A stretch of 64,000 nt of DNA, from the NCBI GenBank assembly GCA_964577055.1, contig CAZNWC010000003.1, positions 28,020 to 92,019 of the forward strand, given 5' to 3'. Each line of letters starts with the position of its first letter. Within the stretch, counting starts at the first letter, position 1. Position numbers and translations under genes: made by a program. Positions 1-64,000 of this stretch are shown piece by piece. The notes under the pieces are model-generated. The model was not told where the DNA came from. It made no database searches and was given only the letters and a program-made list of their open reading frames with translations. This stretch comes from an uncultured Chitinophaga sp. Its GTDB lineage: Bacteria; Bacteroidota; Bacteroidia; UBA7662.

Positions 1-307
1 CAAGGGGGGAGTTGTGTTGATGAAAGCGCAGCCTCACGCCTTGGTTTAGAAAGCCCAACTCCTTGTTATCTAAGCGCATTTGGGAGAGTGATTTTCCATT
101 GTTACGGGAGTGTTTCGCATTAGCGAAGTTGACTCATCGCTGAATCTTAGGGGGATGCTATAGCGGTCTGCCAATTTGGCTGAATGAAATACAATGGCCT
201 CATTGTTGACTTGTAAGGCCGTATCCAAATGCAAAGAGCGCGACCAAAAGCTGCTGCTCTTTTGTTAACTTTGGCAGGTTTAAGCATTCATTCCGTATTT
301 ACACCGC

Positions 308-3300
308 ATGTTAGGTATTTTCACCAAAGCCCTGAATAGCATCTTCGGCAATAAGTCCGACCGCGATATCAAAGTCCTGCTTCCCCGTGTGGCCGAAATC
401 AATGGTCACTATGAGCAGTTACGTTCACTGAGCAACGATCAGTTGCGCGCCAAAACCATCGAATTCCGCGCTCGTATTCAACAGGCCCTTGCCGAAACCA
501 ATGCGCAGTTAGTCGATTTGAGAAGTCAGGCCGAAAAGCTGTCGGCAGGTGCCATCGACGAGAAGTTTGAGTTGTTCAGCACCATCGACAAGCTCGAAAA
601 AGAGCGCGATACCATCCTCGAAAAGGCCTTAGATGAGCTGCTACCCGAAGCATTCGCAGTGGTAAAAGAAACTGCCCGCCGTTTTACCGAAAACGAAACG
701 CTGGAAGTAACAGCCACCGAAATGGACCGTGACCTCGCCGCCAGCAAAGATTTTGTGCGCATCGAAGGCCACAAAGCCATCTACCAAAACCGCTGGATGG
801 CCGCCGGCAACGAAGTGGTGTGGAACATGGTCCACTACGATGTTCAGCTCATTGGCGGTATGGTGCTGCACAGCGGTAAAATTGCCGAAATGGCCACTGG
901 TGAAGGTAAAACCCTCGTTTCAACCTTGCCTGCCTACCTCAATGCCCTCAGCGGCATGGGTGTACACCTGGTAACAGTGAACGACTACCTCGCCAAACGC
1001 GACGCCGAGTGGAATGGTCCCCTATTCCAATTCCACGGCATCAGTGTTGATTGCATCGATAAACACCAGCCCAATTCGCCCCAGCGCCGCAAGGCATACC
1101 TGGCCGACATCACCTACGGTACCAACAATGAATTTGGCTTCGACTACCTGCGCGATAATATGGCGCATGCCCCCGAAGCCCTTGTGCAGCGCAAGCACCA
1201 TTTCGCCATGGTGGATGAGGTTGACTCGGTACTGATTGACGATGCCCGTACACCTTTGATCATCAGTGGTCCGGTGCCCCGAGGCGACATCCATGAATTC
1301 CAGGAGCTCAAGCCACGCATCGAGCGCTTGGTAGACGCCCAGAAGCGCTTTGTAAATACGGCCCTCACCGATGCCAAAAAACTATTGGCCGAAGGTAAAA
1401 ACGAAGAAGGCGGTTTGGCCCTTTTCCGCGCTTACCGCGGCTTGCCCAAGAGCAAGGCCCTCATCAAGTTTTTGAGTGAATCGGGCATGCGTGGTCAGTT
1501 GCAGAAAACAGAAGCCTATTACCTGCAAGACCAGCAAAAAGAAATGCACAAGGCCGATGAGCCGCTGTTCTTCACCATCGACGAAAAGAATAACACCATC
1601 GAACTCACCGAAAAAGGCATTGAATTGATCACTGCCTCGGGCGAAGATCCCCACTTCTTCATCATGCCCGACGTGGGCGCCGAAGTGGCCGACATTGAAA
1701 AAAGCAGCCTCAGTGCCCAAGAAAAAGCCGATAAAAAGGCCAAGTTGATGGCCGATTTCCAGGTGAAGTCGGAGCGCATCCACACCATGAACCAGTTGCT
1801 CAAGGCCTACTGCTTGTTCGAACGCGATGTGGAATACATCGTCGACCAAAACAAGGTGAAAATTGTAGACGAGCAAACAGGTCGTGTACTCGACGGTCGC
1901 CGCTACAGCGACGGACTGCACCAGGCCATCGAAGCCAAGGAAAACGTGAAGGTGGAAGCTGCTACACAGACTTTCGCAACGGTAACCCTGCAAAACTATT
2001 TTCGCATGTACCACAAGCTGGCCGGTATGACCGGTACGGCCGAAACCGAAGCTGGTGAATTGTGGGAAATTTACAAATTGGACGTGGTGGTGATTCCTAC
2101 CAACCGTCCCATCGTGCGCAAAGACGAAGAAGACGTGGTGTACAAAACCATGCGCGAAAAGTACAATGCGGTGATTGATGAGGTGGAAAAATTGGTAGCC
2201 GCCGGCCGTCCGGTACTCGTAGGTACTACTTCGGTAGAGACCTCCGAATTGCTGAGCCGCATGCTCAACCTGCGCAAAATCAAACACAACGTACTGAATG
2301 CCAAGCAGCACCAGCGCGAAGCCGAAATTGTGGCCGAAGCGGGTAGGGCAGGAACGGTGACCATCGCCACCAACATGGCTGGTCGTGGTACCGACATCAA
2401 ACTCGGGCCTGGCGTGAAAGAAGCCGGTGGTTTGGCCATCATTGGTACCGAACGCCACGAATCGCGCCGTGTCGACCGCCAGTTGCGTGGTCGTGCCGGT
2501 CGCCAGGGTGACCCTGGTTCGTCGCAGTTCTTCGTATCGCTCGAAGACAACCTCATGCGATTGTTCGGTTCAGAGCGTATCAGCAAGGTGATGGATACCT
2601 TCGGCTACAAAGAAGGCGAAGTGATTCAGCACAGCATGATCACCAAGTCGATCGAGCGCGCCCAGAAAAAAGTGGAAGAAAACAACTTCGGCATCCGCAA
2701 GCGTTTGTTAGAATATGACGATGTGATGAACTCGCAGCGTGAAGTAATTTACGGCAAGCGTCGCCATGCGTTGTACGGCGATCGTTTGAGTGTCGACATC
2801 CGCAACATGATCAGCGACGTTGCTGCCGATGTGGTAGAGCGCCACCGCGACCAAGGCGATTTTGAAGCCTTCACCCTCGATGTGATCCGCAATTTCGCCA
2901 TGGAAACCAGCATCACCGCAGAAGCCTTTGCCAAAGAGAAAGTGGAACAGCTCAGTGCCCTGTTGGCGCAAGAAGCCCAAGCGGCATACGACGGCAAAAA
3001 CGAAAGGGTAGCTGCCATGGCCATGCCGGTGATTCAGTCGGTATTCGAGCAAAAAGGCGATGTGGTGGAGAATATCGTGGTGCCATTCCAAATGGGCAAT
3101 CGTGGGTTGCAGGTGGGTGTAAACCTCAAGAAGGCCTACGAAACCCAATGCCGCGATATCATCACCGAGTTTGAAAAAAGCATCATGTTGCTGCTCATCG
3201 ACGAGTCGTGGAAAAACCACCTGCGCGACATGGATGAGCTGAAACAATCGGTACAAAATGCCGTTTACGAGCAGAAAGACCCACTGGTTGTGTACAAAAT

Positions 3301-3634
3301 GGAATCGTTTAACTTGTTTGAGCGCATGTTGAGTGAGCTGAATGCTGAAGCCACAGGTATGTTGTTCCAAGGCACCATTCCGGTACAAGACGCCAGCGAA
3401 GTGCGCGAACAGCGGACCATGCCAAGGGCCGCTCAGCCCGCGGTGCAGGCCAGTAAACCGGCATATACCAGCAGCAGTTCAGCCGCTCCGGCGCCAGCCA
3501 TGGGCATGCCACAACAACCAGCGCCACGCCAAGCACAGCCCGTGCATGTGGGACCCAAAATCGGCCGCAACGATCCTTGTCCCTGCGGCAGTGGTAAAAA
3601 ATTCAAAGCCTGCCACGGCAAAGAGGAGGCCTAA
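308..3634 (+). CDS. secA: Preprotein translocase ATPase SecA
   Basis: 1108 aa. The N-terminus [14 protein letters not shown] is SecA-like, with DEAD-like motor motifs. The C-terminal Zn-finger [15 protein letters not shown] follows a low-complexity A/P/Q linker. Confidence 0.95.
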
Positions 3635-4284
3635 TGGACTTATTGGCCCGGCGTATTGACCATACCATGTTGTCGATGAATATGCAGCGCACAGATGTGT
3701 TGCGCTTGTGTGAGGAGGCCATGGTGTATGATTTTGCTGCGGTTTGTGTGCCCAGTTATTTTGTGCGCGACATGGCCGATGCCCTCCAGGGTAGCTTGGT
3801 GCGTGCTTGTACAGTCATCGGCTTTCCGTTTGGCTACCACCCTCCCCTTGTTAAGAAGCATGAGACCGAAACCGCCTTGCGTGCGGGTGCCACAGAAATT
3901 GATATGGTCGTAAATCTTGCTGCCTGGTATTCGGGCGACCGAAAATTGGTTGCCGATGAAATTGCTGCAATAAGCGCAGTCACCCATGCCCATCAGGCCC
4001 GCATAAAAGTAATCATTGAAACAGGCTACTTGAATGCCACCGATTTGGCTGCTTTGTGTGAATTGTGTGCGCAGGCCAGGGTCGACTATGTAAAAACAAG
4101 TACGGGTTTCGGCAAAGAAGGGGCACAAATTGCGGTGGTGGAGGAGATGCGTCGTATATTGCCCGAAGAAGTGAAAATAAAAGCCTCTGGGGGCATTCGC
4201 GATAGAGCTTTTGCCTTGGCATTGTTGGCAGCAGGGGCCGATCGCATTGGCACTTCGGCAGGTATAAAAATGATAAGCGAATGA
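3634..4284 (+). CDS. deoC: Deoxyribose-phosphate aldolase
   Basis: 216 aa with a DeoC-like TIM barrel and a ...KASGGIRD... Schiff-base lysine region. Its start overlaps the secA stop (TAATG). Confidence 0.85.
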   Translation: MDLLARRIDHTMLSMNMQRTDVLRLCEEAMVYDFAAVCVPSYFVRDMADALQGSLVRACTVIGFPFGYHPPLVKKHETETALRAGATEIDMVVNLAAWYSGDRKLVADEIAAISAVTHAHQARIKVIIETGYLNATDLAALCELCAQARVDYVKTSTGFGKEGAQIAVVEEMRRILPEEVKIKASGGIRDRAFALALLAAGADRIGTSAGIKMISE

Positions 4285-4745
4285 AAGCACTGTTGATCTC
4301 TCTCTGTATGCTCCTTTCGGCCTTTGGGGTTGAAGCGCAGCGGCCGACTGCCAACGACAGTGAGCAGCGGTCGAAAAGTGTAAACGATACGCTTTCGCGG
4401 GCCCGGCGCGACAACGGCCGCACCGCCAATAAACCGGCCACACTTCCAGGTTACCGCATTCAGGTATTCAGTGGCAATAACCGCTCACAGGCCATTCAAA
4501 CACGTGCAGAGGTATTGGAAAAGTTTCCGGCCTATGCGGCTTATTTGATTTATAAGCAGCCCAGTTTTCGGGTGCGTGTTGGCGACTTTAGAACAAGGTC
4601 TGCCGCTCAGGAATTGTTGGCCGAGCTCAAAGTGCTGTACCCCGTAAGCTTTATCGTGCCCGATGAGGTACTGGAAAACCCCGTGATTGTACCCTTGTTA
4701 GATCCCGCAAGCGATTCTACTGATGTTAATAGAACAGATCCGTAA
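4281..4745 (+). CDS. SPOR (sporulation-related repeat) domain protein, secreted
   Basis: Signal peptide MKALLISLCMLLSAFGVEAQ. A C-terminal ~75-aa SPOR-like block runs YRIQVFSGNNRSQA...FRVRVGDFRTRSAAQELLAEL. It is ATGA-coupled to the deoC stop. Confidence 0.6.
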   Translation: MKALLISLCMLLSAFGVEAQRPTANDSEQRSKSVNDTLSRARRDNGRTANKPATLPGYRIQVFSGNNRSQAIQTRAEVLEKFPAYAAYLIYKQPSFRVRVGDFRTRSAAQELLAELKVLYPVSFIVPDEVLENPVIVPLLDPASDSTDVNRTDP

Positions 4746-5910
4746 ACAGGCAGCAGCACTTACGCCTTGGGTGGTGGCACAAAGGCGCCATCTGCATATG
4801 CAGCCCGAATTGTCATTCGAAGAGGCACAAACAGCAGCCTTCGTGCAGCAGCACCTGCGCGATTTGGACATTGCATTTACCCCCGATGTGGCTGGCCATG
4901 GGGTAGTAGGCATGATTTACGGAAAAAATCCCGACAAAAAAGTGGTGGCCCTGCGCGCCGATATGGATGCATTGCCCATTGTTGAAAGCAATGACGTGCC
5001 TTACAAATCAACAAAACCAGGTATCATGCATGCTTGTGGACACGATGCGCACACAGCCAGTTTATTGGGGGCTGCTGCCATTTTGCAATCGGTGCGTGAG
5101 CAATTTGAAGGAAGTGTAAAACTCGTATTCCAGCCTGCTGAGGAGCGTCTGCCAGGCGGGGCTTCCCTCATGATCAAAGCCGGAGTGCTTGAAAATCCAA
5201 AACCGGCCAGCATCATTGGCCAACACGTGATGCCGCTCCTACCAGCAGGCAAAGTAGGTTTTAGAAGTGGTATGTACATGGCATCGGCCGATGAAATCAC
5301 CATGACCGTGCGCGGCAAAGGCGGCCATGCAGCCATGCCGCACCTGAATACCGATACCGTGATGATAACCGCACAAATTCTGGTGGCCTTGCAACAAATT
5401 GTAAGTCGGTATGCCAATCCAACCACCCCTTCGGTACTCTCCTTCGGCAAAATAACCGCCAATGGGGCGTTTAACATCATCCCCAATGAAGTGGTTGTGC
5501 TGGGTACCTTTAGGACTATGGATGAAAAATGGAGGGCTGAAGCTCACCACCGCATGAAACAAATGGCCGAAGAAATGGCCAAATCAATGGGAGCAAGCTG
5601 CGATTTCAGCATCCATGTGGGTTATCCGTATTTGGTGAACGAGCCCCAATTGACGGCACGGGCAAAGGATGCCGCCATGGCCTACATGGGCGCAGAAAAT
5701 GTGGTTGAGCTCGATTTATGGATGGCTGCCGAAGACTTTGCATACTACAGCCAGGTAACCGATGCCTGTTTTTACCGCTTGGGCACGCGCAATGAAGCGC
5801 GCGGAATTGTTTCAGCCGTACATACCCCCACGTTCGACATTGATGAAACAGCCTTGGAAACAGGTTGTGGCCTCATGGCATGGTTGGCCGTGCAAGAATT
5901 ACAAGCCTGA
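4723..5910 (+). CDS. M20D-family amidohydrolase (N-acyl-amino-acid amidohydrolase / hippurate hydrolase-like)
   Basis: 395 aa. The motifs HACGHDAHTA and LHMQPELSFEE are typical of the M20 peptidase / amidohydrolase family. Confidence 0.85.
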   Translation: MLIEQIRKQAAALTPWVVAQRRHLHMQPELSFEEAQTAAFVQQHLRDLDIAFTPDVAGHGVVGMIYGKNPDKKVVALRADMDALPIVESNDVPYKSTKPGIMHACGHDAHTASLLGAAAILQSVREQFEGSVKLVFQPAEERLPGGASLMIKAGVLENPKPASIIGQHVMPLLPAGKVGFRSGMYMASADEITMTVRGKGGHAAMPHLNTDTVMITAQILVALQQIVSRYANPTTPSVLSFGKITANGAFNIIPNEVVVLGTFRTMDEKWRAEAHHRMKQMAEEMAKSMGASCDFSIHVGYPYLVNEPQLTARAKDAAMAYMGAENVVELDLWMAAEDFAYYSQVTDACFYRLGTRNEARGIVSAVHTPTFDIDETALETGCGLMAWLAVQELQA

Positions 5911-6357
5911 CGGCTTGCCCAGTCCTTTTTCAAAAGCTTGAATAGCTGCTCTGTAGGCATCAGGCATCGGAATGGTGCGTTGCTGGCGATAATCGTATAC
6001 CACAAGCACAGCACGAGCCACTGTAATGATTTTCTCTCCGGCAGGATGCTGTTTTACCACCATGTATTCCATTTCAAAACTTTTGTTGCCAAGCACCGAA
6101 GTGCGCATGTGCACCTCCGCCTTGTCGCGGGGGAAAAGCGGCTCCAAATAATGTAAGGTGTTGCTGGCCAGGATCATCCCCACCTCATCCCAATTCCAAC
6201 CGACCACATCCCGGAAATAATCAATGCGTGCTTGTTCGAAATAACTCAAATACACAGCATTGTTGACGTGTTGCAAAGCATCGATGTCGGCCCACCGGAT
6301 GTGGATAGGACTGCTGAATAAAAAATGTTCGCGCGCAGGAATTTTGAAATCGGGCAT
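5899..6357 (-). CDS. Hotdog-fold acyl-CoA thioesterase (YbgC/4HBT-like)
   Basis: 152 aa. IHIRWADIDALQHVNNAVYLSYFEQARIDYF matches the 4HBT thioesterase signature. Confidence 0.7.
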   Translation of the reverse strand: MPDFKIPAREHFLFSSPIHIRWADIDALQHVNNAVYLSYFEQARIDYFRDVVGWNWDEVGMILASNTLHYLEPLFPRDKAEVHMRTSVLGNKSFEMEYMVVKQHPAGEKIITVARAVLVVYDYRQQRTIPMPDAYRAAIQAFEKGLGKPSGL

Positions 6358-6388
6358 GTTGAATCCTTAAATTTGAGAATCGATCCTT

Positions 6389-6868
6389 TTGGAGATGGAT
6401 AAAAAAGCAAACAAAGAAACTGAAATCGATTGGCTTGACCTAAAGGAAAGGCTCAAACGCCAGTCGGGTATGTTTGGCGTGCAAACGGGTACCAACAGCT
6501 TGCAAGCCCAATGGATGCGCCTGTTCAGTTTTTTTCAGCACAGTACAGAGGGCATGTTGTTGCTCGATGCCGAAGGACAGGTATTGATGGCCAATCGCGC
6601 ATGTCAACACATTTTTGACCGCAATCAAGCCGATTTGCTGGCCACTGACGTATATACCCTATTCCCCTTGAAAATGGCTGTTGACCGCGAGCCGAAAGCC
6701 TGGTTGAAGGCGGTAGCGGTAAACAGATTGTATAGCACGGGCGATAGCATGCGTAACTGCAAAACCTATGATTTGCGCGAAGTGGGCATTGAGGCCAATG
6801 GAGACGAAAAGCTCATCCAAGTATACATCCGTGAGGTGACCGAGCTGGTACGTCAAGCAGAATATTAA
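6389..6868 (+). CDS. PAS-domain protein (no output domain)
   Basis: 159 aa. The PAS-like core is GMLLLDAEGQVLMANRACQHIF...YIREVTEL. It is in the same frame as the next two ORFs. Confidence 0.5.
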   Translation: MEMDKKANKETEIDWLDLKERLKRQSGMFGVQTGTNSLQAQWMRLFSFFQHSTEGMLLLDAEGQVLMANRACQHIFDRNQADLLATDVYTLFPLKMAVDREPKAWLKAVAVNRLYSTGDSMRNCKTYDLREVGIEANGDEKLIQVYIREVTELVRQAEY

Positions 6869-6883
6869 GCCGAACAAACTGGC

Positions 6884-7168
6884 ATGTTCATTCAAATGCT
6901 TGGCCATGCCCGCGAACCTATGATTTTGCTCGATGCTTCCTTGATCATTTTTGAATTAAACGAAGTGGCCGCCCTTATGATGCACGGCATTACCGTGCCG
7001 CTGCATGAAAAAGGGGAGTCGTATCTCGATTTTGCCAATCCTGGTCGGGCCAAGGAAAAGGGTTGGGAGATTTTCTGGGAAGTTTTGTCAGGCTTGGTGT
7101 TAGAGCGCAATATCGAATGGCCTTCGCCCATCGGAGGCAACGCTATTCACTGGCTGCTCACCTACTAG
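6884..7168 (+). CDS. Short PAS-like fragment (possible remnant of a larger multi-PAS gene)
   Basis: 94 aa. It begins only 5 codons after the in-frame stop of the previous ORF in the same reading frame. The segment PMILLDASLIIFELNEVAA is PAS-like. Confidence 0.3.
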   Translation: MFIQMLGHAREPMILLDASLIIFELNEVAALMMHGITVPLHEKGESYLDFANPGRAKEKGWEIFWEVLSGLVLERNIEWPSPIGGNAIHWLLTY

Positions 7169-7273
7169 CCCTTGAATGACGTTTAAGGAGAAATGGCAGG
7201 GGTGTTGATCAGTGGGTTGGAGCAAACCCGCGAAAGGGCCTGGCAAGCACAGTTAAGCGAATAAGCCGATCGA

Positions 7274-8602
7274 TTGCGCTGGTCGGAAATGCGGCAAGAT
7301 GCAGCCATGTGTGTGGTGGATACTGCGTTCAAATTCAAGTATGTGGGCGGGGCATTGGGCCAATGGCTTGGTCATGCAGCGACACGCCTTCAAGGAACTT
7401 CGTTTGGGAAATTGCTGCCCGCCAAATGCCCGGTCATGGCTGAATTACAAGCATGGCTCAACGCACCCTATGAGTCTTATACCGGTATTTGGGAAATGCT
7501 CAGGCCCGATAAAACGACGGTTCGTTTGGGTGTGACGGCTCATTTTGAGGAATTGGTAGCTTCAAAGGAGGGGAGACTGGTCTTGCATTTCCACCTACAG
7601 GCACCGCACGATCTGCTGGCGGCAAAGGAGCATGCATTTGCTGCCGTTCTCCAATTAAACAAGGAACAGCCTGTTGTGCACCTGCTCATGTTCGACCAAA
7701 ATGGACGAATCATCAACCCTAATAACTGGCCTCCACCAAAGCTCGATAAAGCAGGTGACCCTCCAGAAAACCTTGTGCAGGTCCTGCGTGCTTTGGGCAA
7801 ACAGCCGAACCTACTGCTGCAAAAATGGGAAGCAGCTCAACGAGCGGTCTTGCCCTTTGAGGTGCAGCATGCCGACCCGGGCCTGCATTGGGAATTGTGG
7901 GAATTAGCTGTCGGAGATGATCAAAAAATGGTGCTGCTTGCCCTCGTAGATGGTACCGTAAAAAAGCGTATTCCTGCACTTGAAAAGGAAGTGTTGCGTT
8001 TGCATGCCCAGCTCGATAGGCGGACTGCGGAAGTAACAGCATGGCGCACCGCCTTTGGATTGTTGGAACGTGTTTTCAGCAGTTTCAGTTGGGAATACAG
8101 CCGTGAAAAAGAACGATTCACGCTTTTAACACCCGGACAAATCTTGTTTTTTGGTCATCCAGGCCAAGATATTGCCGTTCGTGAATTGTATTCCTATTTG
8201 CATCCAGCCGATGCCAAACAGTTTATCGAAGAGGTAGAATCCGTGCGTGAATTGGGGGTCGATGGTTGGGCAAGGGTCCGTAATGCACATGATGATTTTG
8301 ATCAATGGCATTATCAATTCATGCGTTTGGAGCAAAACTGGTTGCAATTGCCCACCGACTGGTCTTTGCAGCGTTTCGACAGTCTCGCGGGGGTAGCACA
8401 AACCCGCTTGGCAGCTGAAGTATGCAGTATGCGACTGCCGGGAAGTCTATTTCAATTTGAATATTTCAATGCCTTTACCCAACGATGGATGTTCGTTTGG
8501 ATTTATACGACACAAAATATTAGGGCCGTGTACTTGCAGCAAATGAAAGCGAGAAAGCACGGTTTGGCGATGCCTGAACTTTTGGGCATTCCAGAGGTTT
8601 GA
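7274..8602 (+). CDS. Multi-PAS domain sensor-like protein lacking kinase/output domain
   Basis: 442 aa with at least two PAS-like segments. I could not see an HisKA H-box or an ATPase motif. It is in the same frame as the two preceding ORFs. Confidence 0.5.
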   Translation: MRWSEMRQDAAMCVVDTAFKFKYVGGALGQWLGHAATRLQGTSFGKLLPAKCPVMAELQAWLNAPYESYTGIWEMLRPDKTTVRLGVTAHFEELVASKEGRLVLHFHLQAPHDLLAAKEHAFAAVLQLNKEQPVVHLLMFDQNGRIINPNNWPPPKLDKAGDPPENLVQVLRALGKQPNLLLQKWEAAQRAVLPFEVQHADPGLHWELWELAVGDDQKMVLLALVDGTVKKRIPALEKEVLRLHAQLDRRTAEVTAWRTAFGLLERVFSSFSWEYSREKERFTLLTPGQILFFGHPGQDIAVRELYSYLHPADAKQFIEEVESVRELGVDGWARVRNAHDDFDQWHYQFMRLEQNWLQLPTDWSLQRFDSLAGVAQTRLAAEVCSMRLPGSLFQFEYFNAFTQRWMFVWIYTTQNIRAVYLQQMKARKHGLAMPELLGIPEV

Positions 8603-8723
8603 GAAATGCAGAAGCTTTTATCAGATTTGGATGAAGGTGATATTTTTAATTTATCATTGACACACTTTTGTATATTTATCCGCTGAGAATGTGGCAGGCT
8701 TTTTCAGAAAGAAATAGGACCGC

Positions 8724-9119
8724 ATGAAAGTGTTGATTACAGATGATGATCCCATTCTAATCATGGTATGTACACGCCTGATGAAAATCACTGGGTTTTC
8801 AGAAGAGGTGATGGCAGCACGTGAAGGGAAGGAAGCGGTTGAAATGCTGAAAAATTTGATTGGCCAGCCTGCTGAAGCTTTACCGGCGGTAATCTTGCTC
8901 GATATCAATATGCCAGTGATGAACGGTTGGGAGTTTTTGGAAGAATATCTCCGGATCATAGACCAATTCAAAGCCATCATTCCGGTTTTTATGCTGAGCT
9001 CAACCATCGACCAAGCCGATTTCGACAAGGCAAAGTCATACCACGTAGTGAAAGGATTTTACAGCAAGCCCCTCACCAAAGAAAATTTGTACGAAATCGA
9101 AGGTCTTGTCAAAGGCTGA
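8724..9119 (+). CDS. Stand-alone response regulator receiver (CheY-like)
   Basis: 131 aa. MKVLITDDDPIL holds the acidic pocket, LLDINMP the phospho-acceptor Asp, and VVKGFYSKP the conserved Lys. There is no output domain. Confidence 0.8.
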   Translation: MKVLITDDDPILIMVCTRLMKITGFSEEVMAAREGKEAVEMLKNLIGQPAEALPAVILLDINMPVMNGWEFLEEYLRIIDQFKAIIPVFMLSSTIDQADFDKAKSYHVVKGFYSKPLTKENLYEIEGLVKG

Positions 9120-9166
9120 AAACATAAAAGCTTTGCAGTCAGCGCTTTTGAACCTACTTTTGCGCC

Positions 9167-9514
9167 ATGAATGAAACAAAGCGACAGCTCCGCGTCGCGA
9201 AATTGATTCAGCAAGAAATTGCTGAAATCCTGCAACGTGAGTTGCCTGGACTTACTGCTGGAGGATTAACCACCATTACCAAGGTACGTGTGACCCCAGA
9301 TTTATCTTTGGCGCGCTACTATGTAAGCGTACTGGGTCAGCAAAAGCAACTTACTGTTGACAAACTGAATGAGGCCAGGGCAGACGTACGCCTACGTTTA
9401 GGACAGCGCTTGCGTCATCAACTGCGCATTGTGCCGCAATTGGAATGTTATTTAGACGATTCCTTAGATTACATCGATAACATTGACCGTTTGTTGAACG
9501 GGGGACAAGCCTGA
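9167..9514 (+). CDS. rbfA: Ribosome-binding factor A
   Basis: 115 aa with the RbfA KH-like motifs RVAKLIQQEIAEIL and TITKVRVTPDLSLARYYVS. Confidence 0.85.
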   Translation: MNETKRQLRVAKLIQQEIAEILQRELPGLTAGGLTTITKVRVTPDLSLARYYVSVLGQQKQLTVDKLNEARADVRLRLGQRLRHQLRIVPQLECYLDDSLDYIDNIDRLLNGGQA

Positions 9515-9523
9515 CGGCCAGCC

Positions 9524-10333
9524 ATGCAACACGACGAATTACGAAAAACGCTTTCGGAAATATTTAAAAACCGGCCCCATTTCAGGTCGCTTTTTTATGT
9601 GCTCATCGACATCTTGATTGTGAGCTTTTGGCACATCCGGCGGGGGATATTGTCGTTTGCGCGTGCGCATCAAGGGCCAGTGCATGTGCTCGATGCTGGT
9701 ACGGGTCTTGGGCAGTATGTATATTATCTCACGCGCAACTTCCCCGATTGGAATATTTATGCTACCGATGTTTCTGCCAATGAAATTTGCGAATGCAACC
9801 GCTATTTCCATCGCTTGCAATACGAAAGGGTGCTGTTCAGAACAGAAGACTTGCAGGAAATGCATCGTGAAGATGTGTATGATTTGATTCTTGCGGTGAA
9901 TGTGGTGGAATATGTAGCCGATGATCGATTGGTGATGGAGAATTTTTACCAGGCGCTCAAACCTGGGGGCATGCTGTTGATGTCGATGCAGTCGGATAAA
10001 TCGAAGGTAATTCAGCCCAATTTCACCAATAAATTGCTGGGCAATAAGGCGGTGAGCCACCGTTACAACAATTTGGAGCTTAAAAAAATCCTCAAGGAGT
10101 TGGGGTATAAACACATCAAGGCACATTATGCTTATGGTGCATCGGGTCGTTTGTCAACGATGATTGGGGTAAGTGCTCCTAAATATTTGTTGCGGCAAAG
10201 CAAGGCGTTTTTGTACATCCTGCCTATTTATTATCTGTTTTGTTATCCATTGGTTTTTGTGCTTAATACCATTGATGCGTATTTTGTGCACTTGAGTGGC
10301 AGCGAGCTGGTAGTTCGTGCCTACAAAGCCTGA
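9524..10333 (+). CDS. Class I SAM-dependent methyltransferase with hydrophobic C-terminal tail
   Basis: Motif I is VLDAGTGLGQYV, with post-I acidic residues and LKPGGMLLMS. The C-terminal ~50 aa are strongly hydrophobic. Confidence 0.7.
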   Translation: MQHDELRKTLSEIFKNRPHFRSLFYVLIDILIVSFWHIRRGILSFARAHQGPVHVLDAGTGLGQYVYYLTRNFPDWNIYATDVSANEICECNRYFHRLQYERVLFRTEDLQEMHREDVYDLILAVNVVEYVADDRLVMENFYQALKPGGMLLMSMQSDKSKVIQPNFTNKLLGNKAVSHRYNNLELKKILKELGYKHIKAHYAYGASGRLSTMIGVSAPKYLLRQSKAFLYILPIYYLFCYPLVFVLNTIDAYFVHLSGSELVVRAYKA

Positions 10334-10335
10334 TC

Positions 10336-11568
10336 ATGCTCCGTTTCGTTATTTTGCGGTATTTGGTTGCGAAAAAACGCACCAACTTCATCAATCTCAT
10401 CACTGGTATTTCTTTTTTGGGTGTTTGGGTGGGTACAGCAGCGCTTGTGGTTGTGTTGAGCGTGTACAATGGCCTCGAGGGGCTTACAGAAAGCCTTTAC
10501 AGCAAGTTTAATCCTGATTTGCGTGTTCGTCCGGCGCTTGGCAAGTGGATGGACACCAACACTTTGCGTTCTTTTGTAGAAAATGCCGATGAGGTGGCCG
10601 AATGGTCGTTTACGCTCGAAGAAAATGCACTGATTCGGTATGGCGAAAAGGAGGTGGTAGGTGTGGTCAAAGGAGTTGACGAAGGATTTGCGGAAGTAAC
10701 GCAGCTGCCTGCAGCGATGATGCGGGGCGAATATGTGTTGCGTGATGGCTTTGGATTGCCCTATGCCATGGTGGGCAGCGGTTTGGGATACCATCTGCAA
10801 ATTTCGCTGAATGATTTTAGGCGTGGGATTGAAGTATACATGCCCAGGCGTGGGGCCAAGCTAAACCTGATGCAACCTGAAAGTGCATTCATACAACGCA
10901 ATTTGCAGCCCGCTGGCGTGTTTGATGTGCAACCCGAAATCAATGAACAATACATGCTTGTTCCCCTTGTTTTTTTGCAAGAGCTGCTCCAACTCGAATC
11001 AAATCTTGTTGGTTCGTTGGAGGTGAAGCTAAAACCTGGTGTTTCTGCCGAAAAAGTGATGACCGATTGGCAGATGAAATTGGGAGATGGCTATGAGGTG
11101 AAAGACCGATACAGGCAAGAAGAGGCGTTGTTCAAAATATTCAGATCGGAGAAGTGGTGGACCTATTTTTTCTTGCTACTGATTGTATTGGTAGCTGCGC
11201 TCAACCTCATTGGTTCTTTGTCGATGTTGGTGATTGAAAAGAAGCGCGATATTGCCATTCTCAGCAGTTTAGGGGCATCGGCCCGTCAGTTGTTTGCCTT
11301 GTTTTTTGGTCTGGGAATGCTCATTACGGGTATAGGAACCGTTTTGGGTTTGTTGAGTGGCGCCCTGCTGGTGACCTTGCAACAACACTATGGTTTTGTA
11401 CAATTTGCAGGCGAAGGCAGCTTCTTGATCAGTGCCTATCCGGTTGCCCTGCAAGGGAGTGATATGGTTGCGGTTGCGGCCGGAGTGCTGCTCATCGGCG
11501 CCTTGTGTGCTTTTTATCCGGCGAGCAAGGCAGCAAGGCAAACGGTAGCTGAACATTTAAGGGCATAA
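10336..11568 (+). CDS. FtsX-like ABC transporter permease (LolC/LolE family)
   Basis: 410 aa. The LolE-like N-terminus is LRYLVAKKRTNFINLITGISFLGVWVGTAALVVVLSVYNG. It has a MacB-like periplasmic domain and a C-terminal FtsX 4-TM region. Confidence 0.8.
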   Translation: MLRFVILRYLVAKKRTNFINLITGISFLGVWVGTAALVVVLSVYNGLEGLTESLYSKFNPDLRVRPALGKWMDTNTLRSFVENADEVAEWSFTLEENALIRYGEKEVVGVVKGVDEGFAEVTQLPAAMMRGEYVLRDGFGLPYAMVGSGLGYHLQISLNDFRRGIEVYMPRRGAKLNLMQPESAFIQRNLQPAGVFDVQPEINEQYMLVPLVFLQELLQLESNLVGSLEVKLKPGVSAEKVMTDWQMKLGDGYEVKDRYRQEEALFKIFRSEKWWTYFFLLLIVLVAALNLIGSLSMLVIEKKRDIAILSSLGASARQLFALFFGLGMLITGIGTVLGLLSGALLVTLQQHYGFVQFAGEGSFLISAYPVALQGSDMVAVAAGVLLIGALCAFYPASKAARQTVAEHLRA

Positions 11569-11609
11569 AAAAAGGCGGCTATTCGCCGCCTTACGTGCTG
11601 GTGAGGCAA

Positions 11610-12092
11610 TTATTTCGCTTGTGCGTTGCTCGATTCGTTTTCAAGCTGCTTGCGATCGCTTACCTTACCACGCTCATCAAACATGGCCCACTCACCCACC
11701 GGCTCACCGTTTTTGTACGTTAACTTATAGCGTAGGTTTCCTTCGGTATCCCATACCAACCATTCGCCATCTTTGTTGCCGTTATGGAAATGAGCAGTGC
11801 TCATCAATTGTCCGTTTTCGTTGTAGGCCGACCAACTGCCGTGCTTCTGACCGGCGAGGTAGTAACCTGTTTCTTTTACTTGACCGTTTTCGTAAAAACG
11901 TGTGATTTTACCTTCTGGTTTGCCATTCACAAAGGCAATTTCAGCCGTTTTTTGGTCGGCCGCATTGTACATCACTTTTAAGCCGGTAAAACTTTCGCCA
12001 TTACCACCTGCAGCGATCAACTCAACCCGTTGTGCCAATAGCACGCCGCTGCTCAGTAACAAGGCCACGAGGGCCATCAGCATCTTTTTCAT
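11610..12092 (-). CDS. MORN-repeat (YwqK-family) periplasmic protein
   Basis: 160 aa with a signal peptide. It carries tandem G..G.W..Y..NG MORN-type repeats. Confidence 0.7.
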   Translation of the reverse strand: MKKMLMALVALLLSSGVLLAQRVELIAAGGNGESFTGLKVMYNAADQKTAEIAFVNGKPEGKITRFYENGQVKETGYYLAGQKHGSWSAYNENGQLMSTAHFHNGNKDGEWLVWDTEGNLRYKLTYKNGEPVGEWAMFDERGKVSDRKQLENESSNAQAK

Positions 12093-12444
12093 ATCTCCTC
12101 CTCTTGTTATGTCAAAGTTAACGAAATATTAACTTAATGTTAACTAAGGGGGTTCAAAAAATTTATTATTTCTTTGACATAATTGCAAGTAATTGAAATA
12201 CAGGCATATGAATATGGTTGGAGCCTCAATATTTTGATGATAAAACCACCCAATCTGTTAACATTGAGGTAATATTGGGGTAAAATCGACCGGATGTATG
12301 CTGTGATTTTGGCTTTTGGGCTGCCGAATAGTTGGAGTTTCGGCTTTGGTTTAGCTGCTTTGCCGGTGTTTGCCGGGCCAATGGTATGCCGAAACACTGT
12401 ATCTCCTTATCTTGCTGCGTGGATTTAAAGCACCGCCAATGGAT

Positions 12445-12480
12445 CCGGCGACTGGGATGGGCCGGGTTTTTATTTTTTTT
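12445..12480 (+). terminator. Orphan intrinsic terminator-like hairpin plus T-run on the + strand
   Basis: The hairpin CCGGCgactgggatggGCCGG is followed by GTTTTTATTTTTTTT. No plus-strand gene lies upstream, since both flanking genes are on the minus strand. Confidence 0.4.
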
Positions 12481-12534
12481 GATAAAAGGCCTTGTTTGGC
12501 TGGCTGTATTCTACGGTCTGGGCAAGTGGTTAGG

Positions 12535-13527
12535 TTAAACCTTTGACCTGCATGCCTCGGCCCCTGCCCGCATGGTGTCTTGCCACGGGGTATAGGCAAA
12601 TTGAGGCAACACCCCTTGAATGGCAGTACCACCAAAAAGGCGCAAACGATAGGCCGAACCTACGGTTTCACGCGTGATGAAGGCCTGCATTCCCGTGATG
12701 GTCGACCAAAGCATGTTAAGCCTCCAACCCAGGTTGGCCAGCCAACGCGGCGGAATGAAGGTCGGTGGCGCTACCCCAAGTGCATGGGCCATGTCGCTGA
12801 ACAGGCGGGTGTAGGGTAAATTCAGGTGGTTGAGCACCCAGCGCTTGTTTATAATATTCGCTTCGTGTAAGGCAATCATGGCACGGGCCACATCGCGCAC
12901 ATCTACAAATCCAGTACCTCCCGTACTGCTGAAGCGCATGCCTTCGGCAATCTTGCGGAAGAGTTGATTGCTTCCGGAGGCAACTTTTCCAGGGCCCAGA
13001 ATGACCGAAGGATTCACCACAATGACTTCCAGACCTTCCTCCATGCCTCTCCATACCTCGTTTTCGGCCATAAACTTTGAAATGGCATAATTCGAATGGC
13101 CACTGTCGGTTTTCCAAGAGGCTTGTTCATCTACCAATTGTCCGGGCTCGGAAGCATCGCCCAAAGCGGCTATGCTGCTTACATATACCAAACGTTTCAC
13201 ACCAGCATGCAAACAGGCGTTTACCAAGTGAGCAGTACCCCGAATATTGGTTTCAAACATTTGCGTGCGAAAACGAGGATCGTAAGAAATGAATGCAGCC
13301 GTGTGAAAAACCGTATCAACGCCTGTGAGAAGCTCTTCGAGTGAGAAGATATCGTTCAAATCGCCTTTGCACCAGTCGATGTGTGGATGATGGATGTTTT
13401 TCAATTGGCCATGACCGCCTTGCAGGGCTTCGTTCCGATACAAGGCCCGCACCCGATACCCTTTGTCGATGAGTTGTTGAAGCGTATGTTCGCCTACAAA
13501 TCCTGTGGCACCGGTAAGTAGTATCAT
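12535..13527 (-). CDS. NAD-dependent epimerase/dehydratase family protein
   Basis: 330 aa. The N-terminal Rossmann segment MILLTGATGFVGEH fits the 3-beta-HSD / NAD-epimerase family. Confidence 0.8.
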   Translation of the reverse strand: MILLTGATGFVGEHTLQQLIDKGYRVRALYRNEALQGGHGQLKNIHHPHIDWCKGDLNDIFSLEELLTGVDTVFHTAAFISYDPRFRTQMFETNIRGTAHLVNACLHAGVKRLVYVSSIAALGDASEPGQLVDEQASWKTDSGHSNYAISKFMAENEVWRGMEEGLEVIVVNPSVILGPGKVASGSNQLFRKIAEGMRFSSTGGTGFVDVRDVARAMIALHEANIINKRWVLNHLNLPYTRLFSDMAHALGVAPPTFIPPRWLANLGWRLNMLWSTITGMQAFITRETVGSAYRLRLFGGTAIQGVLPQFAYTPWQDTMRAGAEACRSKV

Positions 13528-14594
13528 GTAAACAATTCCATTAAAACGCCGGCGCTGTGGTTGTGCGAACTGCCCGTCACTTCGCTATAAACGTTAGGTT
13601 GGTGAAGATAACGCAACAAGCCGAGGAAGGCGAAAATGAGCGCTTCTTTTTGCTCCACTACTTCCGCTTTGGGGATTTCAATGTCAACGGAAGTGTGCCT
13701 TTTGAGCTGCTCAATCAAATAATGATTCCATGCTCCACCGCCGCTTACCAATATCTTGCCCTGTGCAATATGCGCTGAGAGTTCGCGACCCATTTGTTGG
13801 GCCAGGTGATGGCTGTAGGTATGCAACACATCGCGAGGGGGAAGGTTGTGCCTTTGGAGCAAGGGCAACAGGCTGCGTTCGAAATCCTCTCTGCCGAGTG
13901 ATTTTGGGGCCTTTTTTTGGTAGTAAGCCCAGTGCTGGAGTTCATCGGCCAATGCCGGAACGTAATCACCGGAGGCGGCCAGCGCACCGCCATGGTCGTA
14001 CGCAAACCCCAATCGTTCGCTGAAGTGATTGAATACCATATTGCAAAATGCCATGTCCCAAGCATAGCGTTTGCCATGGATGGCAAGCGATACGTTGGCA
14101 ATGCCACCCAAATTGAGGCAGGCAGCGTATTCGCCAAAGAGCAAAGCATCGCCAACGGGAACGAGTGGTGCGCCCTGACCGCCCAAGGCTACGTCGGCAC
14201 TGCGAAAATCATATACGACTGGCAAACGCATCCTTGCAGCCAAATGGCTTGCCCCGCCTATTTGCAAGGTGTAGCCACTTTCGGGTTGGTGCAAAACCGT
14301 ATGTCCATGGCTGCTGATGAGAAGGGGCTGTGGTTTGTGCTCAAGAAATCCGGCAACCGCATCGGCAAAAAACATCCCCAATAACTTATCGAGGGCTTGC
14401 ACTTCATCCACCCGCGCCTCGTGCGCAAGTCGCAACCGATCGGCCAAAGCAGGAGGGTAGGGCTCAGTATGGGCATGCTCTATGTTAAAATGCCATTTTT
14501 GCCCATCGAAATGGAATTCACATAGACACATGTCTACACCATCGAGCGAGCTGCCCGACATCAAGCCCAAAACCCGCCAGCTGCCGGTTTGCAT
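13524..14594 (-). CDS. anmK: Anhydro-N-acetylmuramic acid kinase
   Basis: 356 aa. The AnmK N-terminus is LGLMSGSSLDGVDMCL, and the C-terminal region is ASKHA-like. It overlaps the downstream epimerase gene by 4 nt. Confidence 0.85.
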   Translation of the reverse strand: MQTGSWRVLGLMSGSSLDGVDMCLCEFHFDGQKWHFNIEHAHTEPYPPALADRLRLAHEARVDEVQALDKLLGMFFADAVAGFLEHKPQPLLISSHGHTVLHQPESGYTLQIGGASHLAARMRLPVVYDFRSADVALGGQGAPLVPVGDALLFGEYAACLNLGGIANVSLAIHGKRYAWDMAFCNMVFNHFSERLGFAYDHGGALAASGDYVPALADELQHWAYYQKKAPKSLGREDFERSLLPLLQRHNLPPRDVLHTYSHHLAQQMGRELSAHIAQGKILVSGGGAWNHYLIEQLKRHTSVDIEIPKAEVVEQKEALIFAFLGLLRYLHQPNVYSEVTGSSHNHSAGVLMELFT

Positions 14595-14596
14595 GT

Positions 14597-15559
14597 TTAG
14601 TTGCTTTCGATGATGCGGAACAAATCGTCGAGTTTTGGGGTGAGAATGATCTCGGTGCGCCGGTTTTTCGACCGTGCTTCAGCAGTTTTGGCAGGATCGA
14701 GTGGTTGGTGCTTGCCTCTGCCTGCAGCAGTGATGCGTGCCGGATCTATTTTGCCGTTTTCAACCAGTATTTTAACGATGCTGGTGGCGCGCTGCACGCT
14801 CAAATCCCAGTTTACCTGGTCGGAACCCTGGTCATCGGTATGTCCTTCCACCAAAATGCTGATTTCGGGGTTGCTTTCGAGCACCTTGCCCAGCTCTTGA
14901 ATGGCACTTCGGCCGCGCGGATCAACAGCCGAGCTGCCGGTGCGGAACAGCAGCTGCTCCGAAAGCGATACATATACCTTACCGTTCTTTTCTACTACCG
15001 TCAAGCCGCTGTTTTGGAAGCCCAACAAGGCTTTGGCAACGGCATCTTTGAGTTTTTTGACAGCTGCATCCTTGGCATCGAGGGTGGCTTGCAGTTCCTT
15101 TACCTTTTTTTCACGTGCTTCGAGATCGGCTTCGGTAACTTTGAGTCGCTTTTCAATCTCTACCAATTCGGCTTCCTTTTTCTTTACCAGCAGCTCGTTT
15201 TGTTTGAGCTCACGGGCCAAACGTGCATTTTCGGCCATGCTGTTGTTCGAAATGGCTTCGTTGGTTTTTACCAGATCGTCGATGAGCGCGTTGAGCTGCA
15301 CAATGCGGTCCTGGGCCTGTTTGATCTCTTGCGAGGCCTTTTCGGCATCTTCTTGCAGACTTGCTTTTTCACTGCGCAACGATTCCATTTCGGTGTTTAG
15401 GGCATCGTTTTGGCCAGTGAGTTGCTCAATGGTTTTTTGCTGCGACTGCGTTTCTTTTTCGAGTCGGGTACGGTCGGTGAGCACCGCATCGTGTTGTTTT
15501 TGCGATACGCAGGCGCTTAGGCTGCCGGCAGTAAGCAATAGGAAGAAGGCTTTTTTCAT
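14597..15559 (-). CDS. OmpA-family lipoprotein with coiled-coil region
   Basis: Lipoprotein signal MKKAFFLLLTAGSLSAC. A long coiled coil precedes the C-terminal OmpA/MotB peptidoglycan-binding domain (GHTDDQGSDQVNWDLSVQRATSIV...RRTEI). The start was chosen at MKK rather than the longer ORF. Confidence 0.8.
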   Translation of the reverse strand: MKKAFFLLLTAGSLSACVSQKQHDAVLTDRTRLEKETQSQQKTIEQLTGQNDALNTEMESLRSEKASLQEDAEKASQEIKQAQDRIVQLNALIDDLVKTNEAISNNSMAENARLARELKQNELLVKKKEAELVEIEKRLKVTEADLEAREKKVKELQATLDAKDAAVKKLKDAVAKALLGFQNSGLTVVEKNGKVYVSLSEQLLFRTGSSAVDPRGRSAIQELGKVLESNPEISILVEGHTDDQGSDQVNWDLSVQRATSIVKILVENGKIDPARITAAGRGKHQPLDPAKTAEARSKNRRTEIILTPKLDDLFRIIESN

Positions 15560-15578
15560 GCTTGGATCAGGTTTTCGG

Positions 15579-16784
15579 TTAAAAAAAATCGTGGCTGTGC
15601 GGATATCGTTCAAACCAGGCAGTTTTCACCAGCTGGCTGAGCTTGTCACGTAATTCGTCGATGTTTATTTTGGAGGTGGCCGAAATAAACAGGCAATTTC
15701 CGCTTGTTTTGGCCATCCAACTTTGCGCCAGCTTTTCTATGGGCGGATGTTCTTCTAAAAATTCGGGTTCGTCGTGGTGGGCAGCACGGGCCGCTTCCCA
15801 ACGATCGACTTTGTTGAACACGGTGAGCATGGTTTTTTCGCCTGCCCCCAATTCACGCAAGGTTTGCAACACCACTTCCATCTGTTCTTCAAAGTTTGGG
15901 TGCGACAAATCGACCACATGCACCAAAATATCGCTTTCGCGCACTTCGTCGAGGGTGCTTTTGAACGACTCTACCAAGTGGTGGGGCAATTTGCGGATGA
16001 AACCCACCGTGTCGGACAACAAAAACGGCACATGGTTCACCACCACTTTGCGCACCGTTGCGTCGAGGGTAGCAAATAGCTTGTTTTCGGCAAATACTTC
16101 CGATTTGCTGAGCAAGTTCATGAGGGTCGATTTGCCCACATTGGTATAGCCTACCAAGGCTACCCGAATGGCTTTGCCCCGGTTTTTCCGTTGGGTGGCG
16201 TTTTGCCGGTCGATGAGTTCGAGCCGCTCTTTGAGCAAGCTAATGCGGTTGCGGATAATCCGTCGGTCGGTTTCAATTTCTTTTTCACCTGGACCTTTCA
16301 TGCCGATACCGCCTTTTTGTTTGCTCAAGTGCGTCCACATACGGGTCAGGCGGGGCAAGAGGTATTCGTGCTGAGCGAGCTCCACTTGGGTTTTGCTTTG
16401 GGCGGTTTGGGCCCGGCGGGCGAAAATATCGAGGATAAGGGTACTGCGGTCGAGTACCTTCACCGAGGCTTCGAGCGGGTCGGGATTAAATTCACGTTCG
16501 ATATTGCGCAGCTGCGAAGCGCTGAGTTCGTCGTCAAACAGCACCAAATCGATGCTTTCGGCCTTGACGTAGGTAGCGATTTCTTCCAGCTTGCCGGTAC
16601 CCACATAGGTGCGCGGATCGGGTCGGTCGATTTTTTGGGTAAAGCGCTTGCGGGTACTGGCCCCGGCAGTTTCGGCTAAAAAAGCAAGCTCATCGAGGTA
16701 TTCCTGTGCCTTTTCGGCCGGCTGGGCGGAAGTGATGAGGCCTACGAGTACGGCGCTTTCCTGCTGCCTGGAGGTTTCGAACAT
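15579..16784 (-). CDS. hflX: GTPase HflX
   Basis: 401 aa with the HflX N-terminal domain. The G1 motif is GYTNVGKSTLMN, and DTVGF and NKVD motifs are present. Confidence 0.9.
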   Translation of the reverse strand: MFETSRQQESAVLVGLITSAQPAEKAQEYLDELAFLAETAGASTRKRFTQKIDRPDPRTYVGTGKLEEIATYVKAESIDLVLFDDELSASQLRNIEREFNPDPLEASVKVLDRSTLILDIFARRAQTAQSKTQVELAQHEYLLPRLTRMWTHLSKQKGGIGMKGPGEKEIETDRRIIRNRISLLKERLELIDRQNATQRKNRGKAIRVALVGYTNVGKSTLMNLLSKSEVFAENKLFATLDATVRKVVVNHVPFLLSDTVGFIRKLPHHLVESFKSTLDEVRESDILVHVVDLSHPNFEEQMEVVLQTLRELGAGEKTMLTVFNKVDRWEAARAAHHDEPEFLEEHPPIEKLAQSWMAKTSGNCLFISATSKINIDELRDKLSQLVKTAWFERYPHSHDFF

Positions 16785-16812
16785 GGCACAAAAATCGGGT
16801 AAAAGCGGGGGA

Positions 16813-18180
16813 TTAGAAAATTTTAGGGATAAGCAGGTCCAAACGCTCGGCTTGCACCAGGGTCAATCCTTTCGGAACACTTTGCACTTGTTGGTGGCTA
16901 CTCAAACAAAAACGCTTGAAGCCCAGCTTGGCTGCTTCTGCCAGACGGTTCTCGATTTGCGCCACAGGACGCAATTCACCACCCAAGCCAATTTCGGCTG
17001 CAAAGCAGGTATCGCCGCCCAGCGGCTGGTCTTGCAACGAGCTGGCCAGGGCCAAAGCCACTGCCAGGTCGATGGCCGGATCTTCAACACGCAGTCCGCC
17101 AGCAATATTTAAAAACACATCCAACTGGCCGAGCCGGTAGCCACAACGTTTTTCGAGCACGGCCAACAACATGTTCAAGCGCCGCTGTTCAAAGCCTGTG
17201 GTGCTGCGCTGGGGCGTGCCAAAGGCCGATCCTGCCACCAAGGCTTGTACTTCTACCAGCAAGGAGCGGTTGCCCTCGCGGGTTGAGCCGATGGCCATGC
17301 CACTTTGCTGGTGCCATTGGCGGGTGAGCAGCAATTCACTGGGGTTGGATACCTCCCGCAGCCCGGCTCCCTGCATTTCGTAAATGCCCAATTCGGAAGT
17401 AGAGCCAAATCGGTTTTTGAGGGTACGCACCACCCGATAGCTGTGGTGCCGATCGCCTTCGAATTGCAAAACGGTGTCGACCAGGTGCTCGAGTACTTTG
17501 GGACCAGCGAGCTGGCCGTCTTTGGTGATATGGCCGATCAGGAATACAGGCACCCTGTTTTCTTTGGCAAAACGCATGAATTCGCCGGCTGCCTGGCGTA
17601 TTTGCGATACACTGCCAGGTGCCGATTCGATGAGGGGTGAAAATACCGTTTGGATGGAATCGACAATCAGCAGTTGTGGGCGCACCGCGTCTACCTGACG
17701 AAAAATGGCAGTGGTTTCGGTTTCGGTTAGAACGTAACAATGTTCCTGTGGCAAACCCAAACGTTGGGCACGCAACTTGATTTGCGCCTCACTTTCTTCG
17801 CCCGATACATACAATACGCGCATTTGGTTGAGCTGGAGTGCCAATTGCAACAACAAAGTCGATTTGCCAATGCCCGGCTCGCCTCCCAACAAAATAAGCG
17901 CTCCCGGCACCAGTCCACCTCCCAGTACCCGGTTCAATTCGGCGTCGGGACACTCCAGACGGCGCGTCAAATCGGTGGCTACATCAGCCAGCAGTTGTGC
18001 TTCGGCCGAGCGCTTGGCGGAACTGCCCGAAAAGCGGCGCGTATCGGTGGAAGAGGGCGTTTTTTCACGTATTTCTTCCACCAAACTGTTCCAGCTGCCA
18101 CAACTGACGCACTTACCTGTCCATTGTGCCGCTTGTGCCCCACATTGTTGGCAAACGTACATGCTTTTGAGCTTGCTCAT
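16813..18180 (-). CDS. radA: DNA repair protein RadA
   Basis: The N-terminal Zn-ribbon is YVCQQCGAQAAQWTGKCVSCGSW, with the Walker A motif GGEPGIGKST. The C-terminal domain is Lon-protease-like. The start was chosen at MSKLK. Confidence 0.9.
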   Translation of the reverse strand: MSKLKSMYVCQQCGAQAAQWTGKCVSCGSWNSLVEEIREKTPSSTDTRRFSGSSAKRSAEAQLLADVATDLTRRLECPDAELNRVLGGGLVPGALILLGGEPGIGKSTLLLQLALQLNQMRVLYVSGEESEAQIKLRAQRLGLPQEHCYVLTETETTAIFRQVDAVRPQLLIVDSIQTVFSPLIESAPGSVSQIRQAAGEFMRFAKENRVPVFLIGHITKDGQLAGPKVLEHLVDTVLQFEGDRHHSYRVVRTLKNRFGSTSELGIYEMQGAGLREVSNPSELLLTRQWHQQSGMAIGSTREGNRSLLVEVQALVAGSAFGTPQRSTTGFEQRRLNMLLAVLEKRCGYRLGQLDVFLNIAGGLRVEDPAIDLAVALALASSLQDQPLGGDTCFAAEIGLGGELRPVAQIENRLAEAAKLGFKRFCLSSHQQVQSVPKGLTLVQAERLDLLIPKIF

Positions 18181-18313
18181 GTGCCCAAAGATAGGGGGCA
18201 ACAATTCTCATTTTAGCGCCTTTTTTTTCAATTTGGGAAAAGAACTTACCTGCCGATGTACCACAAGGCTCCCCAAGCGGTAATTTGCGATTGGGTATTG
18301 TTCTTGAAGAAAT

Positions 18314-19579
18314 ATGCTTATGCCATGTACACCTGGTTTGCGTATGCTTTGGATTTGTTTGCTTGCCAGCCTCTTTTTTGGGGCTTGTAAAAAGGACAAT
18401 CCTACCCCTGAGCCGAGTACCTTTAAGGATTTGCGCGTTGCCCAAAGTTTTAATTGGAGCTCCATTGCGAATCTCATTATGAATGTTACGTTAAATGAAG
18501 GGCACAATGGCATGGTGCTCGACCTGCGCGACATGGAAGGTCGGCGCATCGACCGGGTGATAATTGCCAACGACCGTGCACGTTTTAATGTACGTTTGGC
18601 TTCCGATTTACGCGATGTGGTGATCCATTGTCCGATGAGCGGTCAAAACTTGCAATTGCCAGCTTTTAACGCATCCGAGTTTTTTAACCTCAATGAAACA
18701 GCGGCAGCCAATTGGTTGGCGGCAGCCGATACTGATGGCGACAGCATTCCCGACCCATGGGACGATTATCCCACCGATCCCCAGCGAGCATTTCTTGTGG
18801 CTGTACCACATGTGGGCGAACACCATGTGCTTTTTGATGAAACATGGCCTTTGATTGGCGATTATGATTTCAACGATTTGGTGTTGGCCAATCGCATGGA
18901 ATTGCAGTACGATGCCAAAAAGCGCTTGTTGCGGGGCAATGTACAATTGCGTTTGCTCGCTTACTCTGCTGAGCAGGAGTTGGGATTGGGCATGGAGTTG
19001 TTCAGTTCGGTGGCAGGCAGTACCTATGCTTATCCTTTTGGTCCGGCAGCTTTGTTCAGTGGCGTAGCAGCCGACGACAGTGTAGACAATTGCGCCATCA
19101 TCAGTTACAATGTGCGCAGTTTGCAACGTGTGGCTTATACGAACGACGGGGTTGGTTTAACCGCACGACCCGACGAGGTGAGCTTCAACTTCGAATGGGC
19201 TGCGGCCATTGGTGGGGATCACGTTTGGCCCAACTTTTTTGTGTTTCCGACAAGCAACCGCAGCCGCGAGCTGCATGCTTTCGGCTATCCGCCAACTATT
19301 GCCGCCGATTTCGCGCCATTTGCAACGGCCGATGATGCGAGCATCCGTTCATGGCGTTGGTTGGGTAGTTTTGCCATACCCAATGCTTTTTACCGTTCTT
19401 TTCGGAATTTGCCCTGGGGTATAGAATTTTTCCATGCGAATTTTAAGATTCCTCGTGCGGGTGTTGATTTGGCCACGGCCTATCCGCTGTTGACCAATTG
19501 GGCCGAATCGGCGGGGGGCACCAATCTGAGCTGGCGCGATTTTCCCAATAACCAGCAGGTAATTCAACTTCCTGAGTAG
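18314..19579 (+). CDS. LruC-domain (DUF4842-like) lipoprotein
   Basis: Lipoprotein signal ...LASLFFGACKKD. An Asp-rich block DTDGDSIPDPWDDYPTDP is followed by FDETWPLIGDYDFNDLVL, a pattern I recall from the LruC domain family. Confidence 0.45.
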   Translation: MLMPCTPGLRMLWICLLASLFFGACKKDNPTPEPSTFKDLRVAQSFNWSSIANLIMNVTLNEGHNGMVLDLRDMEGRRIDRVIIANDRARFNVRLASDLRDVVIHCPMSGQNLQLPAFNASEFFNLNETAAANWLAAADTDGDSIPDPWDDYPTDPQRAFLVAVPHVGEHHVLFDETWPLIGDYDFNDLVLANRMELQYDAKKRLLRGNVQLRLLAYSAEQELGLGMELFSSVAGSTYAYPFGPAALFSGVAADDSVDNCAIISYNVRSLQRVAYTNDGVGLTARPDEVSFNFEWAAAIGGDHVWPNFFVFPTSNRSRELHAFGYPPTIAADFAPFATADDASIRSWRWLGSFAIPNAFYRSFRNLPWGIEFFHANFKIPRAGVDLATAYPLLTNWAESAGGTNLSWRDFPNNQQVIQLPE

Positions 19580-19614
19580 GGAGCTGAACCAAAATCGCCT
19601 TTTTTTTCGTTGTT

Positions 19615-21432
19615 TTGAGCATGCGGCAATTTCTTGTTCTTGTATGGCTTTGGTTTTTACTGCCGGGCACCCATGTTGGGGCGCAACCCGGAGTGCACAA
19701 CCAGGCCCTGGCTACTCAATTTTACCAGCAAGCGGAGTACGAAAAGGCAGCTGATTTGTTCAAAGATATCCTCGAGGCCGATGGGCAGAATTACACGGCC
19801 TATCAATATCTATATGCCTGTTACCTCCAATTACAATTGTTCCAGGATGCTGAAAAACTGGCCGCACGTTTTGCCCGAAAAGATGCGGCCCAGGCAGGAT
19901 TTGAGGTAGATCGTGCGTTTGCCTTGCGCAAGCAAGGGGAAGAAAAAAAAGCCCTAGTCTTGTATGAATCGCTTCTGAAGAAACTGGGTCCGAATAGGGG
20001 GCAAATAATGATGCTTGCCAACGCTTTTCGGAACAGGGGCGAAAATGATTTTGCCATCAAAAGTTTGCTGCGCGGCCGACAATTATTGGCAGAACCCTTT
20101 GCTTTTGCGCTTGAGTTGACCGACCTCTACCAGCTCACCGGACAAAAAAGCAAAATGGTGACGGCCTATCTTGATTATTTGGCATTGGCACCACAGCAAT
20201 TGGGTTATGTACAAAACATGTTGCAGTCGCGTTTGGCCGAAGAAGATTATGAGTTGTTGCGCGTGGTATTGCTTGAGGGCATTCAACAGCGTCCCGACGA
20301 TTTGATGCTATCGGAGTTACTGGTGTGGTTTTTTGTGCAGCAACTCGATTTTGAAACGGCTTTTTTACAGGCCAAGGCCTTGGATCAGCGTTTGAATGAA
20401 CAGGGCCGCCGGATGCTTGCGCTTGCCCGCTCAGCAAATGAGAACAAACAATACGAGGCAGCGGCATTGTTTTACAATTACCTGATCGAAATGGGTGAAC
20501 GGCATCCGGCTTATTTAGAAGCACGTTATGAAAGTTTGGAAACCCGGCGTTTGGGTTTGCAGTACAAAGGGGGAACCAAAGCCGATTGGCAAAATTTGGC
20601 ACAAGAGCTCGAGCGGTTTTTGCAAGATTATCCGCAGCAACGACAGCTTTTGTTCGTGAAAAAGACCTATGCCCAGGTATTGGCTTACGAGCTAAAGCGC
20701 TTTGAAGAGGCGGTAGATTTACTTGAAGCGGCTGTCAAAGCAGGAGGAGAGCGCCGCTTGTTGGCAGCGGTTAAACTCGATTTGGGCGATTTGTTTTTGC
20801 TCACGGCCGAATATTGGGAGGCTGCGCTTATATATGGTCAGGTTGAAAAGGAATTCCCCAACGACCCGCTGGGGCAGGAGGCAAAATTCAGAAATGCGCG
20901 CTTGTCGTTTTTCAAGGGTGAATTTGAGTGGTCACAGGCACAGCTCGATGTGCTCAAAGCAAGTACCACGCAAAAAATAGCAAATGATGCCTTGGCCTTG
21001 AGCTTGTTGATTTCAGACAATCTCGACTTAGACACCACCGTTTTGCCCATGCAAGCCTTTGCGGCTGCAGAATTATTGCTTTTCCGACAAGAGCATGCGG
21101 CTGCTGTTGCGGCGATGGAGCAAATGTTGGTTGATTACAAAGGGCATGCTTTGAGTGACGAACTTTATTTCAGGCTTGCCCGTGCCGAACAAGTGCTGGG
21201 CAATCCACAAAAAGCGGCATCGTGGTACCAGCAATTGGTACAAGAACATGGCACAGATATTTTGGCCGACGATGCGCTATTTGCATGGGCGGTGCTTACC
21301 GAGGAGCGTTTGGTACAACCCGAACAAGCTGCCAAATTATACGAGCAGCTCTTGCTGCAATATCCCGACAGTACTTTTACCTTTGAGGCACGCCGTAGAT
21401 TCCGCAAACTGCGGGGCGACAACATCAATTGA
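19615..21432 (+). CDS. Tetratricopeptide-repeat protein, secreted
   Basis: 605 aa with a signal peptide. TPR-like helical repeats run throughout (AxxxYxxAxxxF patterns). Confidence 0.7.
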   Translation: MSMRQFLVLVWLWFLLPGTHVGAQPGVHNQALATQFYQQAEYEKAADLFKDILEADGQNYTAYQYLYACYLQLQLFQDAEKLAARFARKDAAQAGFEVDRAFALRKQGEEKKALVLYESLLKKLGPNRGQIMMLANAFRNRGENDFAIKSLLRGRQLLAEPFAFALELTDLYQLTGQKSKMVTAYLDYLALAPQQLGYVQNMLQSRLAEEDYELLRVVLLEGIQQRPDDLMLSELLVWFFVQQLDFETAFLQAKALDQRLNEQGRRMLALARSANENKQYEAAALFYNYLIEMGERHPAYLEARYESLETRRLGLQYKGGTKADWQNLAQELERFLQDYPQQRQLLFVKKTYAQVLAYELKRFEEAVDLLEAAVKAGGERRLLAAVKLDLGDLFLLTAEYWEAALIYGQVEKEFPNDPLGQEAKFRNARLSFFKGEFEWSQAQLDVLKASTTQKIANDALALSLLISDNLDLDTTVLPMQAFAAAELLLFRQEHAAAVAAMEQMLVDYKGHALSDELYFRLARAEQVLGNPQKAASWYQQLVQEHGTDILADDALFAWAVLTEERLVQPEQAAKLYEQLLLQYPDSTFTFEARRRFRKLRGDNIN

Positions 21433-21436
21433 TTTT

Positions 21437-21745
21437 ATGCTCCTATACAATGTAACCGTAAGTGTTGACCAGCGCATGGCCGATGAATGGTTGAGTTGGA
21501 TGAAAAATGAACACATCCCCGAAGTGATGGCAACGGGCATGTTTGCCATGCACCGCATTTGTAAATTGGTGCAGCCAGCGCCGCAACCCGACGAAGGCAT
21601 CACCTACGCCATACAGTACTATTGTGATTCGCAAGAGCAACTCAACCGCTATTTTGCGGAATATGCCCCTGGCTTGCAAAAAGCACACACCTTAAAATTC
21701 GGCCAACATACCGCAGCTTTTCGGACGGTACTCGAAATTGTTTGA
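21437..21745 (+). CDS. DUF4286-family small protein
   Basis: The ~102 aa from MLLYNVTVSVDQRMADEWLSWMKNEHIPEV resemble the conserved Bacteroidota DUF4286. The start is 5 nt after the stop of the TPR gene. Confidence 0.5.
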   Translation: MLLYNVTVSVDQRMADEWLSWMKNEHIPEVMATGMFAMHRICKLVQPAPQPDEGITYAIQYYCDSQEQLNRYFAEYAPGLQKAHTLKFGQHTAAFRTVLEIV

Positions 21746-21752
21746 CACCTTA

Positions 21753-22694
21753 TTATAAGGTGGCCAATTTGCGGCGTGTATTTTCAAATTCTGTCCAAAT
21801 TTCGGCTACGATTGCAGCGGCCGGCTGAAGTTGGTTGATGTATGCCGACACTTGGCCGATTTCAAGCTCTCCTTCTTCTAAATCGCCTTCAAACATGCCC
21901 TTTTTCGCCCTGCCGCGTCCGAGCAACGCTTGTAGCTCCTCGGTAGGGGCGCCTGCTGCTTCGGCCTGCTGTACCTGCTGGTAAAATTGGTTCTTGATCA
22001 GCCGAACAGGGGTGAGCTGCTTAAGGGTAAGGGTGGTATCCCCTTCTTGAGCAGCAATCACCGCTTGTTTGAAATGATCGTGCGCTGAGGATTCATAACT
22101 GGCCACAAATCTGCTTCCGATCTGCACAGCTTCGGCACCGAGCGCAAAAGCCGCGCACATGGCCCGCCCGTTTCCGATACCACCTGCCGCAATAAGAGGT
22201 AGGTCGATGGCATCGCGTACCATGGGTATGAGGCAAAGGGTAGTGGTTTCTTCACGGCCATTGTGTCCGCCCGCTTCAAATCCTTCGGCCACCACCGCAT
22301 CAACCCCGGCTTCTTGCGCCTTACGGGCAAATTTTACGTTCGATACCACATGCACCACGGTGATGCCATGGCTTTTGAAAAAGGAAGTGAATTTTCCAGG
22401 ATTGCCGGCTGAAGTAAAGACAATCGGGACGCGGTATTTTACAATCAGCTCAAGGTGCTGCTCAATGGCCGGATAAAGCAAAGGTAGGTTCACCGCAAAG
22501 GGTTTGGTGGTTGCCTTTTGGCATTGAATCAAGTGTTTTTCGAGTACTTCGGGATACATTGAGCCTGCACCAATGATGCCCAATCCCCCAGCATTGCTAA
22601 CTGCAGCGGCCAATTCCCAGCCGCTACACCAGATCATACCTGCCTGAATTATAGGCAAATCGATGTTAAAGAGCTTGGTTATGCGATTATCCAT
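21753..22694 (-). CDS. NAD(P)H-dependent flavin oxidoreductase (nitronate monooxygenase / FabK-like enoyl-ACP reductase II)
   Basis: 313 aa. The N-terminus FNIDLPIIQAGMIWCSGWELAAAVSNAGGLGIIGAGSM is the NMO/FabK TIM-barrel signature. Confidence 0.8.
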   Translation of the reverse strand: MDNRITKLFNIDLPIIQAGMIWCSGWELAAAVSNAGGLGIIGAGSMYPEVLEKHLIQCQKATTKPFAVNLPLLYPAIEQHLELIVKYRVPIVFTSAGNPGKFTSFFKSHGITVVHVVSNVKFARKAQEAGVDAVVAEGFEAGGHNGREETTTLCLIPMVRDAIDLPLIAAGGIGNGRAMCAAFALGAEAVQIGSRFVASYESSAHDHFKQAVIAAQEGDTTLTLKQLTPVRLIKNQFYQQVQQAEAAGAPTEELQALLGRGRAKKGMFEGDLEEGELEIGQVSAYINQLQPAAAIVAEIWTEFENTRRKLATL

Positions 22695-22931
22695 GCCACA
22701 AGGTCAATGAAAATCTGTAAAAATCAATGTGGGCAAGTACTTGCATAAGCTCTTTTTTGTCGCTATGTTGCACCCCTGTTTGTTAAAAATTTGTGAAATT
22801 CCGGTAAATGTGTTCTCTGAATTGGATGCAGCCAATGTCAGGAATACGTCAAAAGGTCGACACACGTATTGACAAACGGGAAATTGGATTTAACTTAAAT
22901 TTTCAAATAGACCTAAAGTAAATTTCAGACT

Positions 22932-25900
22932 ATGCAGAGAAAGTTCTACCTGAGTTTATTCCTGCTGTTGCTGAGCACGTTAGCTGTCTTTGGTCAGGCT
23001 GGTACCGGTACCCTACAAGGTAAGGTAGTAGACGAACTGAAGCCAAAAGAGGGTATCCCCTTCGCAAACGTGGTCATCGAGCGGGATGGTGTGGTCAAAG
23101 GCGGTACTACCACCGACATCGATGGTAAGTATAAGTTTGGCGCCTTGCCCCCCGGAAAGTACGACCTGAAGGTTTCGTACGTAGGTTACAATCCAGCCGT
23201 GCTCAAAGGCGTGCTGGTGAGTGCCGACCGAAGCAATTTCGTTGACATCAAAATGAGCTCGGGTGTTGACCTGAGCGTAATTGATGTTGTGGATTATGAG
23301 GTTCCCCTCATTTCCAAAGACGAAACTTCTACCGGTGGTACTGTAACCCGTGAAGAAATCGCGGCCCTACCCACGCGCGACGTGAACTCCATTGCGGCTA
23401 CCACCGGTGGTGTTTTCCAGCAAGATGAAGGCGGCGCCCTAAACATTCGCGGTTCACGTTCCGATGCAACTGAATACTTCATCGACGGTATTCGTGTTCG
23501 CGGTTCAACCAACTTGCCGAATGCTGCCATCGAGCAAACAACCGTAATCACAGGTGGTATTCCCGCCCAGTACGGCGATGCTACTGGTGGTATCATCAAC
23601 ATCACCACACGCGGACCATCAGGTCAGTTCTTCGGCGGTGCTGAAGTATTGTCGTCGGCATTTGTGTTGGAGCCTTATGGTTACAACCTCTTTGCCTTGA
23701 ACTTCTCAGGTCCATTGATGAAGCGTGGCGACAAGTCGATTTTGGGTTACTTCATTTCGGGTGAATTTGAAACCCAAAAAGACCCGAATCCTTCGGCTGT
23801 TGGCGTATGGCAATTGAAAGACGATGTATATGACTTTGTAAGCCAAAACCCTTTCCGTCCATCCATTTTCGGTGCTGGTGTAAACCGTAACTCTGAATTT
23901 GTAAATGCCGACGATATGGAGCTGGTACGTGTGCGTCCGAATGCTAATCGTGACCGTTTTTCGATCGCAGGTAAAGTGGACTTCCAACCGAACAACAACT
24001 TTAGCATTACCATTGGTGGTAACTACGATTACGTTGACGGACGTTCTTATGCCCGCTCGCTTTCTTTGTTCAGCCGCGACAATATGGGCTTCTTCAACAA
24101 CAACACCATCCGTGCTTACGGCCGTATCAAGCAGAACTTTGCGTCTGCCGAAGGCGAAAACAACAGTGGTGGCACCATCAAGAACGCCTATTATACCTTG
24201 CAGTTCGACTACACCAAATCGACCAGCTCACAAGATGGTGGTCCTGATCTCGCCCGCAACGCCTTTAACTATGGCCACGTAGGTACTTTCGATTACGATC
24301 TGGTGCCGATTTACAGTGAAGAAGATTACTTCGATGCACAATCAAACGTGCTGTACCGCATGAATGTATTGCAAGGTTTCTCTGAGCAGAACCTGCGCTT
24401 TACGCCCAGCGCGATTGATCCAAGTTTGTCGGTATGGGGAACCAGTTTCTTCAAAGTACTCAACACCACTGAATTCAACAGCATTTCTGATGTTCGTCAA
24501 AACGGTGGTTTGGCCAACGGTTTGCGTCCTGGTTCTGCTTATGGTATTTGGTTCGATCCAGGTCGTCAGTTTGGTGGCTTTAACTTCACCGACAACGACC
24601 AGTATCGCTTGACCGGATTCTTCTCTGCCGACATTGGTGGCCATGCCCTGAAGTTTGGTTTTGAATACGATCAGCGTGTTGACCGTGGATACACCATGAA
24701 CCCATTTGCTGGTGGCATTGGTTTGTGGGGCTTGGCCCGTGGTTTGGCCAATCGCCACTTGTCCGAATTGGATGTGAACAATCCGATTGTGACCCGCGAT
24801 GCCAACGGTTTCTTGACCGATTTGGACACTGTTCGCTTCAACCGTTTGTACAACGCTGGCAACCAGTCGTCTTTCGACCGCAATCTTCGTCGTTCATTGG
24901 GATATGCTGACAATGACCTGCGCTTTATCAACATCGACGCCATGAATCCTGCCGACTTGCAGTTGAGCTTCTTCTCGGCCGAAGAATTGTTGAACGAGGG
25001 TAACTCTTATGTAAGCTACTTTGGATATGACCACTTGGGCAACAAACTGGGCAGCAACCCAGGTGCGCTCGACTTCTTCACTGACCGTGAGAACCGTCCG
25101 GTTCCTGCATTCCAGCCCATTTACATGGCCGGCTTCATTGAAGATAAGTTCTCTTTCGACGACTTGGTTTTCCGTGTAGGTGTGCGTGTTGACCGTTTTG
25201 ATGCCAACCAACCGGTATTGAGAGACCGCTTCCTTTTGTATTCGGCCCGTACGGTTGCAGAAGTTGATGGTGCTTTGAATACTGCAAATGGTGGTATCCA
25301 CCCCAGTGTAGTACCAACCGATGCGGTGGTTTACGTAAACGACATCACCCAGCCTAACCCCGTGATTTTGGGTTACCGTTCAGGTGTTCAGTGGTTTACT
25401 GCCAATGGAACTGAAATTCGTAACGCTTCTGGTATCGCAGCTGCTTCGGCAACTGGTGCTGTAACGCCATTCCTGGTAGATCCTACCCAGAACGAAGTAC
25501 GTGCCGATGCCTTCACCGACTATACCCCGCAAATCAACATCATGCCACGTGTGGCCTTCTCATTCCCTATTTCGGATGAGGCCCAGTTCTTTGCGCACTA
25601 TGACGTATTGACACAGCGTCCGAGCGGCTTCCTCCGCTTCGATCCTCGTCAGTTCTACTTCCTGCAGCAAGTGGGTGGTACCTTGAACAATCCTGATTTG
25701 AAGCCTGAGCGTACCATCGACTATCAGTTGGGCTTTAAGCAGCGTTTGAACAAGACCTCGGCTTTGACCATCAGTGCCTTCTACCGTGAATTGCGCAACA
25801 TGATTCAGATCATCAACGTGCCATTTGCGTATCCGCTCGATTACCGTACCTATGGTAACATCGACTTCGGTACTGTAAAAGGTTTGACCTTGGCTTACGA

Positions 25901-26606
25901 CCTCCGTCGTACAGGTAATGTGCGTATCAACGCCAGCTATACTTTGCAGTTTGCTGATGGTACTGGTTCTGCTCCTCAGCAGGCAGCCCAAATCATCCAG
26001 GCTGGTATCGACAACTTGCGTACCCCAATTCCATTGGACTTCGACGCACGTCACCGCTTGGTAGGTACTTTGGACTTCCGCTTTGGTGAAGGCAAAAACT
26101 ACAATGGTCCTCGCATCAATGGTTTTGGCTTCATGGAAGGCATTGGATTCAACCTCGTAGCCAACGCGATTTCTGGAACACCGTTCTCACGTCAAACTGT
26201 ACCAACACCCGATGGTGCTGTGGTAGGGGGTTTGCAAGGCCGTACTACCTTGAAAGGTGGTATCAACGGTTCACGTTTGCCTTGGCAGTTCCGAATGAAC
26301 TTGCGTGTTGACAAGGACGTAACTGTGAAGTTGGGCAAAGACAAAAACGACAAGCCACGTGAAGCAACCGTGAACGTGTATGTACAGATCCTCAACCTCT
26401 TCGACGCCCGTAACGTGATCAATGTGTATCAATTTACAGGTGATCCAAGCGATGATGGTTATCTCACCAGCGACCTGGGTCGTCAGCAGTTGCAAAGTGT
26501 ACTCGATCAGCAGGCTTTCTTCGATCTGTACACTGCTTCGATGATGAACCCTGGCAACTTTAGTTTGCCCAGAAGAACACGTTTGGGTATCAGATTCAAT
26601 TTCTAA
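22932..26606 (+). CDS. TonB-dependent-receptor-like outer membrane protein with N-terminal carboxypeptidase-regulatory-like domain
   Basis: 1224 aa with a signal peptide. The CarbopepD_reg-like segment is GKVVDE...ANVVIERDG...KYKFGALPPGKYDLKVSYVGY. A plug-like region (LNIRGSRS) follows, then a long beta-barrel ending ...LGIRFNF with a terminal aromatic. Confidence 0.75.
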   Translation: MQRKFYLSLFLLLLSTLAVFGQAGTGTLQGKVVDELKPKEGIPFANVVIERDGVVKGGTTTDIDGKYKFGALPPGKYDLKVSYVGYNPAVLKGVLVSADRSNFVDIKMSSGVDLSVIDVVDYEVPLISKDETSTGGTVTREEIAALPTRDVNSIAATTGGVFQQDEGGALNIRGSRSDATEYFIDGIRVRGSTNLPNAAIEQTTVITGGIPAQYGDATGGIINITTRGPSGQFFGGAEVLSSAFVLEPYGYNLFALNFSGPLMKRGDKSILGYFISGEFETQKDPNPSAVGVWQLKDDVYDFVSQNPFRPSIFGAGVNRNSEFVNADDMELVRVRPNANRDRFSIAGKVDFQPNNNFSITIGGNYDYVDGRSYARSLSLFSRDNMGFFNNNTIRAYGRIKQNFASAEGENNSGGTIKNAYYTLQFDYTKSTSSQDGGPDLARNAFNYGHVGTFDYDLVPIYSEEDYFDAQSNVLYRMNVLQGFSEQNLRFTPSAIDPSLSVWGTSFFKVLNTTEFNSISDVRQNGGLANGLRPGSAYGIWFDPGRQFGGFNFTDNDQYRLTGFFSADIGGHALKFGFEYDQRVDRGYTMNPFAGGIGLWGLARGLANRHLSELDVNNPIVTRDANGFLTDLDTVRFNRLYNAGNQSSFDRNLRRSLGYADNDLRFINIDAMNPADLQLSFFSAEELLNEGNSYVSYFGYDHLGNKLGSNPGALDFFTDRENRPVPAFQPIYMAGFIEDKFSFDDLVFRVGVRVDRFDANQPVLRDRFLLYSARTVAEVDGALNTANGGIHPSVVPTDAVVYVNDITQPNPVILGYRSGVQWFTANGTEIRNASGIAAASATGAVTPFLVDPTQNEVRADAFTDYTPQINIMPRVAFSFPISDEAQFFAHYDVLTQRPSGFLRFDPRQFYFLQQVGGTLNNPDLKPERTIDYQLGFKQRLNKTSALTISAFYRELRNMIQIINVPFAYPLDYRTYGNIDFGTVKGLTLAYDLRRTGNVRINASYTLQFADGTGSAPQQAAQIIQAGIDNLRTPIPLDFDARHRLVGTLDFRFGEGKNYNGPRINGFGFMEGIGFNLVANAISGTPFSRQTVPTPDGAVVGGLQGRTTLKGGINGSRLPWQFRMNLRVDKDVTVKLGKDKNDKPREATVNVYVQILNLFDARNVINVYQFTGDPSDDGYLTSDLGRQQLQSVLDQQAFFDLYTASMMNPGNFSLPRRTRLGIRFNF

Positions 26607-26615
26607 GAGACAAAA

Positions 26616-29600
26616 ATGAAAGGGATGATAATGAATCGTAAAATTTGGACCTTGGTGATGGCTATCACCATGGGAGGAATTTTGGGAGCAGAGGCGCGCG
26701 AAGACCTGTCGGTGCAGCCCCGCACCCAGCAGAACAATCGCCAGTTCGTAGCCCGTGTGGCGTCGAACTGCACGCCTCCCAGCGCCAGGATTAACCTCGA
26801 CATCAACAATGTGCGTGCCATGATTTTGCGTGGTAACGACATGTGGTGGGACCAAGGAGGTAGCGGCAATGCGCGCTATGAAATACCTAAGCTGGATGAC
26901 CCAACTTTGCCCAAAAAACACGCTTTGTTTGCGGGTTCTATTTGGGTGGGTGGTATTGATGCCGTAGGTACCTTAAAGGTTGCCGCTCAAACTTACCGTC
27001 AAACAAGCACTTTGGGTGTAGGATGGTGGGCTGGTCCGCTCACGCTTGACTCAGCAACCATTACACGTGACGAGTGTCGTCGTTGGGATACCCACTGGAA
27101 GGTGGAGCGCCGTCAAATTCAGGAGCACATTGCAGCGATTGCAGCGGGTGATGCTTCTTATGTAATTCCAGACGGTATTCGCAATTGGCCTTGGCAGGGT
27201 GATGTTACCCTTGGTCAAGATCCGAACATGGCACCATTTGTAGACGTGGATGCTGATGGCGTTTACAACCCTGGCAATGGTGATTATCCGGATATTTTTG
27301 GTGACCAGTCTATCTGGTTCCAAACCAACGACAAGGGCAATACGCCTGGTTCAGGTGCCACACCCATTGGTATGGAAATCCAGACCCAAGCCTTTGCTTA
27401 CCAGTCGAACGACGAGTTGAACAATATGACGTTCTATACGAACAAGATTATCAACCGCTCGACCATTCGTTTGGACTCGTGCTTTATGGCACAGTGGGTT
27501 GACCCCGATCTTGGTAACTATACCGACGACTTCGTTGGTTGTGATGTTCCCCGTGGTTTGGGTATTGCCTACAATGGTGACGACGACGATGAAGGTATTC
27601 AAGGTTATGGCGTAAACCCTCCTTCGGTAGGTGTTGACTTCTTTGAAGGTCCTTTCTCTGATCCGAACGATGGTATTGACAACGACCGTGATGGTCAGGT
27701 GGACGAAATTGCAGCTTCTGGTTGCGATCCTACCCCACGTACTGAACGTATCATCATGGCGAAGTTCCTTTATTTCAATAACGATGGTTCGCCCATAGGT
27801 AACCCAACTACTGCCGAGCATGCTTACAACTACATGATTGGTCGTTGGAAAGACAATACGCAAATGGTATTTGGTGGTAATGGCTATCCCAACTCTGCTG
27901 GTGCCACTACTTTGCCTGCAACCATCATGTTCCCCGGTGCATCCGACAACCAGTTTGGTTGGGGCTTGGGTGGTTCTACTTCGAACCCCATTGCACCACC
28001 TTTCGATTGGAGTGAATTCAATCCTGGTCCTGGTGCTCAGCCTAACGTGCCTGCCGACCGTCGATTCGTGCAATCTGCTGGTCCTTTCACCTTGTTACCC
28101 GGTGCTGTAAACTACATCACCATTGGTGTAGTATGGGCGCGTGCTTCATCAGGTGGTGCTCGTGGTTCACTGAACCTCTTGCTGCGTGCCGACTCAAAAG
28201 CACAAGCTTTGTTCGACAACTGCTTTAAGACCATCGATGGTCCTGATGCGCCAGATGTGAGCATCACGGAATTGGATCAAGAGTTGATTTTGTCGTTCAG
28301 CTACAAGCCAACCAGCAACAACTACCGTTTGGGCTATCGAGAAGAAGATCCGGTGATCAAGTCGTTGAATGATGACTTGCCTCCAGGAACCAATTTGTTT
28401 GATCCTTACTACCGTTTTGAAGGATTCAAAGTGTACCAGTTGTCTGCTTCGAATGTATCTACAGGTGAATTGGACGATCCCAACCGTGCACGTTTGCTCT
28501 ATCAGGGCGACATCAAAAACAATGTTGACCGCATTATCAACTGGGATTTTGATTTGGATCTTGAGCAATCGGTACCTTCATTGGCTGTTGACGGTGCTAA
28601 CGATGGTGTACAAATGAGTTTGCGTATCACCCGTGACCTCTTCGCAGAAGGAAGTGACCGTTTGACCAACTTCAAGCGTTACTATTACCTGGTATTGGCT
28701 TATGGTTACAACAACTATGCAACTTTTGACCCTGCTTCTGATACAGGTCAGCAGCGTCCTTACCTTGCTGGTCGTAACAATGTGCAGGTGTATACTGGTA
28801 TTCCGCACAAGTGGGAGCCTACCTTCAACGGCTTGATTTTGAATTCTTCTTATGGTGATGGTCCCGTGATCACACAATTAGAAGGCCGTGGTAATGGTGG
28901 CAACTTCCTTGAGCTTTCGGAAGCAACTGTGGCTGAGATTTTGGCCAATGGTCAGAGCAATCGTCCTACCTATGTAGGGGGTGCTGGTCCGGTTGACATC
29001 AAAGTAATTGATCCTACGCTTGTGCCTCGTGCCAAAATGACTTTGGCTATGTACCGTGGCAATCCTGGTGCTGGTAATTTGTCGGTGAACAACGATGGAC
29101 GTTGGTACATTGTATACAACAGCGATACCATTTTCTCTGATACGACTGTTGCAGTAGGTTCTGAGCAAATTTTGGGTTACTACGAAAACAATGTGATTTT
29201 CAGAAGCCTCGGTTTGAGTGCAACCATTCAAAATGCCCGTTCTCCGGGCGAGGAGCCTGAAACCGGCAATGGTATTATTGGCAGCACCTCCTTCTATGAA
29301 GATCGTTCGAACGAATGGTTGACCTTTATTCCGGATGATGAGCGTTTGGAAGTATTCGACTGGGTGAAGGCAGGTCCTCCCGGTGGTGATCCTTTGATTG
29401 CCAGTGGTGACCCACAGCGTTTCTTCGAGAACATTGTGCCCGGTGAATTACCAAATACCAATATCCAAGGGGGAACGTGGACAGCGATGCGATATGCTGC
29501 GCCTACACCTTTCCATCCTGGTGTGTTTAACTCTCAGGGTGACAACCAACCACTGAACATTCCTTTCCGTGAAGCTTCGCGCCTGGATAGCTTGCGTAGT

Positions 29601-30599
29601 GTAGATGTGGTATTTACCGCTGACAAGAGCAAGTGGACCAAAGTGGTGGTATTAGAGATGTGTGAAACACCTGCGCAAGCACAGGGTGGTCGCCGTCGTA
29701 ACCATTTGCGTGCTGCTCCTTCTGTTGATAAAAACGGCAATGTTGATCCGAACGAACCCCGTGAAGGTTTTGGCTGGTTCCCTGGTTATGCCATCAATGT
29801 GGAAACTGGTCAGCGCTTGAACATGGCCTTTGGTGAAGACAGTCGAGCCTCTATTTCAAATGGTGGTGACATGATTTGGAATCCGAGCGATAGCATTTTT
29901 GGTGATCAGTTGGCTGGTCAGCCACAAATCATCATGGGTGGTAAGCACTTTGTATATGTGATGGCATCACCTTATGATGAAGGTGAGCGTCCTTACCGCA
30001 TTCTCACCCGTACACTGGGTGGTGGTACGCCTAACCCAACTAATTTGCCGGTGAACGTTATCCGCGATTTCTATCGTGAAATCATGTGGACCACGGTGCC
30101 TTTGCGTCGTACAGGTCGTCAATTGCTGGCGAACGACTACAATGTGAAGATCCGCGTGAACAATCCTTATCGCAACTTTGCTTTGCCAGGTGTTACTGTA
30201 ACCAATACGGGTAATCCATTGTATGAAATTGATGCTACAGGTTTGGCGCCAACCAAGAATGATTTGGCGACTGCTCAAAGTGCACTCGATTTGATTCGTG
30301 TGGTTCCGAATCCTTACTACGCCGCATCGCGCTATGAAACCAGCCAGATCGACAACCGTGTGAAGATCACAAACTTGCCACAGCGTTGCGAAATCAGGAT
30401 TTACACCACTGGTGGTACCCTGATCCGTACGTTGCGCAAGGATGATCCTACCACATTTGTAGATTGGGATTTGTTGAACCAGGAGCGTATTCCTATTGCC
30501 AGTGGAGCTTATATCATCCATGTGAACGCACCCGGTATTGGTGAAAAAGTAGTGAAGTGGTTCGGTGTAACCCGTCCGATTGACCTCGATACCTTCTAA
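26616..30599 (+). CDS. Large secreted protein with T9SS C-terminal-domain-like tail; candidate PorU-type protein (uncertain)
   Basis: 1327 aa with a signal peptide and Asp-rich Ca-binding-like blocks (DVDADGVYNPGNGDYPD, DNDRDGQVDE). The C-terminal ~90 aa (VVPNPYY...CEIRIYTTGGTLIRTL...ASGAYIIHVNAPGIGEKVVKWFGV) resemble a T9SS CTD beta-sandwich but extend past the usual end. A FadL/PorV-like gene lies immediately downstream. I could not confirm a C25 peptidase motif by eye. Confidence 0.5.
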   Translation: MKGMIMNRKIWTLVMAITMGGILGAEAREDLSVQPRTQQNNRQFVARVASNCTPPSARINLDINNVRAMILRGNDMWWDQGGSGNARYEIPKLDDPTLPKKHALFAGSIWVGGIDAVGTLKVAAQTYRQTSTLGVGWWAGPLTLDSATITRDECRRWDTHWKVERRQIQEHIAAIAAGDASYVIPDGIRNWPWQGDVTLGQDPNMAPFVDVDADGVYNPGNGDYPDIFGDQSIWFQTNDKGNTPGSGATPIGMEIQTQAFAYQSNDELNNMTFYTNKIINRSTIRLDSCFMAQWVDPDLGNYTDDFVGCDVPRGLGIAYNGDDDDEGIQGYGVNPPSVGVDFFEGPFSDPNDGIDNDRDGQVDEIAASGCDPTPRTERIIMAKFLYFNNDGSPIGNPTTAEHAYNYMIGRWKDNTQMVFGGNGYPNSAGATTLPATIMFPGASDNQFGWGLGGSTSNPIAPPFDWSEFNPGPGAQPNVPADRRFVQSAGPFTLLPGAVNYITIGVVWARASSGGARGSLNLLLRADSKAQALFDNCFKTIDGPDAPDVSITELDQELILSFSYKPTSNNYRLGYREEDPVIKSLNDDLPPGTNLFDPYYRFEGFKVYQLSASNVSTGELDDPNRARLLYQGDIKNNVDRIINWDFDLDLEQSVPSLAVDGANDGVQMSLRITRDLFAEGSDRLTNFKRYYYLVLAYGYNNYATFDPASDTGQQRPYLAGRNNVQVYTGIPHKWEPTFNGLILNSSYGDGPVITQLEGRGNGGNFLELSEATVAEILANGQSNRPTYVGGAGPVDIKVIDPTLVPRAKMTLAMYRGNPGAGNLSVNNDGRWYIVYNSDTIFSDTTVAVGSEQILGYYENNVIFRSLGLSATIQNARSPGEEPETGNGIIGSTSFYEDRSNEWLTFIPDDERLEVFDWVKAGPPGGDPLIASGDPQRFFENIVPGELPNTNIQGGTWTAMRYAAPTPFHPGVFNSQGDNQPLNIPFREASRLDSLRSVDVVFTADKSKWTKVVVLEMCETPAQAQGGRRRNHLRAAPSVDKNGNVDPNEPREGFGWFPGYAINVETGQRLNMAFGEDSRASISNGGDMIWNPSDSIFGDQLAGQPQIIMGGKHFVYVMASPYDEGERPYRILTRTLGGGTPNPTNLPVNVIRDFYREIMWTTVPLRRTGRQLLANDYNVKIRVNNPYRNFALPGVTVTNTGNPLYEIDATGLAPTKNDLATAQSALDLIRVVPNPYYAASRYETSQIDNRVKITNLPQRCEIRIYTTGGTLIRTLRKDDPTTFVDWDLLNQERIPIASGAYIIHVNAPGIGEKVVKWFGVTRPIDLDTF

Positions 30600-30618
30600 T
30601 TTTTTAACGAGAAAGAGC

Positions 30619-31671
30619 ATGAAATTAGATATGATAAAGAAAAGCAGCCTGATGATTGTAGCACTGGCAACCGTTGTTGCCAGTGCCTACGCAGGCAATC
30701 CTGATCGTCGTGGTCAGGCCGGTGCACAGGAGTTATTGGTAGTTCCATGGGCCCGCAGTGCCGGCTGGATCGGTGTAAATACTTCTACCGTTCGCGGTAT
30801 TGAAGCCGAGCGCATGAATGTAGCCGGATTGGCTTTCACCAAACGTACGGAGTTGAATTTCTCTCGTACTACCTGGTTGAGTGGCACCGACATTTACATG
30901 AATGCTTTTGGTTTAGCGACCAAAATCAATGAGTCGAGCTCGCTTGGTTTTTCGGTAATGTCGATTGACATGGGTTCGGTGGAAATCACTACCACAGAAA
31001 ATCCCGATGGTGGATTGGGTACTTATAAGCCCTCCTTTGCAAACATCGGTATTTCGTATGCCAAGTCGTTTTCTGACCGCATTCACGGTGGTGCTACTGT
31101 ACGTATCATCAGCCAGAGTATTTCTGACGTAAGTGCACAAGGTGTAGCTTTCGACGCAGGTATTCAGTATGTAACGGGTCCGAAAGATGCCATCAAATTT
31201 GGTATTGCCTTGCGCAACGTAGGTACACCTATGCAATTTGGTGGCGACGGTTTGTCGGCTCGTGGTACCATGCAGGGCAGCACAGTTGCCCTCACCCTCA
31301 ACCAGCGTTCGGCACAATTTGAATTGCCTTCGTTGATGAACATTGGTGCTTCATATGACTTGTACCCAATGGGTGTTGACGATTACAAATTGACCCTTGC
31401 TGGTAACTTCACTTCGAATTCATTTACCAACGACCAGTATGGTTTAGGCGCAGAATTTAGCTGGAAGAATATGTTCGCCGCTCGTGCAGGTTATCAGTTT
31501 GAAGATGGTTTTAGCACTGAAGCCAGCCGTCAGAATGTATATACCGGTTTAAACTTCGGTTTTTCGGTAGATGCACCTGTTGGCAAGAGCATCTTTGGTT
31601 TTGACTATGCTTATCGTGGAACAAATCCTTTTGGAGGAACCCATTTGATTGGTATTCGCTACAACCTTTGA
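30619..31671 (+). CDS. FadL-fold outer membrane beta-barrel, PorV/PorQ-like T9SS shuttle-family protein
   Basis: About 350 aa with signal peptide MKLDMIKKSSLMIVALATVVASAYA. The FadL/PorV-type N-terminal motif is AGAQELLVVPWARSAGWIGV...ERMNVAGLAF. The barrel ends ...GIRYNL. It is encoded 19 nt after the CTD-bearing gene. Confidence 0.5.
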   Translation: MKLDMIKKSSLMIVALATVVASAYAGNPDRRGQAGAQELLVVPWARSAGWIGVNTSTVRGIEAERMNVAGLAFTKRTELNFSRTTWLSGTDIYMNAFGLATKINESSSLGFSVMSIDMGSVEITTTENPDGGLGTYKPSFANIGISYAKSFSDRIHGGATVRIISQSISDVSAQGVAFDAGIQYVTGPKDAIKFGIALRNVGTPMQFGGDGLSARGTMQGSTVALTLNQRSAQFELPSLMNIGASYDLYPMGVDDYKLTLAGNFTSNSFTNDQYGLGAEFSWKNMFAARAGYQFEDGFSTEASRQNVYTGLNFGFSVDAPVGKSIFGFDYAYRGTNPFGGTHLIGIRYNL

Positions 31672-31692
31672 TTTTTTTGTAACTTTGTAAGG

Positions 31693-31729
31693 AAACGCTC
31701 CCCCTTCGGGTGGGGCGTTTCTGTTTTTT
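31693..31729 (+). terminator. Rho-independent terminator after PorV-like gene
   Basis: A 12-bp stem AAACGCTCCCCC/GGTGGGGCGTTT with loop TTCG is followed by CTGTTTTTT. Confidence 0.6.
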
Positions 31730-31742
31730 AAAAAAGTAGCTT

Positions 31743-32216
31743 ATGAGTCAGGTATCTTATTTTACGAAAGAAGGATTAGAGAAGTTAAAGGAAGAATTGG
31801 CCGATTTAAAGGGTCGTGGTCGTGCTGAAATGGCACGTGCTATTCAGGAGGCGCGTGAAAAGGGAGATCTTTCTGAGAATGCGGAGTATGATGCTGCCAA
31901 AGAAGCGCAGGGCTTGCTGGAGTTGAACATTGTGAAACTTGAGCAGGTATTGGCCAGTGCACGGGTGATGGACGAAAGTCAGATCGACTTGTCGAAAGTT
32001 CAGCCGTTGACCAAGGTGAAAATCAAAAATCTGGCAAACGGTGCGGTCATGACCTACACCTTGGTTTCGGAGAAGGAAGCTGATTTGAAGGCGGGAAAAA
32101 TTTCGGTGGGTTCACCCATTGGCAGCGGACTGATTGGCCGTAAGGTTGGTGATGTTGCCGAAATTCAGGTGCCGTCGGGTGTGATGAAATTCGAAATTGT
32201 AGAAATCAGCTTGTAA
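31743..32216 (+). CDS. greA: Transcription elongation factor GreA
   Basis: 157 aa. The N-terminal coiled coil includes LSENAEYDAAKEAQ and is followed by an FKBP-like C-terminal domain. Confidence 0.9.
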   Translation: MSQVSYFTKEGLEKLKEELADLKGRGRAEMARAIQEAREKGDLSENAEYDAAKEAQGLLELNIVKLEQVLASARVMDESQIDLSKVQPLTKVKIKNLANGAVMTYTLVSEKEADLKAGKISVGSPIGSGLIGRKVGDVAEIQVPSGVMKFEIVEISL

Positions 32217-32217
32217 C

Positions 32218-32610
32218 ATGCCCACCATTTTCAGTCGCATAATCGCTGGAGAAATTCCCTGTCATAAAATTGCAGAGAACGAGCAATTTTTGGCTTTTTT
32301 GGATATTCAGCCTTTGGTAGAAGGACATGTGCTTGTCATTCCGAAAGTAGAGGTAGATTATATTTTTCAGTTGGAAGATGAGGTGTTGGCAGGACTCATC
32401 CTTTTTGCCAAGAGTTTGGCACCGGCTATCCAAAAGGCCATCCCCTGCAAACGTTTGGGGGTATCGGTCATTGGTTTAGAAGTTCCGCATACGCACATCC
32501 ACCTCATTCCGATCAATGAAGTGGGCGATATGAATTTCAGCAAACGTAAGTTGAATCCCTCGGGAGATGATTTGGCCGATGTGGCCGCACGCATCAGGGC
32601 GAACTTATAA
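32218..32610 (+). CDS. HIT-family (histidine triad) hydrolase
   Basis: 130 aa. The HIT motif is HTHIHLIP and GHVLVIPK is present. The start is 2 nt after the greA stop. Confidence 0.85.
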
Positions 32611-33163
32611 GTTTGTCGGGGTTTTCCTTCAAAAAAGCTTTCCACCCACCCTTAGCGGTGGGTATTTTTTTGCCATAAGTTTGGAAATGGTGGCAAACAG
32701 CCACGGCCAACGCATCGGTAGCGTCGAGTTTTTCGGTCGACACACGTGCTTTGAGCAGGGTATCGAGCATGGCTGCCACTTGTTCTTTGCTGGCATTGCC
32801 GTTGCCTGTAATGGCTTGTTTCACTTTTTTGGGTGCATACTCCACCACGGGGACTTGTCGTGACAGGGCAGCAGCAATGGCCACGCCTTGTGCCCTGCCG
32901 AGTTTGAGCATGCTTTGTACGTTTTTACCAAAAAAAGGGGCTTCGATGGCCAGCTCATCGGGCAAGTGTTTGTCGATCAACCGGATGAGTTCGGTGAAGA
33001 TGAGGGCCAATTTGGTGGCATGGTCACCGCTTTTCGACAGGTTGAGTACACCTACGTCGCGTAGTTGCATGAAATTGCCATGGACTTCGATGATGCCGAA
33101 CCCCATGACGGTGGTGCCGGGGTCGATACCGAGGATGATTTTGGTTGGTTGCGTTGCCTGCAT
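32594..33163 (-). CDS. ruvC: Crossover junction endodeoxyribonuclease RuvC
   Basis: The RNase-H-like N-terminus is [20 protein letters not shown]. The start was chosen at MQATQ, since the longer ORF extension is Pro-rich junk. Confidence 0.85.
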
Positions 33164-33241
33164 GCTGCTGCTAAGATAAGGTGAAAAGGCCGTCGGAGGG
33201 GGAGTGGTTGTTTGTAATTTCACTTAACTTCGCCCAATAAG

Positions 33242-34300
33242 ATGGAACAAAAGTGGTGGCATCGGTTAGCGCGCAACAAGCCGGCAATGGCAGGAGGAAT
33301 TTTCCTGTTGCTGGTGGTGCTGATGGCGTTGTTTGCTTACCTCTTTATTCCAGATAAAAGCCGCGATGCCAATCAACAAGATTTGCGACTCATTGCATTG
33401 CCCCCGGGCAGCGAGGTGCTTTTTTTGGTTCATCCGTTGAACGGTGGTACTGAGGCTGTGGGGGGATGGCTGTTTGCTGGTAAAACAGTGGTTCCTGAGC
33501 GAACAGCTCTCGAATGGTATGCTTTCGCGGGCGATACCTTAGCATACAGGGCCGTGGGTGACCCAGCGGAACTGCCGCCACAAAAAGTGGCCATGTCGGA
33601 AGGGTATGCTATTCAAAAGGTGCGTTTTTGGTTGGGTACTGATGTCATGGGGCGCGATTTGTGCAGCCGTTTGGTTTTGGGTTTGCGGGTATCGTTGGGC
33701 GTTGGTCTCATTGCGGTATTTATTAGTTTATTCATGGGGGTGTTTTTGGGGGCCTTGGCCGGATATTATGGAGGTTGGGTTGATCAGGTGGTAGGATGGG
33801 TAATCAATGTGATTTGGTCGGTACCGTCCTTGTTGCTGGTGATTGCCTTTTCGTTGGTGTTGGGCAAGGGCATGTGGCAGGTTTTTTTGGCTGTAGGCCT
33901 CACCATGTGGGTAGATGTGGCACGCATGGTGCGGGGACAGGTATTGGGTTTGCGCGAGCAGGAGTTTGTTGTTGCCGCCAAGGCCATGGGCTTCAGCGAT
34001 TTGCGGGTCATTTTCAGGCATTTGCTGCCCAATGTGGTGGGCACCATGGTCATCATGTCGGCGAGCAATTTTGCCACAGCCATTTTGGTAGAATCGGGAC
34101 TCAGTTTTCTGGGTTTGGGTGTGCAGCCACCTACAGCCAGTTTGGGGATGATGATCAAGGAGCACTATCCATACATCATCATGGATGCAGCCTATTTGGC
34201 CTTGGTTCCGGGTGTGGTGATCTTGCTTTTGGTATTGGCTTTTAATCTTTTTGGCAACGGCCTGAGCGATGCTTTTGACAGCAAGGTGAAAATACGCTAA
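33242..34300 (+). CDS. ABC transporter permease (DppC/OppC-like binding-protein-dependent inner membrane component)
   Basis: 352 aa with a single N-terminal TM, a periplasmic loop, then a 5-TM permease core with an EAA-like loop. No ATPase or substrate-binding gene is adjacent. Confidence 0.6.
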   Translation: MEQKWWHRLARNKPAMAGGIFLLLVVLMALFAYLFIPDKSRDANQQDLRLIALPPGSEVLFLVHPLNGGTEAVGGWLFAGKTVVPERTALEWYAFAGDTLAYRAVGDPAELPPQKVAMSEGYAIQKVRFWLGTDVMGRDLCSRLVLGLRVSLGVGLIAVFISLFMGVFLGALAGYYGGWVDQVVGWVINVIWSVPSLLLVIAFSLVLGKGMWQVFLAVGLTMWVDVARMVRGQVLGLREQEFVVAAKAMGFSDLRVIFRHLLPNVVGTMVIMSASNFATAILVESGLSFLGLGVQPPTASLGMMIKEHYPYIIMDAAYLALVPGVVILLLVLAFNLFGNGLSDAFDSKVKIR

Positions 34301-34317
34301 CTTGCTCTTAATTTGTT

Positions 34318-35568
34318 ATGGAAAGCTCCGCACCTGCGACCGAACCCTTGCTTGCCGATTTGCAGGAATTGCAGCGCCAGCTTGCCTTGCGACACGTACA
34401 ACTGGATGGGGTTTTGCAGCTGACACAGGCCGTAAACTACAATTTTTCGAATGCAGCTTTGATTGAGATTTATGGCTATATGCTCACCCATGAACTCAAG
34501 GTAGGTCGATTTTTATTGTATCTCGAAGAAGAGGGTTGGAAGAGTTACAGTAGTAAAGGCTTGGCTACGCATACTTACCCGGGGGATCCGGTTGTATTGG
34601 AAGGGCTCGACCGCTGTGTAGCCGTGCCAGAGGCAATAGCAGATACTTTTCCGGGCATGGAATGGGTGGTACCGGTGGTGTACAAGCAGCGTTCTTTGGC
34701 CTTTTTGCTTTTAGGAGGCTGTGGTGCATGGGCCGATGCCCAACGCAAAGAGCTCTTGCAATATTTACAAGCCGTAACCAATATTTTGGCTGTCGCCAAT
34801 GAAAATCGAAGCCTCTTTCAGCAGCAAATGCAGCAGCAAAAAATGCAACAGGAATTGGCTTTGGCTGCTCAGATGCAGGGATTGCTGATTCCCGATAAGC
34901 TACCGCACAATGCGCATGTGGAGATGGCTGCCATCTACTTGCCGCACCGCGATGTAGGTGGCGACTATTACGATGTGGTGACTTTGCCTACAGAAGAACT
35001 CGTTTTTTGTGTGGCCGACGTTTCGGGAAAGGGCATTCCAGCCGCTTTGCTGATGTCGAATTTTCAGGCAAATTTACGTGCCCTCATCAACTACCATCCC
35101 AATTTACGCAGTCTGGTTGCCGAGCTCAACAAAGCCGTACTCAACATCACAAAAGGCGATAAATTCATCACCATGTTCATTGGCAAACTCGACGAAAAAA
35201 CGGGTTTGTTGAAATACATCTCATGCGGACATGTACCGCCTTTGCTTATCCGTAACCATGAGGTGAAAGAACTCAAGGAAGGTACCACCATCCTGGGTAT
35301 GTTTGACGCCCTGCCTTTTTTGCATGTAGGCAAAATACATCTTGAACCTGGCGATTTATTGCTGGCTTTTACAGATGGCGTATCGGAAGTGAGTGATTAC
35401 CGCGGCAGGGGCTTTGGAACTGCGCAAATCCAGCAAATTGCTGCCGAAAACCAATCGGGGAGCCTTCGTGATCTGCAAAAACGCTTGCTTGAACAGCTGA
35501 TCAAGTTCAAAGGCGATCGAAACTTTGCCGACGACCTTACATTGTTGGGTTTGCGGTATTTGGGCTGA
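34318..35568 (+). CDS. GAF-domain PP2C-type serine phosphatase (SpoIIE/RsbU family)
   Basis: 416 aa. An N-terminal GAF-like region is followed by a PP2C core with DVGGDYYD and ADVSGKGIPAALLMS motifs. Confidence 0.8.
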   Translation: MESSAPATEPLLADLQELQRQLALRHVQLDGVLQLTQAVNYNFSNAALIEIYGYMLTHELKVGRFLLYLEEEGWKSYSSKGLATHTYPGDPVVLEGLDRCVAVPEAIADTFPGMEWVVPVVYKQRSLAFLLLGGCGAWADAQRKELLQYLQAVTNILAVANENRSLFQQQMQQQKMQQELALAAQMQGLLIPDKLPHNAHVEMAAIYLPHRDVGGDYYDVVTLPTEELVFCVADVSGKGIPAALLMSNFQANLRALINYHPNLRSLVAELNKAVLNITKGDKFITMFIGKLDEKTGLLKYISCGHVPPLLIRNHEVKELKEGTTILGMFDALPFLHVGKIHLEPGDLLLAFTDGVSEVSDYRGRGFGTAQIQQIAAENQSGSLRDLQKRLLEQLIKFKGDRNFADDLTLLGLRYLG

Positions 35569-35656
35569 AAATGGTTGGCGCTTGGCTTTCAGTTTTCAGC
35601 CTTTAGCGGTCGGCCAGGCGTAATCGCCATGACTGAACGTCAAACCGCATCTTCTA

Positions 35657-37135
35657 TCATCCTTCCGCCTCATGCTTTGTGGCAAGCCCCATGTGCCCTG
35701 CCCCTTCCGGTGCGTGGTAGATGTCAATGGCCGTGATGACGGCGAGGAATGACCAATACAAAAGGGCGGTTTTGTCGATGTCGAGGTAATCGTTCAAAAA
35801 GCCATGGGTTAGATAGGTGACCAATCCCAAGAGCACTATCAAAATGCTTTGTTTGAGGAATTGATCACGCAGGGTGTAGTACAAACGCATGGCTTTGGAA
35901 ATGGCAAAACCGATGATGGTTAAAAAAATGACAAAGCCAGGAATGCCCATCTCCACCAGCGGGTTCATGTATTCGCTGTGTATGCCACCAACATCGGCGG
36001 CATTGGTGCTGATAATGGTTTTTTCGTTGGGTTTTTGAAATGGGGCGTATTGGAACATATAGGTGCCCGGACCCCAGCCTAAAAAGGGTCGTTCTTCTAA
36101 CATGCGAAAGCCACTGGCCCAACGGTTCAGTCGTTCGAGATTGGAGGCATCGGTACGCACGTTTGAAATAGATTTCACGTGCTTGCTCAGGTCATCGGCC
36201 GAATCGGTTTTGTTTTCCATCAACCGCATGGTGATTTGCGTTTGGAAGGTGAAAAACAAGGCCACCACTACACCCAAGGCACCCAAGAGTCCCCAGAACG
36301 GAATTTTCAATCGTAGCACCAGGTAAAAGGCACCGGCAGCAATCACCCCCAACCAGGCTGCACGCGTATAGCTGAAGATGAGTCCAGCGGTAAAAATGAC
36401 CAGCAACAGCAGCATCACAAAGCTCATGAGCGGCCGCTGGGTGAAAAGTGGTAGCCTGAATAGGTATACCACAATCATGGGGATAAAAAAGGCGACCATC
36501 GCTCCATATATGCCGTGGTTCATCACGAATGGTTCACTGGCCCAATACGAGGCTTGTTTGGTAAAGCCGTAGGTGCTGTGGTTGTAAATACTCCAGATAA
36601 TTACCGCCGTGAGGGGCACCATGTAGAGCCACAAAAAAAGGTGTATGTTTTGTCTTTTGCGAAACAGCTGCAAGCCAATGAAATAGAAGCAGGTGATGAA
36701 CCACAGGTTCGACAAAAAGAACTTGAACGAAGTAAGGGGCATGCTGCTTGAAATGCTGGTAAATACCATCCACAGCAAATAGAAGACAATCGACAAGCTA
36801 ATTGGGTGGTACAAGGCCCGTGTGTCGTAACGCCCCTCGATGAGCAGCTTGAGGTAAAATAGCACCATCATGCCAAAGAGCAGGGGTTCGGTGGGCAAGG
36901 TAAAACTGATGCCCAATTGGCCTACATCGACCAATACGCTCAAGGGTGTGATGAAGGTGATGAACAGCAGCGAACGGTCGATGCTGAAGGTGACGAAATA
37001 CACGAACCACAGCGCCATGGGTACAAAAAGGAACCAATATTGCTCGCGCGTGAGCATAAAGCTGCTGAAGGATACAAACAGCACCCCTATGGCGTAAAAC
37101 CAACTTTTGCTCAGCGATGATGTGGCCAGCCGCAT
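35657..37135 (-). CDS. O-antigen ligase (Wzy)-family polytopic membrane protein
   Basis: 492 aa with ~12 TM segments. The Wzy_C-like motif is YTRAAWLGVIAAGAFYL, and a large periplasmic loop is present. Confidence 0.55.
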   Translation of the reverse strand: MRLATSSLSKSWFYAIGVLFVSFSSFMLTREQYWFLFVPMALWFVYFVTFSIDRSLLFITFITPLSVLVDVGQLGISFTLPTEPLLFGMMVLFYLKLLIEGRYDTRALYHPISLSIVFYLLWMVFTSISSSMPLTSFKFFLSNLWFITCFYFIGLQLFRKRQNIHLFLWLYMVPLTAVIIWSIYNHSTYGFTKQASYWASEPFVMNHGIYGAMVAFFIPMIVVYLFRLPLFTQRPLMSFVMLLLLVIFTAGLIFSYTRAAWLGVIAAGAFYLVLRLKIPFWGLLGALGVVVALFFTFQTQITMRLMENKTDSADDLSKHVKSISNVRTDASNLERLNRWASGFRMLEERPFLGWGPGTYMFQYAPFQKPNEKTIISTNAADVGGIHSEYMNPLVEMGIPGFVIFLTIIGFAISKAMRLYYTLRDQFLKQSILIVLLGLVTYLTHGFLNDYLDIDKTALLYWSFLAVITAIDIYHAPEGAGHMGLATKHEAEG

Positions 37136-37138
37136 GCC

Positions 37139-38257
37139 TTACTGTTTGCGTGCAAGGAGGTATTTGTAGTTCTCTACCGCAATGAGGATAAGCAGGGTGA
37201 ACAAAAAGGCGCCAAAAGTGCTCAACAAAACGATGAGTGAACGCAATGGATAGGTTTTCTTTTCGGCAACTTTGGCTGAATTCACCACAAATTTTACGGG
37301 CAGCACTTCGTCAACATCCACTTTGGCGCGGTCGTAACGCTGACGGAGCTTTACCAATTCTTCGTTTTCTTTTTCAAGTTGTTCTTTTACGCTGTTGTAT
37401 GCACCCCCAAAACGGCCCAAAAGGTCGAGTTGTTTTTGCAGTTCACGCGCGGTAGCTTCCGATCCGCTGAGGCGCGATTCGTTGTTCACAATGCCCGTAT
37501 CGGTATCGGCAATGCCTTTGTTCCGCAATACCTGCAGCTTGGCTTTGGCATCCGAAATGCCTGCCACTGCTTGTACGTATACATCGGTAATGTGGTCGAT
37601 TTGCATGTCGTAATCGAAAATGCCCATGTTGCGGAACTGGTTGAGCGAGTCGTTGAGGCGGTTCACCAGATCGCGCTTGGCGAGGTACTGCGTTTCCACA
37701 ATTTGCAAGGCCTTGGTAGCCTGTTCCTGTTGGATTTTATTTTTGGTTTCGTCGAGCAGGGCAGCTATGTCGTTGGCGATGTTAGCGGCAATTTGAGGAT
37801 CGGTGTCGAGCACTTCAATTTCTACCGATGAATATTCGGTACGGCGGAAGCGGATATTGTCGCTGAATTTTTTGGCCAGTTGGGTGTAGCGGAATTTGCT
37901 GTTGGGTTTGATGTCGTAATGGTTCATCAAATCGTATTTGTCGATGATGAACTGCCTGATTTCGTCGGAATACAAGATTTGTATCAGCTGTTCGGCCTGT
38001 TCTTCTTCGCCAAACTCAAGTGGGTCGCTGCGGTCGTAAGCATTTTCGTTGAGAAGGGCTTTGGACACCGAATTGGTGGTGGCGGGATAAAACACCACTG
38101 TTGATTTAAAGCGAGGTTTGATGAAAGTGGGGCCTGAAAAGATGACCGAGGCCACGGCTGCGAGCATGGTTACCACCAGGATAGGGGTTTTCCATTTTAC
38201 CAGAAATTCAACCACCGAAAGGGAATCGAAACTGTACGCCTGTTTCTCAGCTTGCAT
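37139..38257 (-). CDS. Polysaccharide chain-length determinant (Wzz/GumC-like) protein
   Basis: The start was chosen at MQAEKQ because the ORF track extension upstream is a GC-rich artefact. It has an N-terminal TM, a long coiled-coil periplasmic region, and a C-terminal TM. Confidence 0.5.
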   Translation of the reverse strand: MQAEKQAYSFDSLSVVEFLVKWKTPILVVTMLAAVASVIFSGPTFIKPRFKSTVVFYPATTNSVSKALLNENAYDRSDPLEFGEEEQAEQLIQILYSDEIRQFIIDKYDLMNHYDIKPNSKFRYTQLAKKFSDNIRFRRTEYSSVEIEVLDTDPQIAANIANDIAALLDETKNKIQQEQATKALQIVETQYLAKRDLVNRLNDSLNQFRNMGIFDYDMQIDHITDVYVQAVAGISDAKAKLQVLRNKGIADTDTGIVNNESRLSGSEATARELQKQLDLLGRFGGAYNSVKEQLEKENEELVKLRQRYDRAKVDVDEVLPVKFVVNSAKVAEKKTYPLRSLIVLLSTFGAFLFTLLILIAVENYKYLLARKQ

Positions 38258-38292
38258 AGGTATTTTTTGAATTGGGTCAAAAATAAGGATTC

Positions 38293-39726
38293 CTACGACA
38301 AACGGCCCTGTAAATAGGCATAAATGCGTTGGTAAAGGGGCAGTCCGAACAGGAGCAAGAGCAAGGTTAGTCCGACCATGCTTTGCAGCGCGCTGCTCCA
38401 AAACGAAGGGGGCATGGGCCAAGCCTTGCTCAAACCCATGCAAACGCCTGTCCAAAGCAGCAATCGGCCCGCAAAGCCGGCGTGGAGCTGCCATTTGTGG
38501 CGTTTCCAGGCCATGATGAGTTGGCAAAGGGCCATGAGCGATTGGGTGCACAGGGCGGCGGTTGCGGCCCCCACCGGACCAGTTTGTGGTATCAGCCAAA
38601 AGTTGAGCAGCAAGTTCAGCAGCAACGCAGCCGCAGCCAGCTGGTTCAATTGCCGCAAATGCCCTCCGGCTGTGAGCAAGGTGCCAAATACGTAGTTCAA
38701 GCTGAGGGGCAAAAAGGTCCACATCAGCAAACGGAAAGCCTGGTTTTGTACAGGGTCGTGGTGGTGGTATAGCCACTCCATCAACCAATCGGCCTGCACC
38801 TGTGCCACCACGGCCACTACACTGCCCAATCCGCCCAACAGCAGGGCAGCAGTGCGTACAAAGGCGGCATCGAGTTTTTGGCTGGCCAACATGGATGCAA
38901 ATTGGGGCAGGAGGATGCCGCTTACGAGGATGGGCACCATGGCGAAGGCGTCGAGCAGGCGATATCCCGCAGCATAGACGCCTGCCGCATAATCACCTTG
39001 GGGCAGTAGATTTTGCAGCAATACCGCATCTATTTTGGTGTATCCGGCCATCAGGAGTCCTAACAAGGCGAAAGGCAAGGACTGACGCAGCAATTTTCGG
39101 CTCAACGACCAGGAGAAGTACAGGCGCGGACGAACCTTGCGGCTTACCAGCAACAACAAGGGAAGGGAGGTGCCCACATAGGCGAGGGTTTGGATGAGCA
39201 CAAAATCAGTCATCAGGGCGCCGCTGAGGTAGGGTTGATTGAGCAGCAGCGGCCAGGCCAGGAGACTCATGAGCAATTTGTCGAGCACCCCAAAAAAGCC
39301 TTCGGTTTTGAATTGTTGGGTGCCTGCCAGGTACGAGCGCAAAAACAGGTTCAAAAAGTGCAGACCTTGGTTGAGGCAAATGAGCAGCAACAACGGGCCG
39401 GGCGATAAACCGCTGATCCAAGCGGCTCCGAGGGTGAGCAAGAGGTAAGCGACAAAAAGTTGGCTTTTGAGTCCGAGCAGGCCTTCGAGTGTGTGCCCCT
39501 CGGAGGCGGTTTGCATGGCAACCCGCCGGGTATTGTAATTCGAAAGTCCGGCATCGAGCAGGGTGCTGAGCAGGAGCGAGAAGTTGAGCAGGGCGTAGTA
39601 TTGTCCGTAGGCTTCGGGACCAGCTTGGTTTTGCACCTGCCGGTCGATGGCGAAGATCCAGAAGGGTTTGATGGTGAGGTTGAGTAGGAGGACCACACCG
39701 GCATTGTAGAGAAAACGCAGCCGCAT
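38293..39726 (-). CDS. Polysaccharide flippase (Wzx / MOP-superfamily oligosaccharide transporter)
   Basis: The true start is at MRLRFLYNAG. The 150-aa N-terminal extension in the ORF track is the translation of the DNA tandem repeat. About 12-14 TM segments with a Wzx-like topology. Confidence 0.6.
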   Translation of the reverse strand: MRLRFLYNAGVVLLLNLTIKPFWIFAIDRQVQNQAGPEAYGQYYALLNFSLLLSTLLDAGLSNYNTRRVAMQTASEGHTLEGLLGLKSQLFVAYLLLTLGAAWISGLSPGPLLLLICLNQGLHFLNLFLRSYLAGTQQFKTEGFFGVLDKLLMSLLAWPLLLNQPYLSGALMTDFVLIQTLAYVGTSLPLLLLVSRKVRPRLYFSWSLSRKLLRQSLPFALLGLLMAGYTKIDAVLLQNLLPQGDYAAGVYAAGYRLLDAFAMVPILVSGILLPQFASMLASQKLDAAFVRTAALLLGGLGSVVAVVAQVQADWLMEWLYHHHDPVQNQAFRLLMWTFLPLSLNYVFGTLLTAGGHLRQLNQLAAAALLLNLLLNFWLIPQTGPVGAATAALCTQSLMALCQLIMAWKRHKWQLHAGFAGRLLLWTGVCMGLSKAWPMPPSFWSSALQSMVGLTLLLLLFGLPLYQRIYAYLQGRLS

Positions 39727-39744
39727 GGGGTAAAGATAAGAGAT

Positions 39745-39950
39745 GTGGGGGAAGCTAGCGCTTCTGTGGGGGAAGCTGCGCTTCTGTGGGTGAAGCTGCG
39801 CTTCTGTGGGGGAAGCTAGCGCTTCTGTGGATGAAGCTGCGCTTCTGTTGATGAAGCTGGCGCTTCTGTGGATGAAGCTGCGCTTCTGTGGGGCATGCTG
39901 CGCATCTGTGGGGGAAGCTAGCGCTTCTGTGGGGGAGGCTGCGCTTCTAA
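39745..39950. repeat. Tandem repeat, ~10 copies of a 20-21-bp unit (consensus GAAGCT[A]GCGCTTCTGTGGGGG) in divergent intergenic region
   Basis: Directly visible. GAAGCT recurs with periods 21,20,20,21,20,21,20,20,21,21. The last copies are degenerate. Confidence 0.9.
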
Positions 39951-40088
39951 AGCTGGCGGGGGTGGCGACTTCGAAAATGTTCGCATCGGTGGGGCTGTAC
40001 CGTGCTTGGAAACGATTTGGCATTGGAAAAATGGACGGACGGCAGTATTTGCGGTGAAGGGAATCAATTATTTGCCAATATTTGCGGC

Positions 40089-41114
40089 ATGTTCGCAGCC
40101 GAGCGCTTTTTGTTCTTTTGTTCGTGGCTCGCCGGTTTGGTGGTGAACCTGGGGCGAAATCCGCTACGCAAGGCACCCCGGCGTATTTTGGTTATCAGGC
40201 GCGACGAACTGGGCGATATGGTGACCACCCTACCTGTTTTTGAGCTTTTCAAAAAATACTATCCCCAGGCCGAACTCACGGTTTTTTGTAAACCCCAAAT
40301 GGCCCAGCTCATCAAAGAACATCCATGCATCGATGTGATTGCCACCGATTGGAAACAGCTGCAGGGACATTACGACTACCTCGCCGATCTGCGGGGCGAT
40401 TGGAAAAGCTTGCGGTTTGCACTGCGGCAGTGGTCGCACCGGGTCGACAGGGGCAGTCACCGCTTCATCAACCGCTTGTTCAAACGTCAACAAGGCCATG
40501 AGGTCGACCTCAACATCCGCATCATCACTCCTTTGTTGCCCGAAACACCAGTTCCAGTGGCACCTCGTTTGTATCCGAATCGTAGACAGCACCAGCAAGC
40601 AGAATTGTTCCTGCAACGCAACGACATAGGATCTTTTGTGATTTTTCACACGGGTGCCCGCAAATTGTTGCGGCGTTGGGCCCTCCAAAAATGGGCTGAA
40701 TTGGCCGTATTTCTCTATCAACGCTACGAAGTACAAGTGGTATTTGTTGGCGGAGACGAAGACCTGGCCGATATTGAAAAAATCCGCAAGCGGCTGCCCT
40801 TTCCAACCTACAGCTTTGTGGGTGAGGGGGATTTGTTGAGCTATGCTGCCCTCGCCCAACGCGCCCGCCTCATGGTAGGCAACGAAAGTGGTCCTATGCA
40901 CATGGCAGCAGCCATGGGTGTGCCAGTGATTGCGCTTTTTGGTCCGGGACAACCCGAAATTTTTGCACCGTATGGCCCCGGTAATCGCTATTTGCATGTA
41001 AAGCTGGCCTGCAATCCCTGCGACCAAATCAATTGCATCTATCCTAAAAATCCCTGCATCAACCGCATAGAGGTGCAGGACGTTTTGCGCGAAGCGGCTA
41101 CCCTCTTGGCGTGA
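40089..41114 (+). CDS. Glycosyltransferase family 9 (LPS heptosyltransferase-like)
   Basis: The GT9 N-terminus is RRILVIRRDELGDMVTTLPVFELFKKYYP. The C-terminal GT-B motif GNESGPMHMAAAMGVPVIALFGP is present. The start was placed at the ATG 29 codons into the ORF and is uncertain. Confidence 0.7.
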   Translation: MFAAERFLFFCSWLAGLVVNLGRNPLRKAPRRILVIRRDELGDMVTTLPVFELFKKYYPQAELTVFCKPQMAQLIKEHPCIDVIATDWKQLQGHYDYLADLRGDWKSLRFALRQWSHRVDRGSHRFINRLFKRQQGHEVDLNIRIITPLLPETPVPVAPRLYPNRRQHQQAELFLQRNDIGSFVIFHTGARKLLRRWALQKWAELAVFLYQRYEVQVVFVGGDEDLADIEKIRKRLPFPTYSFVGEGDLLSYAALAQRARLMVGNESGPMHMAAAMGVPVIALFGPGQPEIFAPYGPGNRYLHVKLACNPCDQINCIYPKNPCINRIEVQDVLREAATLLA

Positions 41115-41205
41115 AAGGCATACCGCAAATGCGGTATATTGGACCCAATAGTTTTGTAGGCTGGTCAAAGATTCTAACTTTGATACAACAAAAACCAACT
41201 ACGAA

Positions 41206-42381
41206 ATGAAACTACTACGCTACTCATTGTTTTCGTTGGTAGCACTTACAGGTGTTACCCTGCAGCAGGAAGCCAAAGGCCAAGGCGCCGTAATCGATGT
41301 GCTGGGTTCGGGTGTTGAAGACGCCGACAAATTGCTGAATGCTTATTTCCGTCCTTTTGGTGAATCTTTTGCCATTGGATTGGGCCAAAACTGGTTCAAC
41401 ACGGCAGCTCCGCTTAAGTCCCTCCGTTTTAATGTGCAGTTTGGCGCTTCTATGGTGCAAGTGCCTGCCGAATCGCAAACTTTCAACCCATCAGCCTTGG
41501 GCATGAACAATTTGCGTCCTTTGGGAACATCAGCGCCTACTATACTCGGTCCGGCAGACCAGGGGCCTGGCTACGAACTCAGCACCGCCGACCCCAACAA
41601 TCCCGGTGGTCGTTTGGTGATCGATACCATCAATGGTTTGACCCAGGGCATGGGCCTCAATTTTATGGTGGCTCCTTTTGCCCAGGTAAATTTGGGTTTG
41701 ATCAAAGGCACTGAAGTAAGTGTGCGTTTTGTGCCTACCCTGAATTTGGCCAGTCTTGGTGGCGATATCGATGGTAAGTTTGGCATGTGGGGTATTGGCG
41801 TAAAGCACGATATCAAACAGTGGATTCCGGTGATCAACAAGTTGCCATTTAGTTTGAGTGGTTATTTCAATTATACCAAACTCAGTTTTGAATTGGGTGT
41901 TAGCCTGCCCGGACCAGAAGGCAAGACCTATGATACTTATACTACGCCTGGTCCAGGTTGGTCACCACCTACAGTTGGGTTTGATTATGTTGGTGGCACT
42001 GCAGGTAATTATGCCAGCCAAGCAATCGCTATGGACGCTAGCTCCATGGGTTTTGGTATAATTTTATCAAAGAAGTTGTTGATGCTTACCCCGTATTTGA
42101 GTTTAGGCATGCAGACTGCTAATTTTTCGCTTCGTACTGCAGGAGATTATGCTATTTTGACAGGACTTAAGGTAAATGGTGCAACTGAACCTGAGCCTGG
42201 CGCCTTCAGAGAGCAATATCGTGTGTATACCGATCCCATCAACATCAACCCTGATCCCATCAATTCATTGCGTTACAGCGCAGGTTTGCGCTTGAAGCTG
42301 TTGATTTTTGGCATCCATGCCGAATATTTTGGCATTGGGGGTTACAGCGGTGTGAATGCGGGTATATCGCTAGGCTTCTAA
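41206..42381 (+). CDS. Hypothetical outer membrane beta-barrel protein
   Basis: 391 aa with a signal peptide. It shows an alternating amphipathic beta pattern, is Gly/aromatic rich, and ends in the C-terminal ...GISLGF. Confidence 0.4.
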   Translation: MKLLRYSLFSLVALTGVTLQQEAKGQGAVIDVLGSGVEDADKLLNAYFRPFGESFAIGLGQNWFNTAAPLKSLRFNVQFGASMVQVPAESQTFNPSALGMNNLRPLGTSAPTILGPADQGPGYELSTADPNNPGGRLVIDTINGLTQGMGLNFMVAPFAQVNLGLIKGTEVSVRFVPTLNLASLGGDIDGKFGMWGIGVKHDIKQWIPVINKLPFSLSGYFNYTKLSFELGVSLPGPEGKTYDTYTTPGPGWSPPTVGFDYVGGTAGNYASQAIAMDASSMGFGIILSKKLLMLTPYLSLGMQTANFSLRTAGDYAILTGLKVNGATEPEPGAFREQYRVYTDPININPDPINSLRYSAGLRLKLLIFGIHAEYFGIGGYSGVNAGISLGF

Positions 42382-42407
42382 AATAGCTGCTATTTGAAAG
42401 CAAAAAG

Positions 42408-42436
42408 AGCTCACCGCAAGGTGGGCTTTTTTTTTG
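42408..42436 (+). terminator. Rho-independent terminator after OMP gene
   Basis: The stem AGCTCACC/GGTGGGCT with loop GCAA is followed by TTTTTTTTT. Confidence 0.55.
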
Positions 42437-42666
42437 GGTACAATAAACAACTGACGAATAACAGTAGGCCTTATATAGTCCTCTGAGGTCAAGTCTTTGG
42501 AAAGATTTTGAGTTGCATTATTATTGATTTAAAATTCCAGCTTGAACGATGTGCAATGGCATAGATCGCATAACGTTGATATTCATAATCATGATGTTCT
42601 AAATTGAGTGGTAATAGCCAATATGATGTAGAAATAATTCATGCCTCATTTTTAAAGGTCCTAAAT

Positions 42667-43065
42667 ATGCCTCAACAAGTTTTTATCAACCTGCCCGTGC
42701 GCGATTTGAAGCGTTCGGTGGCTTTGTACCAAGCCCTTGGTTTTACCATCAACCCCCAATTTTCTGACGAAACGGCCCACTGCATGGTGTGGAGCGAGCA
42801 CATTTACGTGATGTTGCTCAGCCACGAAAAGTTCATGACTTTCGCTACCAAGCCCATTGCCGACACCCAAAATGGGGTGGCAGCCTTGATTTCGCTCAGT
42901 TTCGATGACAATGCCGCCGTTGATGCCGCCATGGCCAATGGACTGGCAGCTGGTGGCAAAGAGCCGCATGAGGTGCGCGATTATGGCTTCATGTACCAAC
43001 GCAGCCTCGAAGATTTCGACGGTCATACTTGGGAGTTGTTTTACATGGATCCGGCGGGCATGTAA
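42667..43065 (+). CDS. VOC-family (glyoxalase/bleomycin-resistance fold) protein
   Basis: 132 aa from MPQQVFINLPVRDLKRSVALYQALGF...GHTWELFYMDP. An unusually AT-rich ~230-bp region precedes it. Confidence 0.75.
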   Translation: MPQQVFINLPVRDLKRSVALYQALGFTINPQFSDETAHCMVWSEHIYVMLLSHEKFMTFATKPIADTQNGVAALISLSFDDNAAVDAAMANGLAAGGKEPHEVRDYGFMYQRSLEDFDGHTWELFYMDPAGM

Positions 43066-43292
43066 ACGCATTATCGTTTTGGCTTCGGCCTGCAGGTTTC
43101 GCTGCAAGATTTTCACTGCTTTTGATACTATCATATGATACTATCAGATGCAGCCGCCCTATGACGGAATGCTGAAAAATCCATCTTCTCCATAGAGGGG
43201 ATATACCAAACGGGAAACCCAAGCTTCCTCATCGAATGCCTAATATGAAATTGAAATTTGGCTTGCTGCTATGCCAATGAGTATTCTTTCGG

Positions 43293-44444
43293 CTAATCCG
43301 GCGCGTTGTTCCAAAACACCTGCTCATCGCTGCCCAGGCTGTCGACAAAGCCAAGTAGCAGGGCCAGGTTCATGAGCAAAAAGTGGCTTAAAAAACGCAG
43401 GGGACCGCTGCTGATGCCCCAAGGACGCAGGGCCAAATCGGTGAGGGCAAGCAATAAAGCTGCGTTCATGCCCCAAAAGGCCCATTGCAACACCCCATAC
43501 GCATCGGCACCCAAGCCAGCCGAAAGCCAGGCCACGAAAAGCAGGGCAGGGGTGAGCCAACGCAAGGCTTTGTGCGACCAAAACACATAACCAATGGCCG
43601 TGAAAGGGTTCAGCAGACTGGTAAAATGCCGCAAATTCTGGAAGTTACCCTTGCCAATGCGGCGTTTGCGGCGAAACTGCACCCGCTGATCGCCCGAAAC
43701 CCCCAAACTGGTGCGCGCGCTGGCCTGAAAAACGGTGCGGTAACCTTGTCGACTGAGGTCGGCAAAGCTGAAAAAGTCATCTACAATAAAGCCCTTGGGT
43801 ACTGGGGTGAACAAGTTGCGGCGGATGGCGTAGGCGGCACCAAAACCGCCAATGACGGCACCCCAGCTGCCTTCGCCGGCTTTGATGGTCATTTCGCGGG
43901 CGGTATAACTGGCTTCCTGCCGGGCAACGGCTTCATCGCCGGTGATGCGGATGTCGGCATGGGCCTGCACCCCACCCACTTGGGCATCGGCAAAGGGTTT
44001 TACCAGCTCGAGTAGGGTGTCGGGTTCAAAAAGGGCATCGGCATCGGTGATTACCAGCAAGTCGGAATGTGCCTGTGCGGCCAAGGCATTGATGATGTTG
44101 GGTTTGCCGGTGCGCGCCTCAAATCGTTGGACGAGCAATCGTCCGGGGTACAGCTGTGCCAATTGGGCCAGGCGTTCGTCGGTGCCGTCGGTACTGGCGT
44201 CGGAACCTACCCGTAAAATGAGTTTATCGGCCGGGTATTGTCCGCCCAAAACCGAATGCACCTTGGCTTCAATCACGGCTACTTCGTTGTAGGCGGCCAT
44301 GAGCACTTCGATGCTCGGCCATGTTTCCAAAGGGGGATAGTTGGGTTGTTTTTGGGCCAAGCGTTTCATGTGTGCCGGAAAAAGCACATAGCTGTGAAAG
44401 ACCAGCAGGGTTGCCAAAACAAACAGGACCAAAAACGCCATCAT
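43293..44444 (-). CDS. Glycosyltransferase family 2, membrane-bound
   Basis: The start was chosen at MMAFLVLFVL on an N-terminal TM. The GT-A core includes EVLMAAYNE and a DAD...ITDADA DxD-like motif, with C-terminal TMs. The ATG overlaps the upstream GT4 stop (ATGA). Confidence 0.7.
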   Translation of the reverse strand: MMAFLVLFVLATLLVFHSYVLFPAHMKRLAQKQPNYPPLETWPSIEVLMAAYNEVAVIEAKVHSVLGGQYPADKLILRVGSDASTDGTDERLAQLAQLYPGRLLVQRFEARTGKPNIINALAAQAHSDLLVITDADALFEPDTLLELVKPFADAQVGGVQAHADIRITGDEAVARQEASYTAREMTIKAGEGSWGAVIGGFGAAYAIRRNLFTPVPKGFIVDDFFSFADLSRQGYRTVFQASARTSLGVSGDQRVQFRRKRRIGKGNFQNLRHFTSLLNPFTAIGYVFWSHKALRWLTPALLFVAWLSAGLGADAYGVLQWAFWGMNAALLLALTDLALRPWGISSGPLRFLSHFLLMNLALLLGFVDSLGSDEQVFWNNAPD

Positions 44445-45646
44445 CAGGCTGGTAAATTTCGGTAAAAATGCAGCAAGCGCGTGCCTATTTCTACCCGGTT
44501 GAAGTGTTTTTGCACCCAGGCTTGGCCACGCTCGCCCATTTGCCTGGCTTCTTGGGGATGTGCTTGCAGGTAGGCCACGGCTTCGGCAAAGGCGGCAGGC
44601 GTATCGGCCAGCCACAACTGCGCACGGTGGGTGACCGACAATCCTTCTGCCCCTAGGGTGGTGCTCACCACAGGCAGTCCGAGTGCCAAAGCCTCCAATA
44701 TTTTGATGCGGATGCCACTGCCTGAGCGAATGGGTACGAGAAAGAGCGGGTTATCGCGCATGGTTTGGGCGGCATCGGGCACAAAGCCGAGCATTTCGAG
44801 GCCATTGCCCGTGAGTTTGGCGACGGAGGCCGGGGCGTTTTTGCCGGCAACCACGCATTGGCTGTTGGGAGCTTGTTGGCGGATGGCCGGCCACAGCTCG
44901 GCATGCAGCCAGCGCACGGCTTCTTGGTTGGGTTGCCAATCGAGGCTGGCCACAAAGCTGCAGCGGTGCAGGTTTTCGGGCTTCCAGGCTGGCGCGGCAG
45001 CTGCTTTATCGGCGGCCAGGCCCATGGGGGCGCTGGTGATGGTAGCTTTGGTGAGTTGGCCGATGTCGGCTGCATCTACCTCGGAGATGGCCACAACGGC
45101 ATCTACCGCGGCATATAAGGCTTCTTCAAAACGCTGGAGCCGACCTGCCTGCAGCTCGAGGTACCATTTTTTCAAGGGCTGTTGGCAACCGGCAGCCAGG
45201 CGCTGCCAAATGCGGTAGTCGATGTTGTGCGCCCGCAACACCACCTTGGCTTGGCTGTGCTGGCGGATGATGGGCAGGTACACCCCCATGAAGGTAGCTT
45301 CTAACTGAATGATGTCGAACTTTTGGCGCTGCAAAAGCTTGACCAGGGCGCTGGCAACGGCTGGATGGTAGAACCTGCTTACGTGGTAGGCGCTGCCTTC
45401 GAGGAGGTTCCAGGCTGCCGACCAGGGGTAGAGGCGGGTGTCGACCGCATGCAGCTGCATTTTAAACTGGCTTTTCCAAAAGGCGGGGATGGCAACTTCG
45501 GCTACCCGACTGCGGCTGGCGTTGAGGCAAAACAGTTGTACATCGGCACCGGCTTCGTGCAGGCCCAGGCACATGGCGTGTACGGCCAACGCCCCGCCGT
45601 CGTGCAGGGGATGAGGCACCCGGTTGTACAGCTGCAAAATTTTCAT
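44444..45646 (-). CDS. Glycosyltransferase family 4 (GT-B, GT1/GT4-like)
   Basis: The start was chosen at MKILQLYNRVPHPLHDGGALAVHAMCLGL. The C-terminal GT4 motif is ...GLPVVSTTLGAEG. The ATG overlaps the lptF/G-like stop (ATGA). Confidence 0.75.
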   Translation of the reverse strand: MKILQLYNRVPHPLHDGGALAVHAMCLGLHEAGADVQLFCLNASRSRVAEVAIPAFWKSQFKMQLHAVDTRLYPWSAAWNLLEGSAYHVSRFYHPAVASALVKLLQRQKFDIIQLEATFMGVYLPIIRQHSQAKVVLRAHNIDYRIWQRLAAGCQQPLKKWYLELQAGRLQRFEEALYAAVDAVVAISEVDAADIGQLTKATITSAPMGLAADKAAAAPAWKPENLHRCSFVASLDWQPNQEAVRWLHAELWPAIRQQAPNSQCVVAGKNAPASVAKLTGNGLEMLGFVPDAAQTMRDNPLFLVPIRSGSGIRIKILEALALGLPVVSTTLGAEGLSVTHRAQLWLADTPAAFAEAVAYLQAHPQEARQMGERGQAWVQKHFNRVEIGTRLLHFYRNLPA

Positions 45647-47082
45647 GCGGGCTTGGCTTTGTTGCTGCGCCCCAACTTGCGGAACCAGCGCAGGTAAGAA
45701 CCCCCGTCGAACAAACGCGAGTCGTTGTTGGCCTTTACGAGCAAAAACAACCCAATGGGCAGCAATACCAAACTCGAAATCCACATGGCCAGGTGAATGT
45801 AGATGAGGCTGTCGCGGGCCAGCTTTTCGGAGGTCATGCTCACCACGTGGTACAACAAAAAGAGCACGATGCTGAACAACATGGGCATGCCCAAACCCCC
45901 GCGCCGGATGATGGCACCGAGGGGTGCGCCTACTAAAAACAAGAGCAGACAGGCAAAGGCGAGCGAAAATTTGCGGTGGCCTTCGAGGTAATGCCGGTTG
46001 AGGATGCTGCGGCGGGCGTCCATTTCGCGGTCGCGCATGGTGGTGTAACCCTTGATGCTTTGTACGTTGTTGATGGCATCGCGCAGCACATCTTGTTGTT
46101 CCTGCAAAGGCAACAAGGCAAACCAATTGGTATCGAGCATGGCCTTGGCGCCAGCGCTGGCTTCGGCCAATTGAAAAAGACTGTCGTTGCGGAACTGGTA
46201 GAAATTATCGGTGATCAACAGCAGTTCATCGTCGCGTTTTTGGTAGTCGGTTTCGAGCGAGTCGATTACCTTTTTCAACTGCCGCAGGTTGAGCATGGCG
46301 TAGTAGTCTTTGAACAGCTCTTCGTCGGTGCGTTTGAGTTTGAAAGCCGATAGGTCGAAATGGATTTCCTGCTCGGCAAAGTGGGTGCGCATATGCGGCT
46401 TGCGGTAATATTCGCCCTCTTTGGGCGCCAACTCTTCGTACGAATGTCCGTCGAACAGCCGCAAAGTGAGAAAACGTTCGTCGGCCGATTGGATCATTTC
46501 GCCTCGCTTGGCCACAATGACCATGGTGTTGCCGCGGCCCGCTGTATGGTCGTAAATGAGCACGTCTTCGAGCTCGCGGTTGTCTTCACTTTTTTTGCCA
46601 ATGCGGATGGCATAGTTTTCAATTTCGTTGTAAAAGCGACCTGCTTTGATCGACAGGGCTGGTTTTTTCTGCTGTATGTCGTACAAGAGCGAGCCAAACT
46701 TGAGGCGCGAAACAGGCAGTACCGTATTCGAAAAGTAGAAGGCACCCACCATCAGCAGCACAATAAAAATGGTAACCGGCCGCGTAAAGCGCCACAGGCT
46801 GATGCCGGCCGATTTTACCGCGGTGAGTTCGTAAAATTCGCCCAGGTTGCCGTAGGTCATGATGCTCGAGAGCAAAACCGCCAAGGGCAAAGCCAAGGGC
46901 ACAAAGCTGGCCGATGCGTAAAAAAGCACCTCGGCAATGATGTACCATTCGAGGCCCTTGCCCACCAGGTCGTCGATGTAGACCCAGAGGAACTGCATCA
47001 CCAGCACAAAAAGCACAATGAAGAAGGTTAGCACAAAGGGGCCCAAAAATGCCCGCATGAGCCAACGCGAAAGGATTTTCAC
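45643..47082 (-). CDS. LptF/LptG-family (YjgP/YjgQ) LPS export permease
   Basis: 479 aa. The N-terminus MKILSRWLMRAFLGPFVLTFFIVLFVLVMQFLWVYIDDLVGKG matches LptF/G, with a large periplasmic domain and C-terminal TMs. Confidence 0.7.
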   Translation of the reverse strand: MKILSRWLMRAFLGPFVLTFFIVLFVLVMQFLWVYIDDLVGKGLEWYIIAEVLFYASASFVPLALPLAVLLSSIMTYGNLGEFYELTAVKSAGISLWRFTRPVTIFIVLLMVGAFYFSNTVLPVSRLKFGSLLYDIQQKKPALSIKAGRFYNEIENYAIRIGKKSEDNRELEDVLIYDHTAGRGNTMVIVAKRGEMIQSADERFLTLRLFDGHSYEELAPKEGEYYRKPHMRTHFAEQEIHFDLSAFKLKRTDEELFKDYYAMLNLRQLKKVIDSLETDYQKRDDELLLITDNFYQFRNDSLFQLAEASAGAKAMLDTNWFALLPLQEQQDVLRDAINNVQSIKGYTTMRDREMDARRSILNRHYLEGHRKFSLAFACLLLFLVGAPLGAIIRRGGLGMPMLFSIVLFLLYHVVSMTSEKLARDSLIYIHLAMWISSLVLLPIGLFLLVKANNDSRLFDGGSYLRWFRKLGRSNKAKPA

Positions 47083-47097
47083 GCTTTGCCTGTTTGG

Positions 47098-47481
47098 TTA
47101 AGCCCCCAGCCGGCCACGCAGTTGCTGAACCGACTGGTCCCACAACAACTGGTTGTCTTCTTGCTCAGAGGCGTCACAAAAATCGGTAATGGTGAGCGAA
47201 ACTTCACCGGTAAGTTCGTCCTGGCGGATGCGGAACTCGAAATATTCTTCGGGATCGTTGCTGTGCAGCCACACAAAGCGGCTGTGGCTGTTGAGGCGGT
47301 TTTCAACCAAACGGGCTTCGCTGCTGCTACTTTCCCAAAAAAACTCGTAGTTATCGCCGTGAATGTTCACTTTGTCGGCAAACCAATCTTCAAAACCCGA
47401 TGGTGACGATATGAATCGGTATAAGAGTTTGGGAGAACAGTTGAATAAGTACTCCAGCTTGTTTTTTACGCGGTTTTCCAT
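47098..47481 (-). CDS. SRPBCC/START-like small protein (low confidence)
   Basis: 127 aa, soluble and acidic. The family call rests on weak resemblance only. Confidence 0.35.
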   Translation of the reverse strand: MENRVKNKLEYLFNCSPKLLYRFISSPSGFEDWFADKVNIHGDNYEFFWESSSSEARLVENRLNSHSRFVWLHSNDPEEYFEFRIRQDELTGEVSLTITDFCDASEQEDNQLLWDQSVQQLRGRLGA

Positions 47482-47605
47482 CCTTCGCTCCTTTCAGCGA
47501 GCCTTTTAGGGGCTGCTTCACAAGTATAGTTGTTCGTGCTGAGGAAAGGAAGACTTTTTTGCAAAAGCCACCGAAAATGTTTTCCGCTTTTTAATAGCAA
47601 CCCGC

Positions 47606-47613
47606 TATATTTG
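47606..47613 (+). promoter_or_regulatory. Bacteroidota-type -7 promoter element TATATTTG (TAnnTTTG) upstream of tRNA
   Basis: It is an exact match to the TAnnTTTG consensus, 12 nt before the tRNA 5' end. No clean -33 TTTG was found. Confidence 0.35.
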
Positions 47614-47624
47614 CAACCCAATTC

Positions 47625-47698
47625 GGCGAGGTAGCTCAGTTGGTTAGAGCGTAGGATTCATAACCCTAAGGTCACGAGTTCAATTCTCGTCCTCGCTA
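47625..47698 (+). tRNA. tRNA-Met (anticodon CAT)
   Basis: Manual cloverleaf. Acceptor stem GGCGAGG/CCTCGCT with a G1-U72 wobble. D-arm GCTC-AGTTGGTTA-GAGC. Anticodon loop TTCATAA. T-arm ACGAG-TTCAATT-CTCGT. Discriminator A. CCA is not encoded. Confidence 0.85.
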
Positions 47699-47706
47699 CA
47701 CGGTCA

Positions 47707-47741
47707 AAAGGCCATCCCCTGCGGATGGCCTTTGCTATTTT
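47707..47741. terminator. Bidirectional intrinsic terminator between the tRNA (+) and the tsaC/sua5 gene (-)
   Basis: An 11-bp stem AAAGGCCATCC/GGATGGCCTTT with loop CCTGC is flanked by A-run and T-run. Confidence 0.6.
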
Positions 47742-47745
47742 AGGC

Positions 47746-48702
47746 TCATGGCAAGCGGCTTTGCACGGCGCGCGTGAGGCGGTCGTTGATGGCCAGGCCC
47801 AATCCCGTTTCCGGAAATTTTTCTACCAGCACCCAATCGTAGCGCATTTCGTCGAGTAAACGCAGGGTGGCGAACAGCTTGCTGGCTGCTTCGGGCAAAC
47901 TGTTGGCAGGCGAAAGCAACCATTGGTGCTGCGGGTCGACCTGGGGCAAGGGGCTGCTGAAACGCAGGTAGCCTATGCGGCCTGCCGGCAGCTCGGTTAC
48001 TTCGTGTTGCCACAACAAAGGGGTGCGGGGGGCATAGTGCTTCACCAACATGCCGGGCGCCCGGGGATTGCTGCTGCTGGTTTGCACTGACAATGGTTGT
48101 CCCACCGCAGCTTCCAGGGCTTCGAGCGAAAGCCCACCAAGTCGCAACACCTTGGGCTCACCCCCACTGAGGTCGATAATGGTGCTCTCGAGTCCCACAC
48201 TGCAAGGTCCTCCGTCGAGCACATAGGCCACGGCATCGCCCAGCTGTTGGAGCACGTGTTGGGCGGTGGTGGGACTCACATAGCCGAACGGATTGGCGCT
48301 GGGGGCTGCCAGCGGGAAGTCGAGCGCCTCGAGCAACTGCAGGCTCAATGGGTGGTTGGGCACACGGATGCCCACGGTGGAATGTCCGGCACTTACCAAA
48401 TCGGGGATGATGGCTTTTTTGGGCAAGATGAAGGTAAGCGGTCCCGGACAAAAAACTTCCGCCAAGCGGTAAGCCAGGGGTGGTACTTGTCTGCAATAGC
48501 GTTCTACCTGTTCAAAACGCGCCAGGTGCACAATCAGCGGGTCGAAAGCCGGGCGGTTTTTGGCTTCGAAGATGCGGGCAACGGCCAAGGAATCTAGGGC
48601 ATTGGCTGCCAAACCATACACGGTTTCGGTGGGAATGCCCACCAACTGGCCTTTGCGCAAGGCCTCGGCAGCCCTGCTGACATCGGTACCCCATTTTTCC
48701 AT
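47746..48702 (-). CDS. tsaC: L-threonylcarbamoyladenylate synthase (Sua5/YrdC/TsaC family, long Sua5-type)
   Basis: 318 aa. The YrdC fold motif is GQLVGIPTETVYGLAANA. A C-terminal Sua5 domain is present. Confidence 0.85.
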   Translation of the reverse strand: MEKWGTDVSRAAEALRKGQLVGIPTETVYGLAANALDSLAVARIFEAKNRPAFDPLIVHLARFEQVERYCRQVPPLAYRLAEVFCPGPLTFILPKKAIIPDLVSAGHSTVGIRVPNHPLSLQLLEALDFPLAAPSANPFGYVSPTTAQHVLQQLGDAVAYVLDGGPCSVGLESTIIDLSGGEPKVLRLGGLSLEALEAAVGQPLSVQTSSSNPRAPGMLVKHYAPRTPLLWQHEVTELPAGRIGYLRFSSPLPQVDPQHQWLLSPANSLPEAASKLFATLRLLDEMRYDWVLVEKFPETGLGLAINDRLTRAVQSRLP

Positions 48703-48779
48703 GCTGCAAAACTACACAAAGCATCGAAAGCTTGTTGCGATGCATGTTTTGGCCTATATTGTGAGGCTAAATTCCTGTT

Positions 48780-49271
48780 GTGATGCACTTTCGGCCGCTT
48801 TATCTGCTTTTGGGTCTGGCTTTGTTTGCCGGTTTGGGTGCTGCATGCCAATCGAAAAAAAAAATACCGGCGATGAATGTGGTGCATTTTGACACAAAAT
48901 CGGGTACTGCACCTGGGTTTACCGTGGCAGGCGTACGCGCCGAGCAGCTGAACGGACGCATCAATGTGGCCATTATCAGCCTGGAAGGAAGCATGCTGCA
49001 GCTCAATGGCTTGCCAGTGGCCGATTTACAAGCGGGCAAGGTAAAAGCCGGAAGCTACCGGGTGGTGTACCTGCCAGGAGGCGTACAACCGGCTTGCACG
49101 GCAGCGGAGGGCAAAAGCCGCCTCGTATTGCATCAGCAAAACGAAAATGGCTGGGAAATGCAGCTGCAAACCCGCCTCATGTGTGGCATTGCGCCGCTCG
49201 AAGTGGCCTGTCGCGTGAGCTTTACCGTGCCTGAGCCCACTTTTGTGGCCCCCAACCAACCAACGCAATAG
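48780..49271 (+). CDS. Hypothetical small lipoprotein
   Basis: Signal peptide with lipobox-like ...LFAGLGAAC. It ends 2 nt before the S8 peptidase start. Confidence 0.45.
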   Translation: MMHFRPLYLLLGLALFAGLGAACQSKKKIPAMNVVHFDTKSGTAPGFTVAGVRAEQLNGRINVAIISLEGSMLQLNGLPVADLQAGKVKAGSYRVVYLPGGVQPACTAAEGKSRLVLHQQNENGWEMQLQTRLMCGIAPLEVACRVSFTVPEPTFVAPNQPTQ

Positions 49272-49273
49272 AT

Positions 49274-52200
49274 TTGTTCCGATACATGAAGTACTTTTTG
49301 ACCCTGGCTACGGCTTTGTTGATTTCTGCCACGGCCGGATTTGCCCAATTGCAATTGCCCGCCTTGCAGCAAGTACAACAGCAACTCAATGCGTCGTACC
49401 GCTTGCAACGCCAACAGCTTGAAAAGCGCGCCAAAGAACAAGGTTTGCCCATGCGCTGGAAAGACGATGCCGGCCACGAAGTAGAACTCACCGGCTTCGA
49501 CGAGCTGGGCATGCCCGTGTATGTGATTACCGACAATGTGGTGGCCGCCAACAGCACCGCCACCTCACGGGTGTATCCGGGGGGCAGTTTGGGATACAAC
49601 CTCACTGGTGCGGGCATGACCGTGGGCGAATGGGATGGGGGAGCTACCCGCCTTACCCACCAAGAACTGAACGGCCGTGCTGTTCAAGTAGATGGGGCCA
49701 CCACCCTCAGCAACCACGCCACACACGTGGCGGGTACCCTCATTGGCGGCGGGGTGCAACCCAATGCCAGGGGCATGGCCTGGGAAGCGAACCTGGCTAC
49801 CTACGATTGGAACAACGACAATGCCGAGATGACGGCTGCCGCGCAAAATGGACTCCTCGTTTCGAACCACAGCTACGGACAAATTGCCGGCTGGTACAGT
49901 TCGGGAGGCGTTTGGTATTGGTACGGCACTACCAGCATCAGCGAAACCCTCGATTGGAACTTCGGCTTTTACAACAGCAAGGCCCAGCAGTGGGACCAAA
50001 TAGCGGTGAACAACCCTTTTTACCTCATTGTGAAGTCGGCAGGCAACAACCGCAACCAAGGACCCAGCGCCGGTACCAGCCACCAGGTGCGCAATGCCAA
50101 CGGACAGTGGGTAACGAGCACCACGGTGCGGCCCCGTTCAGGTCCGTACGACTGTTTGCCCACCTATTCAGTAGCCAAAAACATCCTCACCATTGGGGCG
50201 GTAAACGATTTGAACAACGGCTGGCAATCGGCTGCGGGCGTGGGCATGTCGTCGTTCAGCAGCTGGGGTCCTACCGACGACGGACGCATCAAGCCCGACA
50301 TTGTAGGCAATGGGGTGGGTTTGTACTCGAGTTATTCGGGCAGCAATACGGCCTATGCCAGCATCAGCGGTACCAGCATGTCGGGTCCCAATGTAGCCGG
50401 CAGCCTCATCCTCATCCAACAGCGTTTTCAGCAAGTGCACAACCGCTTCATGCGTTCTTCCACCTTAAAGGCACTTTCCATCCATACGGCCGATGAAGCA
50501 GGTCCCGACCCCGGGCCCGATTATATGTTCGGTTGGGGTTTGCTCAATACCGGCCGTGCCGTGCAGCTCATCGACAATGTGGATGCACAATCCTTGCTCG
50601 AGGAGCACACCCTCGAAGACCAGGCCACCTGGCAATTGGCCGCCAGCCATCCACAGGCTGGGCCATTGCGCGTGAGCATTGCCTGGACCGACCCTGCAGC
50701 CACTCCTCCTCCTGCTTCGCTCAATCCGAGCACCCGCATGTTGGTGAACGACCTCGATTTGCGGCTCATCCATGTGCCTACCAATACGGTGTACAGTCCG
50801 TGGATTTTGGATCCAGCCAATCCTTCGGCTGCGGCACAAACGGGCGACAACAACCGCGACAATGTGGAGCAAGTATTTGTGGCCAATGCTCCGGCAGGCG
50901 AATATTTGGTGGTGATCAGCCACAAAGGCAGTTTGCGCCAGGGCCAGCCCCAGGCATTTGGCTTGGTGGCCACTGGTTTGGTGAAAGGTTTAGAAGCCAA
51001 TTTCACGGCCAGCAGCCGATTTGTGTGCGTGGGCGATACGGTGCAGTTCGCAAGCACTTCAGCAGGTGCAAGTCAGTATGCATGGTCGTTCCCCGGCGCC
51101 AATCCCACCACCGATACCACTGCCCAACCGCGGGTGGTGTACAACAATCCGGGCATTTATCCCGTAAGCCTGGCAGTGAGTGGTTTGCAGGGAACAGACA
51201 CTTTGCTGCGGTCGACTTACATGTACGTAGGCCGAGGCGTAGCGTTGCCTTTCACCGAAGATTTTGAAAACGAAGCCTGGGAAGATAGGGGCTGGCGTAT
51301 CGAGAATCCCGATTCGGCCCGGACCTGGGCCCTTACCAATGTTGGGGGAAGCAGCACCGGCAGCAGGGCCGCGTTTATGGATTTTTACAATTACAACCAA
51401 TCAGGCGCCATCGACCGCATGACGGCACCTCCGGTGGATCTTACCGGCTTGGGAAGTGCCAGTTTACAATTCCGCCATGCCTATCGCCGCTACAACAGCA
51501 GCACCAGCGATTCGTTGCGCATCAAGGTATCGGTAGATTGCGGTCAAAACTGGACAACTGTACTGGCTGTTGGTGGCAATACCATGGCAACGGCAGCGGC
51601 CAGCACCAGCAATTTTGTGCCGGCTACAGCCGCCGATTGGTGTGGCGCCGGCAGCAATTTGGCTTGTTTCAATGTGGCATTGGATAGCTTTGTGGGTCAA
51701 CCGCAAGTTTGGGTGCAGTTTGAAGCGGTAAATGCCTATGGCAACAACCTTTACATCGACGATGTAGTGGTGACCGGCGTACCCAATGTATTGCCACAGG
51801 CCGCCCTTACCCAGTCGGTGAACCGCCTTTGCGCGGGCGATAGCGTGCAGTTTGGCGATGTTTCTACCGGTTTGCCCAATGCCCGCAGCTGGTTGTTCCC
51901 CGGTGGTTCGCCCGCCAGCAGCACCGACCCGCAACCCAGGGTAGCCTACCCAGGCGCGGGGACCTACAACGTCAGCCTGATTGTGCAAAACGTGGTGGGT
52001 TTTGATACCCTCGTGATTGCGCAAGCCGTGCAGGTAGATGCCTTGCCTTCGGTGAGCATGGCCGCCTTACCTGTAGTCTGTAGTACCGATGGGGTGTTGA
52101 CCCTCACGGCCGGACAGCCTGCCGGGGGCTACTATTCAGGCACCGGCGTGGTGGGCAGTCAACAATTCGATCCTGCCCTGGCCGGCCCCGGACTGCACGA

Positions 52201-53179
52201 CATCATCTACACCTACACCCAAAACGGCTGTGTGGCCAATGTCACCGCTCAAATTACTGTAACGGCCACACCACAAGCCAGCTTGGCGCTAATTTTGCCG
52301 CAGTGTGTGCAAAACGGTGCCATAGCCCTGGTACAAGGCAGCCCATCGGGTGGCACCTACTTAGGGCCTGGCGTGAACGGCAACCTATTCGATCCGGCCT
52401 TGGCAGGGGTGGGCAGTCATACCATCCGTTATGTGTTGAGCAACGGCAATTGCGCCGATACCGCCAGCACCCAAGTGGTGGTTACGGCAGCACCTCAGGC
52501 AAGCATCACGGCTTTGCCCAGTCTGTGCACCGATGGAGGCACCCGATTGTTGCAGGGACAACCGCAGGGAGGCAATTTCAGCGGGCCAGGCGTCAATTTT
52601 GGGGTATTCAATGCCCTCCAGGCCGGTCCAGGCGTGCATGATGTGCGCTACATCGTGTCGGTGAATGGCTGTACCGATACGGCCCTAATGCAGGTGGAAG
52701 TGTTGGCCACGCCGGCCCAACCCGAAATTACTGTGCAAGGCAGCCAATTGGTTTCGAGTGCACTCAGCGGCAATCGCTGGTACCGCAACGGACAGCTGCT
52801 GCCCAACGATACGGGTCGCGTGCTGCTGCCAGCGCTTACCGGTAATTACCAAGTGCAGGTACAAAACGGCGGTTGTGTATCGCCATTGTCTACCGCTTTT
52901 GTCGTTTCGCAAGTCAGTGTAGCGCCACAAGGGTTGGCTGGGGTAGAAGTTTTTCCCAATCCCACCAGCGACCGCTTGCAAGTGCGTTGGGAGGCAGCCC
53001 TTTACCAGGTGCGCAACTTGGCGCTGTACAATGCCTTGGGACAAAAAGTACTTGAAACAGAAGTGCGCAGCCAAGGACAAGCCGCGATTGATGTGGGCAC
53101 ATTGCCCGAGGGCACCTACCAGCTGATGCTCAACGGAGATCGACAAACATTTAGTACAACATTTCTTATTCGCAGATAA
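49274..53179 (+). CDS. Subtilisin-like serine peptidase (S8) with Ig-like repeats and T9SS C-terminal sorting domain
   Basis: 1301 aa with catalytic His HATHVAGTLIGGG and catalytic Ser GTSMSGPNVAGS. Four ~65-aa Cys-containing Ig-like repeats (SG.GV...FDPALAG.G.H.I.Y....GC) are followed by a C-terminal CTD VFPNPTSDRLQV...GTYQLML. Confidence 0.85.
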   Translation: MFRYMKYFLTLATALLISATAGFAQLQLPALQQVQQQLNASYRLQRQQLEKRAKEQGLPMRWKDDAGHEVELTGFDELGMPVYVITDNVVAANSTATSRVYPGGSLGYNLTGAGMTVGEWDGGATRLTHQELNGRAVQVDGATTLSNHATHVAGTLIGGGVQPNARGMAWEANLATYDWNNDNAEMTAAAQNGLLVSNHSYGQIAGWYSSGGVWYWYGTTSISETLDWNFGFYNSKAQQWDQIAVNNPFYLIVKSAGNNRNQGPSAGTSHQVRNANGQWVTSTTVRPRSGPYDCLPTYSVAKNILTIGAVNDLNNGWQSAAGVGMSSFSSWGPTDDGRIKPDIVGNGVGLYSSYSGSNTAYASISGTSMSGPNVAGSLILIQQRFQQVHNRFMRSSTLKALSIHTADEAGPDPGPDYMFGWGLLNTGRAVQLIDNVDAQSLLEEHTLEDQATWQLAASHPQAGPLRVSIAWTDPAATPPPASLNPSTRMLVNDLDLRLIHVPTNTVYSPWILDPANPSAAAQTGDNNRDNVEQVFVANAPAGEYLVVISHKGSLRQGQPQAFGLVATGLVKGLEANFTASSRFVCVGDTVQFASTSAGASQYAWSFPGANPTTDTTAQPRVVYNNPGIYPVSLAVSGLQGTDTLLRSTYMYVGRGVALPFTEDFENEAWEDRGWRIENPDSARTWALTNVGGSSTGSRAAFMDFYNYNQSGAIDRMTAPPVDLTGLGSASLQFRHAYRRYNSSTSDSLRIKVSVDCGQNWTTVLAVGGNTMATAAASTSNFVPATAADWCGAGSNLACFNVALDSFVGQPQVWVQFEAVNAYGNNLYIDDVVVTGVPNVLPQAALTQSVNRLCAGDSVQFGDVSTGLPNARSWLFPGGSPASSTDPQPRVAYPGAGTYNVSLIVQNVVGFDTLVIAQAVQVDALPSVSMAALPVVCSTDGVLTLTAGQPAGGYYSGTGVVGSQQFDPALAGPGLHDIIYTYTQNGCVANVTAQITVTATPQASLALILPQCVQNGAIALVQGSPSGGTYLGPGVNGNLFDPALAGVGSHTIRYVLSNGNCADTASTQVVVTAAPQASITALPSLCTDGGTRLLQGQPQGGNFSGPGVNFGVFNALQAGPGVHDVRYIVSVNGCTDTALMQVEVLATPAQPEITVQGSQLVSSALSGNRWYRNGQLLPNDTGRVLLPALTGNYQVQVQNGGCVSPLSTAFVVSQVSVAPQGLAGVEVFPNPTSDRLQVRWEAALYQVRNLALYNALGQKVLETEVRSQGQAAIDVGTLPEGTYQLMLNGDRQTFSTTFLIRR

Positions 53180-55807
53180 ATGAAGCAGTTTTTTACGCTG
53201 TTAGCAGGGTTCATCCTGCTGAGCGGCCTCACACAGGCCCAAAACCAAGTGGTGCGTTGCTACACCACCGAAATGCAGGAAAACCTGCGCAACCAGGGGC
53301 AATGGCCCGAAACTGATGCCCAATTTGAACGTTGGCTGGCCGAAAAAATGCAACATACCGACTTGAGCACCGAAAATCCCCGCGTATTGCCGGTGGTGTT
53401 TCACATCATTTACCAGCAAGAAAACAACATCTGGAACATTTCCGATGCCCAGGTGATGTCGCAATTGCAGGTGCTGAACGAAGATTTTCTGCGCTTGAAT
53501 CCCGACACCACCAACACACCGGCAGCTTTTCAGCCTTCGGCGGTGAATACGGGCATTTCGTTTTGTTTGGCCCAGCGTGATCCGCAGGGAAATCCCACCA
53601 CAGGCATCATTCGGCACCAGTTTGCCAGCACCACCAGCTGGAGTACTGGCACGTTTAACAGCACCGTGAAGCCGGCTACCATTTGGGATCCTACCCGCTA
53701 TTTCAACATCTGGATTGCCAATTTGAGCGGTGGTGTATTGGGTTACGCCCAATTTCCCACAGGTTCGGGTTTGCCCGGTTTAAGTGGTAGCGGTTCTGCC
53801 AATACCGACGGCATTGTGCTGTTGTACAGCTCGGTGGGTCGTCCGCCTTTCAATAATTTTGGAGGGGTATACAACCGCGGCCGGACCGCCACGCACGAGG
53901 TAGGCCACTACCTGGGCCTGCGCCACATTTGGGGCGATGGCGGTTGTTCGGTGGATGATTTTTGTGGCGATACCCCCGCCAGCGACGCAGCCAATTTTGG
54001 TTGTCCGGTTACCCACGTATCGTGCGGCTCTGTTGACATGGTGCAGAATTATATGGATTATACCGATGATGCCTGCATGAACCTGTTTACCGCTGAGCAA
54101 ACCGCTCGCATGATCACCGTTTTGCAGAACAGTCCACGCCGGGCCAGCTTGCTCACGGCCACCAGCTGTTTGCCGGCGGTGCAACGCCCGCAAGGGGGAT
54201 TTGCCCAAACCGCCGATACCATTTGCGTGGGAGGCAGTTTGAGCTTTAGCGATTTATCTACCAATCAGCCTACCCAATGGTTGTGGCAATTTGCCGGCGG
54301 CACCCCTGCTACCGATACCACCCCCAATCCAACGGGTATTGTTTACACCACCCCCGGAACCTACAACGTCACCCTCATTGCCAGCAACGGTGCCGGCAGC
54401 GATACCGTGGTGCGCAATTTGGCGGTGGTGGTGCAAGCCAACATTCAGGCCCAGTTGGCATCACTTGACAGTGTTTGTGCTTCTGACCTGCCGACCGTAC
54501 TCACAGCTGGTTTTCCGCGCGGAGGTATTTACAGCGGTCCGGGCGTGAGCAACGACAGCTTATTTAATCCCGCAGCAGCAGGTGCTGGTGTGCACCAAAT
54601 CATCTACACCCTGCCTGGTTGCGGCAGCAGCGATACCGCCTTTGTAACGGTATTGGCTGCCCCTGGTGCTCAATTGCAGGGCTTGGCACCAGCTTATTGC
54701 CTCAATGCGGCTGCGGTAGCCTTGAGCGGACAACCCGCCGGAGGGGTGTTCAGCGGTCCGGGCGTTTCGGCAGGCCAATTTGTGCCTGCACAAGCCGGCA
54801 CCGGCACGCACACCTTGCGCTATACCACCACCAACAGCCTCGGCTGCCAATCGGTCGACAGCGTGACCGTGCAGGTGAATGCGTTGCCTGCAGTGAGCGT
54901 ACCTGTGTTGCAGCCGGTATGTGTGACCACACCCTTTTTGGTGCTCACAGGGGCGAATCCTCCCGGTGGCACTTGGTCGGGACCCGGTGTGTCGAACGAC
55001 ACCCTTTATCCGGCTGTGGCAGGAGCGGGTACCGTTGTGCTTACGTACACCCGTCCGCCCGCCACAAATACCGGTTGCACCAACAGCGCCACCGTTCAAA
55101 TGACCATCAACCAGCCGGCCAATGTGACTTTCCAACCGGTGGCCGATGTGTGTTTGCGGGGCAACAACGTTTTGTTGAACCAAGCCAGTGTGCCAGGGGG
55201 CAATTACAGCGGTCCAGGCGTTAATTTCGGCATTTTTAATCCCACCCAAGCCGGCCTGGGCGTGCATACCATCCAGTACAGCGGCAACAGCGGCGGTTGT
55301 GCAGTGGGGGGCAGTTTCACCATTCGTGTGATCACCGCCGATACTCCTGCCATTGCCGCACTGGGCGCCGACAGTTTGCAGGCAAGCGTTGTAGGCAGCG
55401 CCTACCGTTGGTACCGCGATGGCATTCAACTCATGAACGAAAGTGCCAGAAGCATCCGGCCTTTGGTGAGCGGTGTTTACCGGGTGGAAGTATTGCAGGG
55501 GGGCTGCTGGTCGGAAGGAAGTGCCGATTTTGCGTACTTCATGACCTCGGTACAACCCCTGGGGGCCGCTGAGCTGAAGGTGTATCCCAATCCATCGCAG
55601 GGTTTGTTTGTGGTAGAACGGCCGGCTGGTGAAACAGCTGCCTACACGCTCGAATTGCGCGATGCCCAAGGACGCCTGGTGCAGCAATGGACCGGCACTG
55701 AAGCACGCCTGGAGCTCGATGTACAAACCGCCGCCCCCGGCGTTTACCTGCTGCGTTACAGCAGTGGCAACGCGCCAGCGGTGCACACCCGTTTGATCAA
55801 GCAATAA
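53180..55807 (+). CDS. Zinc metalloprotease, M43/pappalysin-like, with Ig-like repeats and T9SS C-terminal sorting domain
   Basis: 875 aa. The metzincin motif HEVGHYLGLRHIWGDGG is present. The repeat family is the same as in the upstream S8 gene. The CTD is VYPNPSQGLFVV...GVYLLRY. The ATG immediately follows the S8 stop. Confidence 0.8.
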   Translation: MKQFFTLLAGFILLSGLTQAQNQVVRCYTTEMQENLRNQGQWPETDAQFERWLAEKMQHTDLSTENPRVLPVVFHIIYQQENNIWNISDAQVMSQLQVLNEDFLRLNPDTTNTPAAFQPSAVNTGISFCLAQRDPQGNPTTGIIRHQFASTTSWSTGTFNSTVKPATIWDPTRYFNIWIANLSGGVLGYAQFPTGSGLPGLSGSGSANTDGIVLLYSSVGRPPFNNFGGVYNRGRTATHEVGHYLGLRHIWGDGGCSVDDFCGDTPASDAANFGCPVTHVSCGSVDMVQNYMDYTDDACMNLFTAEQTARMITVLQNSPRRASLLTATSCLPAVQRPQGGFAQTADTICVGGSLSFSDLSTNQPTQWLWQFAGGTPATDTTPNPTGIVYTTPGTYNVTLIASNGAGSDTVVRNLAVVVQANIQAQLASLDSVCASDLPTVLTAGFPRGGIYSGPGVSNDSLFNPAAAGAGVHQIIYTLPGCGSSDTAFVTVLAAPGAQLQGLAPAYCLNAAAVALSGQPAGGVFSGPGVSAGQFVPAQAGTGTHTLRYTTTNSLGCQSVDSVTVQVNALPAVSVPVLQPVCVTTPFLVLTGANPPGGTWSGPGVSNDTLYPAVAGAGTVVLTYTRPPATNTGCTNSATVQMTINQPANVTFQPVADVCLRGNNVLLNQASVPGGNYSGPGVNFGIFNPTQAGLGVHTIQYSGNSGGCAVGGSFTIRVITADTPAIAALGADSLQASVVGSAYRWYRDGIQLMNESARSIRPLVSGVYRVEVLQGGCWSEGSADFAYFMTSVQPLGAAELKVYPNPSQGLFVVERPAGETAAYTLELRDAQGRLVQQWTGTEARLELDVQTAAPGVYLLRYSSGNAPAVHTRLIKQ

Positions 55808-55815
55808 GCCATCTA

Positions 55816-55861
55816 CGCAGCTCGGGAGCAAGTCCAAGACTCCCGGGCTGCGTTCTTTTTT
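55816..55861 (+). terminator. Rho-independent terminator after protease operon
   Basis: A 13-bp stem CGCAGCTCGGGAG/CTCCCGGGCTGCG with one mismatch is followed by TTCTTTTTT. Confidence 0.6.
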
Positions 55862-55905
55862 GTGCATTGCTGGCAGCGTGCTAAATTGCAACACAACCGC
55901 ATTGT

Positions 55906-56208
55906 ATGGAACGTATTCAAAGCTTCAAGGAATTTTATCCTTATTACCTCAGCGAACACAGCAAACCTGCTACCCGGGCCTTGCACTATGTGGGCACCAG
56001 TTTGTTTTTCATCCTATTGATCACCGGCTTGGTGCGCGGCAAATGGTACTATTTTGCCTTGTTGCCCATCATGGGCTACGGATTTGCTTGGGTAGGCCAC
56101 TTTTTTGTAGAAAAAAACAAGCCCGCTACCTTCCAATACCCCTTGTGGAGCCTGGCAAGCGATTTTGTGATGTATTTTCAGTGGATCAGCGGCCGGCTCA
56201 AGGTGTAA
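55906..56208 (+). CDS. DUF962/Mpo1-like small membrane protein
   Basis: 100 aa. MERIQSFKEFYPYYLSEHSKPATRALHYVGT is followed by 2 TMs and ends near ...YPLWSLASDFVMYF. Confidence 0.5.
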   Translation: MERIQSFKEFYPYYLSEHSKPATRALHYVGTSLFFILLITGLVRGKWYYFALLPIMGYGFAWVGHFFVEKNKPATFQYPLWSLASDFVMYFQWISGRLKV

Positions 56209-56242
56209 TGGACACAAGGCAGCTAAAATGCCTGCAGCTAAA

Positions 56243-56290
56243 AAAGAAAAGCCCCCGCAATGCAGGGGCTTTGTTGTATTGTTTTGGGCT
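56243..56290. terminator. Bidirectional terminator between convergent genes
   Basis: The hairpin AAGCCCC/GGGGCTT is flanked by A/T runs on both strands. Confidence 0.45.
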
Positions 56291-56721
56291 TAGGCTTTGG
56301 CAGCTGCTTCGGCTTCGGCAGCGGCTTTGTCGGCCGCTTCAAAATCGAGCAGGGGCGCCAGCATCACATACCATTTCATGAGTTTGCGCATATCGCTTAC
56401 GTATACCTGTTCACGGTCGTAATTGGGTACCAAGGTTTCGAAACGGGCAATGATGGCAGCATTGTCGGCCTTGGCAATGTCGAGGTCGCTCAGGTCCACG
56501 TTATCGGCCTTCATGCGACGGAAAATATCCTTGAGGGCTTCCTGATCGGCGGCGGTGTACACGCTGATGTCGTCGAGCGCAGCCACTTTGCTGGTTCCGG
56601 GAATCACCGTGCGTTTGCCGGTGCCGTCGAGGGCTTCTACAATAAATCCACCCTTGGTGGTGCTGAGTACCTTATACAAACCGGGTTTGCCGGTAATGTT
56701 CACAATGCCTTTTAAATCCAT
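56290..56721 (-). CDS. Conserved hypothetical protein (possibly DUF5606-like)
   Basis: 143 aa, soluble, with an Ala/Glu-rich C-terminal tail. The DUF5606 name is from memory, so confidence is low. Confidence 0.35.
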   Translation of the reverse strand: MDLKGIVNITGKPGLYKVLSTTKGGFIVEALDGTGKRTVIPGTSKVAALDDISVYTAADQEALKDIFRRMKADNVDLSDLDIAKADNAAIIARFETLVPNYDREQVYVSDMRKLMKWYVMLAPLLDFEAADKAAAEAEAAAKA

Positions 56722-56785
56722 ATTGCGCTTTTTTGCGGGCTGCTAATTTAGGCGAGTTGGCCGAATTATCATAATGCCCCTGGCC

Positions 56786-57142
56786 TCAACGTTTGCGCTC
56801 CTGCAACAATCGGTTCATTTGTTCCAGCAAGTCGGTGTATTTGTCTTTCCACAATTCCTTTTCACGCAAGGCCTGCGCCAGCTGCTCTTGCAGGTCGGTG
56901 AATTCCGACTCGCTGAGGTAATTGCCCTTGTAGGTGCGGTGGCCCGGATCGTTGCCCAGCAATTCGGCAAATGGATAATTGAGTTCCTGCCGCAAAAGCA
57001 AAAGGGTTTGGTTGTCGATGCTGGCCTTCTCAAAGAGGTTGTAAATGAACTGCCTGCTGCGGCCCAAACGGCGTGCGAGCTCAGCAATGGGCAAGCCACG
57101 GTCAACAATCACTTCTTTTACCAATTCGCCCGCATGCTTCAT
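56786..57142 (-). CDS. Helix-turn-helix (XRE-like) domain protein with C-terminal coiled coil
   Basis: 118 aa. LPIAELARRLGRSRQFIYNLF is HTH-like. The C-terminal segment is Glu/Leu-rich and helical. Confidence 0.45.
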   Translation of the reverse strand: MKHAGELVKEVIVDRGLPIAELARRLGRSRQFIYNLFEKASIDNQTLLLLRQELNYPFAELLGNDPGHRTYKGNYLSESEFTDLQEQLAQALREKELWKDKYTDLLEQMNRLLQERKR

Positions 57143-57285
57143 GAATACAAATGTGCCGCCATCTGGCGACAGCTTTGTTTACATATCGGCTTGCAAGTGT
57201 TGACAGATATGTCTATATTGCAGTAGAAAAGGCCGTGACTTGCCTTTGCCTCCATCAGCCGCCCTTCAGCAAGGCGGCTCTTTTT

Positions 57286-59181
57286 TTAGTACGAACGCTG
57301 GTTGTTCTTCTCCATAAAATTGATGAAGGCGCGGTTCACCACCCGGGTGCCACCAGGCGTAGGGTAATTGCCGCTGAAATACCAATCGCCCGAGTGGGCC
57401 GTGGCCTGGTGCAGGTTGCCAATGGTTTGGAAAATCACTTCTACCGGTATATCCATGCCGGCAGGGGTGACCAACTGCGCAATTTTGGCGCTTATTTCGG
57501 CATCGCTGAAAGGCTCGTAGATTTTTTTCACGTGGTTCACCATCTTTTCGGCAGGCAGCTTCTCCTGGCTTTTGCACAGCAGGTACACATCGTTGATGAG
57601 GTTCCACATGCCACGCTCTTCTAACAAGGCAATGGCGGCACGGAAAGCCACAAATTCACCCATGCGGCTCATGTCGATGCCGTAACAGTCGGGGTAACGA
57701 ATTTGCGGGGCCGAGCTCACAATCACAATCTTTTTGGGTTGCAAGCGACCCAGTATGGTGATGATGCTTTGTTTGAGGGTGGTGCCCCGCACAATCGAAT
57801 CGTCGAGCACCACCAAATGGTCTTGGTGGGGCTGTAAAATGCCAATGGTGGTATCGTATACATGGGCCACCAGTTCGTCGCGCTGGCTGTCGTCGGTGAT
57901 GAAGGTGCGCAGTTTGGCGTCTTTGATGGCGGCTTTTTCTACACGTGGGCGCAGCTCGAGCAGGCTTTTGAGTTGTTCGGCCGACATGCCGGGTTGTGCA
58001 GCAATTTGTTGGGCCTTGTACTGGTTGAGGTAGTCTTCAACCCCTTTTACCATGCCGTAAAAAGCGGTTTCGGCGGTATTGGGAATGTAGCTGAATACGG
58101 TGTTTTGCAAGTCGCTTTTCACCGACTTCAGTATTTGTGGCACCAGCAATTCGCCCAGTTTTTTGCGTTCGTTGTAAATGGCAATGTCGTTGCCGCGCGA
58201 GAAATAAATGCGCTCAAAACTGCAGTAGGCGGGTTTTTGTGGGGCTATGATTTCGTCCATGCTCAAATGCCCGTTTTTGCGGATGATGAGGGCATGGCCG
58301 GGTTTTACTTCTTTGATGGTTTCAACCGGCACATTGAAGGCCGTGAGAATGGCCGTGCGCTCTGAGGCTACTACGGTAACTTCTTCGTCTTCGTAAAAAT
58401 AGGCCGGACGAATGCCGTGCGGGTCGCGCAGCACAAAGGCATCGCCGTGGCCAAACAAACCGGCCATGGCATAACCACCATCCCAATGTTTGCTCGCTCG
58501 CTTGAGGATGCGCACAATGTCGAGCTCGCGGGCAATGCGCTCTTGTATGTCGGTTTTGCTCAGTCCTTCGCTTTTGTAGCGGGCCATGAGCTCTTCGTTT
58601 TCTTCGTCGAGGAAATGGCCGATTTTTTCCATCACCGTAACGGTGTCGGCTTTTTCTTTGGGGTGTTGTCCCAAAGCCACCAATTGGTTGAAGAGTTCTT
58701 CTACATTCGTCATGTTGAAGTTACCGGCCACCACCAGGTTACGGGTTTTCCAATTGTTTTGGCGCAAAAAAGGATGGCAGGCTTCGATGGTGTTTTTGCC
58801 GTGCGTGCCGTAGCGCAGGTGGCCCAGCAGCAATTCGCCCAAATAGGGCAGCTCGCTTTGCATGCGGCTTACCTGCTCAAAAATACCCGGGTCGGCTTCG
58901 CGGGCCTCCTCAAAATTGGCGTAAATGCGGCTAAAAATATCTTTGATCGGTTGTGCATGTACGCTGCGTACCCGGCTGATGTAGCGTTCACCCGCCGGCA
59001 CATTCAGCTTGATGCTGGCCATGCCAGCGCCATCCTGACCGCGGTTGTGCTGCTTTTCCATGAGCAGGTACAATTTGCTGAGGCCGTAAAGTGCCGAGCC
59101 GTATTTTTCGTGGTAATACGAGAGCGGCTTCTTCAGCCGGAGGAGTGCGATACCACACTCGTGTTTGATTGCATCGCTCAT
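57286..59181 (-). CDS. purF: Amidophosphoribosyltransferase (long Bacteroidota-type)
   Basis: 631 aa. The N-terminal Ntn-hydrolase is MSDAIKHECGIALLRL with a Cys nucleophile. A PRTase-type domain follows. Confidence 0.9.
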   Translation of the reverse strand: MSDAIKHECGIALLRLKKPLSYYHEKYGSALYGLSKLYLLMEKQHNRGQDGAGMASIKLNVPAGERYISRVRSVHAQPIKDIFSRIYANFEEAREADPGIFEQVSRMQSELPYLGELLLGHLRYGTHGKNTIEACHPFLRQNNWKTRNLVVAGNFNMTNVEELFNQLVALGQHPKEKADTVTVMEKIGHFLDEENEELMARYKSEGLSKTDIQERIARELDIVRILKRASKHWDGGYAMAGLFGHGDAFVLRDPHGIRPAYFYEDEEVTVVASERTAILTAFNVPVETIKEVKPGHALIIRKNGHLSMDEIIAPQKPAYCSFERIYFSRGNDIAIYNERKKLGELLVPQILKSVKSDLQNTVFSYIPNTAETAFYGMVKGVEDYLNQYKAQQIAAQPGMSAEQLKSLLELRPRVEKAAIKDAKLRTFITDDSQRDELVAHVYDTTIGILQPHQDHLVVLDDSIVRGTTLKQSIITILGRLQPKKIVIVSSAPQIRYPDCYGIDMSRMGEFVAFRAAIALLEERGMWNLINDVYLLCKSQEKLPAEKMVNHVKKIYEPFSDAEISAKIAQLVTPAGMDIPVEVIFQTIGNLHQATAHSGDWYFSGNYPTPGGTRVVNRAFINFMEKNNQRSY

Positions 59182-59341
59182 GCCGGGGCGCGATTTTTTT
59201 TAGAAAGCACAAAAGTACGGAATTCCAACGCAGACCGGAAACCTTATGGCAACGCAACAAAACCACCGCCCACTTCGTTCCATGAAGGTTGTTGCGCAAA
59301 GCCGTGCACCGCTTGCCGATTTGCCTTAGTTTTGTAAAACC

Positions 59342-61600
59342 ATGATGCGATTAGTTTTTGGAGCCTTGTTGGGACTGTGCTCACTGGCCGTGCAGGCACA
59401 GGTGCCGGTAGGCCAATGGCGTGTACACCTGCCCTATGGATTTGCCACTTGTGTAGAAACAGGGCCCGACCTCGTTTACGTAGGTACCCGCCACGCCATG
59501 TTCACCGTCGATAAAAGCGACAACGAAGTGCGCACCCTGTCGCGCATCAACGGCATGACCGACCAGGGCATCACCGCCTTGCGCTACAGTCCCCGCCACC
59601 AAACCCTGGTGGTGGCCTACGAATCGGGCAATATCGACCTCTACCGCAACGGACGATTTACCATGATCGATGCCATTGTACGGGCCAATATTCCCGGACT
59701 CAAACGCATCAACCATATCTTGCTGCTCGACCGTTTTGCCTACCTGAGCTGTGCTTTTGGTATTGTGGAACTCGACCTCGACCGCAGCGAAATACGCAAT
59801 ACCTTCATCATTGGTCCCAATGGCAGTCGGCTGGGTGTTTATGCCCTCGCTGCCGACAGCAACAATTTTTACGCGGCTACCGACAGCGGCATGTATGTGG
59901 CTTCGCGCAGCGCGCCCAACCTCTCCAATTTTGCTTTTTGGCAAGCCGAAGCCCAATTCAGGAACCGCGCATTGCGCCACATAGCGGCTTTCAACGGGGG
60001 CATTTACACCATTTTGGCCGATAGCCTGTATCGCTTTGAAGCCGACAGCTGGACGGGCGAAGTGCTCGATGCCGGTTTCAACAATACAGGCCTCGAGGCG
60101 CGCAACGGCTATTTGCAGGTCACCAACCTTTTCAGGGTCATCACCTTCGACGGCACGGGCGATGTGAAGCGCACCTTCGCCAATCCACGCATTCAACTGC
60201 CCCGCATGGCCGTGCAAGACGGCGTATACATTTGGATGGCCGACGAGGGTGGTGGTTTGTTCCGTTTCAAAGACGGGGCGTCCGATCAGTTTTTGCCTGC
60301 GGGTCCGGCCAGCGAAAAAGCCGTGCACCTGCATGCCGCGCGTGAGGGTGTAGTGGTTTCGGCCGGGGGCTTCAACTCGGTTTTGGCCAATCGCTTCCAA
60401 AGCGACGGGGCCTTTTTGTTCGCCAATGAACAATGGCAGCAGCTGAACCGCAATTCGCTGAGTGGCTTGCCCAACATGGTCGACGTGATTGCCGCCGCGT
60501 TCGATCCCAACCAGCCGGGCACTTTGTACCTGCTGCCGTGGGGGGGAGGATTGGTAGAGCTCAAAAACAACGCCCTCAGCAAGGTGTACGACCCCACCAA
60601 CAGCAGCCTCGAATACATTCCGGGCAGCGTTGATCCGGCAACGGGCCGAGGCGACACCCGTTTGGGCGGCGTTGCTTTCGATCGCGAGGGGCAATTGTGG
60701 GTGAGCAATTACGGGGCATCGCGCCCCATTTCGTGCCGCAAGGCCGATGGCAGCTGGGAAAGTTACAGCCTGGGCGCATTTACCGAAATCATCGACATGG
60801 TGGTTGACAACAGCGGCAACAAATGGGTGCGTTCGCGTTCGGGCGGGGTGGTGGCCCTCAACCGCGACAATACCCAGTTCAAAAACGTGAGTACGCCCGA
60901 AGGCAGTGGAGGATTGCCCAGTCCGATTGTGAATTGCATGGCCCTCGACAAAGAAGGGGCCTTGTGGATTGGCACCAACGAGGGTCCCGCCGTATTTTTC
61001 AATCCCAACGTGGTGTTCACCCGCGACCGTTTCGATGCGCAGCAAATCAAAATTCAGCAGGAACAATTCGTAGGCTTTTTGCTGGGCAACGAGGTCATTA
61101 CCGCCATTGCCATTGACGGGGCCGACCGCAAGTGGTTTGGCACCACCAATGGGGTTTGGTTGTTTTCGGCCGATGGCACCCAGCAAATCCATCATTTTAC
61201 ACGCGAAAACAGTCCTTTGCTGTCGAACATCATCACCAGTTTGGCCATTCATCCCCAAACGGGCGAAGTATTCATTGGCACCGACAGGGGGGTGATTTCG
61301 TACCGGGGCACAGCCACCGAAGGTGTAAGTACCCACAGCGATGTAAAGGTTTTCCCCAATCCAGTTCGGCCCGAGTACACGGGTTTTGTATCGGTGAATG
61401 GCTTGGTGACCAATGCCTGGATCAAGATCACCGATCTTTCGGGGCAATTGGTGTATCAAACCCGTGCCGATGGCGGCCAAATCAGCTGGAACGGCCGCGA
61501 TTTAAATGGCAATCGAGTGGCCACGGGGGTGTATTTGGTGCTGGCCACGTCGGATTTGGGCGAGGAGACCGTAGCCGCCAAGATTGTGTTCATTCGTTGA
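59342..61600 (+). CDS. Two-component-regulator-propeller (beta-propeller) protein with T9SS C-terminal sorting domain; PorZ-like
   Basis: 752 aa with a signal peptide. Repeated Reg_prop-like blades are followed by a C-terminal CTD KVFPNPVRPEYTGFVSV...TGVYLVLA...KIVFIR. It lies next to recO. Confidence 0.5.
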   Translation: MMRLVFGALLGLCSLAVQAQVPVGQWRVHLPYGFATCVETGPDLVYVGTRHAMFTVDKSDNEVRTLSRINGMTDQGITALRYSPRHQTLVVAYESGNIDLYRNGRFTMIDAIVRANIPGLKRINHILLLDRFAYLSCAFGIVELDLDRSEIRNTFIIGPNGSRLGVYALAADSNNFYAATDSGMYVASRSAPNLSNFAFWQAEAQFRNRALRHIAAFNGGIYTILADSLYRFEADSWTGEVLDAGFNNTGLEARNGYLQVTNLFRVITFDGTGDVKRTFANPRIQLPRMAVQDGVYIWMADEGGGLFRFKDGASDQFLPAGPASEKAVHLHAAREGVVVSAGGFNSVLANRFQSDGAFLFANEQWQQLNRNSLSGLPNMVDVIAAAFDPNQPGTLYLLPWGGGLVELKNNALSKVYDPTNSSLEYIPGSVDPATGRGDTRLGGVAFDREGQLWVSNYGASRPISCRKADGSWESYSLGAFTEIIDMVVDNSGNKWVRSRSGGVVALNRDNTQFKNVSTPEGSGGLPSPIVNCMALDKEGALWIGTNEGPAVFFNPNVVFTRDRFDAQQIKIQQEQFVGFLLGNEVITAIAIDGADRKWFGTTNGVWLFSADGTQQIHHFTRENSPLLSNIITSLAIHPQTGEVFIGTDRGVISYRGTATEGVSTHSDVKVFPNPVRPEYTGFVSVNGLVTNAWIKITDLSGQLVYQTRADGGQISWNGRDLNGNRVATGVYLVLATSDLGEETVAAKIVFIR

Positions 61601-61623
61601 GCAGCTTGCCGTAGTTTTGAGGC

Positions 61624-62331
61624 ATGCAGGTGAAACTTTCGGCCATTGTGTTGCGCACCACGCCCTACAGCGATAGTTCGGTGATTGTGCGGCTATTTAC
61701 CGATGCATACGGCATGCAGTCGTACCTGGTGAATGGTGTCCGCAAAAAAAAGGCGGCCATCACCCCTGCCATGTTGCAACCCCTTACTTTGGTGCAAATT
61801 GAAGCTTACCAGCGCGAAGGTGCAGGGTTGCAGCGGCTCAAAGAACTGCATGTTCAGCCTGTTTTGCCGCGTTTGCAACAAGAGCCCTTGTATGCCATGG
61901 CTGCCAGCTTGTTGGCGGAATGTTTGATGCGTGCCGTGCGCGAAGACAGCGAGCAGCCCGAGTTGTTTGTCTGGTTGCAGCAGCAGGTATTGTTGCTCGA
62001 AACCACCGAGTTGCCTGCGGTAGAAATGTTGGCCATCCTCACGCGTTTGACCGAGTGGCTGGGATTTAAGCCGCAGATGGGGGCTGAGCGATGGACCTGG
62101 TTCAATTTGAAAGAAGGCAGGTTTGAGCCGCAGCACGATATGCGATCGGTATATGCCAGCACGGCATCGGCCCGGCAATTGGCGTACTTTTTAGGCGCCG
62201 ATGCTTTTGGCACGCACGATTTGCCCGGCCCGGCCTACCTCGATGATTTGTTGAAATATTACCAATTCCACCTGCCCGGATTTGGCTTGCCCAAGTCGTT
62301 GGAAGTGGTGCGCGAGATGTTGTTTGTGTAG
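61624..62331 (+). CDS. recO: DNA repair protein RecO
   Basis: 235 aa. The N-terminal OB-fold is AIVLRTTPYSDSSVIVRLFT. The C-terminal domain is helical. Confidence 0.85.
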   Translation: MQVKLSAIVLRTTPYSDSSVIVRLFTDAYGMQSYLVNGVRKKKAAITPAMLQPLTLVQIEAYQREGAGLQRLKELHVQPVLPRLQQEPLYAMAASLLAECLMRAVREDSEQPELFVWLQQQVLLLETTELPAVEMLAILTRLTEWLGFKPQMGAERWTWFNLKEGRFEPQHDMRSVYASTASARQLAYFLGADAFGTHDLPGPAYLDDLLKYYQFHLPGFGLPKSLEVVREMLFV

Positions 62332-62437
62332 TTCGCTGCTTGTTTTGGCCTCGCACAATCAACTTCTTCATGCAACGAAGGGCACCAAAATCAGCTCACC
62401 AATTCGGTAATTCAACAAGGGCCATTAACTTTAGCAA

Positions 62438-63709
62438 ATGCAAAGAACCTTGGTGGTAGCTTGGTCCATCTTGGCCATCAGCCAATACCTGCCCGAATTC
62501 ATGAATTCGTATGCCCTCATGCTGCTGTTGGTGGCCACCCTGGCCTATGCCTGGCGCGAAGGGGGTTGGCAAAGGCCGGCGGCTGCTTGGTGGTATGCCT
62601 TGGTAGCGTTGGGGTTGTGGGTCATTGCCGGAGGCTTGTATGCGCCTGCCAACGACCGTTATGGCCAATTGCTGGGCATGCAAGTGGTGCTGATGGTATT
62701 GCCGGCCTTGCTGCTCTTGCCCAAACGCCTGCCCCACCATTTCCGCCAAAAGGTATGGTGGTGGCTCTATGGCGCCGCCTTGCTGGCCTCTTTGTATGTT
62801 ACCGGTATTGGGGTGTACCGCACCTTGGCTGAGGGAAGGCTGTACGCCTATTTCGCTTCGCATTATTTGTATTATACCGAGCTGGCCGAAAGGCTTATGC
62901 ATCCCGCCTATTTCAGCGCCTTGATGGCCGTAGCCCTCATGGGAGGTGGTTATTTGCGCGAAAAAGGACATTTCAGCAGTCGCTGGTATTGGCTCACGCA
63001 GGGATGGCTGCTGCTGTTTTTGCTGCTGTTGTCGGCCCGCATGGTGCTCATTGCCCTGCTCGTGAGCGGGGTATTGCTGGCCCTGTACCTGGGTTGGCAG
63101 CGGGGCAACAAACGTTTGGTGTGGAGCGCCCTGCTAGGGGCACCCCTTTTTGCTTTGGCAGTTTTTTGGATTTTGCCCGAACGGCTGCAAAGCAGGTTTA
63201 CCGAACTCACCCAGTTCGCCTACGACGTAAAAGCCAGTGAATTGAACCAATTCAGCGGCCTCACGGTGCGCTTGGCCGAGTGGGAGGGGGTGTTTACCGC
63301 CCTCGAAGGACATTGGTGGCTCGGCCATGGCACCGGTGCCGGACAGCCGGCTTTGCGGGCCGGATACGAAAAAATCGGTTTCCAGGTGGGGCTTGATTAC
63401 GACTACAATGCCCACAACCAATACCTCGAAACCTGGCTCCACAACGGCCTCGTGGGCCTGCTGCTGCTGTTGGCTGTTTTTGCCATGGCCTTTCGTACGG
63501 CCTGGCAGCAACACAACTGGCTGGCCCTTTGGTTTGTGCTGTTTATGATGCTGTGCCTGCTGAGCGAAAGCATGCTGTTGCGTCACCGGGGCTTGCTGCT
63601 GCTGGCGGTGTATTTGCCCTTGATGTTGCGGCAGGAGGCGGGGAAGGGGGCGGCGGGGCATAGGGCAAGGGGCACGGGGCATGGGGCAGGGAAGGATGCG
63701 GAGGGATGA
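62438..63709 (+). CDS. O-antigen ligase (Wzy)-family membrane protein, second copy in window
   Basis: 423 aa with ~11 TMs. The Wzy_C motif is ...YDYNAHNQYLETWLHNGLVGLLLL. The C-terminal ~25 codons run into the G-rich repeat, so the exact stop is uncertain. Confidence 0.55.
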   Translation: MQRTLVVAWSILAISQYLPEFMNSYALMLLLVATLAYAWREGGWQRPAAAWWYALVALGLWVIAGGLYAPANDRYGQLLGMQVVLMVLPALLLLPKRLPHHFRQKVWWWLYGAALLASLYVTGIGVYRTLAEGRLYAYFASHYLYYTELAERLMHPAYFSALMAVALMGGGYLREKGHFSSRWYWLTQGWLLLFLLLLSARMVLIALLVSGVLLALYLGWQRGNKRLVWSALLGAPLFALAVFWILPERLQSRFTELTQFAYDVKASELNQFSGLTVRLAEWEGVFTALEGHWWLGHGTGAGQPALRAGYEKIGFQVGLDYDYNAHNQYLETWLHNGLVGLLLLLAVFAMAFRTAWQQHNWLALWFVLFMMLCLLSESMLLRHRGLLLLAVYLPLMLRQEAGKGAAGHRARGTGHGAGKDAEG

Positions 63710-64000
63710 TAACGGAGGCGGTTGGAGCAGGGGCGCAAGGTGCAAGGGGCGGGGTGTTAGATCTATGACCATCTCGGTCATCTCTGTGACCTCCGTGTTT
63801 TGCAAAGTCAGGGAAGGATGCGGAGGGATGATAACGGAGGCGGTTGGAGCAGGGGTGCAAGGTGCATGGGGCAGGGGGTGCGAGGTATTAGGTCTATGAC
63901 CATCTCTGTGACCTCTGTGAACTCCGTGTTTCGCAAAGGCAGGGAAGGAGGCGGAGGGATGATAGCAGAAGCGGTTGGCGTTTGGCGTTCTGCCGGTCCC
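63687..64000. repeat. Tandem repeat, ~2.4 copies of a ~122-131-bp G-rich unit, truncated by window end
   Basis: CAGGGAAGGATGCGGAGGGATGATAACGGAGGCGGTTGGAGCAGGGG... recurs at 63687, 63809 and 63940. Each full unit contains the inverted repeat ATGACC-n5-GGTCAT or a variant of it. Confidence 0.8.

Follow-up and report, generated by a model that had tools for sequence, protein, structure and literature searches.

A locus-specific minisatellite of hairpin units in the predicted upstream promoter DNA of a wzx-like flippase operon from an uncultured member of Bacteroidota

The stretch of DNA considered here (the window, 64 kb in its whole length) belongs to an uncultured representative of Bacteroidota, in which type IX secretion genes are present and whose SecA is 68-70% identical to the SecA proteins of Solitalea, Pedobacter, and other Sphingobacteriales. 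Within it, positions 39727..40088 represent exactly the 362-bp intergenic spacer between a wzx-like flippase gene on the minus strand and a divergent GT9 (heptosyltransferase-family) gene on the plus strand (Table 1); Pfam assignments and the exact fit of the spacer uphold the placement of a repeat array between these two genes, as proposed by an earlier sequence-only reading of this DNA. The mechanical open reading frame of the flippase (38293..40176, minus strand) comprises 627 aa against 477 aa of the true product, the motif MRLRFLYNA being internal to it at position 39726, and a public gene call of 576 aa falls into the same error. All close homologues of the protein are 477 aa long and start with MRLRFLYNAG, and the true ATG can accordingly be assigned to 39726..39724 of the minus strand, which is also the predicted start of transcription. 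Since homologues start at MRLRF (39726), the array is not a coding repeat, and both the attribution of the spacer to non-coding DNA of a divergent promoter region and the suspicion that the 150-aa repetitive N-terminus of the flippase is fake proved to be correct.

Table 1. Position, strand, and basis of assignment for the features of the wzx-GT9 locus
Feature	Position	Strand	Basis
Wzy_C/O-antigen-ligase-like gene, downstream in the wzx operon	35657..37135	-	Pfam, relatives
Gene for a conserved 372-aa protein without Pfam hit, downstream in the wzx operon	37139..38257	-	Pfam, relatives
wzx-like flippase gene, 477 aa, Polysacc_synt	38293..39726	-	Pfam, homologue lengths
Spurious 150-codon extension of the wzx reading frame, read through the array, non-coding	39727..40176	-	Homologue lengths
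Predicted sigma-A -7 box TATCTTTA, followed by CCCC and the wzx ATG	39731..39738	-	Motif position
Tandem array, 10 units	39744..39948	-	Tandem Repeats Finder, pattern search, unit parse, unit statistics
Promoter-proximal unit, inverted repeat GAAGC GCTA GCTTC	39751..39764	-	Lineage comparison, unit parse
Repeat-free part of the spacer, from the array to the GT9 core promoter	39949..40076	.	Lineage comparison
GT9 -7-like box AATATTTG, followed by CGGC and ATG	40077..40084	+	Motif, outgroup conservation
GT9 (heptosyltransferase-family) gene, 341 aa, divergent from wzx	40089..41114	+	Pfam Glyco_transf_9; L001 call

By means of Tandem Repeats Finder the array was delineated with a period of 20, 10.1 copies, 88% matches, 3% indels, and a score of 290, which makes it the strongest short-period array of the window by a wide margin. 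The parse unit by unit gave 10 head-to-tail units (20 bp in six cases and 21 bp in four), in line with the approximately ten tandem units of 20-21 bp anticipated earlier; together they cover 205 of 362 bp in the spacer, the segment 39949..40088 being free of repeats. Read in wzx sense, each unit consists of GAAGC, a centre of 3-4 nt (GCA, GCTA, or GCCA), GCTTC, and a linker, for which the variants CCCCACA, ATCCACA, ATCAACA, and ACCCACA are found; linkers of 6-7 nt are themselves repeated and the units are contiguous. The symmetric element constant across units is the 5-bp inverted repeat GAAGC/GCTTC with a centre of 3 or 4 nt. Thus the palindromic core ascribed beforehand to every unit does exist in the form of this inverted repeat, whereas the hexamers AGCGCT and GCTAGC, by which it had been described, occur in the 4-nt-centre variant only. 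Likewise, the mean unit length of 20.4 bp in the window (19-21 bp across lineages) agrees with the supposed period of two helical turns, but exposure of all copies on the same face of DNA has to be relaxed, as the register is kept loosely, with centres switching between 3 and 4 nt. The array folds far better than shuffled sequences both as single-stranded DNA (z = -7.5, inter-unit pairing included) and as wzx-sense RNA (z = -6.9). One unit carries a partly compensatory change of the arms (GATGC...GCATG), and two linkers contain TCATCCACA, which matches the DnaA box at 8/9 positions. The most conserved copy of the array is the promoter-proximal one, which together with the next 24 nt remains near-identical in lineages where the wzx DNA itself is only 73-77% identical.

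The sigma-A -7 box of Bacteroidota, TAnnTTTG, is located at -12..-5, leaving 4-5 nt to the start site (PMC9723704; PMC6847099). At wzx the arrangement TATCTTTA-CCCC-ATG puts such a box, differing from the consensus in its last letter (A instead of G), exactly 4 nt before the initiation codon and thereby the predicted +1 on the A of ATG. The same 4-nt leaderless layout, AATATTTG-CGGC-ATG, is seen at the GT9 gene and is kept even in the outgroup, and throughout the wzx-GT9 spacer only one -7-like box per strand was detected, each 4 nt from its ATG. The pattern TANNTTTR-N4-ATG occurs five times in the window against 1.15 expected, a number reached in 0 of 100 shuffles, and four of the five sites mark the beginning of genes backed by Pfam (wzx, Sua5, RecO, and the second Wzy_C). 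This 4-nt layout and its recurrence at other genes of the window suggest that the wzx mRNA is leaderless and that the array, rather than being a 5'UTR, constitutes upstream promoter DNA from -18 to -222. A sigma-70 promoter and terminator scan returned 0 promoters and is uninformative, as expected for Bacteroidota. Relative to the predicted start the proximal dyad extends from -25 to -38, so that its midpoint (near -31.5) falls on the -33 region. Because the array lies upstream of approximately -18, outside the -33/-7 interval and the CDS, gain or loss of units would not operate as a simple spacing or frame switch, and the tract differs from those of contingency loci, being located neither in a CDS nor between promoter elements as these are placed by motif.

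The confinement of the unit to this single place appears from several scans. Within the 64-kb window the dyad GAAGC-N3-4-GCTTC is confined to the array (chance expectation ~0.13), and sequences of relatives totalling about 120 kb have it at the wzx site alone; the 21-mer consensus allowing up to 3 mismatches gives five matches in the window, all within the array, with 0.00 expected from shuffles. The proposal to look for the 21-mer as a dispersed element thus ended with no copy in the window outside the array. Among 185,579 species-representative genomes the unit produced 113 single hits in unrelated taxa and 0 arrays, while the unit junction, searched against 241 million metagenome records, disclosed arrays in L144 and L145 only, both at the wzx locus of the species represented by L120. 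A dispersed regulator motif was dropped from consideration, since the scan of representative genomes revealed no array and that of metagenome records revealed arrays at the wzx locus only. Other identities were examined as well. A blastn search in distant mode found no match to plasmid or phage records, and no flanking inverted repeats typical of an invertible promoter were found around the array. A G-quadruplex or i-motif formed by G5/C5 linkers was judged by eye: most CCCC linkers are replaced in L116 by ATCA or ATCC, so the CCCC tracts are not conserved. Compared with a minisatellite embedded into a MITE, the array occupies a single locus, possesses no flanking inverted repeats, and has unrelated distal flanks.

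Contigs encoding the same or a related Wzx were taken as relatives, with P0008, P0009, P0011, and more distant ones left out. Two Logan assemblies among them (L001; L176/L177) are 100% identical to the window over 7-14.6 kb and possess 10 units with GT9 upstream; the same number and neighbor are characteristic of L116, which shares 95.6% DNA identity over 7 kb and 99% amino acid identity in Wzx. In L120/L145 (73% identity of wzx DNA) nine units are adjoined by a divergent CHU_C gene, and in L118/L119 (73.6%) ~3 units are found downstream of a co-directional Peptidase_M3 gene, which in L118 ends 170 bp upstream. A single unit is retained in L175 (75%), where GT9 is again the upstream gene and the spacer contains REPIN-like elements, and one canonical unit in L117 and L178/L179 (76-77%), where it is preceded by 25-nt units composed of CCACAG and a GC-rich hairpin with unrelated stems; in L178/L179 GT9 is separated by a spacer of 2020 bp, and the contig of L117 ends within the repeats. 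These variant-stem units of L178 and L117 preserve the grammar of a hairpin and a CCACA linker, and most of them fold better than shuffles. The outgroup (L172-L174, Wzx 64-65% identical in amino acids) has 0 units in a 100-bp spacer next to GT9. The consensus unit accordingly persists in species with wzx DNA identity of 73-77%, and the non-repetitive segment distal to the array (39949..40076), being 98.6% identical in L116, is unrelated in L118 and L120.

On the proximal side the end of the array is constant: in all array-bearing lineages it falls right before the conserved ...GCTAGCTTCCCCCAC(A/T)TCYCYTATCTTTACCCC-ATG of wzx, and the conserved start of this gene (...CCCCCACATCYCYTATCTTTACCCC-ATG) is abutted by the array in relatives whatever the upstream gene is. 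Given the fixed end at the wzx start and the changing upstream neighbor, the element belongs to wzx and not to GT9. The idea of a switch serving genes on both sides has therefore to be abandoned, as the array follows wzx even beside a Peptidase_M3 or CHU_C gene. The expectation of copy-number change is justified for lineages, which display 0, 1, 1, ~3, 9, 10, and 10 units, all counted in metagenome assemblies that can collapse or mis-order repeats, but it does not extend to near-identical genomes, as in four such pairs the arrays are identical. The array arose within this clade, its copy number being an evolving character. With head-to-tail units in the range of 10-100 bp, a location in non-coding DNA, and a copy number that differs among relatives next to conserved flanks, the array has the features of a minisatellite (VNTR).

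The rate and pattern of changes were compared between the window and L116. Identity amounts to 98.3-98.6% with 0 indels in GT9, the distal spacer, and wzx and to 88.5% in the array, where 16 mismatches and 8 gap columns are counted, i.e., the array diverges ~8-fold faster than its flanks. The differences are distributed unevenly: three fall into 100 arm positions and 21 into 109 positions of centres and linkers (Fisher p=1.7e-4). All five arm pairs are intact in 26 of 31 canonical units from four lineages, the centre of which is 3 nt long in 11 cases and 4 nt long in 20, and this length switches at equal unit positions between the window and L116. The predominant variant of the centre depends on the lineage (GCA in the window, GTTA in L116, and GTCA in L120), and such lineage-specific variants are a signature of concerted evolution. 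Invariance of the arms could also stem from repeated re-expansion of the conserved proximal copy, with no selection on interior copies. Four near-identical genome pairs from independent samples (the window versus SRR14454014/18, L120 versus L145, L118 versus L119 with 99.2% identity, and L178 versus L179 with 99.7%) have identical arrays on the level of consensus assemblies, in which minority variants would be missed, and within ~1% divergence no copy-number difference was seen between genomes, which gives no hint of fast phase variation. Lengths of N-terminal extensions in protein clusters yielded no strain-level copy-number variants either, cluster 1 containing only the window type and L116; the calls of 503 aa and 541 aa in cluster 4 (P0002 and P0255) result from different start codons in one upstream sequence.

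The original proposal, in which phased units bind a regulator and frequently change their number by slipped-strand mispairing, providing phase or level variation of the flanking LPS genes, accords with the inverted repeat in each unit, the period of about two helical turns, the conservation of arms at variable centres and linkers, the position of the proximal unit near -31.5 over the -33 region, and the variation of copy number among lineages. We nevertheless regard it as unlikely. The array tracks wzx only; four near-identical pairs have identical arrays and L116 has the same count of 10; and units of 20 bp are expected to slip far less often than tracts of 1-8 bp. As to the binding itself, operator arrays have fixed spacing of half-sites and either a cognate protein or further sites forming a regulon, whereas here the half-sites at one and the same unit position can be 3 nt apart in one strain and 4 nt in another, which a rigid dimeric regulator is not expected to tolerate, the single unit of L175 lies 10 nt closer to the -7 box, and neither other sites of the motif (64 kb plus ~120 kb) nor a regulator gene among the neighbors of the array (Pfam, genes of the window) are present. 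Free centres, the spacing in L175, and the lack of other sites and of a nearby regulator gene all weaken binding of a specific regulator. A more serious rival, possible although the less probable choice, is a purely neutral by-product, in which only the proximal unit is functional and the nine others are neutral duplicates subjected to concerted evolution with no effect on expression. It is favored by copy numbers from 0 to 10 that show no conserved value across lineages, by the loop variants GCA/GTTA/GTCA, each typical of its lineage as concerted evolution would have it, and by the tolerance of the site to junk, seen from the unrelated elements (REPIN/RAYT insertions or other hairpins) that sister lineages carry in the same spacer. 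It is harder to reconcile with a divergence of the window from L116 that is significantly lower in the arms than in loops and linkers, with both of these strains having exactly 10 units despite 11.5% divergence of the array, and with arrays of 9-10 units in two species-level lineages.

If a promoter were present upstream of the array, it would make the latter a 5' leader of wzx, with ten hairpins and C-rich linkers as a Rho-loading site, an attenuator, or a platform for RNA-protein interaction. The folding of the wzx-sense RNA, the partly compensatory arm change, and a possible read-through from the co-directional gene ending 170 bp upstream in L118 are compatible with such a leader, and the best hint is given by L178 and L117, where unrelated stems obey the same grammar of hairpin and CCACA. 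We consider it quite improbable, as the spacer contains no wzx-strand -7-like box except for the one located 4 nt from the ATG, distal sequences of the window, L118, and L120 bear no relation to one another, which speaks against a conserved upstream promoter, the stems are just 5 bp long, and Rfam at the gathering threshold and at E<=1 gave noise only (E>0.3), arguing against a known RNA. Still less credible is an origin from short palindromes of the REP-RAYT system (REP/BIME-like), amplified or processed by a Y1 (HUH) transposase. The GT9-wzx spacer of L178/L179 does contain an IS200-like Y1 transposase gene (PF01797, E=4.9e-28) along with REPIN-like elements, such elements are also found in the spacer of L175, and the layout of CACAG plus a GC-rich hairpin, compared by eye, is common to the units and the REPIN ends. 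This likeness is, however, short and could be accidental; both a RAYT gene and the REPIN motif are absent from the 64-kb window, all units are direct with arms of 5 bp only, and in place of the dispersed copies that REP, BIME, and REPIN elements form, array junctions are met in the metagenome collection at wzx only. Hardly any weight can be given to a replication or partition element, a CRISPR-like array, a coding repeat, or an assembly artefact. Although direct repeats of ~20 bp resemble iterons and two linkers come close to a DnaA box, the GC skew is positive throughout the window without a switch as would mark oriC, DnaA-box-like sites number 11 against 12.35 expected, and rep or par genes among the neighbors, as well as plasmid or phage similarity, are missing. 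A CRISPR array is contradicted by contiguous units with no unique spacers, a coding repeat by the lengths and starts of homologues, and an artefact of assembly by the identical array in three assemblies of the window strain together with related arrays in other projects.

The explanation that we favor, with moderate confidence, treats the array as a locus-specific hairpin minisatellite (VNTR) forming part of the upstream promoter DNA in front of the wzx operon, with graded tuning of transcription as its possible consequence. According to it, a segment of ~20 bp at -18 to -38 of the leaderless wzx promoter, comprising the 5-bp inverted repeat GAAGC/GCTTC and a C-rich linker, would have undergone tandem amplification. 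Since then slipped-strand mispairing, unequal recombination, or gene conversion would add, remove, and homogenise units on the timescale of strain and species divergence; quasi-palindromic units, which pair within and between copies (as reflected in the folding of the DNA strand), would favor such turnover. The proximal copy and the -7 box are presumed to be under purifying selection as the core promoter, and any effect of the extra copies would probably be that of further upstream cis-elements for graded tuning of wzx, the 372-aa gene, and wzy. Since sister lineages are healthy with 0-1 copies, the extra copies may be dispensable. On this best explanation the array is not an on-off switch based on frame or spacing, nor an RNA leader, a coding repeat, or a dispersed repeat; it is an ordinary, slow-changing tandem repeat of a promoter. 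A bolder version, which we hold to be doubtful, assigns to the array the role of a "volume control" for LPS/O-antigen export, where copies of the -33-region dyad would recruit or titrate a putative factor. This factor could be a protein tolerating centres of 3-4 nt or one recognizing extruded hairpins. In this version selection would preserve the arms, and the copy number would be set anew from lineage to lineage through slippage and gene conversion. In a more exotic variant the units of CACAG and hairpin would serve as substrates for HUH/RAYT, the enzyme being encoded in the spacer of a sister lineage; if this were true, the beginning of the wzx operon would act as a hotspot of recombination, and the breaks of synteny seen at the distal end of the array would be accounted for.

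Repeats with partly similar properties are known from other bacteria. The closest functional analogy to the array may be seen in the 7-bp units of the hmw genes, also arranged head-to-tail upstream of a surface-structure gene and capable of grading expression through copy slippage. They are transcribed, being placed after the promoter and ahead of the start codon, and show variation during a single infection, whereas the units in the window are 20-21 bp long, lie upstream of the predicted start, and are identical among near-identical genomes. Repeats of this kind upstream of hmw1A/hmw2A belong to the promoter-associated tandem repeats of contingency loci in Haemophilus influenzae (PMC8262952; PMC2424069; PMC12721329). 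The nearest described counterpart within the phylum is BrickBuilt of Porphyromonas gingivalis, a 23-nt minisatellite within a MITE, which is represented by 19 loci per genome, has leader and tail segments and terminal inverted repeats, varies from 1 to ~23 copies, is always intergenic, and possibly affects promoters (PMC4596501). Common to both are a spacer-less repeat of ~20 nt, the combination of conserved and variable positions, and intergenic location; the window array differs in being restricted to one locus, in lacking a leader, a tail, and terminal repeats, and in its unit being part of the promoter of the host gene. REP/BIME and REPIN-RAYT systems are likewise made of short GC-rich hairpin units in intergenic DNA but are dispersed. 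The window unit shares with them the GC-rich hairpin and the intergenic position, and a RAYT gene even occurs in the same spacer of L178/L179, whereas in the window there is no RAYT gene, the unit is not dispersed, and all copies are direct with 5-bp arms. Iteron and centromere-like arrays are built of ~20-bp direct repeats bound by Rep or by ribbon-helix-helix ParR-type proteins. The resemblance of our array to them, i.e., direct repeats of ~20 bp that precede an operon, follow each other every two helical turns or so, and contain a dyad each, is one of geometry only, since the array is chromosomal, is associated with LPS genes and not with rep/par, and is absent from sister lineages. In turn, MIRUs are 40-100 bp long, multi-locus, and often located between genes of one operon; the array is comparable with them as an intergenic minisatellite having a lineage-dependent copy number and conserved flanks, but it has a single locus and 20-21-bp units placed upstream of a promoter. 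Intergenic bacterial VNTRs include such mycobacterial loci (PMC12817950).

On the practical side, the array misleads gene callers, as exemplified by the 576-aa "flippase" with its fake repetitive N-terminus, and could be used as a strain-typing marker. The leaderless layout TAnnTTTG-N4-ATG may be common in this organism. If the copy number indeed tunes the wzx-wzy operon, a Sphingobacteriales-like lineage would have at its disposal a simple heritable way to adjust its surface polysaccharide, and the locus would exemplify how a promoter element can grow into a minisatellite by amplification, in a phylum with promoters that are still poorly understood.

Synteny between the window and its sister lineages is lost precisely where the repeat array ends distally in two contig groups, L118/L119 (5831..6000) and L120 (5722..6000), GT9 being replaced as the upstream neighbour by a Peptidase_M3 gene on the same strand in the former and by a CHU_C-domain gene in the latter; the spacer upstream of wzx may be a rearrangement hotspot. 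In a further lineage, represented by L178, the spacer between GT9 and the flippase gene wzx is enlarged to 2020 bp (1981..4000; the same in L179) and accommodates an IS200-like Y1 transposase gene of RAYT type flanked by REPIN-like composite elements of ~190 bp each, with ends TACACAGATT and hairpins GTCCCnnnGGGAC and GCGCCCCGGAGGGGAGCG; two REPIN-like elements without transposase are located in L175 (3424..4000).

Adjoining wzx, L178 (3842..3956) and another sister contig, L117 (about 60..180), carry an array of 25-nt period, the unit of which is composed of CCACAG and a GC-rich hairpin. Stems vary between these units (GCCGC/GCGGC, GTCTCGC/GCGAGAC, GCCCCGC/GCGGGGC), and most of the units fold better than shuffles. 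In the window itself, one unit of the 20-21-bp array (39894..39913) has arms GATGC...GCATG in place of GAAGC...GCTTC, which is a partly compensatory change and the sole arm difference from the array of the close relative L116.

Other features of the window are collected in the table. The 372-aa protein, lacking a Pfam match, is a member of the polysaccharide operon, and its gene is kept between the same two neighbours in every relative examined. Pfam also gives no match for the 1327-aa ORF. The G-rich block consists of a 122-bp unit repeated 2.3 times (TRF score 355) and additionally contains GGGGCAT and GCAGGGG micro-repeats.

Coordinates of predicted promoter boxes, genes and repeats
Feature	Sequence	Position	Strand	Remarks
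-7 box + ATG	window	48700..48714	-
-7 box + ATG	window	61612..61626	+
-7 box + ATG	window	62426..62440	+
-7 box + ATG	window	9155..9169	+
-7 box + ATG	window	18193	-
-7 box + ATG	window	40077..40091	+
G-rich repeat block	window	63637..63989		directly after second Wzy_C-like gene (62438..63709), reaching window end
372-aa protein gene	window	37139..38257	-	between wzx and Wzy_C
1327-aa ORF	window	26616..30599	+	neighbours: TonB-dependent-receptor-like gene (22932..26606), PorV-like gene (30580..31671)
Transposase gene	L178	2528..2986	-	PF01797, E=4.9e-28

The Bacteroidota -7 box is positioned 4-5 nt ahead of the ATG at Sua5, RecO, Wzy_C, the RadA-like gene and GT9, and the pattern TANNTTTR-N4-ATG is observed five times in the window versus 1.15 expected. 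The published share of leaderless mRNAs is about 4-5% in Bacteroides and Flavobacterium; such mRNAs, starting at their ATG, may be unusually common in the organism of the window.
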